NCBI GenBank assembly: GCA_964494135.1
Contig: CAZBQN010000005.1
Coordinates: forward strand, 934 to 64,933
Length of the DNA: 64,000 nucleotides
Direction of reading: 5' to 3'
DNA from: an uncultured Ruminococcus sp.
GTDB lineage: Bacteria > Bacillota > Clostridia > Oscillospirales > CAG-272
Part shown: in pieces, positions 1 to 64,000 of the stretch
Layout: each line of letters begins with the position of its first letter
Numbering within the stretch: the first letter of the stretch is position 1
Program-made: the position numbers and the translations under genes
The notes under the pieces: generated by a model
Seen by the model: the letters and a program-made list of their open reading frames with translations, nothing else
The model's database searches: none
What the model was told of the DNA's origin: nothing

Positions 1-363
1 TTCCTTCGTGACAACCAAACGGCAATCGGGATATGCGGTCGCAAGCTCTGTCTTAAAAGCAGGGCCCTTCATCTTGTTTGACGGCGCGCCGTTTTTAATC
101 CCCTGTTTCTCGTATACGTCCAAAATTGCGGGAAGCAGCGGATCATCCTCTCTGAGAATTAAGGCGTGGTCAAAGTTCTTCAAAACCGACCAGGCGGTCT
201 TTTGTATTTCATTGCAAGGGAACACCATATTTACGCCCGGTTCAACGCTGTCTTCAACCTCGATAGTCAATTCGCCCGTATGACCGTGCAAATATTGAGC
301 TTCGCCCTTGAAGCCGTAAAATCTGTGGGCATACTGCAAATCCAATTTTGTAATGCTTCTCAT
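1..363 (-). CDS. QueD/PTPS-like (COG0720) protein, N-terminal part; runs off the left edge of the window
   Basis: Not in the ORF track. Manual translation from ATG at 363 (RBS AAAGGAG): MRSITKLDLQYAHRFYGFKGEAQYLHGHTGELTIEV...FDHALIL, carrying the AH...LHGH and DH motifs of the family. Confidence 0.75.
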   Translation of the reverse strand, partial: MRSITKLDLQYAHRFYGFKGEAQYLHGHTGELTIEVEDSVEPGVNMVFPCNEIQKTAWSVLKNFDHALILREDDPLLPAILDVYEKQGIKNGAPSNKMKGPAFKTELATAYPDCRLVVTKE

Positions 364-387
364 AATCCTTCTCCTTTAATTATATAT

Positions 388-798
388 TTACAGGCTTTTC
401 GGCCCGCATTTATCCGATACGGTTTTTTTATCACACTCACCGTCAGCCCGACAATCGGGACAAAGGTAATACACCTTTAAATCGTAAAACAAAAAGTCCT
501 GACCCAGCTGATTTTTAAGTGATGAGGTAATATCGTCGAATGAAATATCCGTCAGCTTTCCGCAACGGTTGCAAACCAGATGGTCGTGCTTACAGACAGC
601 GTCATATCTGTCAGGCATTCCCTCAATGGATATTTTGCGAACAAGCCCCGCCTCGGTAAGCTTGTTTAAGTTGTTATATACCGTCGCACGCACGACACGT
701 GGCATAATACTCCTCAGACGATCGTATATTTCGCCGGCACTGAGATGCTCGCGGCTTGCCGTAACTATTTCGTAAACGGCTCTTTCATATTTTGTCAT
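388..798 (-). CDS. Fur-family regulator, PerR-like
   Basis: HLSAGEIY, ATVYNNL and HDHLVCNRCG...CPDC (two CxxC). The H/D/H/H/D ligand set matches PerR-type proteins. Confidence 0.85.
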   Translation of the reverse strand: MTKYERAVYEIVTASREHLSAGEIYDRLRSIMPRVVRATVYNNLNKLTEAGLVRKISIEGMPDRYDAVCKHDHLVCNRCGKLTDISFDDITSSLKNQLGQDFLFYDLKVYYLCPDCRADGECDKKTVSDKCGPKSL

Positions 799-811
799 TT
801 CAATAGTCCTA

Positions 812-848
812 AATTAGAATAATTCTAATTATATTATAATCATTTTAA
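812..848. promoter_or_regulatory. Two tandem PerR-type boxes
   Basis: Perfect palindrome AATTAGAAT-A-ATTCTAATT (812-830) and TTATAATCATTTTAA (834-848). The PerR consensus is TTATAATnATTATAA. Confidence 0.7.
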
Positions 849-860
849 ATTTTTTGTCAA
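833..860 (-). promoter_or_regulatory. sigma-A promoter of the perR-like/queD-like unit
   Basis: TTGACA-N16-TATAAT on the minus strand. Confidence 0.65.
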
Positions 861-966
861 TAGTAAATCGAAAAAACTGTCGGATTTTCAAAAAGGCGTA
901 TCAAGCTTCTCTTGCAGAAAGCTTTTCATAGGATATTGACTTCAAAGTCAAAAACGCGCAAAGGAT

Positions 967-1006
967 AAGGGCGAAGACGCTGTATAAACAACACCCTCGC
1001 CCCTTT
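967..1006 (-). terminator. Probable intrinsic terminator after GH89 and the small peptide
   Basis: GGGCGA...TCGCCC stem with an inner GU-rich stem, followed by TTATCCTTT. Confidence 0.5.
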
Positions 1007-1072
1007 TTGACGGATATAACGGTTATATCCCGACCAAAGCAGTCTTTTCTCGCTCCCTCTCGGAGCCTTCAA

Positions 1073-1192
1073 TCAGTATATGAAAATATGCTCGTCGGTT
1101 TCAATCGGCTCCCCCGAGGAGGTAATGATATCCGTTTTGAAATCGATGGTCGCAATGACCGTCGCCTCCGGCGCCTCGTATTTTTTATCCAT
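1073..1192 (-). CDS. 39-aa peptide MDKKYEAPEATVIATIDFKTDIITSSGEPIETDEHIFIY
   Basis: Manual translation. ATG lies 4 nt after the GH89 stop, its RBS (AGGAGAG) is inside the last GH89 codons, and a terminator follows. Confidence 0.75.
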   Translation of the reverse strand: MDKKYEAPEATVIATIDFKTDIITSSGEPIETDEHIFIY

Positions 1193-1196
1193 AATC

Positions 1197-4100
1197 TTAC
1201 TCTCCTCTGCCGTTGTAATTCGATACGCTCGCTCCGTAGTTGTATATCGCTTTCAGAAGCTCAAGCATATCCGACGGTTCACCGTTCTGTTTGGCATACA
1301 GATAGGAATTGACCGAATAGGTAAGCGACTGTCCTGTCTGCACTCCGTTAATATAGAATTCGGCTGTTATTTCCTTATCGAATTCAGCGGCGGCAATCCC
1401 CTGAATATATATTCTGTAACAGTCGCCCTGAGAGACGAAGGAGTCCTGACCGTATTCTATCTCTCTGCCGTTTATCCGCACCTTAACGGTAAGGTTATCG
1501 GTGCTTGTGCAACAGAAGCTCAAATAAACCGCTGTTGGATATTCCAAACGCAGTCCGGCACCTCGCCAGTAAACCGACTCGTTTTTCTCGCCGACAATGG
1601 ACTGCTTATTATACTCATCGCCGAGAGTCTCGAAGCTGCTCGGCTTAAGAAGCTCGCCCAAGCCATCCGTTGCAAGATTTTCGGTATTATATCCGGAGAC
1701 TGTCTGTGCCTTTGCTCCGTAAACCAGAAGGTCGGATAAGAGCGTTATGAGAAGCTCATCCGTGCTGTTTTTCAGTTGATACTCGCAGTATTCTCTGACG
1801 CTGTACCCGTCTTTCACAACCTTGACCTCTTCGCCGCCGTAGGTTGCGCAAAGAGTGGCTGTAATATTATCTCGGAACTGCTGAGGAAGAACACCGGACA
1901 GGATAAACGATGAGGTATGGTCGCCATTTTCTTTGCCGTAAACTTTAGTTGTCATACCGTTGCACTCAAAAAGCATATATACGTTCTCGTATCCGTCCGG
2001 AACGACGGCGGTATAGACGATATTAACGTCGTCCTTTATCAAGAGCGCGGCACTCTGAAGCTTGAACTCATAGGCAAGTCCTGCTGCCGCCTGCTGTAAG
2101 AAATACTCCGCGCTCGAAAGAGCAAAGGCGTTGGAATTTACGGAAGACAGCACCCTCTCGGCGTAGCCGACGGCGTTTTCAAATTCTTTTGCGCTCTCGG
2201 CGGTGTAATTATACCTGTTGTAGCCCGCCGTCAAGTCCGTCAGCGAGCCCTTCAGCGTTTCTCTGCCGGTGCTGAAGCTCTCATCCTTAGGCGAGCCGTA
2301 AACCCTCAGCTCGTTGACGTGGAACGCCGTGTTTCTTGAATGATACGTGCCTACCAACTTGACGTACCTTGCGTACATACCCGACACGGGGTAATCTATG
2401 CCTTCCGCCACGGGCTCTGAATTATCGGTCTTCTCCCCTGCGAGCACCCAGTTCTCGCCGTCGGCACTTACGTAGATTTCGTACTTATAGTACCGACCCG
2501 TGTCGACGTAATTTACAATATTTATTTTCTTAATATCGTAAAGTTCGCCTAAATCTACGGTGATATACGGACGAAGCTCGGGAGTATTTGCCAGCCTGTT
2601 CCAGGTGTCGTCGACTGACTCTCCGGTAAGCTTCGGAACATCTCCGCAGTCCCAGTAACTGCCGTTGCCCGCGTTTCCGTCCACCGCAAGGTTGCCTGTG
2701 CGCCAGGAATTTGAGCCGCTGACCGTAGTGTCCTTGCCCTGAGAAATCAGCGATCCTATCAAAGAGCCGTAAGCCTCCAGCTCTCTTATATGAATCTGAT
2801 TGTTGCTGGTCTGGTTGCTGCCCGTTCCCACAACCTTAATATAGCGCGCCTCGGTGGACGGCAAGGACGTAGGATTGCCTGATATGGTAGCGACGTCGTC
2901 CGTGTCTTTCGAATATGCCAAGGTATACGTAACGTTATCAAGGCTGGTGTAAACCTCATAGTGATACCAGCGCACGCCGTTGTTGTAGGTTATGACGTTA
3001 ATTTGCGTCAGTGCGTATATGTCACCCAGGTCAATTGTAATATACTTTTCCACATCGGCTGTGTCTGCGGAATCCCAAAGCGTACTCGTGCTTCCGTCGT
3101 TAACTTTGTTTGAACCGCTCGAATAGTTTGTACCTACGACCGGCTTGTTCAGCGCGATATTCGAAAGCTCCTCGGGCAGGAAGCACTCGGATAAAACTTT
3201 AGCGCACGCCTCGGCAAGAAAGGCGGGAGAAGAGTTCGGTATTCTCGTATATTCGGGAGAATTGATGACCCACTTCCAACAGAGGCGGAAGTAATCCGAA
3301 ACGGTTTTCGCCGCGTAAGCCTCTCCGCCTTCCAGCTCAGCCTCCAGCCCGTCAAGATAATTCTGCCATCTTGGCAGGTAAATATCGGTTAACATTCCCG
3401 AATAGTGGCGGCGTGAATAATCGAGAAGGGCGCCGGTAGTTGCGGCATCGTAGCCTCCCCAGGTCGTAACCAAAGCCTTTGCGTTGATGACGAACATATC
3501 GTAGGTGAAGTCGTCGTACTTTTCCGCCCAGTCCTCAGCCTTACCTATCCATTCGCCGACCAAAAGATCCTTCTGCGTGCTCTGTATAAGGTCGCAGACG
3601 TAAAAGGCACTCAAAAAGCTCTCCTTACATTTTTTGAAAGCGGCGGCGTCGCCCGAGCTATAGGCCTCCATCATCGTTTTGTAAATCGAAAGCGTATAAT
3701 TGTTTATAATCTGCCGCACAATCTCGGCTATATCGTAGCGATAGCCCTCGCTCTCACAGAGAGCCGTGTAGTCCGCAAGAAGAAGCTCTAACGCATCTTC
3801 AAGAACCGTCTCGTTGTAAGGAATATTCTGCACGGTTGCTTTTTCGGGGATACGCTCCATAACGTAGGGACGGTTTCCGGTATTACTGTACACCGTCTTG
3901 AGAAGAAGCTTCCATGCCTCAATTGCTTTTGCGGAGGCGGTACCGTAACGGCGGAGAATATAGCTCTCTATCCAGGAGTTAAGGTTAAAGCTTCCCAGCG
4001 ACTCCCTGTCCTCCCACACAAGAGATAGGAACAGGTCGTAGACGACGGGGTTATCGTAGGTTGCCTCGGAAATAATGCCGATACCCGTCATATACTCCGC

Positions 4101-6407
4101 AGTATCGAGAGCCTCTTTGACGGCATTTACCGTTCTTTGAAGGTCCCAGTCGAGAGAGGGGTTGGCACCGTAGTTTTTCAATAGACACCATACCCAGGGC
4201 GTGCCGTCAAATTCTATTGCTTCAAGTTCGGTAGCACCGTAATTTGCGCCGTAATCGGTTTTACACCATCTGTTTTTATATATCGCGGTCAGGTCAAGCA
4301 CAACAGCGGGCTTTTCCGCAAGACCGTTTTCCGTACAGTATTCTTCAATACCGGTAAGCAATTCCTGCGTCGGATTTTGCTGCCAGGACTGAATTACCCA
4401 TACCGCCTCGCTGTCGTATGAAAGAAGCGAGGAGAGCACTTCCTTTGCAATGACGTTTTCGCCCAGGTCACCGGGTCTTATTCCGCCCTCGTGGAAGGGG
4501 TCGACCGCATAATAATGTGAGTTCTTTCCGAATGCCCATTCCTGACACTGATAGAAGACAGCCGCATATTCGTCATAAGCGTCGTTGTCAGTGCGAATGA
4601 TGCCGGGACGCTGATGTCCGCACCAGATGCCCTGCTTGAGAATTTCCGCGCCGGGCTGATAGTCGGAGAAGTCGGTGGGCACCATGCCTGCATAGCCCTG
4701 AAGTACCGTCTGAATTCCGAGCGAGCTCTTCCACCTCTGTGTTTTTCTCGCCATCTCCAGTCTGTCCTCTATCCATCCGTCGTGGACGGCACCGCCGTAG
4801 CTCTCCATATTGCCCATAAACTGCCATCCGTAGTAGGCAGGTCCCGTGAGCCAGTTTTTAGCGGCGTCAAAGGAATAACCGTAGCTCATAAGAAACTTCA
4901 CCCACACGGCTTCCTGTCCCGCAAGATCGAGCACGACGTTAACGCCGTTCAGGGCGAGCCAGTCGTTTTCTCTTTGGAAGTCCTCTTCATCGAAGAAAGC
5001 AAAGGTGTATTCGGTAGTGCAGTAGTTCACCGCATAGCGCACCTTATAGGGCGTTTCCTTCCTGACCGCAGTACCTATCTTTTGAACGGAGCCCGGCATT
5101 TTCGTCTGCCGTATCTGCTCGGAAATATGGACGTTGCAGTAGTTTTTATAATAGTAATTAAGACCTGAGGCAAGGCTGACGCCGTTGTTTCCCTTTATGA
5201 GAATTTTTCCGTCTGCGGTATCAGACAGCTCGTAGTAATCATTACCGCTTGCGGCTTCCTCCGAGAGCTCGAAAACAAACCAGTCGCGGTACTGTGCGCC
5301 GACGGTTCTTTCCACAATTCCGTATACGTTCTCCAGCGTTTCAGCCTCAGTAATCGGTGCGCTGTAAACGGAGTCAGCGAAAGATGTCAAATTAAGAATA
5401 TCCTCTATGCCGCCGTCGCGCAGGCTCTCTTTGTTGTTACCCGTTGCCGTGCCGTGTATGCGTATTTCAGAGAGAATTGCCTTTCCGCTGTCGCTGGCAT
5501 ATTCTATGCTGACACGGATAAAACGACAGGTATTGCCCGACAGGTCGGCTGTGTTTCCCTCGCTCCTTGAAGGAGTATCGTCTCTTTTCTTATACAGTCT
5601 CCGGTAGTTCTCACCGTCCGTGCTTCCGTATATGGAATAATAGTAATAAATGCCCTCATTTGCAAGAGGAAAGTAAAGCTGTGCATCCGACAACTCGTAG
5701 TTCTCCTCTAAGTCAATGTCTATGTAAGCAGGATAGTAAGCTCCCTGCCATGCTGTCGAATTCGCACCGTCCACCGCGTTTTGTGCAGTGTCCTTACCGG
5801 AATTGGCAGTCACGGGCTTATTGTAAGCGATATTTGAGGTTTCCTCGCCTTCCGCAGGCTCTTTGTAATTGGGATCCTCGTATCCGAACACCCGAAATTC
5901 ACTCATGTGTACCGAAGCGTTTTTCGTATTCTTTGTCATTCTCACGTATATGTACCTTATATTCAAGGGAGTCTCGAAAGTGTAACTGTCTCCCGTGGTA
6001 GTAGAGGGGTCATCATTCTTTTTCTCCCCCACAAAGCAAAGGCTGTTCTTATCCGGTCCTGCGTAAATCTCGTACTGATACGCTCTGCCGTCGTTGTTAT
6101 AATTGAGAGGGAAAGCAACCAGCTCCGAGACTATGCACCCCCGTCCCAGGTCTATCATAAACCAACCGGGCGCCACGCCTCCGTCCCAGAAATTAGTAGT
6201 TGAGCCGTCGATTATTCTGTCGAGGTTTGTTCCTGACCCCTCTACCGTTACCATACTGTTTGCACTCTTCAACGCCACGTTGGTAATCTCGGGCGTATCC
6301 GCCGCCGAGGCAATCAGTACCCCTGACACAAGCAGCATCAAAGAGCACAAAATCCCCGTAAGCAGGATTACAGTAATTTTGGAAAACGTTTTTTTCCGAA
6401 CTTCCAT
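1197..6407 (-). CDS. Secreted multimodular alpha-N-acetylglucosaminidase (GH89) with four F5/8 type C (CBM32-like) domains and a tandem C-terminal domain
   Basis: Signal peptide. GH89 motifs RYAVNYCT, ENDWLALNG, GWQFMGNM, VDPFHEG, WCLLKNYG and ISEATYDN. Four discoidin-like repeats (ITIDLG...RYIKV...ELE). Confidence 0.88.
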   Translation of the reverse strand: MEVRKKTFSKITVILLTGILCSLMLLVSGVLIASAADTPEITNVALKSANSMVTVEGSGTNLDRIIDGSTTNFWDGGVAPGWFMIDLGRGCIVSELVAFPLNYNNDGRAYQYEIYAGPDKNSLCFVGEKKNDDPSTTTGDSYTFETPLNIRYIYVRMTKNTKNASVHMSEFRVFGYEDPNYKEPAEGEETSNIAYNKPVTANSGKDTAQNAVDGANSTAWQGAYYPAYIDIDLEENYELSDAQLYFPLANEGIYYYYSIYGSTDGENYRRLYKKRDDTPSRSEGNTADLSGNTCRFIRVSIEYASDSGKAILSEIRIHGTATGNNKESLRDGGIEDILNLTSFADSVYSAPITEAETLENVYGIVERTVGAQYRDWFVFELSEEAASGNDYYELSDTADGKILIKGNNGVSLASGLNYYYKNYCNVHISEQIRQTKMPGSVQKIGTAVRKETPYKVRYAVNYCTTEYTFAFFDEEDFQRENDWLALNGVNVVLDLAGQEAVWVKFLMSYGYSFDAAKNWLTGPAYYGWQFMGNMESYGGAVHDGWIEDRLEMARKTQRWKSSLGIQTVLQGYAGMVPTDFSDYQPGAEILKQGIWCGHQRPGIIRTDNDAYDEYAAVFYQCQEWAFGKNSHYYAVDPFHEGGIRPGDLGENVIAKEVLSSLLSYDSEAVWVIQSWQQNPTQELLTGIEEYCTENGLAEKPAVVLDLTAIYKNRWCKTDYGANYGATELEAIEFDGTPWVWCLLKNYGANPSLDWDLQRTVNAVKEALDTAEYMTGIGIISEATYDNPVVYDLFLSLVWEDRESLGSFNLNSWIESYILRRYGTASAKAIEAWKLLLKTVYSNTGNRPYVMERIPEKATVQNIPYNETVLEDALELLLADYTALCESEGYRYDIAEIVRQIINNYTLSIYKTMMEAYSSGDAAAFKKCKESFLSAFYVCDLIQSTQKDLLVGEWIGKAEDWAEKYDDFTYDMFVINAKALVTTWGGYDAATTGALLDYSRRHYSGMLTDIYLPRWQNYLDGLEAELEGGEAYAAKTVSDYFRLCWKWVINSPEYTRIPNSSPAFLAEACAKVLSECFLPEELSNIALNKPVVGTNYSSGSNKVNDGSTSTLWDSADTADVEKYITIDLGDIYALTQINVITYNNGVRWYHYEVYTSLDNVTYTLAYSKDTDDVATISGNPTSLPSTEARYIKVVGTGSNQTSNNQIHIRELEAYGSLIGSLISQGKDTTVSGSNSWRTGNLAVDGNAGNGSYWDCGDVPKLTGESVDDTWNRLANTPELRPYITVDLGELYDIKKINIVNYVDTGRYYKYEIYVSADGENWVLAGEKTDNSEPVAEGIDYPVSGMYARYVKLVGTYHSRNTAFHVNELRVYGSPKDESFSTGRETLKGSLTDLTAGYNRYNYTAESAKEFENAVGYAERVLSSVNSNAFALSSAEYFLQQAAAGLAYEFKLQSAALLIKDDVNIVYTAVVPDGYENVYMLFECNGMTTKVYGKENGDHTSSFILSGVLPQQFRDNITATLCATYGGEEVKVVKDGYSVREYCEYQLKNSTDELLITLLSDLLVYGAKAQTVSGYNTENLATDGLGELLKPSSFETLGDEYNKQSIVGEKNESVYWRGAGLRLEYPTAVYLSFCCTSTDNLTVKVRINGREIEYGQDSFVSQGDCYRIYIQGIAAAEFDKEITAEFYINGVQTGQSLTYSVNSYLYAKQNGEPSDMLELLKAIYNYGASVSNYNGRGE

Positions 6408-6568
6408 TTCTCTGATTTCCTCCTTTGTAAAAAAGCCTTAAAGAAGCGTTTGATTATCTGTCAAGTTTTCTTGACAATCTCCCATTATTATGATACACTA
6501 TTGACAAATTCTAATCAACCAACTATTTCACGGTTTTTTTGCATTATTCAACTGATAAGGAGTGAAAA

Positions 6569-7441
6569 ATGAAATCTTTTGGGTATTATTCTTCTGCGAA
6601 CTCCAATAGGCAAAGCCTTATAAATTGGTCTGATTCCGAGCGGCTTGACGTCCCCTTGTTTGTCAACTGCTCCGGCATAATAAGCAGAAGAGCCGGGTTC
6701 ACTACCTACAATCCCTGCGGACGCAGCGACTACTATCTTATCTACGTCGTCCGTGGCACGCTTCACATACCTGTCGGAGAAGAAGAAAAGGAGGCGCCGG
6801 ACGGCAGCGTTATCATTTTCCCGCCTCACTATAAATACAAGTACACCTTCCGCGGGAGCGAGGACGGGCTTCTGTACTACTGGGCGCATTTCACGGGAGG
6901 CAGAATTGAGAAGTTTCTTTCCAACCTTCATCTGCACCCCTTGCCCCTCTTGGTAAACATCGGCTACAGAGAACGGATCTCGGAGGATTTCGACCGCATC
7001 TTCAATGCCTACGTCAAGGATGATGCCTTTCGCGACGCGGAAATTGCCTGCACCTTCGGCAACATTCTGACCGCTGTCGCCCAAAACATTGCAGGCGCGG
7101 ACAAGAAGGGGAAGCTCAGCAAATCCCTGACTTATATTCATCTGCACTATCACGAAAAAATCAAAGTGGAACAGCTGGCGACAATCGAATGCCTGAGCGT
7201 ATCAAGATACAACGAAGTTTTCAAACAGTCTGTCGGAGAGCCTCCGATGTCATATATCGTCAGCCTGAGGCTGAAAAACGCCTGCACTCTGCTCGCCACC
7301 ACAAATCTGCCGATTGGAAAGATTGCTGAAACCGTCGGAATTCCGGACGTGCACTTTTTCTCAAAGATTTTCAAGAAAAACATCGGTATGTCTCCGTCGG
7401 AGTATAAAAACAGACAGCCGCATAACGATATAACCGAGTAG
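6569..7441 (+). CDS. AraC-family transcriptional regulator
   Basis: Cupin-like N-terminus. C-terminal double HTH (LRLKNACTLL...IAETVG...HFFSKIFKKNIGMSPSEYK). Divergent from GH89. Confidence 0.92.
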   Translation: MKSFGYYSSANSNRQSLINWSDSERLDVPLFVNCSGIISRRAGFTTYNPCGRSDYYLIYVVRGTLHIPVGEEEKEAPDGSVIIFPPHYKYKYTFRGSEDGLLYYWAHFTGGRIEKFLSNLHLHPLPLLVNIGYRERISEDFDRIFNAYVKDDAFRDAEIACTFGNILTAVAQNIAGADKKGKLSKSLTYIHLHYHEKIKVEQLATIECLSVSRYNEVFKQSVGEPPMSYIVSLRLKNACTLLATTNLPIGKIAETVGIPDVHFFSKIFKKNIGMSPSEYKNRQPHNDITE

Positions 7442-7475
7442 CCGTATTCACGCCGCAAGCTGTCCGAATAAAAAG

Positions 7476-7531
7476 ATCTATTTGGAAAATTTACAAATCT
7501 ATTTGGAAAAATTATTGACTTATTTGAAAAA
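7476..7531 (+). repeat. Three 14-bp direct repeats at 21-bp period overlapping a promoter
   Basis: ATCTATTTGGAAAA at 7476 and 7497, ACTTATTTGAAAAA at 7518. Confidence 0.8.
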
Positions 7532-7543
7532 ATGTGATAATAT
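7515..7543 (+). promoter_or_regulatory. sigma-A promoter with extended -10
   Basis: TTGACT-N17-TAATAT, preceded by TGn. Confidence 0.6.
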
Positions 7544-7593
7544 ATTTGTACTTATTCGTACAATCCTATTTTATTGAGGAGGAAGTCACTGTA

Positions 7594-8628
7594 ATGAAAG
7601 TTTTTAATCAAGAAAAAGTAAAAAATTATATTTTGCGTCTGATCAAAAACGGAAGACGGGATTACGTTAAGTCTACGGTCGAGTCGTTTAACATCAGCAG
7701 ATCCAGTGTATATAACTACATTAAACAAATGGAACAGGACGGTTTAATTGAAAAAAAGGATAATTCTTACGTTCTTCGAACAAGCATATATCACTATTCC
7801 TTCAAAAACGATGGAACGTTAGGCGAAGACCGCATTTTCAGTCAATTTATATCACAGCATATACAATTCGCAAAAAACGTGAACTCCATATGGAATTACG
7901 CGTTTACCGAAATGATGAACAATGCAATCGAACACTCGGAAGCAGAGAATATTTCCGTCGGCATTTTTCAAAATTATCTTGAGACACAAATAATTATTAT
8001 CGATGACGGTATTGGAATTTTCAAGAACATTCAAAGATTTATGAAGGAGAACAAAAACGAAACCGTTCCACTCGGGGAATGCGTATCGCTTTTGTTTGCA
8101 GGGAAGTTTACCACAGCAAAACAATTTCACACGGGTGAGGGTATTTTCTTTACTTCGCATATTATGGATGAATTCGTTATTTATTCCGACAACAATTTTT
8201 TCACCAGAAACAATTTTACGTCCGCACAAATAGAGGACAGTAATTTGCACGGCTTTATGAAGATGGAAAAGGGTACGGTTGTCAAAATGACGCTGGGTAA
8301 CAGCTCGAGAAAGGTACTGTCCGAGGTTTTTAATACCTTTGCACCCGCCGACGAAGGATTTACAAAAACGTCTATACCCGTGGCTCATATGTTTTCAGGC
8401 GGCAATCCGGTATCGCGTTCAGAAGCAAGACGGTTATTGGAATGTACAGTTCTCTTTAATGATATCGATTTGGATTTCTCCGGCGTGGAGGAAATAGGGC
8501 AAGGATTTGCTCACGAGCTGTTCGTTGTCGGAAAACAAAAATATCCCCACATCAATTTGAGAACCAAAAACACCTGCAAGGCGGTTGAGGATATGATAAA
8601 GCGTGTCATAAATACTTCAACTCTATGA
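7594..8628 (+). CDS. HTH + HATPase_c + STAS-like (DUF4325-type) protein
   Basis: Start moved to ATG 7594 (RBS GAGGAGG). wHTH (ISRSSVYNYIKQM), EMMNNAIEHS / DDGIGIF / GEGIFF, and C-terminal SRSEARRL...DFSGVEEIGQGFAHELF. Visibly AT-rich. Confidence 0.75.
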   Translation: MKVFNQEKVKNYILRLIKNGRRDYVKSTVESFNISRSSVYNYIKQMEQDGLIEKKDNSYVLRTSIYHYSFKNDGTLGEDRIFSQFISQHIQFAKNVNSIWNYAFTEMMNNAIEHSEAENISVGIFQNYLETQIIIIDDGIGIFKNIQRFMKENKNETVPLGECVSLLFAGKFTTAKQFHTGEGIFFTSHIMDEFVIYSDNNFFTRNNFTSAQIEDSNLHGFMKMEKGTVVKMTLGNSSRKVLSEVFNTFAPADEGFTKTSIPVAHMFSGGNPVSRSEARRLLECTVLFNDIDLDFSGVEEIGQGFAHELFVVGKQKYPHINLRTKNTCKAVEDMIKRVINTSTL

Positions 8629-8913
8629 TTTTTTCATTCCAATTATAATATTGTCAAAATATGAAGTAAGTTATCAACGCTAAAAGGCAATCGATAATTT
8701 GAGAGTAATCAATTTTACTAATCTACAAATCATCACAAACTTTTCGGGTGTCTGTAAGTATATCGATGCCGCCGTAAAAGCCTCCCTCCAAGAGGGAGCC
8801 CGAGTGCCATATGCAATCTTGATTGCATGGCGCACAGCCCCTACGGTACATACTGTGAGTAGAAAAGTGTAAAAATACGCAACCCCATTCATCTCAGCCT
8901 TAAAGCCGAGGAA

Positions 8914-8943
8914 CCCCGACAGAACTTCAAAAATCTGTCGGGG
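8914..8943. terminator. Hairpin between convergent genes (end of the dapL operon)
   Basis: CCCCGACAGA / TCTGTCGGGG perfect 10-bp stem. Confidence 0.6.
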
Positions 8944-9018
8944 CTAATTCTTTATTTATTGCGGAGCAAAAGGCGCGCGGCAGATTTCCGACCGGAAGAA
9001 CTGTAAGCCGACGGAAGC

Positions 9019-10206
9019 TTACCTTCCGAGCAGCTTCACCAGTCTCCTTGCCGCCTCCTTCGTGTCCTCGGGACTGCCAAAGGTGGAAAACCGGAAATAG
9101 CCCTCGCCGCACTTACCGAAGCCCTCGCCGGGCGTGCCTACGACCTGAATTTCACGAAGCAGGTAGTCGAAGAACTCCCAGCTTCCCATACCCCCCGGGC
9201 ACTTCATCCATATATAAGGCGCGTTCTTACCGCCGGTGTACCAGATGCCCAGCTCGTCAAGAGCCTCCATCAGGACCTTGGCGTTGTTTTTATAGACACG
9301 GATATTCTCCTTAATCTGCCTCTGTCCCTCGGGCGTAAAGACGGCGGCACCGCCCTTCTGGATAATATACGACACGCCGTTGGTTTTGGTGGTGCGGTTG
9401 CGCACCCACATTGAGTTAAAGCTCATACCGCACCTGCAAAGAGCCTTCGGGATAACGGTATAGCCGAGACGGGTACCCGTAAAGCCTGCGGTCTTTGACA
9501 GCGAGCATATCTCTATGGCGCAGGTCCTCGCTCCCTCAATCTCAAAGATGCTGTGAGGAATGCTCTCGTCCTCGATAAACGCCTCGTACGCCGCGTCGAA
9601 AAGGATAACCGAGCCGTGCGAATTGGCAAAGTCCACCCATCCTTTAAGCTGTGCACGGCTGAAGGTCGCGCCCGTCGGGTTGTTCGGCGAGCAGATGTAG
9701 ATTAAATCCGCCACCGCCCCCTCGTCGGGCTCGGGCAAAAAGCCGTTCTCCTTACCCGAAGCCAGATGAACGATCTCTCTGCCCGCGATAATATTGGCAT
9801 CCACGTACGCAGGGTACGCCGGCTCTATAACCAGAGCTGAACTTGATCTGTCGAACAGGTCAAGGATGTCGCCCAGCTCGTCGCTGGCTCCGCTGGAGAC
9901 AAAGACCTCGTCGGGGTCAAGCAGGACGCCGCGCGCCTCGTAATGCTTCGCAATAATCTCGCGGAGAAAGCCTGCTCCGCACTCGGGCATATATCCGTGA
10001 AAGGACTCCTTTTTCGCCTGGTCATCCACGCCCCCGTGCAGAGCCGTGATAACGCTGTCGCACAAAGGCAGGGAAACGTCGCCGATGCCCATTTTGTACA
10101 GATGCTTATCCGGATGCTCCTTCAGGTACTGCGAAAGCTTTGCGGATATTCCCGCGAAAAGGTAGGAATCCTTCAGATTTGCGTAATTCATATTAGGTGT
10201 AATCAT
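9019..10206 (-). CDS. dapL: LL-diaminopimelate aminotransferase
   Basis: MGIGDVSLP, CSPNNPTGA, FDAAYEAFI, SLSKTAGFTGTRLG (PLP Lys), GTPGEGFG. Adjacent to dapF. Confidence 0.93.
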   Translation of the reverse strand: MITPNMNYANLKDSYLFAGISAKLSQYLKEHPDKHLYKMGIGDVSLPLCDSVITALHGGVDDQAKKESFHGYMPECGAGFLREIIAKHYEARGVLLDPDEVFVSSGASDELGDILDLFDRSSSALVIEPAYPAYVDANIIAGREIVHLASGKENGFLPEPDEGAVADLIYICSPNNPTGATFSRAQLKGWVDFANSHGSVILFDAAYEAFIEDESIPHSIFEIEGARTCAIEICSLSKTAGFTGTRLGYTVIPKALCRCGMSFNSMWVRNRTTKTNGVSYIIQKGGAAVFTPEGQRQIKENIRVYKNNAKVLMEALDELGIWYTGGKNAPYIWMKCPGGMGSWEFFDYLLREIQVVGTPGEGFGKCGEGYFRFSTFGSPEDTKEAARRLVKLLGR

Positions 10207-10994
10207 TCTATCGTATCTCCTTCGTAAACGAACTCACAGGGGCCCGTCATCAATACCGAATAATCGGGAAAGACAGTGATTTTCAGCGTGCCCCCGTCAA
10301 GATGAACCGAAATAGGCTCGCCGGGGTCGCAATAGCCCTTCTTTACCGCCGCCGCCGCAGAGGCGCAGGCTCCCGTGCCGCAAGCCATCGTAACTCCGCT
10401 ACCCCGCTCCCAGACGCGCATCTGCAATTCGCTCCTGTTCATCACTCTGACGAACTCCACGTTCACACCGCCCGGGAAAGCCTCGTGATGCTCAATGACG
10501 GGTCCCAGAGCCGTCAGGGGGGCTGTTTCCATATTATCTGTGAAAATTACCGCGTGGGGATTTCCTACCGAAACCGGCGTACACTCGACACGGGTGCCGC
10601 CTGCGGTAAGTGTCATATCCTCCGAGGGCACTGCGGTGCCCATATCTACGGTAACGCTCCTGACCTTACCGAAGCTTATGCCGAGATCGAGGGTTTTTAT
10701 TCCCGACAAGGTTTCCACGGTCAGTCTTCTTTTATCGGTATAGCCCTTGTCGTAAACGTATTTGCCTACGCAACGAATACCGTTGCCGCACATTTTTGCC
10801 TCGCTGCCGTCGGCGTTGAAAATCCGCATCCTGAAGTCGGCAACCTCCGAGGGGGATATATAGATCATACCGTCAGAGCCTGCGCCGAAGTGCCTGTCGG
10901 AGAGCTTTATTGATAATTCCTCTATATTGTCAGGGACCTCACCGAAAACATACAGATAGTCGTTTCCGAGGCCGTGCATCTTCGTAAAATGCAT
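10203..10994 (-). CDS. dapF: Diaminopimelate epimerase
   Basis: MHFTKMHGLGNDY, MCGNGIRC, VGNPH, ERGSGVTMACGTGA. Start set at 10994 (RBS AAGGAG). Confidence 0.95.
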   Translation of the reverse strand: MHFTKMHGLGNDYLYVFGEVPDNIEELSIKLSDRHFGAGSDGMIYISPSEVADFRMRIFNADGSEAKMCGNGIRCVGKYVYDKGYTDKRRLTVETLSGIKTLDLGISFGKVRSVTVDMGTAVPSEDMTLTAGGTRVECTPVSVGNPHAVIFTDNMETAPLTALGPVIEHHEAFPGGVNVEFVRVMNRSELQMRVWERGSGVTMACGTGACASAAAAVKKGYCDPGEPISVHLDGGTLKITVFPDYSVLMTGPCEFVYEGDTIE

Positions 10995-11079
10995 TTTTAA
11001 TTCTCCTTTTCGTATAGACGGGAGCAAGTATTTTTCATACCTTCAAAAGCCATATTGCCCCCGTCGCTTCTACCGTGCC

Positions 11080-14000
11080 TCATTTGGCATCAATCGTGGA
11101 AATGCCCATTGTAACCTCTTCAAGGACGTCAAGAAGCATTCTGACAGTATCAAGAGAGGTGAGCATAGTGATATTGTTCTGTGCGGCGAGACGGCGGATT
11201 GCCACACCGTCACCGAAATGCTTACCCGACAGAATAGCACGGGTATTTATAACGTAGCTGACGTACCCCTGTCTCAAAGAATCCAGCACTTCCTCACTGC
11301 CCTCGCTGGGCTTATGGAGAAGTCTTGTGCGTATGCCGTGCTCCTTCAGGTACTGCGCGGTCACCGTAGTTGCTTCGATATTGAAGCCCATATTGTAAAA
11401 TCTGCGCACTAAAGGAAGCGTCTCCGCCTTATCCTCGTCGGCAACGCTTACCAACACGGTGCCGTAATTGCGGAGCTTCAGCCCGGAGGCAATCATCGCT
11501 TTGTACATCGCTCGGTGAAGCTTTTTGTCGTAGCCTATCGCCTCGCCGGTCGATTTCATTTCCGGGGACAGGTAGGCATCCATACCGCGGAGCTTTGAGA
11601 AGGAGAAGGCAGGTGCCTTTACGTAATAGCGTTTTTTCTCATCGGGATAAATATCGAATATTCCCTGCTCTGCAAGCGAAACGCCCAAATTAACCATAGT
11701 CGCAATGTCGGCAAGGCTGTAGCCCGTGGCTTTGGACAGGAAGGGCACGGTTCGCGAGGAGCGCGGATTTACCTCTATTATATACACGTCGTCGTGCTCG
11801 TCGACGATAAACTGAATATTGTAAAGTCCTATAATGCCTATCCCAAGCCCCAGCTTTTTGGTATAATCCAAAATCGTGGCCTTCACTCTGTCGGAGATCG
11901 AAAATGTGGGATATACGCTGATAGAGTCGCCCGAATGGATACCAGTCCTCTCAACCAGCTCCATAATACCGGGGACGAAAACCCGCTTGCCGTCGCATAT
12001 AGCGTCGACCTCGACCTCCTTGCCCTTTATATATTTGTCAACCAGCACCGGCTTGTCCTCGTCAATCTCAACGGCGGTTTTCAGATATTCCCTGAGGGCT
12101 TCTTCCTTTGCAACTATCTGCATGGCTCTGCCTCCGAGAACGAAGCTGGGGCGGACGAGCACGGGATAACCAATCTCCGCCGCTGCCTGAACGCCGGCTT
12201 CAATATTCGTCACGGCTCTGCCCTTGGGCTGAGGTATATTCAAATCGGACAAAAGCTTTTCAAACGCATCGCGGTTTTCAGCCTTCTCTATGGCGTCGCA
12301 GTCGGTGCCGATGATTTTCACGCCCCGCTGTGCCAGAGGCTCTGCCAGATTGATGGCCGTCTGACCGCCCAGGGTGGCAATTACTCCCTCCGGTTTTTCA
12401 AGAGCTATGACGTTCATTACGTCCTCGACGCACAGAGGCTCGAAATAGAGCTTGTCAGAGCAGGTGTAATCGGTGGACACGGTTTCCGGGTTATTGTTTA
12501 TGATAATTGCCTCGTAGCCTGCCGCCTTGATTGTCTTGACCGCATGAACGGTGGAATAATCGAACTCCACGCCCTGTCCTATACGGATGGGACCCGAGCC
12601 CAGCACGACGACCTTCTTTTTGTCCGAAACCCGGGACTCGTTTTCCTCCTCGTAGGTGGAATAAAAGTACGGAATATAGCTCTCAAACTCGGATGCGCAG
12701 GTGTCTATCATCTTATATACCGGGAAAATACCGTGCTCCCCGCGCAGCTTGTAAATCTCGGTTTCCTCCCTGCCCCAAAGATATGCAATCTCCTTGTCCG
12801 AGAAGCCCATTTTCTTCGCTTTTCTCAACACGGGTACCGAGTCTTTGCCCTCGGCTATCTCTTTCTCCGCATCGACGATGTTCTTGAGCTTGCGGATGAA
12901 AAGCATATCGATCGCGGTTACGGACGCAATCCTTCCCGCGTCAACACCGCGGCGCAAAAGCTCGGCTATGGCGTAAATGCGGTCGTCTGTACCGATCTTT
13001 ATATACTCCAAAAGCTCGGAGTCCGGAGCACTGTCGAACTTGCGGTTATAGAGATGGTAAAGCCCTATTTCCAAAGAGCGTATGGCTTTGAGCAGGCTCT
13101 CCTCTACCGTGCGTCCGATGCTCATTACCTCTCCCGTCGCCTTCATCTGCGTAGAGAGCGAATTGTTCGCGTCAGCAAACTTGTCGAAGGGAAACCTTGG
13201 CATCTTCGTGACCACGTAGTCAAGGGTTGGCTCAAAGGACGCGGGGGTGTTGGCAATCCTGATTTCGTCAAGCGTCATACCAACGCCGATTTTCGCGGAA
13301 ACTCTCGCTATCGGGTAACCGCTCGCCTTCGATGCCAGGGCGGAAGAGCGCGAAACACGGGGATTTACTTCTATGAGATAATACCGGAAGGAATAAGGGT
13401 CAAGGGCAAACTGCACGTTACAGCCCCCCTCGATCTTCAACGCGCGGATGATCTTCAGCGCGCTGTTCCTCAGCATGTGATACTCCTTGTTCGTCAGCGT
13501 CTGAGAGGGACAGACGACTATGGAGTCGCCGGTATGGATGCCCACCGGATCAATATTTTCCATATTGCATATAGTAATGGCGGTGTCGTTTTTGTCGCGC
13601 ATTACCTCGTATTCTATTTCCTTAAAGCCCTTTATGCTCTTTTCTATCAGCACCTGCCCTACGGGAGAGAGCGACAGGGCGTTTTTCATAAGGGGTACAA
13701 ATTCTTCCTCGTTGTCGGCAAAGCCGCCGCCCGTACCGCCGAGAGTAAAGGCGGGGCGAAGCACTACGGGATATCCGATTTTCTCTGCTATTTTCAACCC
13801 CTCGTCCACACCGTGTGCAATATCCGAGGGAAGCACCGGCTCGCCCAGCTGCTCACACAGCTCCTTAAAAAGCTCTCTGTCCTCGGCGCGCTCAATAGAC
13901 TCACTGCCCGTACCGAGAAGCTCTACACGGCACTCTCTGAGTATTCCCTTCTTCTCAAGTTGCATGGCAAGGTTAAGTCCCGTCTGACCTCCGATACCGG

Positions 14001-14262
14001 GCAGAATTGCATCCGGACGCTCGTAGCGAATTATCTTGGCGATGTATTCAAGGGTCAGAGGCTCCATATACACCTTGTCGGCTATTGAGGTATCCGTCAT
14101 AATGGTAGCGGGGTTGGAGTTGCACAGCACTACCTCGTAGCCCTCCTCTTTCAGGGCGAGGCAAGCCTGTGTGCCGGCGTAGTCGAATTCCGCCGCCTGA
14201 CCTATGACGATAGGTCCGGAGCCAATAACGAGAACCTTTTTTATGTCAGTTCTTTTAGGCAT
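11080..14262 (-). CDS. carB: Carbamoyl-phosphate synthase large subunit
   Basis: [21 protein letters not shown], duplicated ATP-grasp halves, [11 protein letters not shown]-terminal MGS domain. Confidence 0.98.
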
Positions 14263-15348
14263 TGTTCTTTTCCCCTTCCATTATCCCTATGAATTTGTCA
14301 AACAAATACGAGCTGTCCTCCGGTCCCGGAGCGCTTTCGGGATGATACTGCACGCTGAAAATTTTATCCTCACGGCACTCTACACCCTCCACCGTTCCGT
14401 CAAGAATGTTGATATGTGTCGGCGTCAGCCTCGTTGCCCCAAGGCTTTCAAGGTCTACCGCATAGGAGTGATTCTGAGAGGTGATCTCTATTTTGTCGGT
14501 CTCGAGATTGCGCACGGGGTGGTTGCCGCCTCTGTGTCCGAACTTCAATTTATAGGTTTTAGCACCGTATGCCAGCGAAATTACCTGATGTCCGAGGCAA
14601 ATGCCGAAGATAGGGTATTTTCCTCTGATAGCCCTTACCGTTTTGATAACCGGCTGCACGTCTTTCGGGTCGCCCGGTCCGTTTGAGATAAATACTCCGT
14701 CGGGTGACAGACGTTCTATCTCTTTGGCAGGCGTGTTCCACGGAACGACGGTTACGGAACATCCGCGTCTATTCAGCGAGCGGATAATATTCTCTTTCAT
14801 ACCGCAATCAATGGCGACGACATGGTATTTCTCCATCGGAACCCGGGAATAGCGTATGCTTTTACAGCTGACACGGGACACGGCGTCGGTGGGTACGGCG
14901 GCATTCCTTAAAATTTCCAGCCCCTCTTCGAGCGAGGTGTCAACTCCCGTAATCAATACTTTACGTGAGCCGAGGTCGCGTATGGAGCGTGTCAGCTTTC
15001 TCGTATCAATCCCCCACACTCCGGGGATACCGTACTTCTTCATCACCTCGTCAAGGGTTGCCGTGCTTCTGAAGTTTGAGGGCTCGTCGTTATACTCCCT
15101 TACTATCAGCGCGCCTATGGTGGGCGTGCCGGTCTCGTAGTCGTCGTCGCAGACGCCGTAATTGCCAATCAAAGGATAGGTCATTACCACCGCCTGATAG
15201 GTGTAGGACGGGTCGGAGAGTATCTCCTGATAGCCTACCATAGAAGTATTGAAAACTATCTCCAGGACCCTATCGGAGCTGTCGCCGAAGCCGAAGCCCG
15301 TATACTCCTCGCCGTTTTCCAAAATTATCTTTCTGTTGTAGTTTTCTG

Positions 15349-15352
<4 letters not shown>
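14255..15352 (-). CDS. carA: Carbamoyl-phosphate synthase small subunit
   Basis: [31 protein letters not shown]. Confidence 0.97.
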
Positions 15353-20001
<4,649 letters not shown>

Positions 20002-20009
20002 TATTCACC

Positions 20010-21425
20010 TCAGATATTTATATCGGCATGGCTTTCGGCAATTCCGTCAAGCAGAGGCTTTACCTTCGCGAGAAAGGCGTCGACCTGCTCGGGACATCTG
20101 CCTATATATTTGTCCGGTATAAGAAGCGAATTTATCTCTTCTTCTGTCATACCGAAGGCGGGCTCGGCAGCCAGCCTTGCCGTCAGGTCGCACTCCTCGC
20201 CGTCTTTCATTCTTGCGGTGGCCTCCATTGAGCATTTACGGATGAGCTCGTGTATCTTTTGTCTGTCCCCGCCCCGCTTTACCGCCTCCATCATCAGGTT
20301 CTCCGTAGCGATGAAGGGCAGATATTCCCTGACGGTTTTATCGACTATCCTTTCGTTGACGTGAAGTCCGTCGGTAACGTTCTGACAGAGTCTCAGCACG
20401 GCGTCGGCGCACAGGAAGCCCTCGGGCAGAGAGATACGGCGGTTTGCCGAATCGTCAAGCGTTCTCTCCAACCACTGGACCGAGGCGGTCATGGGCGCGT
20501 TAGCGGCGTCAGCCATCAGGTATCTGGAAAGCGAGCATATACGCTCGCTCCTCATGGGATTGCGCTTATACGCCATGGCAGAGGAGCCTATCTGATTTTT
20601 CTCAAAGGGCTCCTCAAGCTGTCTGTCGTGCTGTAAAAGCCGAATATCGTTTGCCATTCTGTACGCGCTCTGCGCTACCGAGGACAGGACGTTAAGTATT
20701 CTCGAATCCACCTTTCTCGGATAGGTCTGCCCCGACACATCAAAGCATTCGTCAAAGCCGAAGTCACGGCAGATGAGCCGATTCATCTCGTCAATTTTTG
20801 AGCCGTCGCCGTCAAAAAGCTCAAGGAAGCTTGCCTCGGTTCCGGTTGTTCCGCGACAGCCGAGGAATTTTATATTTTCTGTCGCAAAGTCTATCTCCCG
20901 AAGGTCGGACAAAAAGTCCTGCATCCACAGCGTCGCGCGCTTGCCCACCGTCACCGGCTGTGCCGGCTGATAATGAGTATAACCCAAGGTGGGCGTGCTC
21001 TTGTATTTTTCCGCGAACCTTGAAAGGTTCAAAAGCACGCCCAGAAGCTCGCCCCTCAGATATCTGAGGGCGTCGCGGTAGATGATAAGGTCGGCGTTGT
21101 CGGTGACGTAACAGCTGGTGGCGCCGAGGTGAATGATGCCCGCGGCTGAGGGTGCTGCCTTGCCGTAAGCGTAGACATGTGCCATAACGTCGTGTCTGAC
21201 TTCCTTTTCACGCTCAGCCACGCACTCGTAGTCAATGTCGTCCGTGTGAGCCTCCAGCTCCTTTATCTGCTCCTCTGTGATGGGAAGACCCAAGGCGCGC
21301 TCTGCCTTTGCGAGAGATACCCAGAGCCTGCGCCAGGTGCCGAAGCGTGTATCGGCGGAAAACAGCTTCAGCATATACTCGGACGCGTAGCGCGAGGACA
21401 GAGGAGATTCGTATTTGTTCGTCAT
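20010..21425 (-). CDS. purB: Adenylosuccinate lyase
   Basis: RHDVMAH, THYQPAQ, GSSAMAYKRNPM. Confidence 0.96.
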   Translation of the reverse strand: MTNKYESPLSSRYASEYMLKLFSADTRFGTWRRLWVSLAKAERALGLPITEEQIKELEAHTDDIDYECVAEREKEVRHDVMAHVYAYGKAAPSAAGIIHLGATSCYVTDNADLIIYRDALRYLRGELLGVLLNLSRFAEKYKSTPTLGYTHYQPAQPVTVGKRATLWMQDFLSDLREIDFATENIKFLGCRGTTGTEASFLELFDGDGSKIDEMNRLICRDFGFDECFDVSGQTYPRKVDSRILNVLSSVAQSAYRMANDIRLLQHDRQLEEPFEKNQIGSSAMAYKRNPMRSERICSLSRYLMADAANAPMTASVQWLERTLDDSANRRISLPEGFLCADAVLRLCQNVTDGLHVNERIVDKTVREYLPFIATENLMMEAVKRGGDRQKIHELIRKCSMEATARMKDGEECDLTARLAAEPAFGMTEEEINSLLIPDKYIGRCPEQVDAFLAKVKPLLDGIAESHADINI

Positions 21426-21472
21426 AATTTACTCCTTTTTCGTTTCCGTCTGCGTTCCTTTGCGCACACCTG

Positions 21473-22747
21473 TCAGCGTATGATTATGCTGTCGCGCTCA
21501 GGACCTACGGAAATATATTTTATGGGGCAGCCGATCTCTTTTTCAATGAACAGAACGTATCTCCTTGCCGCCTCGGGAAGCTCCTCCCAGCTGCGGACAC
21601 CGCTGACGTCGCACCTCCAACCGTCGAAATATTCGATAACCGGCTTTGCACTATCAAGAGCTGTCGGGAAGGGGAAGTAATCTGTCTCCTCGCCGTCAAC
21701 GAGGTACTTCGTGCATACGGGGATTTTGTCCATATACGACAGCACGTCAAGCTTTGTCAGCGCAATCGCCGTTGCCGCCTGAACCTCTACTCCGTACCTC
21801 GTCGCCACGATGTCAATAGGTCCGACCCGGCGGGGTCTGCCCGTCTTTGCTCCGTACTCGGCACCTGCCGCACGAAGCGCCTCGGCTTCTTCCCCGAACA
21901 TCTCACATACAAATGGACCTTCGCCCACGCAGGTGGAATAAGCCTTCACCACGCCTACGACGTCGTCGATTTTCGCTCCGGGCAGACCCGAGCCTATGGG
22001 CGCGTACGCCGCTATGGTACTCGACGAGGTGGTATAGGGGTAAATTCCGTAATCTATATCGCGCAGTGAGCCCAGCTGTGCTTCAAACAAAATGCTCTTG
22101 CCCTCAGTGGCTGCCTCACCGAGAAATTTGCCCGTATCGCATACGTAAGGCTTGATTTTCTCGCAGGCATCACAAATCCAGCTCTCCAGCATTTCCACGG
22201 TATAGGGTCTTGCACCGTACACCCGGGTCAAGGTCAGATTTTTCCATTCGAGAAGATCCGCAAGGTGTGCCCTCAGCTTCTCGGGATAGAACAGCTCGCC
22301 CGCAAGCACCGTCTTCTTCTGATACTTGTCCGAATAGAAGGGAGCTATGCCCTGCTTCGTTGAGCCGTACTTTTTATCCGCCAGTCTTTCCTCCTCAAGG
22401 GCGTCAAGCTCTCTGTGCCAAGGGAGAAGAAGCGAGGCTCTGTCGCTGATTTTAAGGTTGTCCGGGGTAATAGCAACTCCCTGTGACGTAACCTGTCCCA
22501 TTTCGGCAAGAAGGTTCTCGGGGTCAAGAGCAACCCCGTTCCCGAGAATATTGACGACTCCCTTTCTGAAAATTCCCGAGGGGAGAAGATGCAATGCGAA
22601 TTTTCCGTATTCGTTTATTACCGTGTGGCCTGCGTTTCCGCCTCCCTGGTAACGGATTACCACGTCGTAAGCCTCGGTGAGCAGGTCGACCATTCTGCCT
22701 TTTCCCTCGTCACCCCAGTTGATTCCGACAATTGCACAGTTTGACAT
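21473..22747 (-). CDS. purA: Adenylosuccinate synthetase
   Basis: WGDEGKG, GGGNAGHT, DYGIYPYTTSS, TGRPRR, LTKLDVL. Confidence 0.97.
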   Translation of the reverse strand: MSNCAIVGINWGDEGKGRMVDLLTEAYDVVIRYQGGGNAGHTVINEYGKFALHLLPSGIFRKGVVNILGNGVALDPENLLAEMGQVTSQGVAITPDNLKISDRASLLLPWHRELDALEEERLADKKYGSTKQGIAPFYSDKYQKKTVLAGELFYPEKLRAHLADLLEWKNLTLTRVYGARPYTVEMLESWICDACEKIKPYVCDTGKFLGEAATEGKSILFEAQLGSLRDIDYGIYPYTTSSSTIAAYAPIGSGLPGAKIDDVVGVVKAYSTCVGEGPFVCEMFGEEAEALRAAGAEYGAKTGRPRRVGPIDIVATRYGVEVQAATAIALTKLDVLSYMDKIPVCTKYLVDGEETDYFPFPTALDSAKPVIEYFDGWRCDVSGVRSWEELPEAARRYVLFIEKEIGCPIKYISVGPERDSIIIR

Positions 22748-22768
22748 ATCAACTATCCTTTCCCCGTT

Positions 22769-23482
22769 TTATATATTGTCCGTCAGGCGTTTCATAACCT
22801 CGGCGTAAGCGTCCTCGACACCTCCAAGGTCTCTGCGGAAGCGGTCCTTGTCCAGCTTCTGTCCCGTCTTTATATCCCACAGACGGCAGGTGTCGGGGCT
22901 TATCTCATCGGCGAGAACTACATCCCCGCCTGACAGCTTTCCGAACTCCAGCTTGAAATCAACGAGAGTTATGCCGCAGGATTTCCAGAAGGCTTTTAGC
23001 TCGTCGTTTACCGTAAAGGAGTACTTTTTGATAATTTCGATCTCCTCTCCGGTTGCAAGACCCAAAGCCAGAGCGTGATATTCGTTCAGGAGCGGGTCGC
23101 CCAGCTCGTCGTTCTTATAGGAAAACTCAATAGTCGGAGAAGCAAATACTATACCCTCTTCCACGCCGTATCTCTTTGCAAAGGAGCCTGCCGAGACGTT
23201 TCTGATAATGACCTCAAGCGGGACTATGGAAACCTTTTTGACCAAGGTTTCTCTGTCGCTCAGCTCCTCGACGTAGTGGGTGGGGACGCCGGCTTTTTCA
23301 AGCCTTTGCATGAGCAGATTACTCATTCTGTTGTTGATAACACCCTTGCCTGCAACAGTGCCTTTTTTCAGTCCGTTGAACGCGGTGGCGTCATCCTTGT
23401 ACGACACGATAAGAAGCTCCGGGTCATCGGTGGCAAAGACCTTTTTCGCCTTCCCCTCGTACAGCTGTTCTCTCTTTTCCAT
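22769..23482 (-). CDS. purC: SAICAR synthetase
   Basis: LYEGKAK, PLEVIIRN, LVDFKLEFG, LADEISPDTCRLWD, LDKDRFR. Confidence 0.97.
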   Translation of the reverse strand: MEKREQLYEGKAKKVFATDDPELLIVSYKDDATAFNGLKKGTVAGKGVINNRMSNLLMQRLEKAGVPTHYVEELSDRETLVKKVSIVPLEVIIRNVSAGSFAKRYGVEEGIVFASPTIEFSYKNDELGDPLLNEYHALALGLATGEEIEIIKKYSFTVNDELKAFWKSCGITLVDFKLEFGKLSGGDVVLADEISPDTCRLWDIKTGQKLDKDRFRRDLGGVEDAYAEVMKRLTDNI

Positions 23483-23509
23483 GGTAGTTCTCCTTTATCT
23501 CGAATATTA

Positions 23510-23593
23510 TAAACAAAAATAAAAGCGGACAATCGGCACCGACAAAAACGAACGTATCATCTACGCCCGTCAAATCGGAAGACGCCATTGCCC
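23510..23593 (-). promoter_or_regulatory. ANTAR-type hairpin plus terminator in the purC leader
   Basis: GGC-AATGGC-GTC (23592-23581). GGGCAATGGC can instead pair with GCCGATTGTCC (23537-23527), which is followed by GCTTTTATTTTTG. Confidence 0.75.
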
Positions 23594-23603
23594 TCACGCG
23601 ATT

Positions 23604-23632
23604 ATTATACACGCGCGGAGCTTGTTTGTCAA
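23604..23632 (-). promoter_or_regulatory. sigma-A promoter of the purC operon
   Basis: TTGACA-N17-TATAAT. Confidence 0.9.
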
Positions 23633-23644
23633 CAAAAAAATAAA

Positions 23645-23703
23645 TAAAAAAACAAAAAAACAAAACGGATACAGACAAGGAGAAAATCCCGGTCTACACC
23701 CGT
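23645..23703 (-). terminator. Intrinsic terminator after asnB
   Basis: ACGGGTGTAGAC / GTCTGTATCCGT stem, followed by a long T tract. Confidence 0.75.
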
Positions 23704-23769
23704 TTTTCACATCAAAATCCAAAACAAAGTCTTTGTTTTTAACCGACGACCACCGGTATCGGTCAATTA

Positions 23770-25353
23770 TTATTTTCCGCTGTCGCCGTAGTTGGAAAGT
23801 ACTCTTGCCGACGGGTCGTTTACGTTACAGCCCTCCCAGGTTTTGTTGGGCATCCAGAAGTCTGCGACCATCTGTGACTGACCGGGATAATACTTCTCAA
23901 ATATCTCCCGATACAAGAGCGATTCTTTGGTAAAGGGGGAGGCGTGTACGTATTTCTTGCGTTTTTCCTCAAATTCCCCGTCGGTATATTTGCTCTCGGC
24001 GTACTCCTTCAGATAGTCAACCATAGAGTGTCCGACGGCATCCGAGAACGCCGCCTTCTCACGAAAGAGTATTTCGTCGGGCAGATAACCGCCATCCTCA
24101 AAGGCATGGCGAAGCAGGTACTTACCCTTGCCGTATTTGTTCATCTTGAGCTCCGGGTCAATGCTCATGACGTATCTGACGAAATCCAGATCGCCGAAGG
24201 GCACTCTGGCCTCCAGAGAGTTTACGGAAATACAGCGGTCTGCGCGGAGCACGTCGTACATATGAAGCTCCCGCACCCGCTTCTGCGACTCGCGCTGAAA
24301 TTCCGCGGCGCTCGGCGCGAAATCGGTATATTTATACCCGAACAGCTCATCCGAAATCTCACCGGTAAGAAGCACTCGAATGTCGGTTCTCTCATGGATA
24401 GCTTTACAGATAAGATACATACCCATGCTTGCTCTTATAGTGGTAATATCGTAGGTGCCGAGAAGCTCAATTACCCCCTCCAGCGAGGACAAAACCTCAT
24501 CCGGTGTCATATAAATCTCGGTATGGTCGCTGCCTATGTAGTCAGCAACCTGCTTTGCGTATTTGAGGTCAATCGCGTCCTCGCTCATACCTATGGCAAA
24601 GGTTTTTATGGGAGTTTTGCTCTTTCTCTGCGCTATGGCGCAAACCAGGGATGAGTCCAGCCCTCCGGATAGGAGAAATCCCACCTTCGCGTCTGCGACA
24701 AGGCGTTTTTCAACGCCCGAGATCAGCTTGTCGTGTATTTTGCGGCACACCGCGTCAAGTCCGTCGCCGCTGACCTTATCAACCGCCGCAATATCGGTAT
24801 AGCGGATAAACTCACCGCCTTTGTAGTAGCATCCGGGAGGAAAGGGCAGGATTTTTTCGACTATTCCTACTAAGTTCTTAGGCTCGCTGGCAAAAACGAT
24901 TACCCCTTTTTCGTCATAACCGTAGTACAGAGGCCGGATACCTATCGGGTCTCTTGACGCAATATATTCCTTATTCTCGCCGTCGTATATGATAAGGGCG
25001 TATTCCGCGTCAAGCATACCGAACATATCCGTGCCGTACTCGCGGTACATTGGCAGCAGTATTTCGCAGTCGCTGTCGCTTGAGAAGGTATAGCCTTTTT
25101 TCTTCAAGTCCTCGCGGATTTTCTCAAAGCCGTAGATTTCACCGTTGCATACAACGTAATCCGAGCCGAGGCGAAAGGGCTGCATACCCTCGGGGGTCAA
25201 GCCCATAATTGCCAGGCGGTGAAAACCGAGCAAGCCGGCACCCGTGTCAGCTAATTTACTGTCATCGGGACCTCTGGATACCGTGCGCCCGAAGGATGTG
25301 ACAAATTTGTCAATATCGGTACATTCACCGCAGTAGCCTATGATTGAACACAT
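23770..25353 (-). CDS. asnB: Asparagine synthase B (glutamine-hydrolysing)
   Basis: Starts MCSIIG (Ntn Cys2). RGPD, HRLAI, NGEIY, LSGGLDSS, EARVPF. Confidence 0.95.
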   Translation of the reverse strand: MCSIIGYCGECTDIDKFVTSFGRTVSRGPDDSKLADTGAGLLGFHRLAIMGLTPEGMQPFRLGSDYVVCNGEIYGFEKIREDLKKKGYTFSSDSDCEILLPMYREYGTDMFGMLDAEYALIIYDGENKEYIASRDPIGIRPLYYGYDEKGVIVFASEPKNLVGIVEKILPFPPGCYYKGGEFIRYTDIAAVDKVSGDGLDAVCRKIHDKLISGVEKRLVADAKVGFLLSGGLDSSLVCAIAQRKSKTPIKTFAIGMSEDAIDLKYAKQVADYIGSDHTEIYMTPDEVLSSLEGVIELLGTYDITTIRASMGMYLICKAIHERTDIRVLLTGEISDELFGYKYTDFAPSAAEFQRESQKRVRELHMYDVLRADRCISVNSLEARVPFGDLDFVRYVMSIDPELKMNKYGKGKYLLRHAFEDGGYLPDEILFREKAAFSDAVGHSMVDYLKEYAESKYTDGEFEEKRKKYVHASPFTKESLLYREIFEKYYPGQSQMVADFWMPNKTWEGCNVNDPSARVLSNYGDSGK

Positions 25354-25420
25354 ATTTAAAGCCTCCAAAGTACTGTATGCCGACGGAGCAAACATCCGTC
25401 GGCATTGATGTTTCTATAAA

Positions 25421-27163
25421 TTATTCCACATCCTGAAGTGCGTCGTAGCCTTCTTCTCCGGTACGAACCTTCACGACGTTTTCAATATCGTAAACGAAAA
25501 TCTTGCCGTCACCGATATGTCCGGTGTAAAGGGCCTTCTTTGCCGTTTCTATAACCTCGCGGACGGGTACCTTGCTGACGACGATGTCAACCTGTACCTT
25601 CGGCAAAAGATTTGCCTCCACGGGGACTCCGCGGTAGTATTCGGGCTTACCCTTCTGCATACCGCAGCCGAGAACGTGGGATACCGTCATTCCGGTAATG
25701 CCTATGCCCATCATTGCCGTTTTCAGAGTTTCAAGCCTTGCTTCCTTGCATATAATCTCAACCTTGGTGAACTTATGCGCCCCTTCTGCAAAGGAAGGAA
25801 CTTTCTTCACCGGAACAGCCTCTGCCGCGGGAACCTCGCCTGCAACAACCGTTGCCCCCTCGTAGCCGTAATCAACACTCTCAACTGCGGGAACAAAGTC
25901 AGCGTACGCGCTGGGAAGACCGTGCTCGGTAAGGTCAAGACCCTTAATCTGTTCTTCGTCGGATGCGCGAAGACCGATTGTTTTCTTGATTATAAAGAAT
26001 ACGAGAGTGATAGTAGCCGCAGTCCATGCGAGAATTGCAAGGATACCTACGAGCTGCTTGCCGAAAAGCTCAAAGCTTCCGGTATAGAAAAGACCGTTAA
26101 GACCTGCGGGAGCGGCAGGGTTTGCCAAAAGACCTACTGCCAGAGTACCCCATACACCGTTGACGAGGTGTACGCCGACAGCACCCACGGGGTCGTCTAT
26201 ATGAAGCTTCAAATCGAGAACCTCAACCGCGACGACGACGAGTATTCCCGAAACAACGCCGACGACTATTGAGCCGAGAGCATCAAGGGCGTCACAGCCT
26301 GCGGTAATACCGACAAGACCTGCCAGGGATGCGTTAAGGCACATCGACACGTCGGGCTTGCCGTTCTTAATCCAAGTGAAGAGCAAAGTAGTACAGGTGG
26401 CGACCGCGGGAGCAATTGTGGTAGTCAGGAATATAGATGCGAGCATGGAGCCGTCGGTTGCCGCCGCGCCGTTGAAGCCGTACCAGCCGAACCAGAGAAT
26501 AAAGCAGCCAAGGGCGCCGAGAGTAACCGAGTGGCCGGGAATTGCGTTGACCTTAGTCACCTTGCCCGTCGCCTTATCCTTGACGTACTTTCCGATTCGT
26601 GGACCGACCATAATGGCACCGATAAGAGCCATAAGACCGCCGACAGAGTGAATAGCGGCAGAGCCTGCGAAATCGTGAAAGCCCCACTGCGCGAGCCAGC
26701 CGTTCGGGTTCCACACCCAGCCTGCCTCAATAGGATAAATTACCAGTGAAATCACTGCGGAATAAACGCAGTATGATATGAACTTCGTTCTCTCCGCCAT
26801 AGCTCCCGATACTATCGTAGCAGCGGTAGCGCAGAACACGAGATTGAATACGAAGCTGGAAGCGTTCGTCTGAATAAAGCCGCCGAAGTCGGCGAATATA
26901 TTCATATTCGGAACGCCGATAATTCCGAGAACATAGTCCTCCGCCATCATAAGGCTGAAGCCCAAAAGCACGAACACAACCGTACCGATGCAGAAGTCCA
27001 TCAGGTTCTTCATAATGATGTTTCCCGCATTCTTCGCGCGGGTAAATCCGGTTTCAACCATAGCAAAGCCGGCTTGCATAAAGAACACGAGAGCTGCTCC
27101 TATCAGGAACCAGACGCCGAACACCTCTTCGCCTACCAGCTTAATAACATCAGATTCAAGCAT
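25421..27163 (-). CDS. amtB: Ammonium transporter fused to a C-terminal P-II domain
   Basis: Amt motifs FMQAGFAMVE, DFAGSAAIH and DDPVGAVGVH. P-II tail GMQKG...YRG...LLPK...TGHIGDGKIFV...VRTGE. Confidence 0.93.
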   Translation of the reverse strand: MLESDVIKLVGEEVFGVWFLIGAALVFFMQAGFAMVETGFTRAKNAGNIIMKNLMDFCIGTVVFVLLGFSLMMAEDYVLGIIGVPNMNIFADFGGFIQTNASSFVFNLVFCATAATIVSGAMAERTKFISYCVYSAVISLVIYPIEAGWVWNPNGWLAQWGFHDFAGSAAIHSVGGLMALIGAIMVGPRIGKYVKDKATGKVTKVNAIPGHSVTLGALGCFILWFGWYGFNGAAATDGSMLASIFLTTTIAPAVATCTTLLFTWIKNGKPDVSMCLNASLAGLVGITAGCDALDALGSIVVGVVSGILVVVAVEVLDLKLHIDDPVGAVGVHLVNGVWGTLAVGLLANPAAPAGLNGLFYTGSFELFGKQLVGILAILAWTAATITLVFFIIKKTIGLRASDEEQIKGLDLTEHGLPSAYADFVPAVESVDYGYEGATVVAGEVPAAEAVPVKKVPSFAEGAHKFTKVEIICKEARLETLKTAMMGIGITGMTVSHVLGCGMQKGKPEYYRGVPVEANLLPKVQVDIVVSKVPVREVIETAKKALYTGHIGDGKIFVYDIENVVKVRTGEEGYDALQDVE

Positions 27164-27267
27164 ATTATATCACCTCTTTATAGTTGTCTTTTGCGTTCAA
27201 TCCCGAAAAGCACGCCTTTCGGCAGTTTCCAAACTGCGCACATTCGGGATTTACTTATGTACTTAAA

Positions 27268-29364
27268 TTATTTTACCGAATAAAGCAGATCTCCGTAGGT
27301 GGGGAAGGGCCAGTATTCGGACGCGGTTACCGTCTCCGCCTCGTCACAGGCTACACGAAGCTCGCTCATAGCGGGGATAAGCAGGTCACGGACAGCATCC
27401 GCCTCCTCGCCTATCTCACCCTTTCCGGATACCTCAACCAGAACGCTCTCCAATTTGTCTGTGTTAACGGCAATTCTGTCGCAAAGGGCTGACAGCTTCT
27501 TTACCGTAGCCTTTTCGTAGCCGCAAGATATACCCGAGTCGAGCTGTATCTTCTTCTGTGCGTTTGCCGCCAGGTCGCTGGTATACGCCGCAACGGCGGG
27601 AAGGATCTGACGTCTGGACATTGAAGCCATGGTATTTGCCTCGATTATAACCGCCTTGCAGTAGTTCTCCAGAGTTATCTCGTAACGGGACTTCAGCTCC
27701 GCCTCTGTGAATATGCCGTGAGAGGTGAGCATCCTCACGTTCTTTTCGTCCAGCAGATGAGGCAGACAGTCTGGGGTCGTGCGATAATTGCAAAGACCTC
27801 TCTTTTCGGTCGCTTCCTTGATCCAGGAATCGTCGTAGCCGTTGCCGTTGAAAATAATTCTGCCGTGCTCCTTGATCGTTTCCTTTATCATCTCGTGCAG
27901 CTCACCCTCAAAGTCGGATGCGCCCTCAAGACGGTCGGCATATACCTTCAGCGACTCGGCAACCGCGGCGTTGAGCATGATGTTGGCGCAGGCGATGCTG
28001 TTGGACGAGCCGAGCATACGGAATTCGAACTTATTGCCGGTAAACGCAAAGGGAGAGGTACGGTTACGGTCGGTAGTATCTCTGTTGAATTTAGGAAGGA
28101 CGTCAACTCCCAGCTTCATCTGAGTCTTTGTTGCTCCGCTGTAGGGCGTGTCGTTTTTAATTGCCTCAAGAACGCCGTTCAGCTCGTCGCCGAGGAATAT
28201 AGATACCACAGCGGGAGGTGCCTCGTTTGCACCCAGACGGTGGTCGTTTCCTGCGGTGGCAACAGAAATTCTGAGAAGATCCTGATAATCGTCAACCGCC
28301 TTGATAACCGCGCAGAGGAAAAGCAAAAACTGTGCGTTCTCATAAGGGGTCTCGCCGGGAGAGAGCAGATTCTGTCCGCGGTCGGTGGCAATGGACCAGT
28401 TGTTGTGCTTACCGCTTCCGTTTACGCCTGCAAAGGGCTTCTCGTGAAGCAGGCATACAAGACCGTGCTTCAGGGCAACCTTCTGCATAATCTCCATAGT
28501 CAGCTGGTTATGGTCGGTAGCGATGTTGGTAGTGGAATAGATAGGTGCCAGCTCGTGCTGTGCGGGAGCAACCTCGTTGTGCTCGGTCTTTGCAAGCACG
28601 CCCAGCTTCCACAGCTCCTCGTTCAGCTCCTCCATATACGCCGCGACACGGGGCTTTATTACACCGAAATAGTGGTCATCCATCTCCTGTCCTTTAGGGG
28701 GCTTTGCACCGAAGAGGGTACGACCCGTGTAGACTAAATCACGTCTTTTCTCGTACATTTCACGGTCGACGAGGAAGTACTCCTGCTCGGGTCCGACAGA
28801 GCTGGTAACACGCTTCACATTAGTCTTGCCGAACAGCTTAAGTATGCGGAGCGCCTGCACGTTGAGTGCCTCCATGGAACGGAGCAAGGGCGTCTTCTTG
28901 TCAAGGGCCTCGCCGCCAAAGGAGCAGAACGCCGTGGGAATACAAAGCGTCTTTCCTTTAATAAAGGCAAAGGACGTAGGGTCCCAAGCGGTGTAGCCTC
29001 TCGCCTCGAAGGTAGCGCGTAAGCCACCCGAGGGGAAGGAGGACGCATCAGGCTCACCCTTGATAAGCTCCTTGCCCGAAAACTCCATAATGATACCGCC
29101 GTCGGGAGCAGGAGAGATAAAGCTGTCGTGCTTCTCTGCCGTAACGCCCGTCAAAGGCTGAAACCAGTGGGTGTAATGGGTCGCGCCCTTACTTACCGCC
29201 CAATCCTTCATTGCAGCGGCAACCGCGTTTGCAACGGTCAGATCCAGCTCCTTGCCCTCGTCGATAGTCTTTTTGAGGGAGGCGTAAACCTTACTGTCAA
29301 GGGTCGACTTCATTACTCTGTCGTCAAAAACCAAGCTGCCAAACATTTCTTTAACTTTTTCCAT
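27268..29364 (-). CDS. glnN: Glutamine synthetase type III
   Basis: [58 protein letters not shown]. 698 aa. Confidence 0.95.
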
Positions 29365-29410
29365 TTTATTTTCTCCTTTTGAAGGTTTTTTGCAAATTTC
29401 GTTTTTAATG

Positions 29411-29457
29411 AAAAACGGCGCCTCTCCTGCTTAATCCGCAAGAAAGACGCCTTTGCC
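29411..29457 (-). promoter_or_regulatory. Second ANTAR-type hairpin plus terminator in the GSIII leader
   Basis: AAGGC-AAAGGC-GTCTT. GGCGTCTTTCTTGC pairs with GCAGGAGAGGCGCC, followed by GTTTTT. Confidence 0.8.
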
Positions 29458-29523
29458 TTTTCTTCTATTTATTAATTAAATGCACTGCAAAGATAAATTG
29501 ACACAAAAGACTGCCACAAGTGT

Positions 29524-29581
29524 GAAAATCAGAAAGGGCAAGGGACTTTTTGGATTTACCAATCTAAGACGCCCTTGCCTT
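29524..29581 (-). promoter_or_regulatory. First ANTAR-type hairpin plus terminator in the GSIII leader
   Basis: AAGGC-AAGGGC-GTCTT. GGCAAGGG pairs with CCCTTGCC, followed by CTTTCTGATTTT. Confidence 0.75.
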
Positions 29582-29591
29582 TACGCGACTC

Positions 29592-29620
29592 ATTATACAC
29601 CCCGAAAAACCGTTTGTCAA
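29592..29620 (-). promoter_or_regulatory. sigma-A promoter of glnN-amtB-asnB
   Basis: TTGACA-N17-TATAAT. Confidence 0.9.
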
Positions 29621-29681
29621 GGGGTTTTTGAATTTTTCTTCAAAGAAAATTGCAAAATTTCATTTTTTCACCGAAAACGGC

Positions 29682-29710
29682 TTGACAATTTGCAAGTTTG
29701 GTGCTATAAT
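29682..29710 (+). promoter_or_regulatory. sigma-A promoter of the glutamate synthase operon
   Basis: TTGACA-N17-TATAAT. Confidence 0.9.
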
Positions 29711-29722
29711 GCTTGCATATAT

Positions 29723-29786
29723 GAGCAAAGGCGTTCATAGATAGCGGCGACTGCCGTTTTTTCGTGAGCCTTTGCTCTTTTCGTTT
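29723..29786 (+). promoter_or_regulatory. ANTAR-type hairpin plus terminator in the GOGAT leader
   Basis: GAGC-AAAGGC-GTTC. GAGCAAAGGC pairs perfectly with GCCTTTGCTC (29768-29777), followed by TTTTCGTTT. Confidence 0.8.
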
Positions 29787-29808
29787 ATGAAAGGCAACGG
29801 TTACTATT

Positions 29809-30903
29809 ATGTTAAAAGAAGGTCAGATACGTATTCCCTCCGGATGCGCCATTGCCGCCGTAATATCAAAGGACGGCGAAAGAATGTCGGGCAGACAGAT
29901 AATCGAGGCAATGAAGCCTATGCACGACCGCTCAAACGGCTTGGGCGGCGGCTTTGCCGCTTACGGCATTTATCCGGAATATAAAGACTTTTATGCTCTC
30001 CACTTTTTCTTTGACGACCGAAATACGAGAAAAAACTGCGAGGTATTCTTAAAGGAAAGATTTGAGATTGTGAAATCCGAGATAATTCCCACGAGGAAAA
30101 TCCCCGCAATCACCGACGAGCCGGTCATCTGGAGATACTTCGTCGCCCCTCTGCGCTCGGTGCTTGACTCGGCACAGCTGGACGAAAAGGAATTCGTCGT
30201 GCGCACGGTAATGAAGATAAACACCGAGATGCCCGGAGCTTACGTATTTTCAAGCGGAAAGAACATGGGCACCTTCAAGGCGGTGGGCTTCCCCGAGGAC
30301 GTAGGCGAATTTTACAGACTGGACGAATACGAGGGCTATTCCTGGACTGCCCACGGCAGATATCCCACCAACACCCCCGGCTGGTGGGGCGGCGCGCACC
30401 CTTTCACTCTGCTTGACTATTCCATTGTTCACAACGGAGAAATATCCTCCTACGACGCCAACAGAAGACATATCGAAATGTTCGGCTACAAGTGCAATCT
30501 TCAAACCGATACCGAGGTCATAACCTACATATTTGATTATCTGGTGCGCGTGCAGGGGCTTACTCTGTCCGAGGCGGCAAGCGTCGTCGCCGCTCCCTTC
30601 TGGAGCACTATCGAGAACAAGAGCGATCTTGATGACAAGAAGAAGCATATTTTCCTGCGCACGCTCTTCCCGGGTCTTCTCGTCACCGGACCCTTTTCCA
30701 TCGTCCTCGGCTACGACGGAGGTCTTATGGCACTGAACGACCGCCTGAAGCTGCGCTCAATGGTAGTAGGCGAGTGTGACGACAAGGTGTATATTGCAAG
30801 CGAGGAAGCCGCCATTCGGGTAATGGAGCCGAACGTGAAAAGCATCTGGGCACCGGCAGGCGGCGAGCCGGTTATCGTAAAAGTTAAGGAGGGCTGTTTC
30901 TGA
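29809..30903 (+). CDS. Class II glutamine amidotransferase domain of a split glutamate synthase (GltB1-like)
   Basis: Short propeptide then SG-C-AIAA, DRSNGLGGG, AHGRYPTNT, AHPF, VHNGEI, DRLKLR. Confidence 0.85.
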   Translation: MLKEGQIRIPSGCAIAAVISKDGERMSGRQIIEAMKPMHDRSNGLGGGFAAYGIYPEYKDFYALHFFFDDRNTRKNCEVFLKERFEIVKSEIIPTRKIPAITDEPVIWRYFVAPLRSVLDSAQLDEKEFVVRTVMKINTEMPGAYVFSSGKNMGTFKAVGFPEDVGEFYRLDEYEGYSWTAHGRYPTNTPGWWGGAHPFTLLDYSIVHNGEISSYDANRRHIEMFGYKCNLQTDTEVITYIFDYLVRVQGLTLSEAASVVAAPFWSTIENKSDLDDKKKHIFLRTLFPGLLVTGPFSIVLGYDGGLMALNDRLKLRSMVVGECDDKVYIASEEAAIRVMEPNVKSIWAPAGGEPVIVKVKEGCF

Positions 30904-32408
30904 TGGGAATCAATTATATATACCCCGAATTTGAAGTCGTAAGGTCGGACAGCCGCTGTATTGCCTGCCGCGTGTGCGAAAGGCAGTGTGCAAACGGTGT
31001 ACATTCCTACGACAAGGACCGCAAAATCATGCTCAGCGACGAAACGAAGTGCGTAAACTGTCAACGATGCGTATCCCTGTGCCCCACCCGAGCACTCAAG
31101 ATAGTCAAGAGCGACTGCCGTCTTCGGGAAAACGCCAACTGGCAACAGGACACGATAAACGAAATATACAAGCAGGCGGGCAGCGGTGCTGTGCTCCTGT
31201 CCTCTATGGGTAACCCGAAGCCCCTGCCCGTATACTGGGACAAAATTCTGATAAACGCCTCACAGGTAACCAATCCCCCCATAGACCCTCTGCGCGAGCC
31301 TATGGAAACAAAGGTATTCCTGGGCAAGAAGCCCGACAAACCGAGACGGGGCGAGGACGGCAAGCTAATATGCGAGCTTCCCCCTCAGCTTGAGCTGTCG
31401 ATGCCGATGATGTTCTCGGCGATGAGCTACGGGTCAATCAGCTACAACGCCCACGAGAGCCTTGCCAGAGCGGCGAGAGAGCTGGGCATTTACTACAACA
31501 CCGGCGAGGGCGGTCTGCACGAGGATTTCTACGTTTACGGCGACAACACCGTAGTACAGGTTGCGTCGGGCAGATTCGGCGTCCACGAGGAGTATCTGAA
31601 AGCAGGCGCGGCGGTTGAGATAAAGATGGGTCAGGGCGCAAAGCCCGGCATCGGCGGACATCTGCCCGGCGCGAAGATAGTCGGCGACGTGTCACGTACC
31701 CGTATGATTCCCGAGGGCTCGGACGCCATCTCCCCAGCACCCCATCACGACATATATTCCATTGAGGACCTGCGCCAGCTGGTATACTCGCTAAAGGAAG
31801 CGACCGAATACAAAAAGCCCATAATCGTCAAGGTGGCTGCGGTACACAATATCGCCGCAATTGCCAGCGGAATTGCCAGAAGCGGCGCGGATATTATAGC
31901 CATCGACGGCTTCCGCGGCGGCACGGGCGCGGCACCTACCAGAATTCGTGACAACGTCGGTATTCCTATCGAGCTTGCTTTGGCATCCGTGGACCAGCGT
32001 CTGCGGGACGAGGGAATAAGAAACAACGTTTCTCTCATAGTGGGCGGAAGCATTCGCTCTGCCGCCGACGTAGTAAAGGCAATAGCACTGGGTGCCGACG
32101 CCTGCTATATTGCCACAGCCGCGCTTATCGCCCTGGGCTGTCACTTGTGCCGTACCTGCCAGACCGGAAAGTGCAACTGGGGTATCGCAACCCAGCGTCC
32201 CGAGCTGGTAAAGCGGTTGAACCCCGACATAGGCTCCGGCAGGCTGGTAAACCTGATGCGCGCATGGCAGCATGAAATCAAGGAGCTGATGGGCGGTATG
32301 GGTATCAACTCGGTAGAAGCACTGCGCGGCAACCGCCTTATGCTCAGAGGCGTCGGACTTACCGACAGAGAGCTGAAAATTCTCGGCATATCCCACGCCG
32401 GCGAATAA
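30903..32408 (+). CDS. Ferredoxin + FMN-binding domain of a split glutamate synthase (GltB2-like)
   Basis: Two N-terminal CxxCxxC motifs. AMSYGS, NTGEGG, QVASGRFGV, EIKMGQGAKPGIGGHLPG, SPAPHHDIYSIEDL, GCHLCRTCQTGKC. Confidence 0.92.
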   Translation: MGINYIYPEFEVVRSDSRCIACRVCERQCANGVHSYDKDRKIMLSDETKCVNCQRCVSLCPTRALKIVKSDCRLRENANWQQDTINEIYKQAGSGAVLLSSMGNPKPLPVYWDKILINASQVTNPPIDPLREPMETKVFLGKKPDKPRRGEDGKLICELPPQLELSMPMMFSAMSYGSISYNAHESLARAARELGIYYNTGEGGLHEDFYVYGDNTVVQVASGRFGVHEEYLKAGAAVEIKMGQGAKPGIGGHLPGAKIVGDVSRTRMIPEGSDAISPAPHHDIYSIEDLRQLVYSLKEATEYKKPIIVKVAAVHNIAAIASGIARSGADIIAIDGFRGGTGAAPTRIRDNVGIPIELALASVDQRLRDEGIRNNVSLIVGGSIRSAADVVKAIALGADACYIATAALIALGCHLCRTCQTGKCNWGIATQRPELVKRLNPDIGSGRLVNLMRAWQHEIKELMGGMGINSVEALRGNRLMLRGVGLTDRELKILGISHAGE

Positions 32409-32553
32409 GGCGAAAAAAGTTATACAAGCCCGAACCCTTTTAATCAGCCGCAAGTGCCTTTAAAGGAAAACATAAACCTTTGTTGTCAAATAACTTGACA
32501 CGGGCCCCGGCATCGGCAAAGGTGCGTGCGGTATCAGGAGGAATATCAAAGGA

Positions 32554-32997
32554 ATGAAGCGAATATATGTAAATGAAAAATGGTGTCTCGGATGTCACCT
32601 GTGTGAATACAACTGTGCATTTGCAAACTCGGGGCTCTCCGACATGTCAGCGGCACTGAAGGGTAAGCCCATCTACCCCAGAATACACATTGAGGGAGAC
32701 GAGAGGGTTTCCTATGCGGTTTCCTGCCGTCACTGTACCGACCCAATATGTCAGAAAAGCTGTATTGCGGGCGCGATAACGGCAGAGGACGGAGTGGTGC
32801 GCATCAACAAAAGCAAGTGCGTGGGCTGTCACACCTGCGTTCTCGTCTGCCCCTACGGTGCGCTGGCAGCCTCCCCCGAGGGAGTTATGCAGAAATGCGA
32901 GCTGTGCCTGAAGAACAGCTGCGGTGAGCCCGCATGTGTCAAGGGCTGTCCCAACAACGCCATCGTATATGAGGAAAGGGGTGAAGAAAATGGCTGA
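32554..32997 (+). CDS. 4Fe-4S dicluster protein (CooF/HydN-like)
   Basis: CLGCHLCEYNC, CRHCTDPICQKSC, CVGCHTCVLVCPYG, KCELC...PACVKGCP. Confidence 0.9.
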   Translation: MKRIYVNEKWCLGCHLCEYNCAFANSGLSDMSAALKGKPIYPRIHIEGDERVSYAVSCRHCTDPICQKSCIAGAITAEDGVVRINKSKCVGCHTCVLVCPYGALAASPEGVMQKCELCLKNSCGEPACVKGCPNNAIVYEERGEENG

Positions 32998-34237
32998 ATA
33001 CGTAATTATCGGAGGAGGCGTCGCCGCCGTCGGGTGTATTGAAGGCATCAGAAGCGTTGACGGTACGTCGCCTATAACCGTTATTTGTGAGGAGAAGCAC
33101 CCCGTATACTGCCGTCCCCTCATCTCCTACTATCTGGAGGGAAAAACCACCCTCGAAAAAATGAATTACCGCCCGGATGACTTTTATGAGTCTCAGGGCT
33201 GCCGGATGCTCTTTGGCAGACGCGCCCTGTCGGTTGACAAAGACAGGAAGACCGTAGTGCTTGACGGAGGTGACACCCTGTCCTACACCTCCCTGTGCGT
33301 GGCGACCGGTTCTTCTCCTTTCGTGCCCCCTATCAAGGGGCTTGACGGTGTGAAAAACTGCTTCACGTTTATGACGCTTGACGACACGCTGGCACTGGAA
33401 AAGGCGATAAAGGAAAGCTCGCGGGTGCTGATCGTCGGCGCGGGTCTTATCGGACTGAAATGCGCGGAGGGCATCGCACAGCGGGTAGGAAGCATTACGG
33501 TCTGCGACCTTGCCCCCCGTATTCTTTCAAGTATTCTTGACGGCGAATGCGCGGCTATGATGCAGAAGGCCCTCGAAGAGCACGGGATTTCGCTTATGCT
33601 CGGCGACACGGTCTCGGAATTCCTGGGAAACCGCGCCCTGATGAAAAGCGGTAAAGCCGTTGACTTCGATATTCTGGTTATGGCGGTCGGCGTCCGCCCG
33701 AGCACCGCGCTGGTAAAGGATGCAGGCGGCGAGGTCAACCGCGGAATCATAGTTGACGAATATATGCGCACATCCCTTGACGGCATATACGCCGCCGGCG
33801 ACTGCACCGAGGGCATGGATATTTCCCTGGGAGCGAGAAGGGTCCTCGCCATTCTGCCAAACGCATATATGCAGGGTCACGCCGCAGGGGTGAATATGGC
33901 AGGGGGCAGCGAGAGCTTTGACAAGGCTATTCCCATGAACTCCATCGGGCTGTTCGGCACTCACGCAATTACGGCGGGAAGCTATTTCGGCTCTGACGAG
34001 GGCGGTGAAATTTTTGAGGAAAAGGGGGATGGCACGCTGAAGCGTTTTTACACGAAGGACGGCTTCCTGTGCGGTTACATCCTCATCGGCGACGTATGCA
34101 GAGCGGGAATTTACACCTCTCTCATTCGCGAAAAGGTGCCCCTTGACAGTTTGAACTTCGATTTACTCAAAAAAACTCCCGTTTTGTTCGCTTATTCTCA
34201 AAAAAAGCGTGGAAAAATTCTCGGAGGTGTGGTATAA
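32990..34237 (+). CDS. NAD(P)/FAD-dependent oxidoreductase (pyridine nucleotide-disulphide family)
   Basis: Start set at 32990. IIGGGVAA, ATGSSP, IVGAGLIG, IYAAGDC. Confidence 0.88.
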   Translation: MAEYVIIGGGVAAVGCIEGIRSVDGTSPITVICEEKHPVYCRPLISYYLEGKTTLEKMNYRPDDFYESQGCRMLFGRRALSVDKDRKTVVLDGGDTLSYTSLCVATGSSPFVPPIKGLDGVKNCFTFMTLDDTLALEKAIKESSRVLIVGAGLIGLKCAEGIAQRVGSITVCDLAPRILSSILDGECAAMMQKALEEHGISLMLGDTVSEFLGNRALMKSGKAVDFDILVMAVGVRPSTALVKDAGGEVNRGIIVDEYMRTSLDGIYAAGDCTEGMDISLGARRVLAILPNAYMQGHAAGVNMAGGSESFDKAIPMNSIGLFGTHAITAGSYFGSDEGGEIFEEKGDGTLKRFYTKDGFLCGYILIGDVCRAGIYTSLIREKVPLDSLNFDLLKKTPVLFAYSQKKRGKILGGVV

Positions 34238-34959
34238 TGATAAATATTGATGCAAAAGGTCTTGATTTCACCGCGCTGAACGAGGCAATCAGGGAGCACG
34301 ACTGCGACCTTGAAATTACGAACTGCCTCGGTCAGAGGTTCATAGCCTCGGGTATGTCGAGGAGGAAAATCAGGATAAAGGGCACGCCGGGCAACGCCCT
34401 GGGCGCATATCTGAACGGCGGCGAAATATACGTGGACGGGAACGCTCAGGATGCCGTCGGAGATACCATGAACGAGGGCTATATCGTCGTTGACGGCAAT
34501 ATCGGCGACGCCGCGGGCTACGCCATGCGAGGCGGAAAAATCTACGTCCGAGGCAATGCCGGCTACCGCGCCGGTATACATATGAAGGAATACAAGGAAA
34601 AGGTTCCGGTGATGATTATCGGCGGTAAGGCAGGCAGCTTTCTCGGCGAATATCAGGCAGGCGGAAAAATCATCGTCCTCGGTCTGTGCGACGACGGAAA
34701 GCCCATCGTCAGCAATTTTCCCTGCACGGGTATGCACGGCGGAAAAATGTATCTGCGCTCCGACTGTAAGGATTTAAGACTGCCCGACAAGGTAAAGGTA
34801 TCACGGGCTACCGAAGGCGATATGCTTGAAATCGTCGAATATCTGACCGAATATTGCGATATATTCGGACTTGACAAGGAGAAAATTCTCTCATCGGAAT
34901 TTACGGTAATCGTACCAGACACGAAAAATCCGTACAAGCAAATGTACGTAGCAAATTAA
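34237..34959 (+). CDS. GXGXG domain of a split glutamate synthase (GltB3-like)
   Basis: GQRFIA, GTPGNALGAYLNGG, GDAAGYAMRGG, FLGEYQAGG, GMHGG. Confidence 0.9.
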   Translation: MINIDAKGLDFTALNEAIREHDCDLEITNCLGQRFIASGMSRRKIRIKGTPGNALGAYLNGGEIYVDGNAQDAVGDTMNEGYIVVDGNIGDAAGYAMRGGKIYVRGNAGYRAGIHMKEYKEKVPVMIIGGKAGSFLGEYQAGGKIIVLGLCDDGKPIVSNFPCTGMHGGKMYLRSDCKDLRLPDKVKVSRATEGDMLEIVEYLTEYCDIFGLDKEKILSSEFTVIVPDTKNPYKQMYVAN

Positions 34960-34980
34960 GAAAACAGGAGATACGGAAAG

Positions 34981-36195
34981 ATGAAATACACGGCAGAGGA
35001 AGTTATGCAGTACGTAAACGAGGAGGACGTTAAGTTTATCCGCCTTGCATTCTGCGACATTTACGGCAAGCAAAAGAATATATCGATAATGCCCAGCGAG
35101 CTTCCCCGCGCGTTCTCGGACGGCATCGCCTTCGACGCCTCTGCCATTTCCGGATTTGGCGACGAGACCCATTCAGACCTTATTCTTCATCCCGACCCGT
35201 CAACCCTGTCGGTTCTGCCCTGGCGTCCCGAGCACGGCAGAGTGGTGCGCATGTTTTGCTCTATCACCCACCCCGACGGCACACCTGCCGAGTGCGACAC
35301 GAGAAGTCTGCTCATCCGTGCAGTGGAGGACGCAAGACTGGCGGGCGTGACCTTTGATTTCGGTCCGGAGCTGGAATTTTATCTTTTCAAATTGGACGAG
35401 CTCGGAAATAAGACGAGCATCCCTTATGACGAGGCGGGATATATGGACATTGCGCCCGAGGATAAGGGGGAGAACATTCGGCGTGAGATATGCCTGATGC
35501 TGGAGCAGATGGACATCCGTCCCGAAAGCTCACACCACGAGGAGGGGCCCGGTCAGAACGAGATAGACTTCCGCTATTCCGGTGCTCTCACCGCCGCAGA
35601 CAACGCCCAGACCTTTAAAACCGCAGTCAAGGCGGTTGCGGGCAGAAACGGACTGTGGGCAGATTTCAGCCCAAAGCCCTTGAAGGACAAGGCGGGAAAC
35701 GGCTTTCATATCAACATATCCGCCGACAGCGACGGAGGCAAGGACCTTCTGCCCCACATAATCGCGGGCATTCTCCGCTTCATCCCCGACATGACCGCCT
35801 TTCTCAATCCCACCGAAAATTCATACGCGCGCCTCGGCAAAAACAAGGCTCCCGCATATATTTCCTGGTCGGGCGAAAACCGTTCTCAGCTGGTCCGCCT
35901 GCCCGGTGCGGTATACGAGCACAAGAGAGTTGAGCTCCGCTCTCCCGACCCGACCGCCAATCCTTATATCTCCTTTGCCCTTCTGATTTACGCAGGTCTG
36001 TACGGAATAGAGAACAAGCTGACGCCGCCACCTGCCGCAGATATCAACTTCTTCCAGGCAGATGAGAGGACGCTGTCGAAATTCAAAAAGCTCCCCTCCA
36101 CGAAGGAAGAAGCTGTATCGCTGATGAGGGAGAGCGAATTTATAAAAGAGCATCTGCCGAAGCAGATAATAGAACATTACTGCAACAAGCGTTGA
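34981..36195 (+). CDS. Glutamine synthetase type I-like protein, degenerate and C-terminally truncated
   Basis: IRLAFCDIYG, GPELEFYLF, HHEEGPGQNEIDF, GNGFH, NRS, VELRSPDPTANPY. The flap reads RLGKNKAP instead of RLVPGYEAP. 404 aa. Confidence 0.88.
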   Translation: MKYTAEEVMQYVNEEDVKFIRLAFCDIYGKQKNISIMPSELPRAFSDGIAFDASAISGFGDETHSDLILHPDPSTLSVLPWRPEHGRVVRMFCSITHPDGTPAECDTRSLLIRAVEDARLAGVTFDFGPELEFYLFKLDELGNKTSIPYDEAGYMDIAPEDKGENIRREICLMLEQMDIRPESSHHEEGPGQNEIDFRYSGALTAADNAQTFKTAVKAVAGRNGLWADFSPKPLKDKAGNGFHINISADSDGGKDLLPHIIAGILRFIPDMTAFLNPTENSYARLGKNKAPAYISWSGENRSQLVRLPGAVYEHKRVELRSPDPTANPYISFALLIYAGLYGIENKLTPPPAADINFFQADERTLSKFKKLPSTKEEAVSLMRESEFIKEHLPKQIIEHYCNKR

Positions 36196-36233
36196 CCACG
36201 GGGCACGGTATTTTATGAAAGGAGGGGTAAAGC

Positions 36234-36818
36234 TTGAGCTTGCAAGAGCATGTTTACAGCGTGATGATAGTTTCCGCCTCGGAAGCCTTCAATTCCGCAT
36301 TGACCCCATTGCTTCCCGACTTCAAATTCACACCCGTCCGCATAGAAACCAGCGTTAATTCGGCAAAACGCACCCTGGCTGACCACCCATACGATTTTAT
36401 AGTAATCAATTCTCCCCTGCCCGACGACACGGGTGTCCGCTTTGCCATTGACGTTTCGGGGCTGAAAAGCTCGGTGGCGCTTCTCATGGTGCGCTCGGAT
36501 ATATACGCCGCCACCCAGAACAAGGTTGCCGAGCACGGCGTCTACGTACTGCCGAAGCCCACGTCAAAGCCCATTATAACCCAGGCGATAGACTGGATGA
36601 CAGCCACACTGGAAAGGCTCAAAAAGTTTCAGAAGAAAACAATGTCCACCGAGGAGAAAATGGAGGAGATACGTATCGTCAACCGTGCAAAGTGGGTATT
36701 GATAGACAGGCTGAAAATGACCGAGCAGGAGGCGCACCGCCATATTGAAAAGCAGGCGATGGACAGATGCACCTCAAAGCGCGAGGTCGCAGAAGAGATA
36801 ATAAAAATCTACACATAA
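36234..36818 (+). CDS. Pseudo-receiver + ANTAR RNA-binding antiterminator (NitR/AmiR-like)
   Basis: TTG start, RBS GAAAGGAGG. Receiver-like DFIVINSPLP. ANTAR motif IVNRAKWVLI...TEQEAHRHIEKQAMDR. Confidence 0.9.
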   Translation: MSLQEHVYSVMIVSASEAFNSALTPLLPDFKFTPVRIETSVNSAKRTLADHPYDFIVINSPLPDDTGVRFAIDVSGLKSSVALLMVRSDIYAATQNKVAEHGVYVLPKPTSKPIITQAIDWMTATLERLKKFQKKTMSTEEKMEEIRIVNRAKWVLIDRLKMTEQEAHRHIEKQAMDRCTSKREVAEEIIKIYT

Positions 36819-36856
36819 TACAAGAAAAATATATTCATAAAGCAAGGACCTATAAA

Positions 36857-38185
36857 ATGTTTAATTCGCAAAATCTGGGAGTTAACTCTCAAAACCACCT
36901 TACGATAGGAAGCCACGACACGGTGGAGCTGGCTCGGAAATTCGGCACGCCCCTGTACGTTATGGACGAAGACCTGATGAGGAGCAACTGCCGCGCCTAC
37001 AAAGGTGCTTTGGATAATTACTACGACGGCAACGGACTTATCCTATTTGCGAGCAAGGCGCTCTGTACCGTGTACACAGGCAGACTGGTCGCAGAGGAGG
37101 GGCTGGGTGCCGACGTGGTATCCGGCGGTGAGCTTTACACCCTTTACAAGGCGGGCTTTCCCATGGATAAGGTGTTTTTCCACGGCAACAACAAGACCCG
37201 TGACGAGTTAGAGCTGGCAACCGACCTCGGCGTCGGCCATATCGTCGTCGACAACAAATACGAGCTCGAGCTTTTGAACGAGATAGCATCGAAGAAGGAA
37301 ATTACGGTGCATATCCTGTTCCGCATCAAGCCCGGAGTGGACGCGCACACCCACGATTTTGTCAGAACCGGTCAGATAGATTCAAAGTTCGGCGTTGCTC
37401 TTGAAAACGGCGAGGCATTCGAAATTCACAAGCTGGCACTGTCCATGAGCCATATCCGCGTCGACGGCGTGCACTGCCACATCGGCTCGCAGATATTCGA
37501 CGTTGAGCCCTTCTGCGAGGCCGCGCGGGTTATGATAGGCTTCGTCGCCGATCTGTACGAAAAGCTCGGTATCAAGGCAAAGATTCTCAACCTGGGCGGC
37601 GGCTTCGGCATAAAGTATACCTCCTCCGACGACCCCCTTGACCCCGCCGAATACATCAGGCAGGTCACGGACGTTGTGAAGACGGTGTCAGCTGAGCGGG
37701 GCATCGAGACTCCCTTCCTCGTATTTGAGCCGGGCAGGTCCATAGTTGCCACGGCGGGAATTACTCTCTATACAGTCGGATGCGTCAAGCACATTGAGAA
37801 CGTACGCACCTACGTTTCCATAGACGGTGGTATGTGCGACAACCCGAGATATATTCTCTACGGCTCAAAGTACACCGCAGTGCTGGCTAACAATGCGTCA
37901 GCCGAGCCCACAGCCCCCGTGACTATCGCCGGAAAATGCTGTGAGTCAGGCGACCTGATTCAGGAGCACGTAATGATGCCCGAAATACACGTAGGCGACA
38001 CTCTCGCCGTGCTTGCGACCGGCGCGTATAACTACTCTATGTCAAGCAACTACAACCGCATCCCCCGCCCTCCCATCGTTATGGTCAAGGGCGACGAGGC
38101 AAAGGTCATTGTCAAGCGCGAAACCTATGAGGATCTTATCAAAAACGATCTCTATGAGCCACAGACGGTTTTGCAGGAGGTTTGA
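36857..38185 (+). CDS. lysA: Diaminopimelate decarboxylase
   Basis: FGTPLYV, FASKA, DVVSGGEL, HCHIGSQI, NLGGGFG, EPGRSI, GKCCESGD, GAYNYSMSSNYN. Confidence 0.96.
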   Translation: MFNSQNLGVNSQNHLTIGSHDTVELARKFGTPLYVMDEDLMRSNCRAYKGALDNYYDGNGLILFASKALCTVYTGRLVAEEGLGADVVSGGELYTLYKAGFPMDKVFFHGNNKTRDELELATDLGVGHIVVDNKYELELLNEIASKKEITVHILFRIKPGVDAHTHDFVRTGQIDSKFGVALENGEAFEIHKLALSMSHIRVDGVHCHIGSQIFDVEPFCEAARVMIGFVADLYEKLGIKAKILNLGGGFGIKYTSSDDPLDPAEYIRQVTDVVKTVSAERGIETPFLVFEPGRSIVATAGITLYTVGCVKHIENVRTYVSIDGGMCDNPRYILYGSKYTAVLANNASAEPTAPVTIAGKCCESGDLIQEHVMMPEIHVGDTLAVLATGAYNYSMSSNYNRIPRPPIVMVKGDEAKVIVKRETYEDLIKNDLYEPQTVLQEV

Positions 38186-38293
38186 GAAGAGTATACAAGG
38201 TATCGGCAAGTCCATGCGGAATAACTGAGCGGAGTTAACCGTACACCGTAAACGCGTTTTCCCAAAGAAACATAACCCGGCGGAGACAGATAT

Positions 38294-38704
38294 ATGAAGA
38301 AATACCAGATTACCGGCAGAGACCGAGAGCTTATAGCCCTGGGGCTTGAAGCTTTGGAAAAGAATTTTGACGACGGCGTGTATCACCACACGGTCGGCTG
38401 TGCGCTTTCGTGTAAAAGCGGCAAGATTTATACCGGCGTGAACTGTGACGGAATTCACGGCTCCTGCGCCGAATATATAACAATCGGCAGAGCGATATCA
38501 AGCGGAGATCGGGAGTTTGACACCATAGTCGCAGTGCACGAGAAAAGCCCAAACGGCGTAGTTTCCCCCTGCGGCAACTGCCGTCAGATGCTCTTTGAAT
38601 ACTGTCCTGACATAAAGGTAATTCTGAACGCCGAAGACGGCAGACTGATTAAGGTAAAAGCCAGGGATTTGCTTCCCTTTCCCTGGAAGCCCGTAATATG
38701 CTGA
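38294..38704 (+). CDS. Cytidine deaminase superfamily protein, blasticidin-S-deaminase-like
   Basis: CAE and SPCGNCRQ Zn motifs, HHTVG, FDTIVAV. Confidence 0.8.
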   Translation: MKKYQITGRDRELIALGLEALEKNFDDGVYHHTVGCALSCKSGKIYTGVNCDGIHGSCAEYITIGRAISSGDREFDTIVAVHEKSPNGVVSPCGNCRQMLFEYCPDIKVILNAEDGRLIKVKARDLLPFPWKPVIC

Positions 38705-38714
38705 TTTTTTCAAT

Positions 38715-38817
38715 CCGAGCAACGCGAGGATTTCATCCGCCTGCGGCGGATTTCACACGTCTATGACGTATTTCACCCGAGCATATCGAGGATTTCATGT
38801 TCCGGGGGCTGCTTCAC
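38715..38817. repeat. Array of short hairpin + ATTTCA units (REP-like)
   Basis: ATTTCA at 38730, 38750, 38770 and 38792. Each is preceded by a small inverted repeat (for example CCGCC-TGC-GGCGG and ACGTC-TAT-GACGT). Confidence 0.7.
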
Positions 38818-38850
38818 AGCATTAACAAGTGAACGCTATGTGCATCCAAT

Positions 38851-38892
38851 AAAAAAACCAAGGTCAAACAAAATCGTTGATCTTGGTTTTTT
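38851..38892. terminator. Bidirectional intrinsic terminator
   Basis: AAAAAAACCAAGGTCAA / TTGATCTTGGTTTTTT between convergent genes. Confidence 0.85.
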
Positions 38893-38964
38893 GTTGTTTT
38901 TTTATTGGGTGAAAGTCATTTTTTTAATTTGACTCGCCCCTTTTCACGCTTTTACAATGTCCGG

Positions 38965-39909
38965 TCAATACAAATCCTCGTAAATTCCGCCGGGGATAAA
39001 CTCGCGGATAAGCGAATTGTCGGGCACGAGGCTCTCATCCACCTCGGTTATATACTCAAGAGCTGCGCGAACTCTTCTTGCATACTCATTCTCGCGGCAG
39101 ACCTCCGCCGTCAAAAGCGACTCGGCAAAGGGCTTCATAACTCCCAGCTCAAACATATGGAAGGTATCGAAGGCTATGTCGGCAAAGGGCTTGAAGGGAT
39201 AGAGATAAATATCCTCCGAGTCAAGAACCGCGCGCCACATAGAGAGGGTCCGCTCCGCAGAGGAAGCGCGGTAAATGCTGTCCCTGACAAGACGGCGCAG
39301 AAATCTGACCTTCCTGCCCGAAAGAATACGCTTGCCGTCCATATTTATGTTAGTGGAAACGCTGACGAAAAGACGCAAAACTCCCACCCTCGGTCCGTCG
39401 TATATCTTCGGATTGAGCGCGTGCAAGCCCTCTATGATAACACAGCCGTTTGGCATCGACATAGGCTCGGAAAGCTCGACACGCCTCCCCAGCTTGAAGT
39501 CGTATTTAGGCAGACGGAAGGGCTCGGCGTTTGAAATTCTGCGAACCAGCTCACTGATCTCGGAAAGGTGGAGCGACTCGGGGCACTCGAAATCCCGCTC
39601 TCCGTTTTTCTGTCTCGGGTAATCCGGGTCGGTCGAATCGCGGTAAAAGTCGTCCAGCGACACCACGATGCTGTCCTCGCCCCGCGCTATCAGCGCGTCC
39701 TTGATAAGATTTGCAGAGGTAGTCTTGCCCGAACCGGAGGGACCGGCGAGAAGCAGAACTCTTATATTCTTATTTCCCACTATATAATCCGCAATCTCCC
39801 CTACTCTTTTGTGAAAGGCGCGCTCCGCCTCTGCAATTGCTCCCTCGGGGCTCATTTCAATTGTGCTATTCAATTTATTAACGTTAAGTTCAGCCATGTT
39901 GTACTCCAT
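38965..39909 (-). CDS. Uridine kinase-like nucleoside kinase
   Basis: LAGPSGSGKTT, SLDDFY, IIEGLHALN, RFLRRLVRD. Confidence 0.8.
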   Translation of the reverse strand: MEYNMAELNVNKLNSTIEMSPEGAIAEAERAFHKRVGEIADYIVGNKNIRVLLLAGPSGSGKTTSANLIKDALIARGEDSIVVSLDDFYRDSTDPDYPRQKNGERDFECPESLHLSEISELVRRISNAEPFRLPKYDFKLGRRVELSEPMSMPNGCVIIEGLHALNPKIYDGPRVGVLRLFVSVSTNINMDGKRILSGRKVRFLRRLVRDSIYRASSAERTLSMWRAVLDSEDIYLYPFKPFADIAFDTFHMFELGVMKPFAESLLTAEVCRENEYARRVRAALEYITEVDESLVPDNSLIREFIPGGIYEDLY

Positions 39910-40034
39910 TTTCCTGCCTCCGCCGCGAAAGATCTGTCACAAACCGTATTAGTCCGCGAAGGCATTATATGATTTATTTCTCCTTTGTATTACTATAACA
40001 GTCAATTGTAAAACCGCATTTTTCAATCTAATTA

Positions 40035-40538
40035 CTAAAAACCGCTGATAGGCAAATCCTCGTTGTCCTCGCCCTTGATTATTTTCATTACCTTGACATA
40101 GTAGCTCATAGTTGGGTTTACCTCAATCAGCACCCGATCGCCCTCTCTGTGACCCATGAGCGCACCGCCCAGAGGAGACTCCTTGCTGATATAGCCCTGA
40201 AGGGCGTTCTGCCTGAGGGTGGTGACTATCTGTATTTCACGCTCCGCACCCATTTTCTCATTGAAGATAACCACCCTGTCGAAAAGGCATATTGTGTCCG
40301 GCGCATCCTCTATCTCAATAACCTTAGCGGTCCTTATCATATTTTCAAGATAGCGAATTCTGGACTCGTTCTTACGCTTAGCCCTCTTCGCCTCTTTATA
40401 TTCCGCATTCTCGGACAGGTCACCGTACTCTCTGGTTCGCTTCAGCTCCTCGCCCAGCTTCGGTGCCAGCTCCACCTTGCGGTATCGGATCTCCTCCTCC
40501 ATTTTCTGTATATCGACACGGGTCAACTCGTCGTACAT
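40035..40538 (-). CDS. greA: GreA-family transcription elongation factor
   Basis: YGDLSENAEY, RIRYLE, ISKESPLGGALMG. Confidence 0.9.
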   Translation of the reverse strand: MYDELTRVDIQKMEEEIRYRKVELAPKLGEELKRTREYGDLSENAEYKEAKRAKRKNESRIRYLENMIRTAKVIEIEDAPDTICLFDRVVIFNEKMGAEREIQIVTTLRQNALQGYISKESPLGGALMGHREGDRVLIEVNPTMSYYVKVMKIIKGEDNEDLPISGF

Positions 40539-40559
40539 AACTTTTTCTCTCCTTATTCC

Positions 40560-40590
40560 AAAAATAAAAGGGGTACGTTCACCGTGCCCC
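40560..40590 (-). terminator. Intrinsic terminator after the PAP2-like gene
   Basis: GGGGCACG / CGTACCCC stem followed by TTTTATTTTT. Confidence 0.6.
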
Positions 40591-40624
40591 TTTACGTGTT
40601 AATACGTCCTCAATGCTCTGCCGA

Positions 40625-41164
40625 TCAAGGTCTCGAAAAGATAACCGGATTGTCGGTCAGACCGCAATACGGAATTCCCTTAACCGCGCAGAATATGACG
40701 GTAACTATAACGCCTACCAAAATTCCGAAGAATACCTGAAGCGGGGTGTGTCCCACCAGCTCTTTAATCTTCTCGGTCTTAATCTCCTCGTCCTTGTTCT
40801 CCACCATATTATTGATGACCTCGGCGATAAGCTTGATTGACACGGCGTGCTTACCTGCCTCCCTACGGACTCCCGTAGCGTCATGCGTAACTATTATCAT
40901 AAGAATGGCGGTAATCGCGAATACCACGCTGTCAAAGCCGTAGTACCAGCCACAGCTTGCCGCCAGTGCCGCAACGGTAGCCGAATGTCCGCTGGGCATA
41001 CCGCCGTCGCCCCAAAGGCGCTCGGGCACGAACTTCCTGTGCACTACGAGATTGATTAAAATTTTAAGGGTCTGCGCCACGAGCCAGGATAATATGCACG
41101 CCCAGAGAATATCGTTCTCAAATATTGCGGCAAAAATCGGCATTGCAATTAAAATCAGTTCCAT
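40625..41164 (-). CDS. Divergent PAP2-family membrane protein (DUF212-like)
   Basis: AQTLK, GGMPSGHSA, HDATGVRREAG, GHTP. Start at 41164 (RBS AAGGAG). Confidence 0.88.
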   Translation of the reverse strand: MELILIAMPIFAAIFENDILWACILSWLVAQTLKILINLVVHRKFVPERLWGDGGMPSGHSATVAALAASCGWYYGFDSVVFAITAILMIIVTHDATGVRREAGKHAVSIKLIAEVINNMVENKDEEIKTEKIKELVGHTPLQVFFGILVGVIVTVIFCAVKGIPYCGLTDNPVIFSRP

Positions 41165-41324
41165 ACCCGGCTCCTTTCCTATCAATCGGTTTCATTTTTC
41201 ATGTGCGAAGGGCACATTCATAAGTATTTTAACATTTTTCAGTTCGTATTTCAAGAGTTTTTTATGTTTTCTTCTCCTTTTCGGCGATAATTTTATGACC
41301 GAGTTCCCAAAATAAAGCAAAAAC

Positions 41325-41353
41325 TTGACAAAGCAGAAGATTTGGTATATACT
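41325..41353 (+). promoter_or_regulatory. sigma-A promoter of ppa and the DtxR/MntR-family gene
   Basis: TTGACA-N17-TATACT. Confidence 0.8.
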
Positions 41354-41408
41354 CTTTGGTGATAAAATACACTGTTTTTGGCAAAAGTAATAATCAGGAG
41401 ATGAAAAA

Positions 41409-41942
41409 ATGTCAAACATCTGGCACGATATATCGCCCAAGAGAATAACCCCCACCGACTTTTTCTGCGTCGTTGAGATAACCAAGGGAAGCAAGAAAAA
41501 ATACGAGCTGGACAAGGAGACCGGTCACCTGATGCTGGACCGTATCCTGTATACCTCAACCCACTATCCCGCAAACTACGGCTTCATCCCCCGCACCTAC
41601 GGAGACGACGGCGACCCTCTGGACGTTCTGCTCATCTGCGCGGAGCCTATCGAGCCTATGACTCTGGTCAGAGCCTATCCCATTGGCGTCATCACCATGA
41701 TTGACAACGGCAAGAACGACGAGAAGATCATAGCCATTCCCTTCGGCGACCCCAGCTACAACCATTACACCGATATAGACCAGCTTCCGCCTCATATTTT
41801 CGATGAAATGCGTCATTTCTTCTCTGTTTACAAGTCCCTGGAAGGTAAGACCACCGCGGTAAACGAGGTCAGCCCAAGAGAAGCCGCCGTGCGCGTAATA
41901 TCCGACGCCATCGACAGCTATATAGAGAACTTCTGCAAATAA
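41409..41942 (+). CDS. ppa: Family I inorganic pyrophosphatase
   Basis: KYELDK, YPANYGFIPRT, DDGDPLDVL, DEKIIA, FFSVYK. Confidence 0.95.
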   Translation: MSNIWHDISPKRITPTDFFCVVEITKGSKKKYELDKETGHLMLDRILYTSTHYPANYGFIPRTYGDDGDPLDVLLICAEPIEPMTLVRAYPIGVITMIDNGKNDEKIIAIPFGDPSYNHYTDIDQLPPHIFDEMRHFFSVYKSLEGKTTAVNEVSPREAAVRVISDAIDSYIENFCK

Positions 41943-41963
41943 AAGCAAAACGGGAGACGGAAA

Positions 41964-42350
41964 ATGAATCTTCAGGAATCAGGAGAGATGTATCTGGAAA
42001 CGATACTGATTCTTACAAATGAAAATCCCCACGTGCGCTCTATCGACGTATGCGAATATATGGGCTTCTCGAAGCCCAGCGTGTCAAGAGCCATAGGGCT
42101 TTTAAAAAACGGCGGATACGTAAACGTGGACCGCGACGGATATCTTACTCTTACCGAGCCCGGCCGCGAGGTGGCAGTGAAGGTGTACGACAGGCACCGC
42201 GTCCTCAGCGAAATGCTCATAAGACTGGGCGTCAGCCCCGAGGTCGCCGTGCAGGACGCCTGCAAGATAGAGCACCATATTTCAGACGAAACCTTTGAAG
42301 CGATAAAGAAGCACATGGACAAAGAGGCTGGCTCAAGTTCAAAAACGTGA
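41964..42350 (+). CDS. DtxR/MntR-family metal-dependent regulator
   Basis: EMYLETI, KPSVSRA, RHRVL, DACKIEHHIS. Confidence 0.92.
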   Translation: MNLQESGEMYLETILILTNENPHVRSIDVCEYMGFSKPSVSRAIGLLKNGGYVNVDRDGYLTLTEPGREVAVKVYDRHRVLSEMLIRLGVSPEVAVQDACKIEHHISDETFEAIKKHMDKEAGSSSKT

Positions 42351-42632
42351 GCCAGCCTCTTTGGCATCCAGGGGATAGGGGGATCCCGAGCGAAAATCTT
42401 CGTTCTTCGCTCCGAAGGCGTACGGGTGTACGACGAGAGGGCGAAAACGGAGATAGAAGATGACCTCGTTTTAATGGAGAAATCCGTAGAATTTCAACCT
42501 TATACAGTAAATTCTCAGCTCATCTATTGATTTTTTAGCTGTTCTATTTATTTTTCGGTCATTTTCGGTTTCGCCGGGATGCGCCAGCCCCTTTCACAGT
42601 CAAAATCGGACGGCAATTCCGTATAAATCCTT

Positions 42633-43388
42633 TTACAGCTCGGTTTTTTTATTGAAATACATTCCGCCGAGCACAAAGGCGGCAATGTAGCAAATCGAAG
42701 CGAAAAGACAGCCGAGCAGTCTTTCGTTGCTGACGGTAAATGCCGAAACGTCGCTCAAAAAAGAGGAAAGCCAGATACTCGCCAGGGAGAAGCTTTCGTT
42801 TTCCAAAAACGAATCAATAAGGCTGAGCAACAAACCGACAAGCATGGGCAGAACGATAGTTGCGGCAATTGAAAAGCCGTTTTTGCGGATTATCGAAGAA
42901 AGGGCATAGAACAGCGACACGTACGCCATGCATACAACGTACTGCACGCAGAGTATACCGATAAATCTTAAATTCTCCGCCTCTCCTGCTCCGAAAAACA
43001 GGCTTCCGAAAACAAAAGCGGAAAGCTCGACAGCCGCGAACATAACAGTCGTGACGATCCATGCGGAAACGAGCTTCGCAAAATAAACCCTTCTTCTCGA
43101 ATACCCTCTTGCGAAAACCGTCTTGATTGTCTGCTGCTCGTAATCCTCGCACACGGTTAAAGCCGTGAAAATACCTACGATAAGAATAAACGAGCTGTTA
43201 TTTGCCGCGCCGATTAAACAGCCGATACCCGACAAACCGATTTCCCCGAACGATTCGGATTCCGTCTTCAAAAACAGGTAAGACATCAGCATTGGCAGGA
43301 CAAGCAGTAAAACCATAACGGCAGTGCATATATAAAAGCTTCTTTGCTTCCTTGTTTTTCTTAACTCAAAGCTCAATAGTCTGTTCAT
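42633..43388 (-). CDS. ABC-2 type transporter permease
   Basis: About six hydrophobic segments, EDYEQQTIK...ARGYSR. Follows an ATPase gene. Confidence 0.8.
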   Translation of the reverse strand: MNRLLSFELRKTRKQRSFYICTAVMVLLLVLPMLMSYLFLKTESESFGEIGLSGIGCLIGAANNSSFILIVGIFTALTVCEDYEQQTIKTVFARGYSRRRVYFAKLVSAWIVTTVMFAAVELSAFVFGSLFFGAGEAENLRFIGILCVQYVVCMAYVSLFYALSSIIRKNGFSIAATIVLPMLVGLLLSLIDSFLENESFSLASIWLSSFLSDVSAFTVSNERLLGCLFASICYIAAFVLGGMYFNKKTEL

Positions 43389-43390
43389 AC

Positions 43391-44281
43391 TTATTTACCC
43401 AACCTTTTAATGAAGAAATCTTCAAATCCGATACTTTCGTTTCTCAGCTCGTAGACCCTGACGTTGCCTCTGACAAGCTCCTCGTTAATAACGGAGGGGT
43501 CAATCACCTGTGAGTAAATTCTGATATATCCGTTTTCATTTTCCGTCTGTACGTCAGGATGATTCTGCTTGAGAATTGCCATGGCAGACGGCACGTCGTC
43601 CACCGCTACGTGCAGGCATGTACGGCACTTAAACTCAAGCTCATCCGCCGTAATCTCTTCAACAAGCACGCCGTCAGACATAATGCCGTAGTTTGTGGCT
43701 ATTTTACCCAGCTCGTCAAGCAAATGGCTTGAAATGATAAACGTAACGCCCGCTTTGTTCAAATTCAAAATAGTATCTCTTATCTCTTTAATTCCGGCAG
43801 GGTCAAGACCGTTGATGGGCTCGTCGAGAATTAAAACCTCCGGCTTGCCCAGCAAAGCAATTGCTATGCCGAGCCTTTGCTTCATTCCGAGAGAAAAGGC
43901 TCCGGCTTTTTTATTACCCGTGTCGGCAAGGCCTACAAGCGTTAACAACCCACGAATTTCCTCATCCGAGGTAGGCGAAAGAATTGCGAAGCGCTTCATA
44001 TTCTCAAAAGCCGTTTGGTTCTTGTATACAGACGGCGTTTCGATAAGAGAGCCGATTTTTCTTCTCGCGCCGTCAAGGTCCGCCGTGCCGAGCAGATATA
44101 TCTCGCCGGACTCGGGGATTGTCAGTCCGAGCAGTAATTTCAAAAGACTCGTCTTACCTGCTCCGTTCTTTCCGATAAGTCCGTATATATCTCCCTTCTT
44201 GACGTGGAGCGACAGGTCGTTGACCACCTTCTTATCACCGTATTTTTTCGTCAATGACTTTGTCTCGATAATGTAATCCAT
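43391..44281 (-). CDS. ABC transporter ATP-binding protein (BcrA/lantibiotic-immunity-like)
   Basis: GKNGAGKT, FSLGMKQRL, LILDEPINGLDP, ISSH. Confidence 0.92.
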   Translation of the reverse strand: MDYIIETKSLTKKYGDKKVVNDLSLHVKKGDIYGLIGKNGAGKTSLLKLLLGLTIPESGEIYLLGTADLDGARRKIGSLIETPSVYKNQTAFENMKRFAILSPTSDEEIRGLLTLVGLADTGNKKAGAFSLGMKQRLGIAIALLGKPEVLILDEPINGLDPAGIKEIRDTILNLNKAGVTFIISSHLLDELGKIATNYGIMSDGVLVEEITADELEFKCRTCLHVAVDDVPSAMAILKQNHPDVQTENENGYIRIYSQVIDPSVINEELVRGNVRVYELRNESIGFEDFFIKRLGK

Positions 44282-44322
44282 AAATCCTCCGCTTTCAAAG
44301 AAATTGCCGCTGTTTATTTCAA

Positions 44323-44362
44323 GGGGAGCTCAAGCTTTTTCAACTTGAGCTCCCCTCTTTTT
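44323..44362. terminator. Hairpin after PFOR
   Basis: GGGGAGCTCAAG / CTTGAGCTCCCC 12-bp stem. The T tract is stronger on the plus strand. Confidence 0.6.
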
Positions 44363-44392
44363 ATTTGTTAATTCATGGTCCACACCGGAAAA

Positions 44393-47300
44393 TTAAACGT
44401 TGTAGAACTCTACGAGCTTCTTCAGACGCTCATACTTAGCCTTTGCATTAGCCTCAGCCTTTGCAAACAGCTCCTTCGCGCGCTCGGGGAAGGACTGAGC
44501 AAGACGAGTGTATCTCGCCTCGTTATTGATGAAGTCCTGATAGGAAGCGGTAGGCTCCTTGGAGTCGAGGGTAAAGGGATTCTTGCCCTCTGCCTTGAGT
44601 GCAGGGTTGTATCTGAACATCTGCCAGTAGCCTGCCTCAACAGCCTTCTTCATCTCAGCCTGGCAGTTAGCCATACCGCCCTTGATGGAGTGCATCTCAC
44701 AGGGAGCGTAGCCGATAACGAGAGAGGGTCCGGGATAAGCCTCAGCCTCTGCAATCGCCTTGAGGGTCTGGGTCATATCAGCGCCCATAGCGATCTGTGC
44801 TACGTAAACGTAGCCGTAGGACATTGCGATCTCTGCAAGGTTCTTCTTGCCGATTGCCTTACCTGCCGCCGCGAACTGAGCAACCTGACCGATGTTGGAA
44901 GCCTTGGATGCCTGTCCGCCGGTGTTGGAGTAAACCTCGGTATCGAATACCATGATATTTACGTCCTCGCCGGATGCAAGCACGTGGTCAAGACCGCCGA
45001 AGCCGATGTCGTAAGCCCAGCCGTCGCCGCCGAAGATCCATACTGCCTTCTTGGACAGGAAGGACTTCTCGGCAAGGATCTCCTTAGCCTGCTCGTTACC
45101 CTCAGCTGCCCAGCCTTCAAGCAGAGCTACGAGAGCCTTGGTTGCGGGCTCGTTTGCCTTACCGTCGTTAACGGTGTTAAGGTACTCGTCAACGATAGCG
45201 CGGCACTTCTCACAGGGAGTCTCAAGAGCCTTAACCTTGTTGATAAGCTTATCACGGATCGCCTTCTGACCTAAGTACATACCGAGACCGTGCTCTGCGT
45301 TGTCCTCGAACAGGGAGTTAGCCCATGCGGGACCTCTGCCGGTCGCATTGTTTACGGTGTAGGGAGTAGCAGGTGCGGAGCCGCCCCAGATGGAGGAGCA
45401 GCCGGTAGCGTTGGAGATATACATTCTCTCGCCGAAGAGCTGAGTGATGATACGGGCGTAAGAGGTCTCCGCACAGCCTGCGCAGGAGCCGGAGAACTCA
45501 AGCAGGGGCTGCTTGAACTGGCTGCCCTTAACTGTAACGTTGATACGCTCGGGCTTCTCGGAAACGTTTGCGTAAGCGTAGTCGTAAACTGCCTGCTGAT
45601 CAAGCTGAGTGGCGATGGGCTTCATCTCAAGAGCGGGAGCCTTGCCGGTCTTAGCGGAGTTAGCTGTAACAGGGCACGCCTTTACGCAAAGGGTACAGCC
45701 CATACAGTCAAGAGGAGATACAGCCATGGTGAACTTGTACTCGGTCTTGGCAACGGGGTTCTTCGTGAACTTGGTAACCTCGGGTGCGTTTGCAGCCTCC
45801 TCGGCAGTCATGGCGAAGGGACGGATACAAGCGTGAGGACATACGAATGCACAGCTGTTACACTGGATACAGGTCTCGGAATTCCACTGAGGAACGGTTA
45901 CGGCAACGCCGCGCTTCTCGAAAGCGGATGAACCCTGAGGAAGAGTACCGTCAGCATACTTAGCGAAGGTGGAAACAGGGAGGCTGTCACCCTTCATTGC
46001 GCCAACGGGAACGACTATCTCGTTAACGAAGTCAATAAGGTCTGCTCTCTTACCGGTAACCTTAGCGGCGGGAGCGTCCTCGCCTGCCTTTGCCCAAGCG
46101 GCGGGAACGTCAACAACGTGAAGCGCATCCTTACCTGCGTCGATAGCCGCATGGTTAAGGTCAACGATAGCCTGACCCTTCTTGAGGTAGGACTTGGTTG
46201 CCATATACTTCATGTAGCCGATAGCTTCATCTATGGGAAGGATCTTCGCAAGAGTGAAGAACGCGGACTGAAGAACGGTATTCTTAACCTTTGCGTTACC
46301 GAGGGAGATAGCAAGCTGAGTTGCGTTGATGGTGTAGAACTTGATATTGTTCTTAGCGATATAGGACTTAACGTGAGCGGGCAGGTGAGCGTCAAGCTCC
46401 TCGTCCGTCCACTGGCAGTCGAGAAGGAAGGTACCGCCGGGCTTAACGTCCGAAATCATATCGTACTTGTTAAGGTATGCGGAGTTATGGCAGGCAACGA
46501 AGTCAGCCTTGTTGATATAATAGGAAGACTTGATGGGAGAATCACCGAAACGAAGGTGGGAAATGGTGATACCGCCGGTCTTCTTGGAGTCGTACTGGAA
46601 GTACGCCTGAATGTACTTGTCGGTGTGGTCGCCGATAATCTTGATGGAGTTCTTGTTTGCACCAACGGTGCCGTCGCCGCCCAGACCCCAGAACTTGCAC
46701 TGAATCATATCCTTGGGGGAGGTATCGGGAGCAGCCTTCTCCTCAAGAGAGTGACCGGTGAGGTCGTCAACTATACCTACGGTAAAGTGGTTCTTGGGCT
46801 CAGCCTTCGCAAGATTCTCGTATACCGCGAATACAGATGCGGGAGTGGTATCCTTAGAGCCGAGACCGTATCTGCCGCCTACAACCTTCAGACTTCTGCC
46901 GCACTCTGCGAGAGCCGTAACTACGTCGAGGTAAAGAGGCTCGCCGAGAGAGCCGGGCTCCTTGGTTCTGTCAAGAACCGCAACGACCTTAGCGGTAGCG
47001 GGAATAGCCTCGCAAAGCTTCTCCGCAACGAAGGGTCTGTAAAGTCTTACCTTAACAAGACCGACCTTCTCGCCCTTAGCGGTCAGGTAGTCGATAACCT
47101 CCTCCGCAACGTCGCAAACGGAGCCCATGGCGACGATAACGCGCTCTGCGTCGGGCGCGCCGTAGTAGTTGAAGAGCTTGTAGTCGGTGCCGAGCTTGGC
47201 ATTAACCTTGTCCATATATTCCTCAACGATTGCGGGGAACGCATCGTAATAGGGGTTGCAAGCCTCTCTGTGCTGGAAGAAGATATCTCCGTTCTCAGCA

Positions 47301-47977
47301 GAGCCGTGAAGCACGGGATGCTCGGGGCTGAGAGCTCTGTCGCGGAATGCCTGAACTGCGTCGAAGTCCAGCATCTCGGCAAGGTCCTTGTAATCCCAAG
47401 CGGCAACCTTCTGAATCTCGTGAGAGGTTCTGAAGCCGTCGAAGAAGTTAAGAACCGGAACTCTGCCCTTGATGGTGGCAAGGTGAGCAACTGCGCCCAG
47501 GTCCATAATCTCCTGAGGGTTAGTCTCGGCGAGCATAGCGAAACCGGTCTGACGGCACGCATATACGTCGGAGTGGTCGCCAAATATGTTAAGAGCGTGG
47601 GAAGCAACGCATCTTGCGGAAACGTGAATTACGCAAGGAAGAAGCTCGCCGGCGATCTTGTACATATTGGGGATCATCAGAAGAAGACCCTGAGACGCGG
47701 TGTAGGTGGTGGTCAGCGCGCCTGCGCCGAGAGAACCGTGAACAGCACCTGCGGCACCTGCCTCAGACTGCATTTCAACAACCTTGACGTTCTCGCCGAA
47801 GATGTTTTTGGCAGGCTGACCGAAGATGTTCCTGTCAGACGCCGACCAGGTGTCGGTAACTTCCGCCATAGGGCTGGAAGGGGTGATAGGGTAGATGGCG
47901 GCAACCTCTGTGAACGCATAAGAAACGTGCGCCGCAGCGGTGTTACCATCCATAGAAATTTTCTTTCTTTCTATCAT
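44393..47977 (-). CDS. nifJ: Pyruvate:ferredoxin (flavodoxin) oxidoreductase
   Basis: DGNTAAA, YPITPSS, GLGGDGTVGA, CIQCNSCAFVCPH, DCMGCTLCVKACP, CAGC, GGDGWAYDIG. Confidence 0.97.
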   Translation of the reverse strand: MIERKKISMDGNTAAAHVSYAFTEVAAIYPITPSSPMAEVTDTWSASDRNIFGQPAKNIFGENVKVVEMQSEAGAAGAVHGSLGAGALTTTYTASQGLLLMIPNMYKIAGELLPCVIHVSARCVASHALNIFGDHSDVYACRQTGFAMLAETNPQEIMDLGAVAHLATIKGRVPVLNFFDGFRTSHEIQKVAAWDYKDLAEMLDFDAVQAFRDRALSPEHPVLHGSAENGDIFFQHREACNPYYDAFPAIVEEYMDKVNAKLGTDYKLFNYYGAPDAERVIVAMGSVCDVAEEVIDYLTAKGEKVGLVKVRLYRPFVAEKLCEAIPATAKVVAVLDRTKEPGSLGEPLYLDVVTALAECGRSLKVVGGRYGLGSKDTTPASVFAVYENLAKAEPKNHFTVGIVDDLTGHSLEEKAAPDTSPKDMIQCKFWGLGGDGTVGANKNSIKIIGDHTDKYIQAYFQYDSKKTGGITISHLRFGDSPIKSSYYINKADFVACHNSAYLNKYDMISDVKPGGTFLLDCQWTDEELDAHLPAHVKSYIAKNNIKFYTINATQLAISLGNAKVKNTVLQSAFFTLAKILPIDEAIGYMKYMATKSYLKKGQAIVDLNHAAIDAGKDALHVVDVPAAWAKAGEDAPAAKVTGKRADLIDFVNEIVVPVGAMKGDSLPVSTFAKYADGTLPQGSSAFEKRGVAVTVPQWNSETCIQCNSCAFVCPHACIRPFAMTAEEAANAPEVTKFTKNPVAKTEYKFTMAVSPLDCMGCTLCVKACPVTANSAKTGKAPALEMKPIATQLDQQAVYDYAYANVSEKPERINVTVKGSQFKQPLLEFSGSCAGCAETSYARIITQLFGERMYISNATGCSSIWGGSAPATPYTVNNATGRGPAWANSLFEDNAEHGLGMYLGQKAIRDKLINKVKALETPCEKCRAIVDEYLNTVNDGKANEPATKALVALLEGWAAEGNEQAKEILAEKSFLSKKAVWIFGGDGWAYDIGFGGLDHVLASGEDVNIMVFDTEVYSNTGGQASKASNIGQVAQFAAAGKAIGKKNLAEIAMSYGYVYVAQIAMGADMTQTLKAIAEAEAYPGPSLVIGYAPCEMHSIKGGMANCQAEMKKAVEAGYWQMFRYNPALKAEGKNPFTLDSKEPTASYQDFINNEARYTRLAQSFPERAKELFAKAEANAKAKYERLKKLVEFYNV

Positions 47978-48040
47978 TGGATTATCCTCCGTAAAAAAAT
48001 TATTAACAACTCAAAGCGAGGGCGTGTCCCTCAAAGCAGA

Positions 48041-48069
48041 ATTATAACATAAAATAATAAAAAAGTAAA
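48041..48069 (-). promoter_or_regulatory. sigma-A promoter of PFOR with extended -10
   Basis: TTTACT-N17-TATAAT with TGn. Confidence 0.75.
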
Positions 48070-48152
48070 TACTTTTTTTCCAAAAAGCTCAAAAAAACCG
48101 GCAAAAAGTCGGCACCGGCAGAGCGATCGGCACTGACGGCAGCTTACCGCTT

Positions 48153-48764
48153 CTAATCCTCCCAAAGCCCAAGCTCAGACACCCGTGCCAGATACTCTTC
48201 ACGGCAGGATAAAAGGTTCAGCGCCTCAAGAAGCGCGTTTGCCGTCATGTCGGGAGGCAGCCCGTAGCTCTCTGCAAGACGCCCGCGGCGCACAGAAGAA
48301 TTCTTACTTCCCGACAAACCTGCGAGAAAAAAGTCAACTTTAGTTATCATTTCGTCCTCTTTTTTCTCGTTAAACTCGGCACGCCCCTCACCTACCGCAA
48401 AAGGCGAGAGAATTTGCACCAACAGGTCCTTATTCATTCCCTCAACGCCGAGAAGTCCCTCGGCACCCGGCGAGGACTTCCGTCTTTCCTTGCCTTCGAC
48501 CTTCGGGATGTAGACGTTATATATCTTATCTTTCGGCAAAATTCCGCGAAGGAAAGAGCGGATAATCTTCCCTCCCCCGTCGGAATCGGTGAGCACTATA
48601 ATTCCCCTCTCGCCGAGGCGGCGTATCAAAAGCTGTTTTTCTCGGGAGTTGAAGACAGAGAAGCCGTCGGTCGTCAGAATATGCGCGTCAAATACCTGCG
48701 ACAGAGTGTTCTTGTCGTACTTTCCCTCAACGATTACGGGAAACCTGAGCTTGATTTTCTCCAT
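48153..48764 (-). CDS. Toprim-domain ribonuclease M5-like protein
   Basis: IVEGKYD, VLTDSDGGG, C-terminal GLSG...RRGRL...GLP. Confidence 0.82.
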   Translation of the reverse strand: MEKIKLRFPVIVEGKYDKNTLSQVFDAHILTTDGFSVFNSREKQLLIRRLGERGIIVLTDSDGGGKIIRSFLRGILPKDKIYNVYIPKVEGKERRKSSPGAEGLLGVEGMNKDLLVQILSPFAVGEGRAEFNEKKEDEMITKVDFFLAGLSGSKNSSVRRGRLAESYGLPPDMTANALLEALNLLSCREEYLARVSELGLWED

Positions 48765-48789
48765 TATTCAATCTTCCTGTCCGCCTGAT

Positions 48790-49506
48790 TTACACGGCAC
48801 CGCGTTTGTCAATTTGCGGTTTTTTTTCGTTTGCCCCGGTACCCGCGGCTTTTTCTTTCTCTTTTTTGTATTTCTCACACAAATCGGACAGAGGACACTC
48901 ATTACACTCCGGTGAACGCGCGGAGCAAGTATCCCTGCCGAACATAACTATTCTGTGACAAAAATCCGAGCCCTCTTTCGGGTCCATAAGTCCGAGAAGT
49001 ATTTTCTCAATCTTATAAGGGTCGCGCTGACTCTCGGGATACATTCCCAGTCTTCCGCAAATCCGGATACAGTGTGTATCACATACTACCGCCGGCTTCT
49101 TGTATACGTCTCCGAGGAGTAGGTTCGCGATTTTCCTGCCCACCCCCGGCAGGGTCAGGAGGCTGTCCATATCGCATGGCAGCACTCCGCCGAAGTTATC
49201 CTCCAGCATACGCGAAGCTTCCTTAATATTTTCCGCCTTCTTCTTGTACAGTCCGCAGGGCTTCACGATCTCTTCTATACGCTCAAGCTCCCCATTCGCC
49301 ATAGCCTCGGCAGTTGGAAACTCCGAGAACAGCTCGCGGCACACAACGTTCACCCGTGCGTCGGTGCACTGTGCAGACAGCCTGCCCATTACCAGAAGCC
49401 GCCACGGGTCGCCGCCGTATTCCAGAGCGCACTCCGCGCTCGGATAAATCTCCTTCAGTCTTTCTATTATAAGAGCCAGCCGCTCTCTTTTTTCGGTTTT
49501 ATTCAT
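48790..49506 (-). CDS. nth: Endonuclease III
   Basis: LSAQCTDARVN, LPGVGRKIAN, DTH, C-x6-C-x2-C-x5-C. Confidence 0.93.
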   Translation of the reverse strand: MNKTEKRERLALIIERLKEIYPSAECALEYGGDPWRLLVMGRLSAQCTDARVNVVCRELFSEFPTAEAMANGELERIEEIVKPCGLYKKKAENIKEASRMLEDNFGGVLPCDMDSLLTLPGVGRKIANLLLGDVYKKPAVVCDTHCIRICGRLGMYPESQRDPYKIEKILLGLMDPKEGSDFCHRIVMFGRDTCSARSPECNECPLSDLCEKYKKEKEKAAGTGANEKKPQIDKRGAV

Positions 49507-49548
49507 CCGTTCTTCACTCCTGCCTTGATACTGCCCGAAGGCGTCATT

Positions 49549-50124
49549 TCAGTCCTCCGCTGAAAGTGCGCGGTTTATCAGCTCCCGGGTCAAGCTCAGC
49601 GAAAGTCCTATAACAGAGTCGAAATTGCCGCGCACCTCGCCGACGAACCCCCGCGCACCGCTTTGTATTCCGTAAGCACCCGCCTTGTCCATCGGGTCGC
49701 CCGAGGCGACGTAATCGGCTATCTCTCCGTCCGTCAGCTCTCTGAAGGTCACCGCGGTGCTGTCGGTGCCGCTGTATACTCTGCCGTGATAATGTACCGC
49801 AACTCCTGTATGTACGTTGTGTGTCCTGCCGGACAGGCTTCTCAGCATAGATACAGCTTCATTCTCATCCCGTGGCTTGCCCAGCGGTACGCCGTCCAGC
49901 TCCACCAAGGTGTCCGAGGAGATTATAAGGCAATCCTCTCTGCCGCCCGCAACAGCCGCCCCCTTCCTCACGGCAAGCAGCTCCACTCCCTCCTTCGGGT
50001 GCATGCCTGCCGGAATAGTCTCGTCCACCTCGCAGGTGATTATTTCAAAGTTGTCAAGAAGCCTGCCGAGCAGCTCGCGCCTGCGCGGCGACTTGGATGC
50101 CAGAATATATTTTATCCTCTCCAC
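49549..50124 (-). CDS. maf: Maf-family nucleoside triphosphate pyrophosphatase
   Basis: ILASKSPRRRELL, SSDT, GKP, DKAGAYGIQ. Confidence 0.92.
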   Translation of the reverse strand: MERIKYILASKSPRRRELLGRLLDNFEIITCEVDETIPAGMHPKEGVELLAVRKGAAVAGGREDCLIISSDTLVELDGVPLGKPRDENEAVSMLRSLSGRTHNVHTGVAVHYHGRVYSGTDSTAVTFRELTDGEIADYVASGDPMDKAGAYGIQSGARGFVGEVRGNFDSVIGLSLSLTRELINRALSAED

Positions 50125-50204
50125 TTGGATCCTCCGTCATGTCGTAAAACGACAGCCTTCATATTCCGTATATAGAATACCGCAAAACGGCATTTTTCAC
50201 ATAA

Positions 50205-50233
50205 AGTATATACAATTATGAAGGAAAAGTCAA
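50205..50233 (-). promoter_or_regulatory. sigma-A promoter of the maf-nth-RNase M5-like unit
   Basis: TTGACT-N17-TATACT. Confidence 0.7.
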
Positions 50234-50358
50234 GTGGTTCACGGCTTTCGGGCATATAAGCGGACGGTATTCTTTAATATTCCTCCGCATTACAGCCTGA
50301 CGTACCGAAAAGCATTGAAAACCTAAAACTGACGTACAAACGCACGCCGACCTATGCG

Positions 50359-50388
50359 AAAAAAGGCGACCCGTTTTCACGGGTCGCC
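50359..50388 (-). terminator. Intrinsic terminator after the large lipoprotein
   Basis: GGCGACCCG / CGGGTCGCC stem followed by TTTTTT. Confidence 0.85.
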
Positions 50389-50415
50389 GAAGCTTATTCT
50401 GTGTCTTAACCGAAA

Positions 50416-53193
50416 TTACATCGGCAGAGTCGCGTAAGAGGCCTTCAAGGACTGAAGCTGTTGTTGCTTAACAACAACGAGTCTTGCGTACTCGGATTTC
50501 ATAGAGTCCGCGCTGAGCTTGAAGCCGGCATCCTTAATAAGGTAGTGCCACTGCTGTCCTTTCGAATTGGTGTCGCCCTGAGAGTTACCGAACTGAACGC
50601 TGATTGCGTCCTCAAACGCCTTATCGAAGGAAGAACGTACATTTCTACGAATGTAGTTAAGGATTTCAACGTTCTTACCGCCGCCTGCGATACCGTAAGA
50701 AAGCTCGTTCTTATAGTAGTCGTTAAGGATAGCGGTGGAGTGGGTCGACTGGTAGTCAAGGTAAGCGGAACACTGAGTGAACTTGTTGGTAGTACGGGAA
50801 ATTGCGCCTACACGTCCAAGGTTGTGAATCTGAGTCTGATAGTCGTCAGCTCTGCCGTTCTCATTTACTGCTCTGTAAAGCGGAACGGGCGCAACACCGA
50901 AGCCTGCCTGCATACCCGTGTACTCGTCGTACTCAAGAGAACCAAGGCAGATAACTCCGCCGAACAGGATTCTGTCAGACGCGAATCTGTTACGTATAGC
51001 AGTAAGTCCGTTGGTACCGTAACCGAGAGCCTGGTCGTTACCTATAGCTATAACGCCTCTGGTATTCGAGAACAGGTCTGTAAGGTTGTTACAGAAGTCA
51101 AGCAGCTCCTGGTTCGTAGCGGGATAATCGAATACCCAGTTACCCTCATCATCGCTCCACTCACGGTGGATGATCTCAATAGTGGTAGTATAGAGCATAC
51201 CGGACGCGGGAAGACCGGACTGAGTACCCAGAGCAAATCCAAGCTGGTCGTTGAGCGTACCTGCGGAATCACCGCCGGAAACAGCCTCACCGGGTACGTA
51301 AATAGCATTGGAGAAGTCTGCAAGGGTCTCGTAGTTCCATCTCTTATCTTTGATAAGCTCGTAGAAGTCGTCGATGGTAAACTTACCGTCACCGGTACGG
51401 TCGCTGTTGTACTCATCCGAGTAAGGATCGTCATTGACGGCAACCGACTCAAGCAGAGTGATGTTTACGGGAACGACAAGGAATGCACGAACCATATCGA
51501 TGAAATAGTCGGAGGAAAGCAGATACATCTGGCTGTAAGAAAGAGTCATGGACTGCATATACTCTACCATGTAGCCCGTACCGGTATCCTTGAAGGATCT
51601 GTCGGTGAACTGGAATTCGTTAGAACCCTTTCTGGTGGTATAAAGGTTCGAGAAGCAGCCCTTCAGAGAAGCGGACAGCATATCGTATACGAAGTTGATA
51701 TAAACGTCAGGCTTTTCGGGGTTGCTTCCGCCTACCTCAGCCGTGATGTTATCTACGTTCTGACCCCAGGCGTAGCCCTTACCGTCTTCAAGGTATCTGT
51801 AATCTGCCGTAACGGAAGTTGCGGCGGTAGCAGCTGCGTTTCTGCTTCTGACATACTTATCTATCTGCTGATTGTCGGAAGTGCCGCCGGCAAGATATCT
51901 CTTACAGGATGCGGGAAGCTCCTGGCTGTTGGAGTCCTCGTTCATCTGTATGATGATCGTAGTAGGCTCCCAGGTGATGGTATATTCCTTCTCCCACGCC
52001 GGATCGCGTCTGCCGCAAACCGTGCAGTAGCTCTCGGAATCGTATGTGTGCTCACCGATTTCTGATTTCAGACCCCAGTGCTCACAGGAGGATTCATGCC
52101 AGTGCTCGTAATCGTCGAAAGACCACTCCGTCTCGTAGGTATGCTCGTGTACCTCGGTGGTGGAATGTGCCTCCCACTTAGCATAAAGCGTAATCTCGGC
52201 TGCCGTATCGGTGCTGAAGTTTGTACAACGGTTTGTACAATTCTCATCGGTATACCAGCCTAAGAAGGTGTAAGTATAATCCTGAGTATTGTTTCTCGAA
52301 GGATTCTTAAGATAGTAGGTACCCTGACTTGCAAAGAACACGGGGTTCTCGTTAACAATCACTGCACCGTCTGCATCAAGGTAAATGTATGTAACCTTTA
52401 CAGTAGCGGTAACACCGCATCCCTCTCTCTGACATACGCCGTTTTCATCAAAGTCGTGACCGAGTGCGGAAACGAAGCTCTCCTCAACGGAATGTCCCTC
52501 CGTGTCCTCGGTACAGCCCTCTCTGTTACAGGTCTTGAGAGTGTATCCCTCATCGGTACAGGTAGGAGGAATTACCTCCTCGTCATACTCGTGACCGAGA
52601 GCGAGCAAAACTATCTGACCGTCGTAAACTCTTCCTGCCTCATCACAGTCGGGACAGGTAAAAATTTCAATACCGTCGGCTACGCATGTAGGAGGCTGAT
52701 TAAACACAACTACCTTATTCGGGTGGTCGCACACACCGGCGCCGCAAACCGTACAGGTGCCGCCTTCGATCGTGTGCGCAGCCTTATCGCCTTCACCTGC
52801 GTCAGTGTGATCGCAGGTAGCCTCGTGCCAGTGATAGTCGTTGTCGTAGCTCCACTCGGTGCTGTAAATATGCTTCGTGGGGTCAGGATCGGTTACGCCT
52901 GTCGTTACCTCTTTGCCGCAATCCGCACATACGTTCTTAGTGTAGCCGCCGGTCTGACAGTTAGCCTCAACCGTCTCTGTGGGAACCAAGGTATGAGCCC
53001 ACGGAACGGTATCGCCGGTATAGCTGTCGCCGCATTCGCAAGTATACGTGGTATAGCCGTCTGTCTCGTTCGCACACGACGGAGGCGTTACCGTCGCTTT
53101 GTATTCGTGCGTATGTCCGCCGCCCGCACAGGACGCAAACACGAAGACAAGCAATGCCAGTACAAATGCCAATGCAAATAACTTTCTTTTCAT
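50416..53193 (-). CDS. 925-aa lipoprotein: Cys/His-rich repeats, an InlB B-repeat-like module and a C-terminal solute-binding-protein-like domain
   Basis: Lipobox FASC. Repeated H..(P/A)(T/S/N)C...G..CxxCG. YTFLGWYTD...LYAKW. SBP-like C-terminal half. Confidence 0.65.
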   Translation of the reverse strand: MKRKLFALAFVLALLVFVFASCAGGGHTHEYKATVTPPSCANETDGYTTYTCECGDSYTGDTVPWAHTLVPTETVEANCQTGGYTKNVCADCGKEVTTGVTDPDPTKHIYSTEWSYDNDYHWHEATCDHTDAGEGDKAAHTIEGGTCTVCGAGVCDHPNKVVVFNQPPTCVADGIEIFTCPDCDEAGRVYDGQIVLLALGHEYDEEVIPPTCTDEGYTLKTCNREGCTEDTEGHSVEESFVSALGHDFDENGVCQREGCGVTATVKVTYIYLDADGAVIVNENPVFFASQGTYYLKNPSRNNTQDYTYTFLGWYTDENCTNRCTNFSTDTAAEITLYAKWEAHSTTEVHEHTYETEWSFDDYEHWHESSCEHWGLKSEIGEHTYDSESYCTVCGRRDPAWEKEYTITWEPTTIIIQMNEDSNSQELPASCKRYLAGGTSDNQQIDKYVRSRNAAATAATSVTADYRYLEDGKGYAWGQNVDNITAEVGGSNPEKPDVYINFVYDMLSASLKGCFSNLYTTRKGSNEFQFTDRSFKDTGTGYMVEYMQSMTLSYSQMYLLSSDYFIDMVRAFLVVPVNITLLESVAVNDDPYSDEYNSDRTGDGKFTIDDFYELIKDKRWNYETLADFSNAIYVPGEAVSGGDSAGTLNDQLGFALGTQSGLPASGMLYTTTIEIIHREWSDDEGNWVFDYPATNQELLDFCNNLTDLFSNTRGVIAIGNDQALGYGTNGLTAIRNRFASDRILFGGVICLGSLEYDEYTGMQAGFGVAPVPLYRAVNENGRADDYQTQIHNLGRVGAISRTTNKFTQCSAYLDYQSTHSTAILNDYYKNELSYGIAGGGKNVEILNYIRRNVRSSFDKAFEDAISVQFGNSQGDTNSKGQQWHYLIKDAGFKLSADSMKSEYARLVVVKQQQLQSLKASYATLPM

Positions 53194-53476
53194 TTCTTTC
53201 TCCTTTTTTTGATTTTACCGTTAACACCGAAAGATGACCGAGCTAAAATCCGTTAATGACGCAACCTTTGAAGAACGCCGGGTAAAGTCCGTATCGGAAA
53301 AAATCGCGGACGCCTTCGGTACCGTCCTACGGTAATCGGACGGCGCTAAAGCTTTGTGTACCCTTTAATGATTATGAGCAGAGACCGCCCACAGGCAGCC
53401 AAAGGGATTACTGCCCCGCCGAAGATAAATACCTTTATCTTAGTTCGGCGGATAATCACTCCACTTTACCGCCGTA

Positions 53477-53505
53477 ATAATAACATAAAAAAAAATTCAA
53501 GTCAA
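53477..53505 (-). promoter_or_regulatory. sigma-A promoter about 280 nt upstream of the lipoprotein start
   Basis: TTGACT-N17-TATTAT with TGn. Confidence 0.65.
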
Positions 53506-53728
53506 GCGGAAGATATGAACGCCCGTGTTTTTTCCACGTTTTATCCAACTTTAAGTCAGTACTTTTGTGCATATTACTAAATATAATTTACTTAGATTGC
53601 TGTTACTCGGAGAATGCAGTCGGCGTCTCAGGTCTCCGGCGCGCTTGTGCGCCTTCAGGCATAATTCCGGGCGAATGGTTATCCGCAAACGAAGGCACAT
53701 CCCAATGCACCCGGCGGCGGACTTTGTT

Positions 53729-54574
53729 TTACTTGATATTTCGCCCTGCCAGCTCCCAGAATGCAACCGCACCCGCCGAGGCGACGTTCAAAGAATCCAC
53801 TCCGTGGGACATAGGTATCCTTGCAACATAGTCACAGCCCCTGACGGTGGGTGCGGTCAGTCCGTCGCCCTCGGTGCCCAGAACTATTGCCAGTTTTTCG
53901 GTGGCGGCGAGGGTGGGGTCGTCGATCCGCATGCTGTCGTCGGACAGCGCCATTGCCACGCTCTCAAAGCCGAAGGCACGCAGGGTGTCAAGTCCGTGAG
54001 CCTGCCAATCCTCCATGCTAGTTCCGATATAACCCCACGGTACCTGGAGCACGGTTCCCATGCTGACTCTCAGAGCACGGCGGCACAAAGGGTCGCAGCA
54101 GGTAGGTGTAAGAAGTACCGCGTCAATATTCATTGCAGCCGCGGAGCGAAAGACGGCACCGATATTCGTAGAATCGCACACCCCCTCAAGCACCGCCACA
54201 CGCCGCGCATCAGCCAGCAGGTCGGACAGAGGAGGATTTTTCGGTCGTTTCATGGCGCAGAGGGCACCCCGTGTCAAATCAAAGCCGGTTATTTGCCTGA
54301 GCACTTCCCTCTCGGCGATGTAAATCGGAACCTCTCCGACGCGCGAAATTGCAGCCATGACGTCCGAGTTTATAAGTCTTTTTTCGGTAAGCAGCGACAC
54401 CGGCTCACAGCCCGCCGACAGCGCAACATCTATGACGGTCGGACTCTCTGCTATGAATATTCCCCGCTCCGGGTCCCGCCTGTTGCGCAGCTCGGCTCCG
54501 GTCAGCCTGACATACACGTCAAGCTCAGACATATTAAGGTCGGTTATTTCAATTATCCGAGGAGTGTTTTCCAT
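53729..54574 (-). CDS. TrmH/SpoU-family RNA methyltransferase
   Basis: FIAES, NIGAVFRSAAA, LGTEGDGL, IPMSHGVDSLNVA. Confidence 0.92.
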   Translation of the reverse strand: MENTPRIIEITDLNMSELDVYVRLTGAELRNRRDPERGIFIAESPTVIDVALSAGCEPVSLLTEKRLINSDVMAAISRVGEVPIYIAEREVLRQITGFDLTRGALCAMKRPKNPPLSDLLADARRVAVLEGVCDSTNIGAVFRSAAAMNIDAVLLTPTCCDPLCRRALRVSMGTVLQVPWGYIGTSMEDWQAHGLDTLRAFGFESVAMALSDDSMRIDDPTLAATEKLAIVLGTEGDGLTAPTVRGCDYVARIPMSHGVDSLNVASAGAVAFWELAGRNIK

Positions 54575-54752
54575 TTCTCAATTTCCTTTTCAAATAAGTC
54601 GGTTATGTGCCGCCCGGTAAATAGCTTCACCGACGGTCAGCCGGCTTTGCCATGCGAACGATATGCCCTCATAAAAGCAAAGCCCCCGAGCCTGATTAAA
54701 CATATCGGCTTTTACGGGGGCTTTATGTTTTCCGATAACTTCGGAGTTTATT

Positions 54753-56924
54753 TTACAGGTGAAGCACTCTGTCGTTGATCTCTGAGGTTCTTCCCTGATT
54801 CCAGTACTGGGTGCCTATGTAACCGCAGGTACGGCGCGCGACATTCATCTTTGACTGGTCGCGGTTCTTACAGTTCGGGCACTCCCAAACCAGCTTGCCG
54901 TCGTCCTCTACAATCTGAATTTCTCCGTCGTAGCCGCACGCCTGGCAGTAGTCGCTCTTGGTATTCAGCTCGGCGTACATAATATTGTCGTAGATGAACT
55001 CCATAACGCCGAGAACCGCGTCGATATTGTTCTGCATATCGGGCACTTCAACGTAGGAAATCGCGCCTCCCGGGGAAAGTGCCTGGAACTTCGCTTCAAG
55101 CGTCAGCTTGGAAAAAGCGTCGATGGGCTCGGTTACGTGAACGTGGTAGGAATTAGTGATGTAATTGCGGTCGGTAACGTCCTTGACGATACCGAAGCGC
55201 TTCTGCAAGCATTTCGCAAACTTGTAGGTAGTGCTTTCAAGCGGTGTGCCGTAAAGCGAATAGTCGATATTTTCAGCCGCCTTCCACTTTGCGGTGTATT
55301 CGTTGAGCTTACGCATTATGGCAAGTCCCAGCTCCTCACCCTCGGGCTCGGTCAGCTTTTTGCCGTTCAGAGAGTACACGCACTCCCAGAGTCCCGCATA
55401 GCCCAGCGACAGGGTCGAATAGCCGCCGTACAGATATTTGTCTATGGTTTCGCCCTTCTTCAGTCTGGTCAGAGCACCGTACTGCCAAAGGATCGGTGCC
55501 GCGTCGGAGAGCGTGCCCAGCAGTCTTTCGTGACGCTGGCGGAGTGCCCTGTGGCACAGCTCCATTCTCTCGTCAAAGACCTGCCAGAAGCGTTCCATAT
55601 CCCCCTCTGCGGAAAGTCCGATGTCAACGAGGTTAACCGTAACGACGCCCTGATTGAATCTGCCGTAATACTTGGGCTTTCCGTTCTCGTCTACGTAGGG
55701 AGTAAGGAAGGAGCGGCAACCCATGCAGGTATAGCAGTGACCCTCGCCGTTCTTGTCTACCTTATTTGCGAGCATTACCTTTTCCGAAATATAATCGGGC
55801 ACCATACGGCGGGCGGTGCATTTTGCGGCAAGCTCGGTGAGATAATAATACTTTGAGCCGGGACGGACGTTGTCCTCCTCAAGCACGTATATCAGCTTTG
55901 GGAAAGCGGGAGTGATCCAAACGCCTGCCTCGTTCTTGACACCGCGGTATCTCTGAAGGAGAATTTCCTCTATAATAACAGCCAAATCGGCGCGCTCCTG
56001 CTCGTTCTTCGCCTCGCCGAGATACATGAATACGGTGATAAAGGGAGCCTGTCCGTTCGTGGTCAAAAGAGTTACTACCTGATACTGAATACACTGCACG
56101 CCGCGGCGTATTTCATCGCGCAGACGCTGCTCGGTTATCCTGGCAATAGCCGCCTCGTCGTGTACCCCGACCTCCTCCAGCTCCTTTGTGACCTCAGCCC
56201 TGATCTTCTCACGGCTGACCTGCACGAAGGGCGCGAGATGTGTAAGACTTATTGACTGACCGCCGTACTGGTTTGAGGCAACCTGAGCTATTATCTGAGT
56301 GGAAATGTTGCAGGCGGTGGAGAAGCTGTGGGGCTTCTCAATCATTGTACCGCTGATTACCGTGCCGTTCTGTAGCATATCCTCCAGATTGACAAGGTCG
56401 CAGTTGTGCATATGCTGTGCAAAATAGTCCGCGTCGTGGAAGTGAATAAGACCCTCCTCGTGCGCCTTTACTATATCCTCTGGCAGAAGTATTCTTCTGG
56501 TAATATCCTTGGAAACCTCGCCTGCCATATAGTCGCGCTGTACGCTGTTGACGGTGGGATTCTTGTTGGAATTCTCCTGCTTTACTTCCTCGTTGTTGCA
56601 CTCTATCAGAGACAGTATCTTGTCGTCGGTGGTATTGGATTTACGCACCAATGCTCTCTTGTAGCGGTAGGTGATATACGCCTTTGCCAGATCGAAGGCT
56701 CCGAGCTTCATCAGCTCCTTCTCTACCAGGTCCTGTACTTCCTCGACTCCGGCAGAGCGGCTCTGCAAAGAGCATATCTCCTCCACCCTCTTTGATATAT
56801 CTTCAATGTCGCCTTCCCGAATTCTGAACTTGGCGTCAACCGCCTCGTTCGCCTTTCTTACGGCGGCAGCTATCTTTTCTCTGTCAAATACAACTTCCTG
56901 CCCGTTACGCTTAATAAGTTTCAT
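54753..56924 (-). CDS. nrdD: Anaerobic ribonucleoside-triphosphate reductase (class III)
   Basis: N-terminal ATP cone, HNCDL, CMGCRSFL, CQAC...CPNC, RRTCGYIG. Confidence 0.96.
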   Translation of the reverse strand: MKLIKRNGQEVVFDREKIAAAVRKANEAVDAKFRIREGDIEDISKRVEEICSLQSRSAGVEEVQDLVEKELMKLGAFDLAKAYITYRYKRALVRKSNTTDDKILSLIECNNEEVKQENSNKNPTVNSVQRDYMAGEVSKDITRRILLPEDIVKAHEEGLIHFHDADYFAQHMHNCDLVNLEDMLQNGTVISGTMIEKPHSFSTACNISTQIIAQVASNQYGGQSISLTHLAPFVQVSREKIRAEVTKELEEVGVHDEAAIARITEQRLRDEIRRGVQCIQYQVVTLLTTNGQAPFITVFMYLGEAKNEQERADLAVIIEEILLQRYRGVKNEAGVWITPAFPKLIYVLEEDNVRPGSKYYYLTELAAKCTARRMVPDYISEKVMLANKVDKNGEGHCYTCMGCRSFLTPYVDENGKPKYYGRFNQGVVTVNLVDIGLSAEGDMERFWQVFDERMELCHRALRQRHERLLGTLSDAAPILWQYGALTRLKKGETIDKYLYGGYSTLSLGYAGLWECVYSLNGKKLTEPEGEELGLAIMRKLNEYTAKWKAAENIDYSLYGTPLESTTYKFAKCLQKRFGIVKDVTDRNYITNSYHVHVTEPIDAFSKLTLEAKFQALSPGGAISYVEVPDMQNNIDAVLGVMEFIYDNIMYAELNTKSDYCQACGYDGEIQIVEDDGKLVWECPNCKNRDQSKMNVARRTCGYIGTQYWNQGRTSEINDRVLHL

Positions 56925-57074
56925 TACATCCTCCGTATTGTTTCTGTCATTATCCCGGACTGTGCCTGATTCTGCGGGCTTCTCAAAAATCCCGCGTGCC
57001 CGCCTCCGGCAGACACGGCAAGCCGCGGTCCTTAACCGTCACCTCCGCAAAAAGCGCGAAGGTGAATATAGTAT

Positions 57075-57122
57075 ACACTATATGTAGTGTCTTTGTCAAG
57101 TCGAAAATACTACATATTGCGT
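57075..57122. promoter_or_regulatory. Tandem NrdR boxes flanking the nrdD -35
   Basis: ACACTATATGTAGTGT (57075-57090) and ATACTACATATTGCGT (57107-57122), 32 bp apart. The minus-strand promoter is TTGACA (57099-57094)-N18-TATACT. Confidence 0.88.
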
Positions 57123-57165
57123 TTAATTTTTTTGTTCATATTGATGAAAAGCAGGCGGTCTGCTC

Positions 57166-57194
57166 TTGACTTTATGGTGTTGAGATGTTAAAAT
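57166..57194 (+). promoter_or_regulatory. sigma-A promoter of the FRG gene
   Basis: TTGACT-N17-TAAAAT with TGn. Confidence 0.75.
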
Positions 57195-57216
57195 AAAGTT
57201 GTAACAGGAGGGCGAC

Positions 57217-57969
57217 ATGGATACGAAAATATTTGACAGCTTTCCGGAGCTGAGACTGTATATCAACGGTCTTACGGACAACCCGAATTACATTTACCGC
57301 GGATACAACCGCGACGAGGAGATTTATCCCAGCATTATTCACGGCGAGGACTTTTCAAAGCTGGAGGGAGCTTTTCTGCGCGAGTTCGAGAGGTACGGGC
57401 TTGCCTATTTCTCAGCCAACAACGCCATGGAATTTCTCTCGACCGCACAGCATTACGGCTTGCCGACACGTCTGCTGGACTTTACCTATAATCCCTTTGT
57501 TGCCATGTTCTTCTCGCTGTACAACGTCAAGGCAAAAACCGACGACCCTTACTACAAAATAATATACTGCGACATCAGAAATTGCTGTAAATTCAATGAA
57601 ATCAGCCGCACCGTCGATGAACTCTGCGAGCCTGAAGGTACCACCCGCTCGTTCACCAACGAGCTTCTGACCCGATTTGCCACCCTTGGCGACGCGAACC
57701 GCCTGTGCATTGTCGACCCGGCGCTGAACAATCAGCGCATTATCATGCAGCAGGGTCTGTTTCTCGTACCTACGACGCTTGATAAGGAAAAGCACCGGAC
57801 GCTGATTGAGGAAAACACGTCTAAAATTCTGATACACAAGTCCATTCGCCACGAGGCTATGCGGTATCTGGACGTTCTGGGCTTCAACGCCTTTCGTCTG
57901 ATGCCCGACCTGGCAAGTGCCTGTCAGGCGATAAAGAACAGAGTTATTGCCAGAGGGGCGAGAAAGTGA
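57217..57969 (+). CDS. FRG domain protein
   Basis: YIYRG, AQHYGLPTRLLDFTYNPFVAMFFS, NQRIIMQQGLF. Confidence 0.9.
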   Translation: MDTKIFDSFPELRLYINGLTDNPNYIYRGYNRDEEIYPSIIHGEDFSKLEGAFLREFERYGLAYFSANNAMEFLSTAQHYGLPTRLLDFTYNPFVAMFFSLYNVKAKTDDPYYKIIYCDIRNCCKFNEISRTVDELCEPEGTTRSFTNELLTRFATLGDANRLCIVDPALNNQRIIMQQGLFLVPTTLDKEKHRTLIEENTSKILIHKSIRHEAMRYLDVLGFNAFRLMPDLASACQAIKNRVIARGARK

Positions 57970-58102
57970 AGAAAATTATTTTAAATTCTCGTTGACATAT
58001 CATTATTCGTGATTGACGTCCTGCTCGGGTTGTAACAATCAAAGATTGATTGAAAACCGACCGCTTTCCAACCATTTTATAAATGAATTCCCGCATTTTT
58101 TT

Positions 58103-58139
58103 GGGGGCATTGTGCAAAAGCACAATGCCCCCGTTTTTT
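58103..58139 (+). terminator. Intrinsic terminator after the FRG gene
   Basis: GGGGGCATTGTGC / GCACAATGCCCCC perfect 13-bp stem followed by GTTTTTT. Confidence 0.85.
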
Positions 58140-58231
58140 CGCTTATTCAGAAAACCGAAAACGCCGTTTTTTAATTTTCGGCTTCCGGTTTTCAATTTTT
58201 CTTATGTGCAGTTTTCTGCTTCGGAGAACGA

Positions 58232-58462
58232 TTAGTTCTCTTCAAGCCACTTTTCCGCAGCAGCCTTGGACATACGCTTGATGCCCTCCTCGGCGTACTT
58301 GGACTCTGCGCCGCCGTTGGTATAAAGGAAATACTTACCGTCAGATGTTACGTAGAGGGTCTCCTCGTAGCCGCAGGGATCGCCGTATGCGCCGGAAACG
58401 GTCTTCTTAACGATCTGGGAAGCCGCGGTATCGTACTCTACCTTGCAAATGATTTTCTTCAT
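58232..58462 (-). CDS. Small hypothetical protein (76 aa)
   Basis: RBS-like AAGGA, 16 nt after the metA stop. MKKIICKVEYDT...YEETLY..DGKYFLY..GG pattern. Confidence 0.8.
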   Translation of the reverse strand: MKKIICKVEYDTAASQIVKKTVSGAYGDPCGYEETLYVTSDGKYFLYTNGGAESKYAEEGIKRMSKAAAEKWLEEN

Positions 58463-58478
58463 TTTTTCTTATCCTTTC

Positions 58479-59432
58479 TTATTTATTTATATTCATCTCA
58501 CCCACGGAGCCGGCATCCTTTATCCTGCCGATATCGTACGGGGTGGTTTGATATACGAAGTAATTGAGCCAGTTGGTAAACAGGAGCGTCGCATGTCCGC
58601 GCCAGGTTATCAGAGGACGCTTGGTGTCGTCGTCGTTCGGATAATAATTCTTAGGCACATTAGGTGCGATACCTGCTTTTTTATCCCTCAGGTACTCCTT
58701 TTCCAGAGTATCCGCGTCGTACTCGGAATGTCCTGTCAGGAACACCTGCTTACCGCCGGGAGTGATAACGGCGTAGACGCCCGCCTCAGGCGAAGAAGCG
58801 AGAATGCGCAATCCGTCAACCGCCTCTATATCCTCGCGCCTGACGGTGGTGTATCTGGAATGAGGGACGTAAAACACGTCGTCGAAGCCCCGGAAGAGAA
58901 TGGACCTCTTATAGTCCACCGAATGGGGATAGACGCCGGAAAGCTTTTCTTCCATCAGGTGCTTTTTGATGCCGTAGTGGTAATACAGTCCCGCCTGCGC
59001 TCCCCAGCATATATGAAGGGTGCTGTGCACGTGAGTCTTCGTCCACTCCATAATCTCGGACAGCTCCTGCCAATACTCTACCTGTTCAAACTCCAGCTTC
59101 TCCACCGGTGCGCCGGTAATTATCATTCCGTCAAAATATCTGTCGCGCACGTCGGAAAACTCCTTGTAAAACGCCAAAAGATGCTCCTCGGAGGTATTCT
59201 TCGATTTATGCGTCGAGGTATGTATCAATTCTATCTCCACCTGCAGGGGCGTGTTGCCCAGCAGTCTTGACAGCTGTGTCTCCGTGTCAACCTTAGTCGG
59301 CATCAGATTGAGTATAAGTATTTTCAGCGGTCTTATATCCTGCGTTATCGCCCGGGTCTCGGTCATAACGAAAATATTTTCGTCTTCAAGCACTTTGACG
59401 GCAGGCAGCTCGTTTGGTATTTTTATCGGCAT
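58479..59432 (-). CDS. metA: Homoserine O-acyltransferase, predicted acetyl-specific
   Basis: [28 protein letters not shown] has Glu at the specificity position (acetyl type); the succinyl type has Gly there. Confidence 0.92.
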
Positions 59433-59503
59433 TTTTCCCTCTCCTTTACTGCCTCCCCGCCGCACATAAGCAGAAAAAACACGGCACGGGTGGCACCTTT
59501 CGT

Positions 59504-60796
59504 TTAGTTCAGAGAATCAAGAGCCTGCTTCAGGTCCGCAATAAGGTCGTCCTTGTTCTCAATGCCGCAGGAATAGCGGATGAGGTCGGCTCCGACTCCC
59601 GCCGCGGCAAGCTCGGCATCGCTCATCTGTCTGTGAGTGGTGGACGCGGGATGCAGACAGCAGGTCCGCGCGTCGGCGACGTGGGTTTCGATAGCACCCA
59701 GCTTCAGTTCCTTCATAACCTTTTGCGCGGCTTCTCTGCCGCCCTTGACTCCGAAGCTGATAACGCCGCAGGTTCCCCTCGGCATATATTTCTTTGCCAG
59801 CTCGTAATACTTATCCCCTTCCAGCGAGGGATAGCTGACCCAGGTAACGTTCCCATGGCTCTTCAAAAACTTTGCAACCGCCAGCGCGTTCTCGCAATGT
59901 CTTGCCATCCTGACGTGCAGACTCTCAAGTCCCAGTCCGAGGATAAACGCGCTCTGAGGCGACTGAGTACAGCCGAAGTCACGCATCAGCTGAACGGTGG
60001 CCTTGGTTATAAACGCGCCCTCCTTGCCGAATCTCTCCACGTAGGTGACGCCGTGGTAGCTGTCGTCGGGTGTGCAGAGTCCGGGGAATTTGTCCGGGTA
60101 CTTGCTCCAGTCAAAATTGCCCGAATCCACGATACAGCCGCCGACAGCGGAGCCGTGTCCGTCCATATACTTCGTGGTGGAATGGGTGACGATGTCCGCA
60201 CCCCACTCAAAGGGACGGCAGTTTATGGGGGTCGCAAAGGTGTTGTCAACTATAAGCGGAACGCCGTGAGCGTGGGCAACCCTTGCAAATTTCTCAATAT
60301 CGAGTATGTTCAGCGCAGGGTTTGCGATAGTTTCACCGAATACCGCCTTGGTCCTCGGGGTAAAAGCGGCATTCAGCTCCTCCTCGGTAGCGTCGGGAGA
60401 AACGAAGGTGAAATCAATGCCCATACGCTTCATGGTAACGGCAAACAGGTTATAAGAGCCGCCGTAAATCGCCGAAGAGGAAACCACGTGGTCGCCTGCG
60501 GACGCGATATTGAATACGGCAAAGAAGTTCGCCGACTGACCCGACGAGGTCAGCATAGCGGCAGTACCGCCCTCAAGCTGACAAATGCGTGCGGCAACGG
60601 TGTCGCAGGTGGGGTTCTGAAGCCGGGAATAGAAATAGCCCGAGGTCTCAAGGTCAAACAGCTTTCCCATATCCTCGCCGGTAGCGTATTTAAAGGTAGT
60701 GCTCTGTACTATCGGTATTTGCCTCGGCTCTCCGCTGTTCGGCGAATAACCGCCCTGCACACAGGTTGTTTCTATGCTTACTTTTCTCTTATCCAT
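59504..60796 (-). CDS. metY: O-acetylhomoserine sulfhydrylase
   Basis: [34 protein letters not shown]. Next to metA, behind a Met T-box. Confidence 0.9.
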
Positions 60797-60899
60797 TTTA
60801 TTTTGCCTCCGTTTTCTTACCTTCCGTAAAAATCATAACGAGCCCTGCGATTTATAGCCGATAAAGCAAAAATCGGCAACCCGTTTTTCAAAATTCAGT

Positions 60900-61152
60900 A
60901 AAAATCAAAACAAGTCACCCATCCCAAAGCTTTGAGACGAGTGACTGACAAGTCAATCGCGGTACCACTCACGTGCCCCTCACAGGCTCTGACAAGCCCT
61001 CACCGATAACGCAGTGTCGCGTGCTGCCCTGAAGAACATCGGGCAACCGACTCGGGAGCCATAAAATTTTCTCTGCCGCTGCCGCCTCTCAGCCAAGGGC
61101 GGTTCTCTGTAAGCGACCTTGTGACAAAATTTCTCTCCGTCTGTAGTCTTTT
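60900..61152 (-). ncRNA. T-box riboswitch with an AUG (Met) specifier
   Basis: AGAGA and GCTGAGA stem I motifs. AUG at 61062-61060 bulged between AAAATTTT and CTCC. T-box GAGTGGTACCGCG (60970-60958). Terminator GTCACTCGTC...GGGTGAC followed by a T tract. Confidence 0.88.
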
Positions 61153-61157
61153 CGTTT

Positions 61158-61186
61158 ATTTTAACATACGGAAGAGAAATTGTCAA
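61158..61186 (-). promoter_or_regulatory. sigma-A promoter of the T-box/met operon
   Basis: TTGACA-N17-TAAAAT. Confidence 0.85.
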
Positions 61187-61223
61187 GCATTTTTACTATA
61201 TTTGCGCAGGTAATATTGTGAAA

Positions 61224-63413
61224 TTAGACCAAAGAGAAAAACAAATTGACCAACATACAGAAAATACAGCCCAGTGCCGTTGGTGCAATCGCCGAGAGGA
61301 GCGTAACCTTTATACTGCCCGTTTCCTTGTAAATTGTGGAAAGAGTAGTGGCGCAGGGCCAATGCATAAGCGAGAAGAGGACTACGCAGACACCCGTTTT
61401 CACCGTCCAGCCGGCAGAGATGAGAATACTCGCCGCATCCGCCGAGGCGATGGCATCCCCGAAGCCCATGCCGAGATACCCGACCAGAGCCAGAGGTATG
61501 ACGATCTCCGAGGCGGGTATGCCGATAATGAAAGCGGCGAGGACGACTCCGTCAAAGCCCAGCAGCTGCCCTATCGGGTCAAGCGCCGCCGTTATGTGGT
61601 GAAGAAGCGTTCCCTCCCCGACCGTAACCGTGCTGAGCAGCCAGATTACAGCACCGGCAGGTATGGCAACTACCACCGCGCGCCACAGCACCTTCAGCGT
61701 TCGGTCGATGAAGGAGCGTGCAAGTCCTTCGGCTATGTTCGGTATACGGAAGGGCGGCAGCTCTATGGTGAAGAAGGTCCCCGCTCCGCGAAAAAAGGTT
61801 TTGGACAGCAAAAAGGACAACAGGAAGGTCGCCCCCACCCCCAGCATTATTACCGACAGCACCAAAAGAGCCGACAGCGCGGGATTCAGAAATCCCCCTG
61901 CCGCAAGAAACATTCCGCACACGAGAATTATCGTGGGAAATCTGCCGTTACAGGGCATCAGCGAATTGGTTATTATGGCAATCCGCCTTTCTCTCTGTGA
62001 ATCGATGATCCGACAGCCGGTAACTCCCACGGCGTTACAGCCGAGGCCCATACACATCGTAAGCGCCTGCTTACCGCAAGCTCCGACGCATCGCAAGGGC
62101 GCGTCAAGGTTATATGCAAAGCGAGGCAGAAATCCGATGTCCTCAAGCAGAGTAAACAGAGGAAAGAAGATAGCCATCGGCGGAAGCATAACGGAGACGA
62201 TCTCGGTGAGGGTCGTATATATTCCGTCGTACAGAAGACCGTGAAGCCATAATGGCGCGCCTGCCCACGACAGCAAGCTGTCAAAATGACCGCCGATAAA
62301 GCCGAACAGCTCCGACAAAAGCTCCGAGGGATAATTTGACAAAAAGACGGTTATCGACAGCACCAAAAACAACAGAAGCATCATAATCGGGTAAGCGGTG
62401 CGCTTGCCCGTAAGCCAGGAATCCAAGGTTTTATCCAGCTTCGTTCTGCTCTCGCAGGCACCGCGGGACACCCTCTCGGCAACCGTTCTTGCACGGAGCG
62501 CGAAATCGGCGGATATCCTCTCCAGCTCCGAGTCAATTGATGTATTATTTGTAACTAATTGTTTACGGTATTCATCGCACAAGGAGCGGATTTTCCCGAC
62601 ACGCCCCGGGTCTAATCCCAAAGTTTGCATCAGGTCTGCCCCGTCCGCACCGGAAAACAAAATCATACTTCCGAGAAAGTGTGCGCGCCGGCTTCCCCAC
62701 TCGGGAAAGGCATTTTTTATACAGTCAGCAATCCGCGACACGTACTTATCCGTCAGGTTACTATCCCCTGCTCCGAAGGAGACGTGCGCCGTCGTATCCT
62801 CAACCTGTGTGCCCTCGTTTTCCGAGCGTGTACAGCCGTCGCACGGCATCTCTTTATACCCCTCCCCTGCACAGAGAAGCTCAAATATCGCATTGCGAAG
62901 CGGCATCAGCGTTTTTCTCCTCTTCGCGCTGACCGCCATGGCAGGTGCGCCGATTATACTCTCTGCCAAGGGGATATCTATTTCCACGCCACGCCTCTTT
63001 GCTTCGTCTATGAGATTGAAGCAAAGAAACACCTTATCCGTAACCTCACGTAGCTGCAGCGCCAGATTTATGCTTCTGTCCGGACAGCTGCTGTCAATGA
63101 CGACGACGTACAGATCCGCCTCCGACTTCAATATGTAATCCCTGGCGACCTCCTCCTCGGGAGAGTGGCTGTACAGCGAATAAGTACCCGGCAGGTCTAT
63201 CATTTCAAAAGACCCGCCGGATGCCCTGCATAAGCCGAGGGCACATTCCACAGTCTTGCCCGCCCAGTTGCCCGTGTGCTGTCTTTGCCCAGTCAGGGCG
63301 TTGAAAAGCGTACTCTTTCCCACGTTCGGTGTACCGACAAGAGCTACTCTGCCGATTATTTTTCCTTTTCCCGACTTCACACTTTTTGACGGTTTTTCAA
63401 TAACCAAAGGCAA
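61224..63413 (-). CDS. feoB: Ferrous iron transporter B
   Basis: GTPNVGKS, TGNWAGKT, DLPGTYSL, GLGCNA, PCNGR, ELPPFRIP, PCATT. Confidence 0.93.
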   Translation of the reverse strand: MPLVIEKPSKSVKSGKGKIIGRVALVGTPNVGKSTLFNALTGQRQHTGNWAGKTVECALGLCRASGGSFEMIDLPGTYSLYSHSPEEEVARDYILKSEADLYVVVIDSSCPDRSINLALQLREVTDKVFLCFNLIDEAKRRGVEIDIPLAESIIGAPAMAVSAKRRKTLMPLRNAIFELLCAGEGYKEMPCDGCTRSENEGTQVEDTTAHVSFGAGDSNLTDKYVSRIADCIKNAFPEWGSRRAHFLGSMILFSGADGADLMQTLGLDPGRVGKIRSLCDEYRKQLVTNNTSIDSELERISADFALRARTVAERVSRGACESRTKLDKTLDSWLTGKRTAYPIMMLLLFLVLSITVFLSNYPSELLSELFGFIGGHFDSLLSWAGAPLWLHGLLYDGIYTTLTEIVSVMLPPMAIFFPLFTLLEDIGFLPRFAYNLDAPLRCVGACGKQALTMCMGLGCNAVGVTGCRIIDSQRERRIAIITNSLMPCNGRFPTIILVCGMFLAAGGFLNPALSALLVLSVIMLGVGATFLLSFLLSKTFFRGAGTFFTIELPPFRIPNIAEGLARSFIDRTLKVLWRAVVVAIPAGAVIWLLSTVTVGEGTLLHHITAALDPIGQLLGFDGVVLAAFIIGIPASEIVIPLALVGYLGMGFGDAIASADAASILISAGWTVKTGVCVVLFSLMHWPCATTLSTIYKETGSIKVTLLSAIAPTALGCIFCMLVNLFFSLV

Positions 63414-63440
63414 TATATTTCCTCCCGTTCGCTCCTTATT

Positions 63441-63740
63441 CTATTTTCTATCCGGAGGACAGCCGGTGACCGATATTTTCGCCGCGTCCCTGCCTCTTAT
63501 GGCAACCACGGCGCCCCGTACCTCATACGCCCTCGGGTCTCCCATCGGGCTCTGTCCGACACAGCGCACCTCAGCTCCGCCGAAGAAGCCCAGATCTATC
63601 AGTCTGCGAAGCCCCGAGCCATCGAAATCAAGCCCGGATATCCGCGCCCTCTCGCCGACCGCAAGCTCCGCCAGCGTCAAAGCAGAGCCGCTTCCACTGC
63701 CTATGTACTTTTTCAAAACTCCCGTGCTTTTTCCGTCCAT
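63441..63740 (-). CDS. feoA: Ferrous iron transport protein A
   Basis: RRLIDLGF, SPMGDP...EVRGAVVAIR. Start placed at MDGKS from RBS spacing. Confidence 0.88.
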   Translation of the reverse strand: MDGKSTGVLKKYIGSGSGSALTLAELAVGERARISGLDFDGSGLRRLIDLGFFGGAEVRCVGQSPMGDPRAYEVRGAVVAIRGRDAAKISVTGCPPDRK

Positions 63741-63803
63741 CTTTTTCATTCTCCTTTGTTTTGTCACTAATCATTTTATTCCGACTCGGAAAAAGCGTTA
63801 CCT

Positions 63804-63839
63804 AAAAAGCCGCCCGCGGCGTATTTTGCCGCGGGCGGT
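63804..63839 (-). terminator. Intrinsic terminator of the partial upstream gene
   Basis: CCGCCCGCGGC / GCCGCGGGCGG stem followed by CTTTTT. Confidence 0.85.
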
Positions 63840-63862
63840 AGGAAAGCTTTATTCGTTTTTAA

Positions 63863-64000
63863 TTACAGCGCGTACTTTGCGGAGTAGGCCTTGTACTTCT
63901 TCTCGAAGTCCTCACTGCCGTGCTTGACGTCAGCCAGATACTTGTGCATATCAAGGGCATCGTGGGCGGATATTTCTATGACGCAGCCCGCGATGTTGGA
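63863..64000 (-). CDS. C-terminal fragment of an unidentified protein
   Basis: Open frame SNIAGCVIEISAHDALDMHKYLADVKHGSEDFEKKYKAYSAKYAL*, followed by a terminator. Confidence 0.6.
   Translation of the reverse strand, partial: SNIAGCVIEISAHDALDMHKYLADVKHGSEDFEKKYKAYSAKYAL

Follow-up and report, generated by a model that had tools for sequence, protein, structure and literature searches.

In many anaerobes, the main nitrogen switch acting after transcription initiation is antitermination by ANTAR-domain proteins, and the rules that describe its RNA targets come from few dual-hairpin models. In the 64,000-nt stretch of DNA of an uncultured Ruminococcus sp. analysed here, further referred to as the window, the leader of the glnN operon contains two ANTAR-type hairpins, each of which is associated with a terminator of its own, and this raises the question of how such hairpins are read and what is gained by their doubling. 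We consider it probable that they represent two independent protein-dependent attenuators in series, both read by a NitR-like ANTAR protein encoded 7 kb away.

Organization of the glnN operon leader

The leader lies on the minus strand and comprises a promoter and two hairpin/terminator modules in series, designated E1 and E2. The elements of the leader and the genes of the operon are, in the order of transcription:

29620-29592, minus strand: glnN operon promoter of the sigma-70 type (TTGACA, 17-nt spacer, TATAAT; 12 of 12 matches)
29581-29566, minus strand: E1 antiterminator hairpin AAGGC[AAGGGC]GUCUU (5 bp, hexaloop with A1 and G4, calculated -3.6 kcal/mol)
29579-29525, minus strand: E1 terminator (8-bp stem with 6 G-C pairs; -18.6 kcal/mol)
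29460-29443, minus strand: E2 antiterminator hairpin AAAGGC[AAAGGC]GUCUUU (6 bp, hexaloop with A1 and G4, calculated -4.2 kcal/mol)
29451-29411, minus strand: E2 terminator (14-bp stem at 29451-29417 with 8 G-C pairs and a 7-nt loop, followed by GUUUUU at 29416-29411)
29378-29373, minus strand: ribosome-binding site AAGGAG
29364-27268, minus strand: glnN, type III glutamine synthetase (GSIII), 698 aa, first gene of the operon
27163-25421, minus strand: ammonium transporter-P-II fusion, 580 aa, second gene
25395-23770, minus strand: glutamine-dependent asparagine synthetase, 541 aa, third gene

The divergent, rightward operon encodes a split archaeal-type glutamate synthase (GOGAT), a GSI-type protein, and a 194-aa ANTAR-domain protein.

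From start to start, the distance between the cores of the two hairpins is 122 nt, and the 106-nt linker between the hairpins contains a terminator. The E1 terminator is transcribed about 60 nt ahead of E2. Counted from the promoter, E1 begins about 10 nt into the transcript, and no promoter site passed in a scan of the region between E1 and E2. Thus, each of the two sensor elements has its own terminator with a U-tract, and both stand under one promoter, upstream of the first gene. The initial annotation of this locus had placed both motifs in this leader, about 120 nt apart, each of them sequestered in its own terminator, the second being a 14-bp stem followed by GTTTTT. The sequences, coordinates, and spacing were all confirmed, and the hairpin and the terminator were found to overlap by 8 nt in E1 and by 9 nt in E2.

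Mutually exclusive structures of E1 and E2

The loops of both hairpins, AAGGGC and AAAGGC, conform to the rule for ANTAR targets (a loop of six nucleotides, the first being A and the fourth G), and in both modules the formation of the hairpin and of the intrinsic terminator is mutually exclusive. The E1 core (29579-29568) is GGCAAGGGCGTC and the E2 core (29457-29446) is GGCAAAGGCGTC, while the stretches that can be compared with the site of GnfR, an ANTAR regulator of Geobacter sulfurreducens, are GGCAAGGGCG and GGCAAAGGCG, respectively. As in targets of the GnfR type, the core GGCAANGGCG is placed ahead of a terminator, with which it overlaps, in the leader of nitrogen genes. With model R1, the E1 hairpin scored 26.4 bits and the E2 hairpin, the top match, 27.1 bits. 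Matches to this model below about 17 bits were, as inspected, not attenuator modules: two in locus L035 (13765 and 3828) are inside open reading frames, those in locus L042 (4591/4675) have no hairpin-terminator layout, and one in the window (29944), discarded by its position, is within the first GOGAT open reading frame on the opposite strand.

The terminators use different halves of the hairpins. In E1 the 5' strand of the terminator is made of the 5' stem half and the loop of the hairpin (three stem and five loop bases; 5'-type): GGCAAGGG (29579-29572) pairs with CCCUUGCC (29544-29537). The stem, which can be extended by AAA/UUU across one bulge, encloses a 27-nt part with two small helices, and because of the length of this part a simple terminator scanner missed E1. 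The E1 fold was better than all 200 dinucleotide shuffles (z = -3.1). Its U-rich tail, CUUUCUGAUUUU at 29536-29525, is interrupted in this genome, and therefore E1 may terminate less efficiently than E2. The presence of strong U-tracts after E1 in most relatives supports the view that E1 is a real terminator. In E2 the terminator draws the first 9 nt of its 5' strand from the 3' stem half of the hairpin and the three loop bases that precede it (3'-type). The calculated energy of the E2 terminator is -24.2 kcal/mol, and that of a 66-nt piece comprising it -26.7 kcal/mol (z = -5.3 versus dinucleotide shuffles). The weakness of the hairpins (-3.6 and -4.2 kcal/mol) compared with the terminators (-18.6 and -24.2 kcal/mol) predicts that the leader is off by default, with termination at both sites unless a factor holds the hairpins.

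Occurrence of the hairpins in GSIII leaders

A comparison with 40 genomes of relatives, 12 of which contain an ANTAR gene, mostly on the same contig as a GSIII gene, links the hairpins with the presence of this gene. A hairpin was found in a GSIII leader of 10 of the 12 ANTAR-positive relatives and in none of 19 ANTAR-negative ones (p = 1.5e-6; this and the following p-values overstate independence, as the leaders are related and some have probably been transferred horizontally). None of these 19 genomes has a hairpin-plus-terminator module in a GSIII leader. One relative of the same genus (G002), the GSIII of which is 80% identical to that of the window, has neither the ANTAR gene nor the hairpin.

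The survey was widened by 80 GSIII loci from public genomes, mostly metagenome-assembled genomes (MAGs) of rumen and gut Clostridia. Among the 110 leaders in total, 47 contain hairpins: 33 have one and 14 have two (16 when one mismatch is allowed). The numbers expected from mononucleotide shuffles are 1.3 leaders with one hairpin and 0.005 with two, and reversed sequences gave none. The pattern is far beyond chance. It is also seen when occurrences are not selected on pairing, which makes the test non-circular: the loop word C-AAnGnn-G is flanked by at least three further pairs in 61 of its 99 occurrences in leaders versus 21 of 498 within coding sequences. A loose pattern, RRGCAANGRSGTYY, searched for in 41 relatives, matched as many times as in the reversed control and was uninformative.

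The stems of the hairpins covary (AAGGC/GUCUU, GCGAC/GUCGU, ACAGC/GCUGU, UGGAC/GUUCA). In an alignment of 15 sequences chosen by eye, changes on both sides were found in four of the six pairs and 91% of cells were paired; none of 500 shuffles reached the observed covariation score. All 15 aligned hairpins have the closing C-G pair, and in 11 of them it is followed by a G.U pair. A U-tailed terminator, called in its lowest-energy version, overlaps 58 of 61 hairpins, in 33 cases through the 5' half and in 25 through the 3' half, versus 45 of 214 random windows of the same leaders.

Proteins 77-81% identical to the GSIII of the window are encoded in MAGs labelled Lachnospiraceae, Oscillospiraceae, and Christensenella. 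Those of 70-81% identity occur also in MAGs labelled Alistipes, Bifidobacteriaceae, and Spirochaetales (loci L044-L123 and L002-L043). This wide taxonomic spread suggests either a transfer of the whole divergent cluster or binning errors. In contigs from pig and sheep gut, depth increases 3- to 6-fold exactly over three hairpins (29442-29464, 29561-29602, and 29714-29747), because hairpin 18-22-mers are shared by many unrelated contigs; the module is thus common in those communities. A search for the locus in public runs gave matches in DNA gut metagenomes and in no RNA run.

A scan of the leader with Rfam at gathering thresholds gave no family match. At permissive thresholds the freshwater-2 family was matched with 23.9 bits versus the cut-off of 49.9; this match rests largely on the ribosome-binding site and was rejected. 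Elsewhere in the window, downstream of an ornithine/DAP decarboxylase-like gene, a match to the Gut-1 RNA was found (38725-38800, minus strand; 53 bits, cut-off 50).

Single and doubled modules

Single modules of the same kind precede two other operons of the window, consistently with the initial annotation, which had ascribed single checkpoints to the operons other than that of glnN:

29720-29785, plus strand: leader of the GOGAT/GSI-like/ANTAR operon, single module with the hairpin UAUGAGC[AAAGGC]GUUCAUA
23595-23514, minus strand: leader of the purC operon, single module with the hairpin GAGGGC[AAUGGC]GUCUUC, a long-range terminator, and the tail GCUUUUAUUUUU

The terminator of the GOGAT leader is a 10-bp long-range stem (29723-29732 with 29767-29776) followed by the tail UUUUCGUUU. 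Inside it there is a nested terminator-like hairpin, AGCGGC-GACU-GCCGUU followed by UUUU (29743-29758, plus strand), which does not overlap the ANTAR-type hairpin and hence would escape the regulator if it terminated by itself. A similar nested 9-bp hairpin followed by UUUU is present in the purC leader. The purC-purA-purB-guaA... operon has its own TTGACA-17-TATAAT promoter, which together with the module lies at 23514-23632 (minus strand), and the presence of the module in its leader apparently ties nucleotide synthesis to the same nitrogen switch. The sequence TCGCGT directly before the hairpin is common to the glnN and purC leaders. The second GSIII of the genome (G000:C1:142955-145099, plus strand; 64% identical over the first 200 residues) is apparently monocistronic and has a sigma-70-like promoter and a short leader with neither a hairpin nor a terminator. 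The genome thus encodes one ungated and one presumably ANTAR-gated GSIII.

The tandem layout is present in 14-16 of the 47 hairpin-bearing GSIII leaders, many of them of gut and rumen Clostridia. A cultured carrier is Claveliimonas monacensis DSM 108991 (locus L093). Of the 14 tandem leaders scored strictly in other genomes, 13 have a U-tailed terminator overlapping each hairpin. All 16 tandem leaders follow a common plan: a promoter, E1 at the 5' end of the transcript, a terminator with a U-tract, a spacer, E2, a second terminator with a U-tract, and a ribosome-binding site. In each of the 16, TTGACA...TATAAT lies 7-14 nt upstream of the first hairpin, and the distance between the hairpins varies from 55 to 180 nt. 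Strong U-tracts follow E1 in most relatives, including one of the same genus (G009). While the divergent GOGAT leaders of 22 loci contain one module each, none of the 22 contains two, and the difference in doubling between GSIII and GOGAT leaders corresponds to p = 0.003 for the strict count and 0.0014 for the relaxed one. Doubling is specific to the inducible GSIII operon. In raw counts, an amt gene is located downstream of 7 of 11 tandem leaders and of 9 of 27 single ones.

Within a genome, E1 and E2 have stems of the same class, with locus L110 as an exception, while between clades the class differs (AAGGC/GUCUU, GCGAC/GUCGU, CGGC/GUCG). In the same genomes the stem of the GOGAT hairpin is of another kind, which indicates that the stem is not dictated by the regulator. 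The concordance of E1 and E2 stems is best accounted for by local duplications of the module that occurred repeatedly, or by gene conversion between its copies, and the distribution of stem classes among clades may reflect at least three independent duplications.

Certain other features of the hairpins were observed. Across taxa the stems are operon-specific: glnN is preceded by AAGGC/GUCUU and the GOGAT operon by AUGAGC/GUUCAU. Among 16 E2 hairpins, 9 have U as the third loop base (AAUG..), versus 2 of 16 E1 hairpins and few single modules; either common descent within the closest clade or a difference in function between the two modules may underlie this. In the second modules of loci L050 (-66) and L105 (-84), which are close to the ribosome-binding site, the terminator hairpin is intact and the U-tail is poor (CUGUCACUUU and UUUCGCUU); these modules may be decaying or shifting to translational control.

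The putative regulator

The presumed reader of E1 and E2 is encoded in the same gene cluster:

36234-36818, plus strand: ANTAR-domain gene, NitR-like, 194 aa, matching PF03861, 7 kb from E1/E2

It is the only ANTAR gene in the genome (1.77 Mb, 82% complete). The assignment of both hairpins to the ANTAR class is partly supported, by their match to the GnfR site, by the co-occurrence with an ANTAR gene among relatives, and by the location of this single gene in the same cluster. The receiver-like domain of the protein is below the Pfam cut-off. It contains Asn in the position of the phospho-acceptor Asp of Rv1626, and SAS where an acidic pair is expected. These features indicate an AmiR-like pseudo-receiver, and the sequence is not that of a regulator activated, like GnfR, through phosphorylation by a partner kinase. 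The input of the protein is probably a protein partner or a ligand. The protein aligns with Rv1626 and AmiR through their coiled-coil region.

Proposed mode of action and alternative explanations

Results of our analysis allow us to propose the following course of events. Transcription would start at a strong, apparently constitutive promoter, and in each module the nascent RNA would first form the weak 5-6 bp hexaloop hairpin. This hairpin would then be displaced by a downstream strand, with the completion of the far more stable intrinsic terminator, so that by default short leader RNAs would be produced, with ends near 29525-29536 or near 29411. We infer that nitrogen limitation is the signal: under such conditions the active ANTAR protein would clamp the hairpin, recognizing the AAnGGC loop with the closing C-G and G.U pairs. 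The clamp would withhold 8-9 nt from the 5' strand of the terminator, and the polymerase would read on. As two such rescues would be needed to reach glnN-amt/P-II-asnB, read-through should approximate the product of two probabilities, which would lower the leak in nitrogen excess and make the response steeper. It is plausible that in this way doubling makes induction tighter and more switch-like, which is the role that the initial annotation had proposed for it. Indirect support for this role comes from the occurrence of doubling in GSIII leaders (14-16 of 47) as against none of the 22 divergent GOGAT leaders.

The two modules need not act independently. E1, at about +10 of the transcript, could serve as a landing pad which recruits a dimeric ANTAR protein, the free second RNA-binding domain of which then captures E2, so that the modules are coupled and the two terminators cut the leak at the cost of one recruitment event. 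ANTAR proteins are known to bind RNA as dimers at two sites (PMC3369931). The protein described here aligns through the Rv1626/AmiR coiled-coil region, E1 is always at the extreme 5' end of the transcript, and in this genome E1 has the weaker U-tail, all of which would fit such a relay. However, in most relatives E1 has a full terminator with a strong U-tract, the spacing of hairpins is variable (55 to 180 nt), and single modules suffice in the GOGAT and purC leaders and at GnfR sites; hence, we find a coupling of this kind rather unlikely. A broader proposal, in which stacked single-hairpin ANTAR attenuators have evolved repeatedly and specifically in glnN leaders, with the dimer relayed from E1 to E2, is likewise unlikely in our opinion, if a little less so. 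If it were true, the two terminators of the leader would suppress the leak multiplicatively for one binding event, in a kinetic variation on tandem riboswitches in which the reader is a protein.

It could also be considered that a single module works in this genome, with E2 as the true control element and E1 either a duplicate in decay or a 5' structure that stabilizes the RNA. This would be in line with the interrupted U-tail of E1, with the 27-nt branched insert enclosed by its stem, and with the fact that about two thirds of the hairpin-bearing GSIII leaders have just one hairpin. Strain variants argue against it. DNA contigs of near relatives, obtained from gut metagenomes of pig and sheep, diverge from the window at about 7-9% of positions in the leader, yet carry no change in the E1 hairpin or in either strand of its terminator. 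In these strains no hairpin or terminator stem is disrupted, and the changes are located in the spacer, terminator loops, and tails. The single change within a stem (C-G to U-G at 29438) keeps the pairing, and a change at 29565 adds a sixth pair to E1. Additionally, G009 and other relatives keep the E1 terminator with a strong U-tract, and the E1 fold in the window beats all 200 shuffles. A lone functional module is therefore very unlikely here.

Two further explanations fit the data poorly, and we assign little probability to either. According to the first, E1 and E2 would be halves of one stretched dual-hairpin site which one dimer must bind at once, as the characterized ANTAR targets need two hexaloop hairpins (PMC3369931) and both loops have A1 and G4. 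Stem-loops 5-12 nt apart, which are canonical for such targets, are not found here. Each module has one hairpin, with no second A1/G4 hexaloop hairpin beside E1 or E2 (inner hairpins have 5- and 7-nt loops), and the start of E1 about 10 nt after the -10 box leaves too little upstream space for one. The E1 terminator is made about 60 nt before E2, and hence the fate of E1 is decided alone; the linker is 106 nt long and has a terminator inside, whereas EutV induction is lost at linkers of 3 or 14 nt; and leaders with a single hairpin are the majority. According to the second explanation, the hairpins would be read by a factor other than ANTAR, or would be unregulated parts of two constitutive terminators acting as pause or processing sites. 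The searched literature contains no binding experiment for this protein family in Clostridia and the leader matches no Rfam family, but among relatives the hairpins occur only in genomes with an ANTAR gene, their loop is identical to that of the GnfR site and is conserved while the stems covary, and two unregulated strong terminators would silence the operon.

Significance of the doubled module

This locus, together with about 45 relatives, indicates that the nitrogen branch of ANTAR control uses a module with one hairpin, either half of which can take part in the terminator stem. Doubling of this module is seen at the high-affinity, ATP-costly ammonium operon (GSIII, Amt/P-II, AsnB) and not at the adjacent operon of GOGAT. 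If the response is sharpened in this way, doubling would be a simple and portable route to a tight protein-controlled switch, and it would explain how gut and rumen Clostridia silence a second, expensive glutamine synthetase pathway when ammonia is plentiful.

Comparison with known systems

The control of glutamine synthetase, P-II, and ammonium transporter genes by ANTAR proteins has already been published (PMC3369931, PMC2995071). The system most similar to E1 and E2 is that of GnfR, the site consensus of which, CAGGCAANGGCGCC, overlaps terminators before nifH, glnK, and amtB (PMC2995071). GnfR bound RNA with CAGGCAAGGGCGCC and did not bind RNA lacking it, and termination was also shown experimentally (PMC2995071, Ueki and Lovley 2010). 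What is common is a single GGC[AANGGC]GYC hairpin that overlaps an intrinsic terminator in leaders of nitrogen-assimilation genes, and the loop and closing pair of E1 and E2 match those of the GnfR sites. GnfR is a phosphorylatable response regulator with the kinase GnfK, and Geobacter has one site per gene (PMC2995071); in contrast, the regulator described here has Asn at the phospho-acceptor position, the leader contains two complete modules, and its terminators involve the 5' half of the hairpin in one module and the 3' half in the other (5'-type and 3'-type).

The targets of EutV, NasR, and AmiR comprise two hexaloop hairpins 5-12 nt apart, of which the second alone overlaps a terminator (PMC3369931, Ramesh et al. 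2012), and a change of the EutV linker to 3 or 14 nt abolishes induction (PMC3369931). ANTAR regulons with many predicted sites have also been described, such as that of Desulfotomaculum acetoxidans with 13 sites in six transcription units (PMC3369931). The hairpins of the glnN leader resemble these targets in their A1/G4 hexaloops, the conserved closing pairs, the mutual exclusion of hairpin and terminator, and the strong link with nitrogen metabolism. They differ in that there is one hairpin per terminator, and in that the hairpins are 122 nt apart, each with a terminator of its own.

In solventogenic clostridia, the ANTAR protein NitR, encoded beside a glnA-type gene (glnA-nitR), is thought to control GS/GOGAT genes by antitermination (cited in PMC4676874). 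The likeness consists in the location of an ANTAR gene next to a glnA-type gene in Clostridia, and the searched texts contain no mention of tandem modules before a GSIII operon. More generally, neither the occurrence of two complete single-hairpin modules within one leader nor a preference of such modules for the GSIII operon is described in the part of the literature that was searched.

Complete sensor-plus-terminator units in series are a feature of tandem riboswitches and T-boxes, e.g., the tandem TPP riboswitches of Bacillus anthracis and the triple T-box of B. subtilis thrZ, where such an arrangement leads to multiplicative read-through and a more digital response. The glnN leader is similar to them in the presence of at least two complete units per leader. 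However, riboswitches and T-boxes sense a metabolite or tRNA directly, while the units of the glnN leader would be read by a trans-acting protein.

Follow-up and report, generated by a model that had tools for sequence, protein, structure and literature searches.

In Bacillus subtilis, glutamine synthetase (GS) of the GSI-alpha subfamily (BsGS) is a fully active dodecamer whose glutamine-bound oligomer exerts control over a regulator through direct contact between the proteins, and this sensing depends on Arg62 and Glu304. Structures of BsGS as a sensor are found in PDB entries 4lni, 4s0r and 7tf6-7tfe. Its partners TnrA and GlnR bind DNA through a MerR-type domain. In AmiC-AmiR of P. aeruginosa and NasS-NasT of Paracoccus, two other systems encoded by adjacent genes, a sensor of the periplasmic-binding-protein fold, with amides or nitrate/nitrite as ligands, sequesters an ANTAR protein whose pseudo-receiver is not phosphorylated, and release of the ANTAR protein leads to antitermination at a leader terminator.

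We analyzed a stretch of DNA of 64,000 nucleotides (the window), in which a split GOGAT-like operon is followed by a gene for a GS-like protein and by a gene for an ANTAR antiterminator (Table 1). The same order is found in C. thermocellum, with GOGAT genes Clo1313_2032-2036, a "type I-alpha glnA" (2031) and an RR-ANTAR gene (2030). That species has three GSIII genes and a single type I gene, the one beside ANTAR, and deletion of the latter glnA reportedly "deregulates nitrogen metabolism" (title of Rydzak 2017). The glnA-nitR-gltAB genes of C. saccharobutylicum likewise comprise a type I GS gene and an ANTAR regulator gene next to GOGAT genes, and its ANTAR protein NitR induces GS/GOGAT genes under nitrogen limitation. 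The papers on both species treat the type I gene as coding for an enzyme; in the literature on these genes we found neither an RNA motif nor an analysis of residues nor a mechanism involving a sensor and its partner, and our wider literature search returned no paper on a GS-like/ANTAR sensor mechanism. The type I proteins of the two species are less than 66% identical to the GS-like protein or were missed by our scan of the genome collection.

We propose, with a probability of about 0.7, that the GS-like protein is a GS-derived ligand sensor that gates its pseudo-receiver ANTAR partner and is not the glutamine synthetase of the cell. It has the fold and subfamily of BsGS, which provides its best matches in both sequence and structure. 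However, its partner would bind RNA rather than DNA, and catalysis, performed by BsGS itself, appears to be delegated to GSIII in the window. The likeness to AmiC and NasS is one of function and not of family membership, as the candidate sensor has the GSI-alpha fold.

Table 1. Genes and predicted RNA elements of the nitrogen cluster in the window
Feature	Position	Strand	Remarks
Glutamine-hydrolyzing asparagine synthase (asnB) gene	23770..25395	-	Next gene after the AmtB-PII fusion
AmtB-PII fusion (ammonium transporter + P-II) gene	25421..27163	-	Downstream of GSIII
GSIII (GlnN) gene	27268..29364	-	698 aa; Pfam GSIII_N, Gln-synt_C, Gln-synt_C-ter
Terminator overlapping second GSIII hairpin	29410..29451	-	GGCGUCUUUCUUGC...GCAGGAGAGGCGCC then GUUUUUC; MFE -27.1 kcal/mol, z = -5.0
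Second GSIII leader hairpin	29444..29459	-	AAGGC[AAAGGC]GUCUU
Terminator overlapping first GSIII hairpin	29524..29582	-	MFE -25.8 kcal/mol
First GSIII leader hairpin, promoter-proximal	29566..29581	-	AAGGC[AAGGGC]GUCUU
GOGAT-operon leader hairpin	29721..29738	+	AUGAGC[AAAGGC]GUUCAU; proposed ANTAR binding site (antiterminator)
GOGAT-operon leader intrinsic terminator	29723..29786	+	MFE -32.9 kcal/mol, z = -3.6; then UUUUCGUUU
Split GOGAT-like operon	29809..34959	+	Assigned by Pfam domains
GATase_2 gene of the operon	29809-30903	+	
Glu_synthase gene with Fer4	30903-32408	+	
Fer4 protein gene	32554-32997	+	
Pyr_redox_2 gene	about 32993-34237	+	
GXGXG gene	34237-34959	+	
GS-like protein gene	34981..36195	+	404 aa; GSI-alpha descent
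ANTAR antiterminator gene	36234..36818	+	194 aa; TTG start behind AGGAGG ribosome-binding site

Fold and residue state of the GS-like protein

The GS-like open reading frame runs from an ATG, preceded by an AGGAG ribosome-binding site, to a TGA stop codon, and contains the Pfam domains Gln-synt_N (89 bits) and Gln-synt_C (297 bits). Among solved structures, B. subtilis GS 4lnf gave the best match (E=6e-103). Against the NCBIfam GlnA equivalog model TIGR00653 it scored 352.1 bits, below the cutoff of 429.15, and it also remained far under the cutoffs of the other GS-family equivalog models; partial NCBIfam matches were obtained with gamma-glutamylputrescine synthetase and "type III" GS models. 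An AF2 model of the monomer (pLDDT 89.7) confirmed the GSI-alpha fold, and Foldseek aligned it to GSI-alpha PDB structures with TMq values of 0.94-0.95 (0.92-0.95 for BsGS entries). The Foldseek matches included entries titled "GS-TnrA complex" and "GS-Q-GlnR peptide."

Residue states were read from HMMER and MAFFT alignments to BsGS, and the ligand set was defined in Bs numbering as E132, E134, E189, E196, H245, E333, R298, R316, R321 and R335. The n1/n2 metal ligands and the arginines for ATP/Glu are all present in the GS-like protein, which retains E130/E132 (GPELEF), H185-H186-E187...E194, H243 (GNGFH), R284, R301 (NRS), R306, E318/R320 (VELRS), D52 (Asp50′) and Y154. The flap, VPGYEAP in BsGS, reads GKN-KAP, with Lys289 in place of Glu304 and a deletion of one residue. 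Arg62, which in BsGS serves in feedback by glutamine, is Asp61 in the GS-like protein; Asn240 is Ala238, and Bs Ser56 (St Ser53′, ammonium site) is Ala55. The flap Glu (St Glu327, Bs Glu304), Ser53′ and the Asn of the Asn264 loop are required for ammonium handling and active-site closure.

Two segments are shortened. Twelve residues are deleted after His243, where BsGS has FKNGVNAFFDENADLQLSE and the GS-like protein has DSDGGKD. In addition, the chain stops at approximately Bs 418-421 of 444, so that the last ~23-26 residues are missing. Unlike BsGS, it therefore has no C-terminal "helical thong," the helix by which the two hexameric rings of the GSI-alpha dodecamer are tied to each other. The truncation is not a frameshift artifact, since the ANTAR gene starts 38 nt past the stop codon. 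Given the missing C-terminal segment, the protein may possibly assemble as a hexamer rather than a dodecamer. The alignments agree with the original prediction, according to which the metal and substrate residues are kept, the flap changes from YEAP to NKAP, Arg62 and Asn240 are replaced with D and A, an internal segment is shortened and the last ~23 residues are lost; they add the one-residue deletion in the flap and the replacement of Ser53′ with Ala.

This pattern of residues is not a product of chance, as judged by its conservation among 197 distinct orthologous sequences 66-83% identical to the GS-like protein. Lys289 was present in all 197. The 14 metal/ATP/Glu ligand positions were each at least 99% conserved, as were Asp50′ and Tyr179, and 105 of the 404 columns (26%) reached that level. 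The Ser53′ position was Ala in 185 of the 197 orthologs, and Asp61 was found in 184. Their length was constant at 402-408 aa, with only 0-5 residues beyond the C-terminal end of the GS-like protein, and intact reading frames occurred in at least 569 species-level genomes. A complete and strongly conserved metal/ATP site is equally expected of a working ligase. We also considered that Asp61 and Lys289 might represent a charge-swapped Arg62-Glu304 pair; positions 62 and 304 did not covary across lineages, and we retain the idea as speculation only.

Catalysis in the GS-like family

We compared 23 ANTAR-linked lineages, sampled starting from the ANTAR gene, at their active-site positions. The flap Glu was kept in 11 of them, and some retained the whole active site. 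In contrast, Arg62 and Asn240 were each kept in a single lineage and Ser53′ in three. Asp50′ and the Arg321 equivalent were present in all 23, the Arg359 equivalent in 22 and the Glu131 equivalent in 21; these four residues hold the amino-acid ligand. The original prediction had looked to the E-to-K change in ANTAR-adjacent orthologs. That change is invariant among the close orthologs, and at this level the prediction withstands its own refuting condition, a flap Glu kept in most ANTAR-adjacent orthologs. It is not the mark of ANTAR association, however: on this comparison it is lineage specific, and the marks common to the whole family are the loss of Arg62, Asn240 and Ser53′.

Several stable ANTAR-linked lineages have substitutions that include metal ligands, such as E132S/E304L/R316Y/E333I in one and E132K together with E189K in another. 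As the link to ANTAR persists despite the decay of these ligands, catalysis appears to be dispensable in the family. In a rough neighbor-joining tree the ANTAR-linked proteins fell within a clade of 83 representatives that excluded canonical GSI-alpha. Only 8 of these 83 kept all 10 ligands, a proportion that overstates the decay relative to the ANTAR-anchored sample because the 50%-identity library from which it was calculated is rich in fragments and in highly divergent singletons. The genomic context of a canonical GSI-alpha gene was available at one locus only (P0184, a 2-kb contig), where the downstream fragment is non-ANTAR.

It may be that the GS-like protein is still an enzyme, either a slow GS in the role of a "trigger enzyme" or a gamma-glutamyl ligase that uses another amine acceptor. 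In the latter case, the Lys in place of the flap Glu would favor a neutral or anionic nucleophile. For an enzyme of either kind, the regulation of ANTAR would be at most an additional task. The near-invariant metal, ATP and glutamate ligands, Asp50′ and Tyr179 are consistent with this, as are the partial NCBIfam matches, the complete active site of several sister lineages and the precedent of BsGS, which is both enzyme and regulator. E. coli GS mutated at the flap Glu (Glu327) is impaired but performs some partial reactions, and the Lys-flap clade might retain some GS activity. Moreover, since the flap Glu is retained by roughly half of the ANTAR-linked lineages, their ancestor may have been an active "trigger enzyme." Nevertheless, we consider an enzymatic role of the present protein unlikely. 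Its orthologs all have Lys in the flap, and the protein lacks both Ser53′ and the Asn of the Asn264 loop; every enzyme equivalog model scores far under its cutoff; sister lineages that lost metal ligands have kept their ANTAR partner; and no gene hinting at a new gamma-glutamyl pathway was consistently adjacent at the related loci.

The same cluster also encodes an apparently intact GSIII. It is a full-length homolog of B. fragilis GlnN 3o6x (E=5e-190) with an identical flap motif, confirming that the clustered GSIII keeps its flap Glu as originally noted, and it likely performs the GS catalysis and is controlled by the leaders described below.

Pairing with a pseudo-receiver ANTAR protein

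In the protein encoded downstream, Pfam detected an ANTAR domain (63.8 bits), whereas the Response_reg domain reached only 21 bits, under its cutoff. The pseudo-receiver has Ser14 and Ala15 at the acidic pair and Asn59 at the position of the phospho-acceptor Asp, where it aligns with the phospho-Asp of Rv1626; Lys108-Pro109 are kept. Asn occupied that position in 75 of 78 ANTAR partners, and receivers lacking the acidic pocket and the phospho-Asp were also found in the ANTAR partners of all distant clades. No kinase gene lies next to the GS-like/ANTAR pair in the window or at the related loci. Judging from these residues, the partner is not a phosphorylatable two-component response regulator. 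AmiR 1qo0 is its second-best solved relative.

The ANTAR gene, coding for a protein of ~190 aa, was directly downstream of the GS-like gene at all 78 genome loci for which downstream DNA was available, and the GS-like gene was followed by an ANTAR gene in 11 of 11 distant clades, at ~45-55% identity. Conversely, starting from ANTAR, a GS-like gene ended no more than 120 nt upstream at 50 of 53 loci. Gene order and a spacing of 2-50 nt were fixed across lineages in which the ANTAR protein is only 36-45% identical, and the pair stayed together at loci that lack the GOGAT operon or GSIII or have them elsewhere. On this evidence of gene order, the pairing is obligate. Adjacency is in itself no proof of physical interaction.

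An alternative explanation is that the two genes are merely coregulated. The GS-like protein would then be a regulated product that, for example, buffers glutamine/glutamate by binding them or modulates GSIII or GOGAT, and ANTAR would sense nitrogen otherwise, for instance through a PII protein or a small ligand bound to its pseudo-receiver. The order GOGAT-like operon, GS-like gene and ANTAR gene was kept in most of 80 genome loci, and the terminal position of the pair in the operon at many loci would fit such a role. So would the presence of an AmtB-PII fusion in the predicted regulon, an ANTAR locus devoid of a GS-like gene (L169) and the reported direct binding of c-di-GMP by NasT. However, the pair remains intact away from GOGAT and GSIII, and its fixed order and close spacing are what one usually sees in partners that interact, AmiC/AmiR and NasS/NasT among them. 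Coregulation alone thus seems improbable to us.

That the GS-like gene is a functionless glnA remnant decaying after a takeover by GSIII, as its lost catalytic and regulatory residues, its shortened loop and C terminus and the fragmented copies at a few loci (L127, L129 and L147) might suggest, is effectively refuted by the intact frames of constant length in hundreds of species, the conserved columns that include the whole ligand pocket and Lys289, and the confident AF2 model.

Leader RNAs and proposed mechanism

Three copies of a single-hexaloop hairpin with the consensus NNNGC[AARGGC]GNNN, with A and G at loop positions 1 and 4, respectively, lie within positions 29365-29808, ahead of the GSIII-amtB/PII-asnB genes and of the GOGAT-like operon. 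The core 9-mer occurs 8 times in the whole window versus 1.45 times expected by chance. In the GOGAT leader, the 5′ strand of the terminator consists of the hairpin loop and the 3′ arm of the hairpin, and this architecture is kept at related loci. There a conserved hairpin motif also precedes GSIII, gdh, the GOGAT operon and GS-like genes that stand alone. In the hairpin alignment, 94% of the cells were paired versus 78% in shuffles, and there were 46 double-change cells versus 12.9; neither statistic was matched by any of 500 shuffles. When full leaders were folded, the weak hairpin (-3.6 to -6.4 kcal/mol) was swallowed by the terminator (-26 to -33 kcal/mol). The hairpins and the terminators are mutually exclusive, and the hairpins are conserved and covarying.

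The leaders matched no Rfam family at gathering or permissive thresholds; the only Rfam match in the window, a Gut-1 RNA, is unrelated. We looked for a classical second hexaloop beside each leader hairpin and rejected it. As the terminators show no conservation in their apical parts, we adopted the single-hexaloop motif, which corresponds to the minimal ANTAR motif as redefined by Walshe 2022 (PMC8934654). Published targets of the AmiR/NasT type are dual hexaloops, whereas the window has one hexaloop per terminator. The leaders share with those of EutV, NasR and AmiR an A1/G4 hexaloop, a conserved closing pair and the overlap with an intrinsic terminator, but they differ by their single hairpin, by a nearly fixed loop (AARGGC) and in that the terminator takes its 5′ strand directly from the hairpin.

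The obligate pairing, the phospho-dead partner, the leaders, the loss of metal ligands in sister lineages and the intact GSIII together support a noncatalytic sensor. The core of the original prediction, a sensory GS paralog tied to ANTAR with GSIII in charge of catalysis, thus has strong comparative support, and it is on those comparative grounds that we infer the inactivity of the GS-like protein. In the proposed mechanism, the GS-like oligomer would bind a ligand and thereby report nitrogen status. This ligand is most likely glutamine, which may be bound along with ATP and metal; 2-oxoglutarate, Glu or ATP could take the place of glutamine. By analogy with the known pairs, the two proteins would form a physical complex, and the ligand-bound GS-like protein would keep the ANTAR protein inactive under nitrogen-rich conditions. 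A drop in ligand would release the latter, which would then bind the hairpin in nascent leaders and prevent formation of the overlapping terminator. Antitermination would turn on the GSIII-amtB/PII-asnB and GOGAT-like operons, the sensor pair included. As the GS-like and ANTAR genes end the GOGAT-like operon, which is itself preceded by a leader, autoregulation is implied. The sign of the regulation given here draws on literature about other species.

A broader version, to which we would give slightly less than even odds, is that a whole, hitherto unrecognized family of GS-derived pseudoenzymes constitutes the intracellular receptor for glutamine, and thus for nitrogen status, of Clostridia and related Firmicutes and acts as an anti-antiterminator. 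The lineage of the window would then represent a single-ring, Lys-flap form that binds ATP, metal and amino acid without turnover. A phosphorylation-independent ANTAR protein would be held until glutamine drops, and single-hexaloop riboregulators would control GSIII, GOGAT, AmtB/PII and GDH, as well as asparagine, CTP, carbamoyl-phosphate and NAD synthases.

The gene is routinely annotated as an ordinary enzyme, and its pairing with ANTAR extends to hundreds of gut Clostridia. As hundreds of genomes thus carry the label "glutamine synthetase," a GSI is assigned to them in metabolic reconstructions although the protein probably makes no glutamine. For many Clostridia that abound in gut and rumen, and for the biofuel organism C. 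thermocellum, we know of no described nitrogen-sensing mechanism, and the GS-like/ANTAR pair is a concrete candidate. Deletion of the C. thermocellum glnA reportedly increased both the expression of nitrogen assimilation genes and glutamine. A sensor function would account for the fact that loss of this type I GS deregulates metabolism rather than simply lowering glutamine. In evolutionary terms, a moonlighting enzyme-regulator like that of B. subtilis would have given rise to a dedicated pseudoenzyme, with parallel lineages at different stages of active-site decay, and the ANTAR repertoire would be extended by a new sensor fold and by single-hexaloop targets.

The AmtB-PII fusion probably forms one regulated unit with GSIII, to which the asparagine synthase would also belong. 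The AmtB-PII neighbor was seen again at two related loci (L081 and L085).

A glutamine synthetase homologue with an altered active site

The GS-like protein is encoded by an uninterrupted frame of 404 codons that follows an AGGAG ribosome-binding site and ends at a TGA stop, and both glutamine synthetase (GS) Pfam domains are present. Its best relatives of solved structure are GSI-alpha enzymes, the top one being B. subtilis GS (BsGS; E=6e-103). An AlphaFold model computed with 61 orthologues was confident (pLDDT 89.7, pTM 0.92), and its TM-scores against the M. mazei, B. subtilis, P. polymyxa and S. aureus enzymes were 0.94-0.95. Although the GSI-alpha fold is thus well matched, the protein scored 352 bits with the NCBIfam type I GS model, below the curated cut-off of 429.

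We compared active-site residues using a HMMER alignment to BsGS and MAFFT alignments. As originally predicted, the metal and substrate residues are retained. In full, the set kept comprises the metal ligands (E130, E132, E187, E194, H243 and E318), the arginines binding ATP and glutamate (R284, R301, R306 and R320), Asp50' (D52) and Tyr179 (Y154). The predicted departures were found as well. The flap YEAP reads NKAP, with Glu304 replaced by Lys289 and one additional residue deleted, and the Arg62 and Asn240 positions, thought to be D and A, are indeed Asp61 and Ala238. Ser53' is replaced by Ala55. The shortened internal segment corresponds to 12 residues missing directly after His243, and the C-terminus, where some 23 residues seemed to be absent, ends ~23-26 residues short of that of BsGS. 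This shortening does not reflect a broken frame, since the next gene starts 38 nt on. Given the GSI architecture, a single ring, i.e., a hexamer, is a reasonable candidate consequence of the loss of this segment.

Lys289 does not vary across 197 distinct orthologues (402-408 aa; 66-83% identical). Conservation is at least 99% at each of the 14 ligand positions, a level reached by only 26% of all columns. This argues for strong selection on both the ligand pocket and the non-catalytic flap lysine. In the related locus L137 (GS-like gene at 1667-3058), the Lys flap occurs in a protein that shares 60% identity with the query and is complete at its C-terminus, whereas the L171 protein has this flap and a short C-terminus; the E-to-K change thus seems to predate the truncation. 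Two giant predicted proteins, P0121 (4424 aa) and P0122 (2757 aa), match the query in 12 and 6 separate places, respectively, at ~32-33% identity; they represent either arrays of tandem GS domains or artefacts of assembly or gene calling.

An obligate ANTAR partner and lineage-wide active-site decay

The GS-like gene lies in a nitrogen-assimilation neighbourhood. The GSIII encoded there retains its flap Glu, in agreement with the original prediction, its flap motif being identical to that of B. fragilis GlnN.

Features of the nitrogen-assimilation region and its surroundings in the window
Feature	Coordinates	Strand	Remarks
AmtB-P-II fusion	25421-27163	-	After GSIII; single 580-aa ORF, ammonium transporter with C-terminal P-II domain; also adjoins GSIII in distant GS-like/ANTAR loci L081 and L085
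Asparagine synthase		-	After the AmtB-P-II gene
GSIII	27268-29364	-	Full-length homologue of B. fragilis GlnN
Divergent intergenic region			444 bp, between GSIII and the GOGAT-like operon
Tandem hairpin/terminator modules	29410-29582	-	Two modules ahead of GSIII
Hairpin copy 3	29444-29459	-	NNNGC[AARGGC]GNNN; divergent intergenic region
Hairpin copy 2	29566-29581	-	Same motif and region
Hairpin copy 1	29721-29738	+	Same motif and region
GOGAT-like operon	29809-34959	+	Split type: separate GATase_2, FMN/Fe-S, ferredoxin, Pyr_redox_2 and GXGXG proteins
GS-like gene	34981-36195	+	After the GOGAT-like operon
ANTAR gene	36234-36818	+	194 aa; after the GS-like gene
lysA	36857-38185	+	Diaminopimelate decarboxylase; after the ANTAR gene
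Gut-1 RNA (RF01706)	38725-38800	-	53 bits, E=1.2e-7; sole Rfam gathering-score match in the window; between cytidine-deaminase-like and uridine-kinase-like genes

The GS-like and ANTAR genes form an old, obligate pair. When one genome was scanned for each species, at least 569 relatives of the GS-like protein were found. In the best 80 loci, an ANTAR gene follows 17-50 nt downstream wherever downstream DNA exists. The pair occurs whether or not the GOGAT operon and GSIII are present. Eleven proteins representing further clusters at 50% identity, which share 45-55% identity with the query and mostly span 418-439 aa including a complete C-terminus, are all followed by an ANTAR protein of 187-191 aa with the same pseudo-receiver. 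Conversely, when metagenomes were searched for the ANTAR protein, a GS-like gene ended at most 120 nt upstream in 50 of the 53 loci with enough upstream DNA. Neighbours across lineages include GSIII, amtB-PII, GOGAT, gdh, pyrG, carAB, asnB and NAD synthase genes, all of which make or consume glutamine or ammonium.

Exceptions were seen in a few loci. In L169 (3225-4570), the ANTAR gene comes straight after the GXGXG gene and the GS-like gene is absent; L009, counted among the paired loci, retains only a stand-alone 52-aa ANTAR domain (3479-3660), and the same MAG holds a complete second pair in L049; and ~750-840 nt separate the two genes in L115 and L116. On the other side of the ANTAR gene, lysA may be co-transcribed with the pair, as the 38-nt gap has no obvious terminator and the gene order recurs in L011 and L012.

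The receiver domain of the window ANTAR protein falls under the Pfam threshold. Its acidic pair is replaced by Ser and Ala, and Asn59 aligns with the phospho-acceptor Asp of Rv1626; these sequence features rule out an ordinary response regulator.

In a rough NJ tree, every ANTAR-verified protein fell in one clade, with canonical GSI-alpha enzymes (Arg62, Asn240, YEAP) outside. Within this clade, loss of metal ligands is a stable trait of several whole lineages, by E132S/E304L/R316Y/E333I, by E132K plus E189K, or by E132R, E189S and E196I. All three types retain the link to an ANTAR gene, and catalysis is predicted to be dispensable in the family. The E132K/E189K lineage (L124-L126, L134, L139, L166 and L168, with the GS-like gene upstream of ANTAR) has Ser or Thr at His245; its replacement of two ligand glutamates by lysines looks like a metal-mimicking pseudoenzyme solution. 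Over 23 ANTAR-linked lineages, near-universal retention is seen for the residues binding the amino-acid ligand (Asp50' and the Arg321-equivalent, 23/23; Arg359-equivalent, 22/23; Glu131-equivalent, 21/23), while Arg62 (1/23), Asn240 (1/23) and Ser53' (3/23) are nearly always lost. Conservation of the E-to-K change next to ANTAR genes, raised with the original prediction, held among the close orthologues but not more widely, as the flap Glu stays in 11 of the 23 lineages. The change is therefore a fixed trait of the query lineage and a few relatives rather than a signature of ANTAR association, and in roughly half of the ANTAR-linked lineages the protein may have stayed active as a 'trigger enzyme'.

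Leader hairpins embedded in terminators

The core 9-mer of the hairpin motif occurs 8 times in the window against 1.45 expected, 5 of them within coding sequence, and a relaxed structural search of the window found no intergenic copies beyond the three in the divergent region. Each of the three has a hexaloop with A1 and G4, described in sources including PMC8934654 as the ANTAR recognition signature, and contributes the 5' strand to a strong intrinsic terminator. Full leaders folded as terminators (-26 to -33 kcal/mol), and the hairpins alone were weak (-3.6 to -6.4 kcal/mol). This arrangement recurs in related loci, the distant L081 and L085 lineages among them, where a sigma-70-like promoter lies immediately ahead of it; it is found before GSIII, gdh, the GOGAT operon and GS-like/ANTAR pairs that stand alone. 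The stems covary, with 94% of cells paired and 46 double-change cells, compared with 78% and 12.9 in shuffles; slid controls gave 42-60% paired. No Rfam family was found to cover the leaders. Unlike the classical dual-hairpin target, each terminator has a single hexaloop, which fits the minimal ANTAR motif as redefined by structural work (PMC8934654).

Read-through of the two tandem modules ahead of GSIII would require two antitermination events; such tandems also occur in related loci L010, L054, L056 and L058.

A proposed nitrogen-sensing antitermination switch

We propose that the leaders terminate by default and that the ANTAR protein would stabilise the weak hairpin, allowing read-through. 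In the simplest model, a GS-like oligomer would sense a ligand and gate the ANTAR protein by direct contact, since the latter is not phospho-switchable and its gene is invariably paired with that of a GS-like protein in which the ligand pocket, and not catalysis, is conserved. Glutamine-bound B. subtilis GS captures TnrA or the tail of GlnR, a precedent for such gating. In AmiC/AmiR and NasS/NasT, likewise, separate sensors sequester a pseudo-receiver ANTAR protein.

The ANTAR protein would be sequestered when nitrogen is plentiful, a sign of regulation taken from two clostridia. Deletion of the type I glnA of C. thermocellum reportedly raises nitrogen-assimilation gene expression and glutamine. 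The title of that study, as given in citing papers, states that it 'deregulates nitrogen metabolism', and in C. saccharobutylicum NitR induces the GS/GOGAT genes on nitrogen limitation. C. thermocellum has the same gene order as the window, and a paper on this species states that GOGAT activity of the equivalent cluster was never measured.

Our literature search turned up no account of a sensor pair of this GS-like/ANTAR type, of its residue signature or of the AARGGC leader motif. Reports on two clostridia note the neighbourhood and take the gene as encoding an enzyme. The proposed switch would combine two known kinds of system, antitermination by an ANTAR protein under sensor control and GS acting as a receptor for nitrogen status.

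Glutamine is predicted to be the likeliest ligand, since every lineage retains Asp50' and the amino-acid subsite. ATP and metal may bind alongside it in the query lineage, and 2-oxoglutarate, as in archaeal GSI-alpha (entry 8ooq), may be an alternative.
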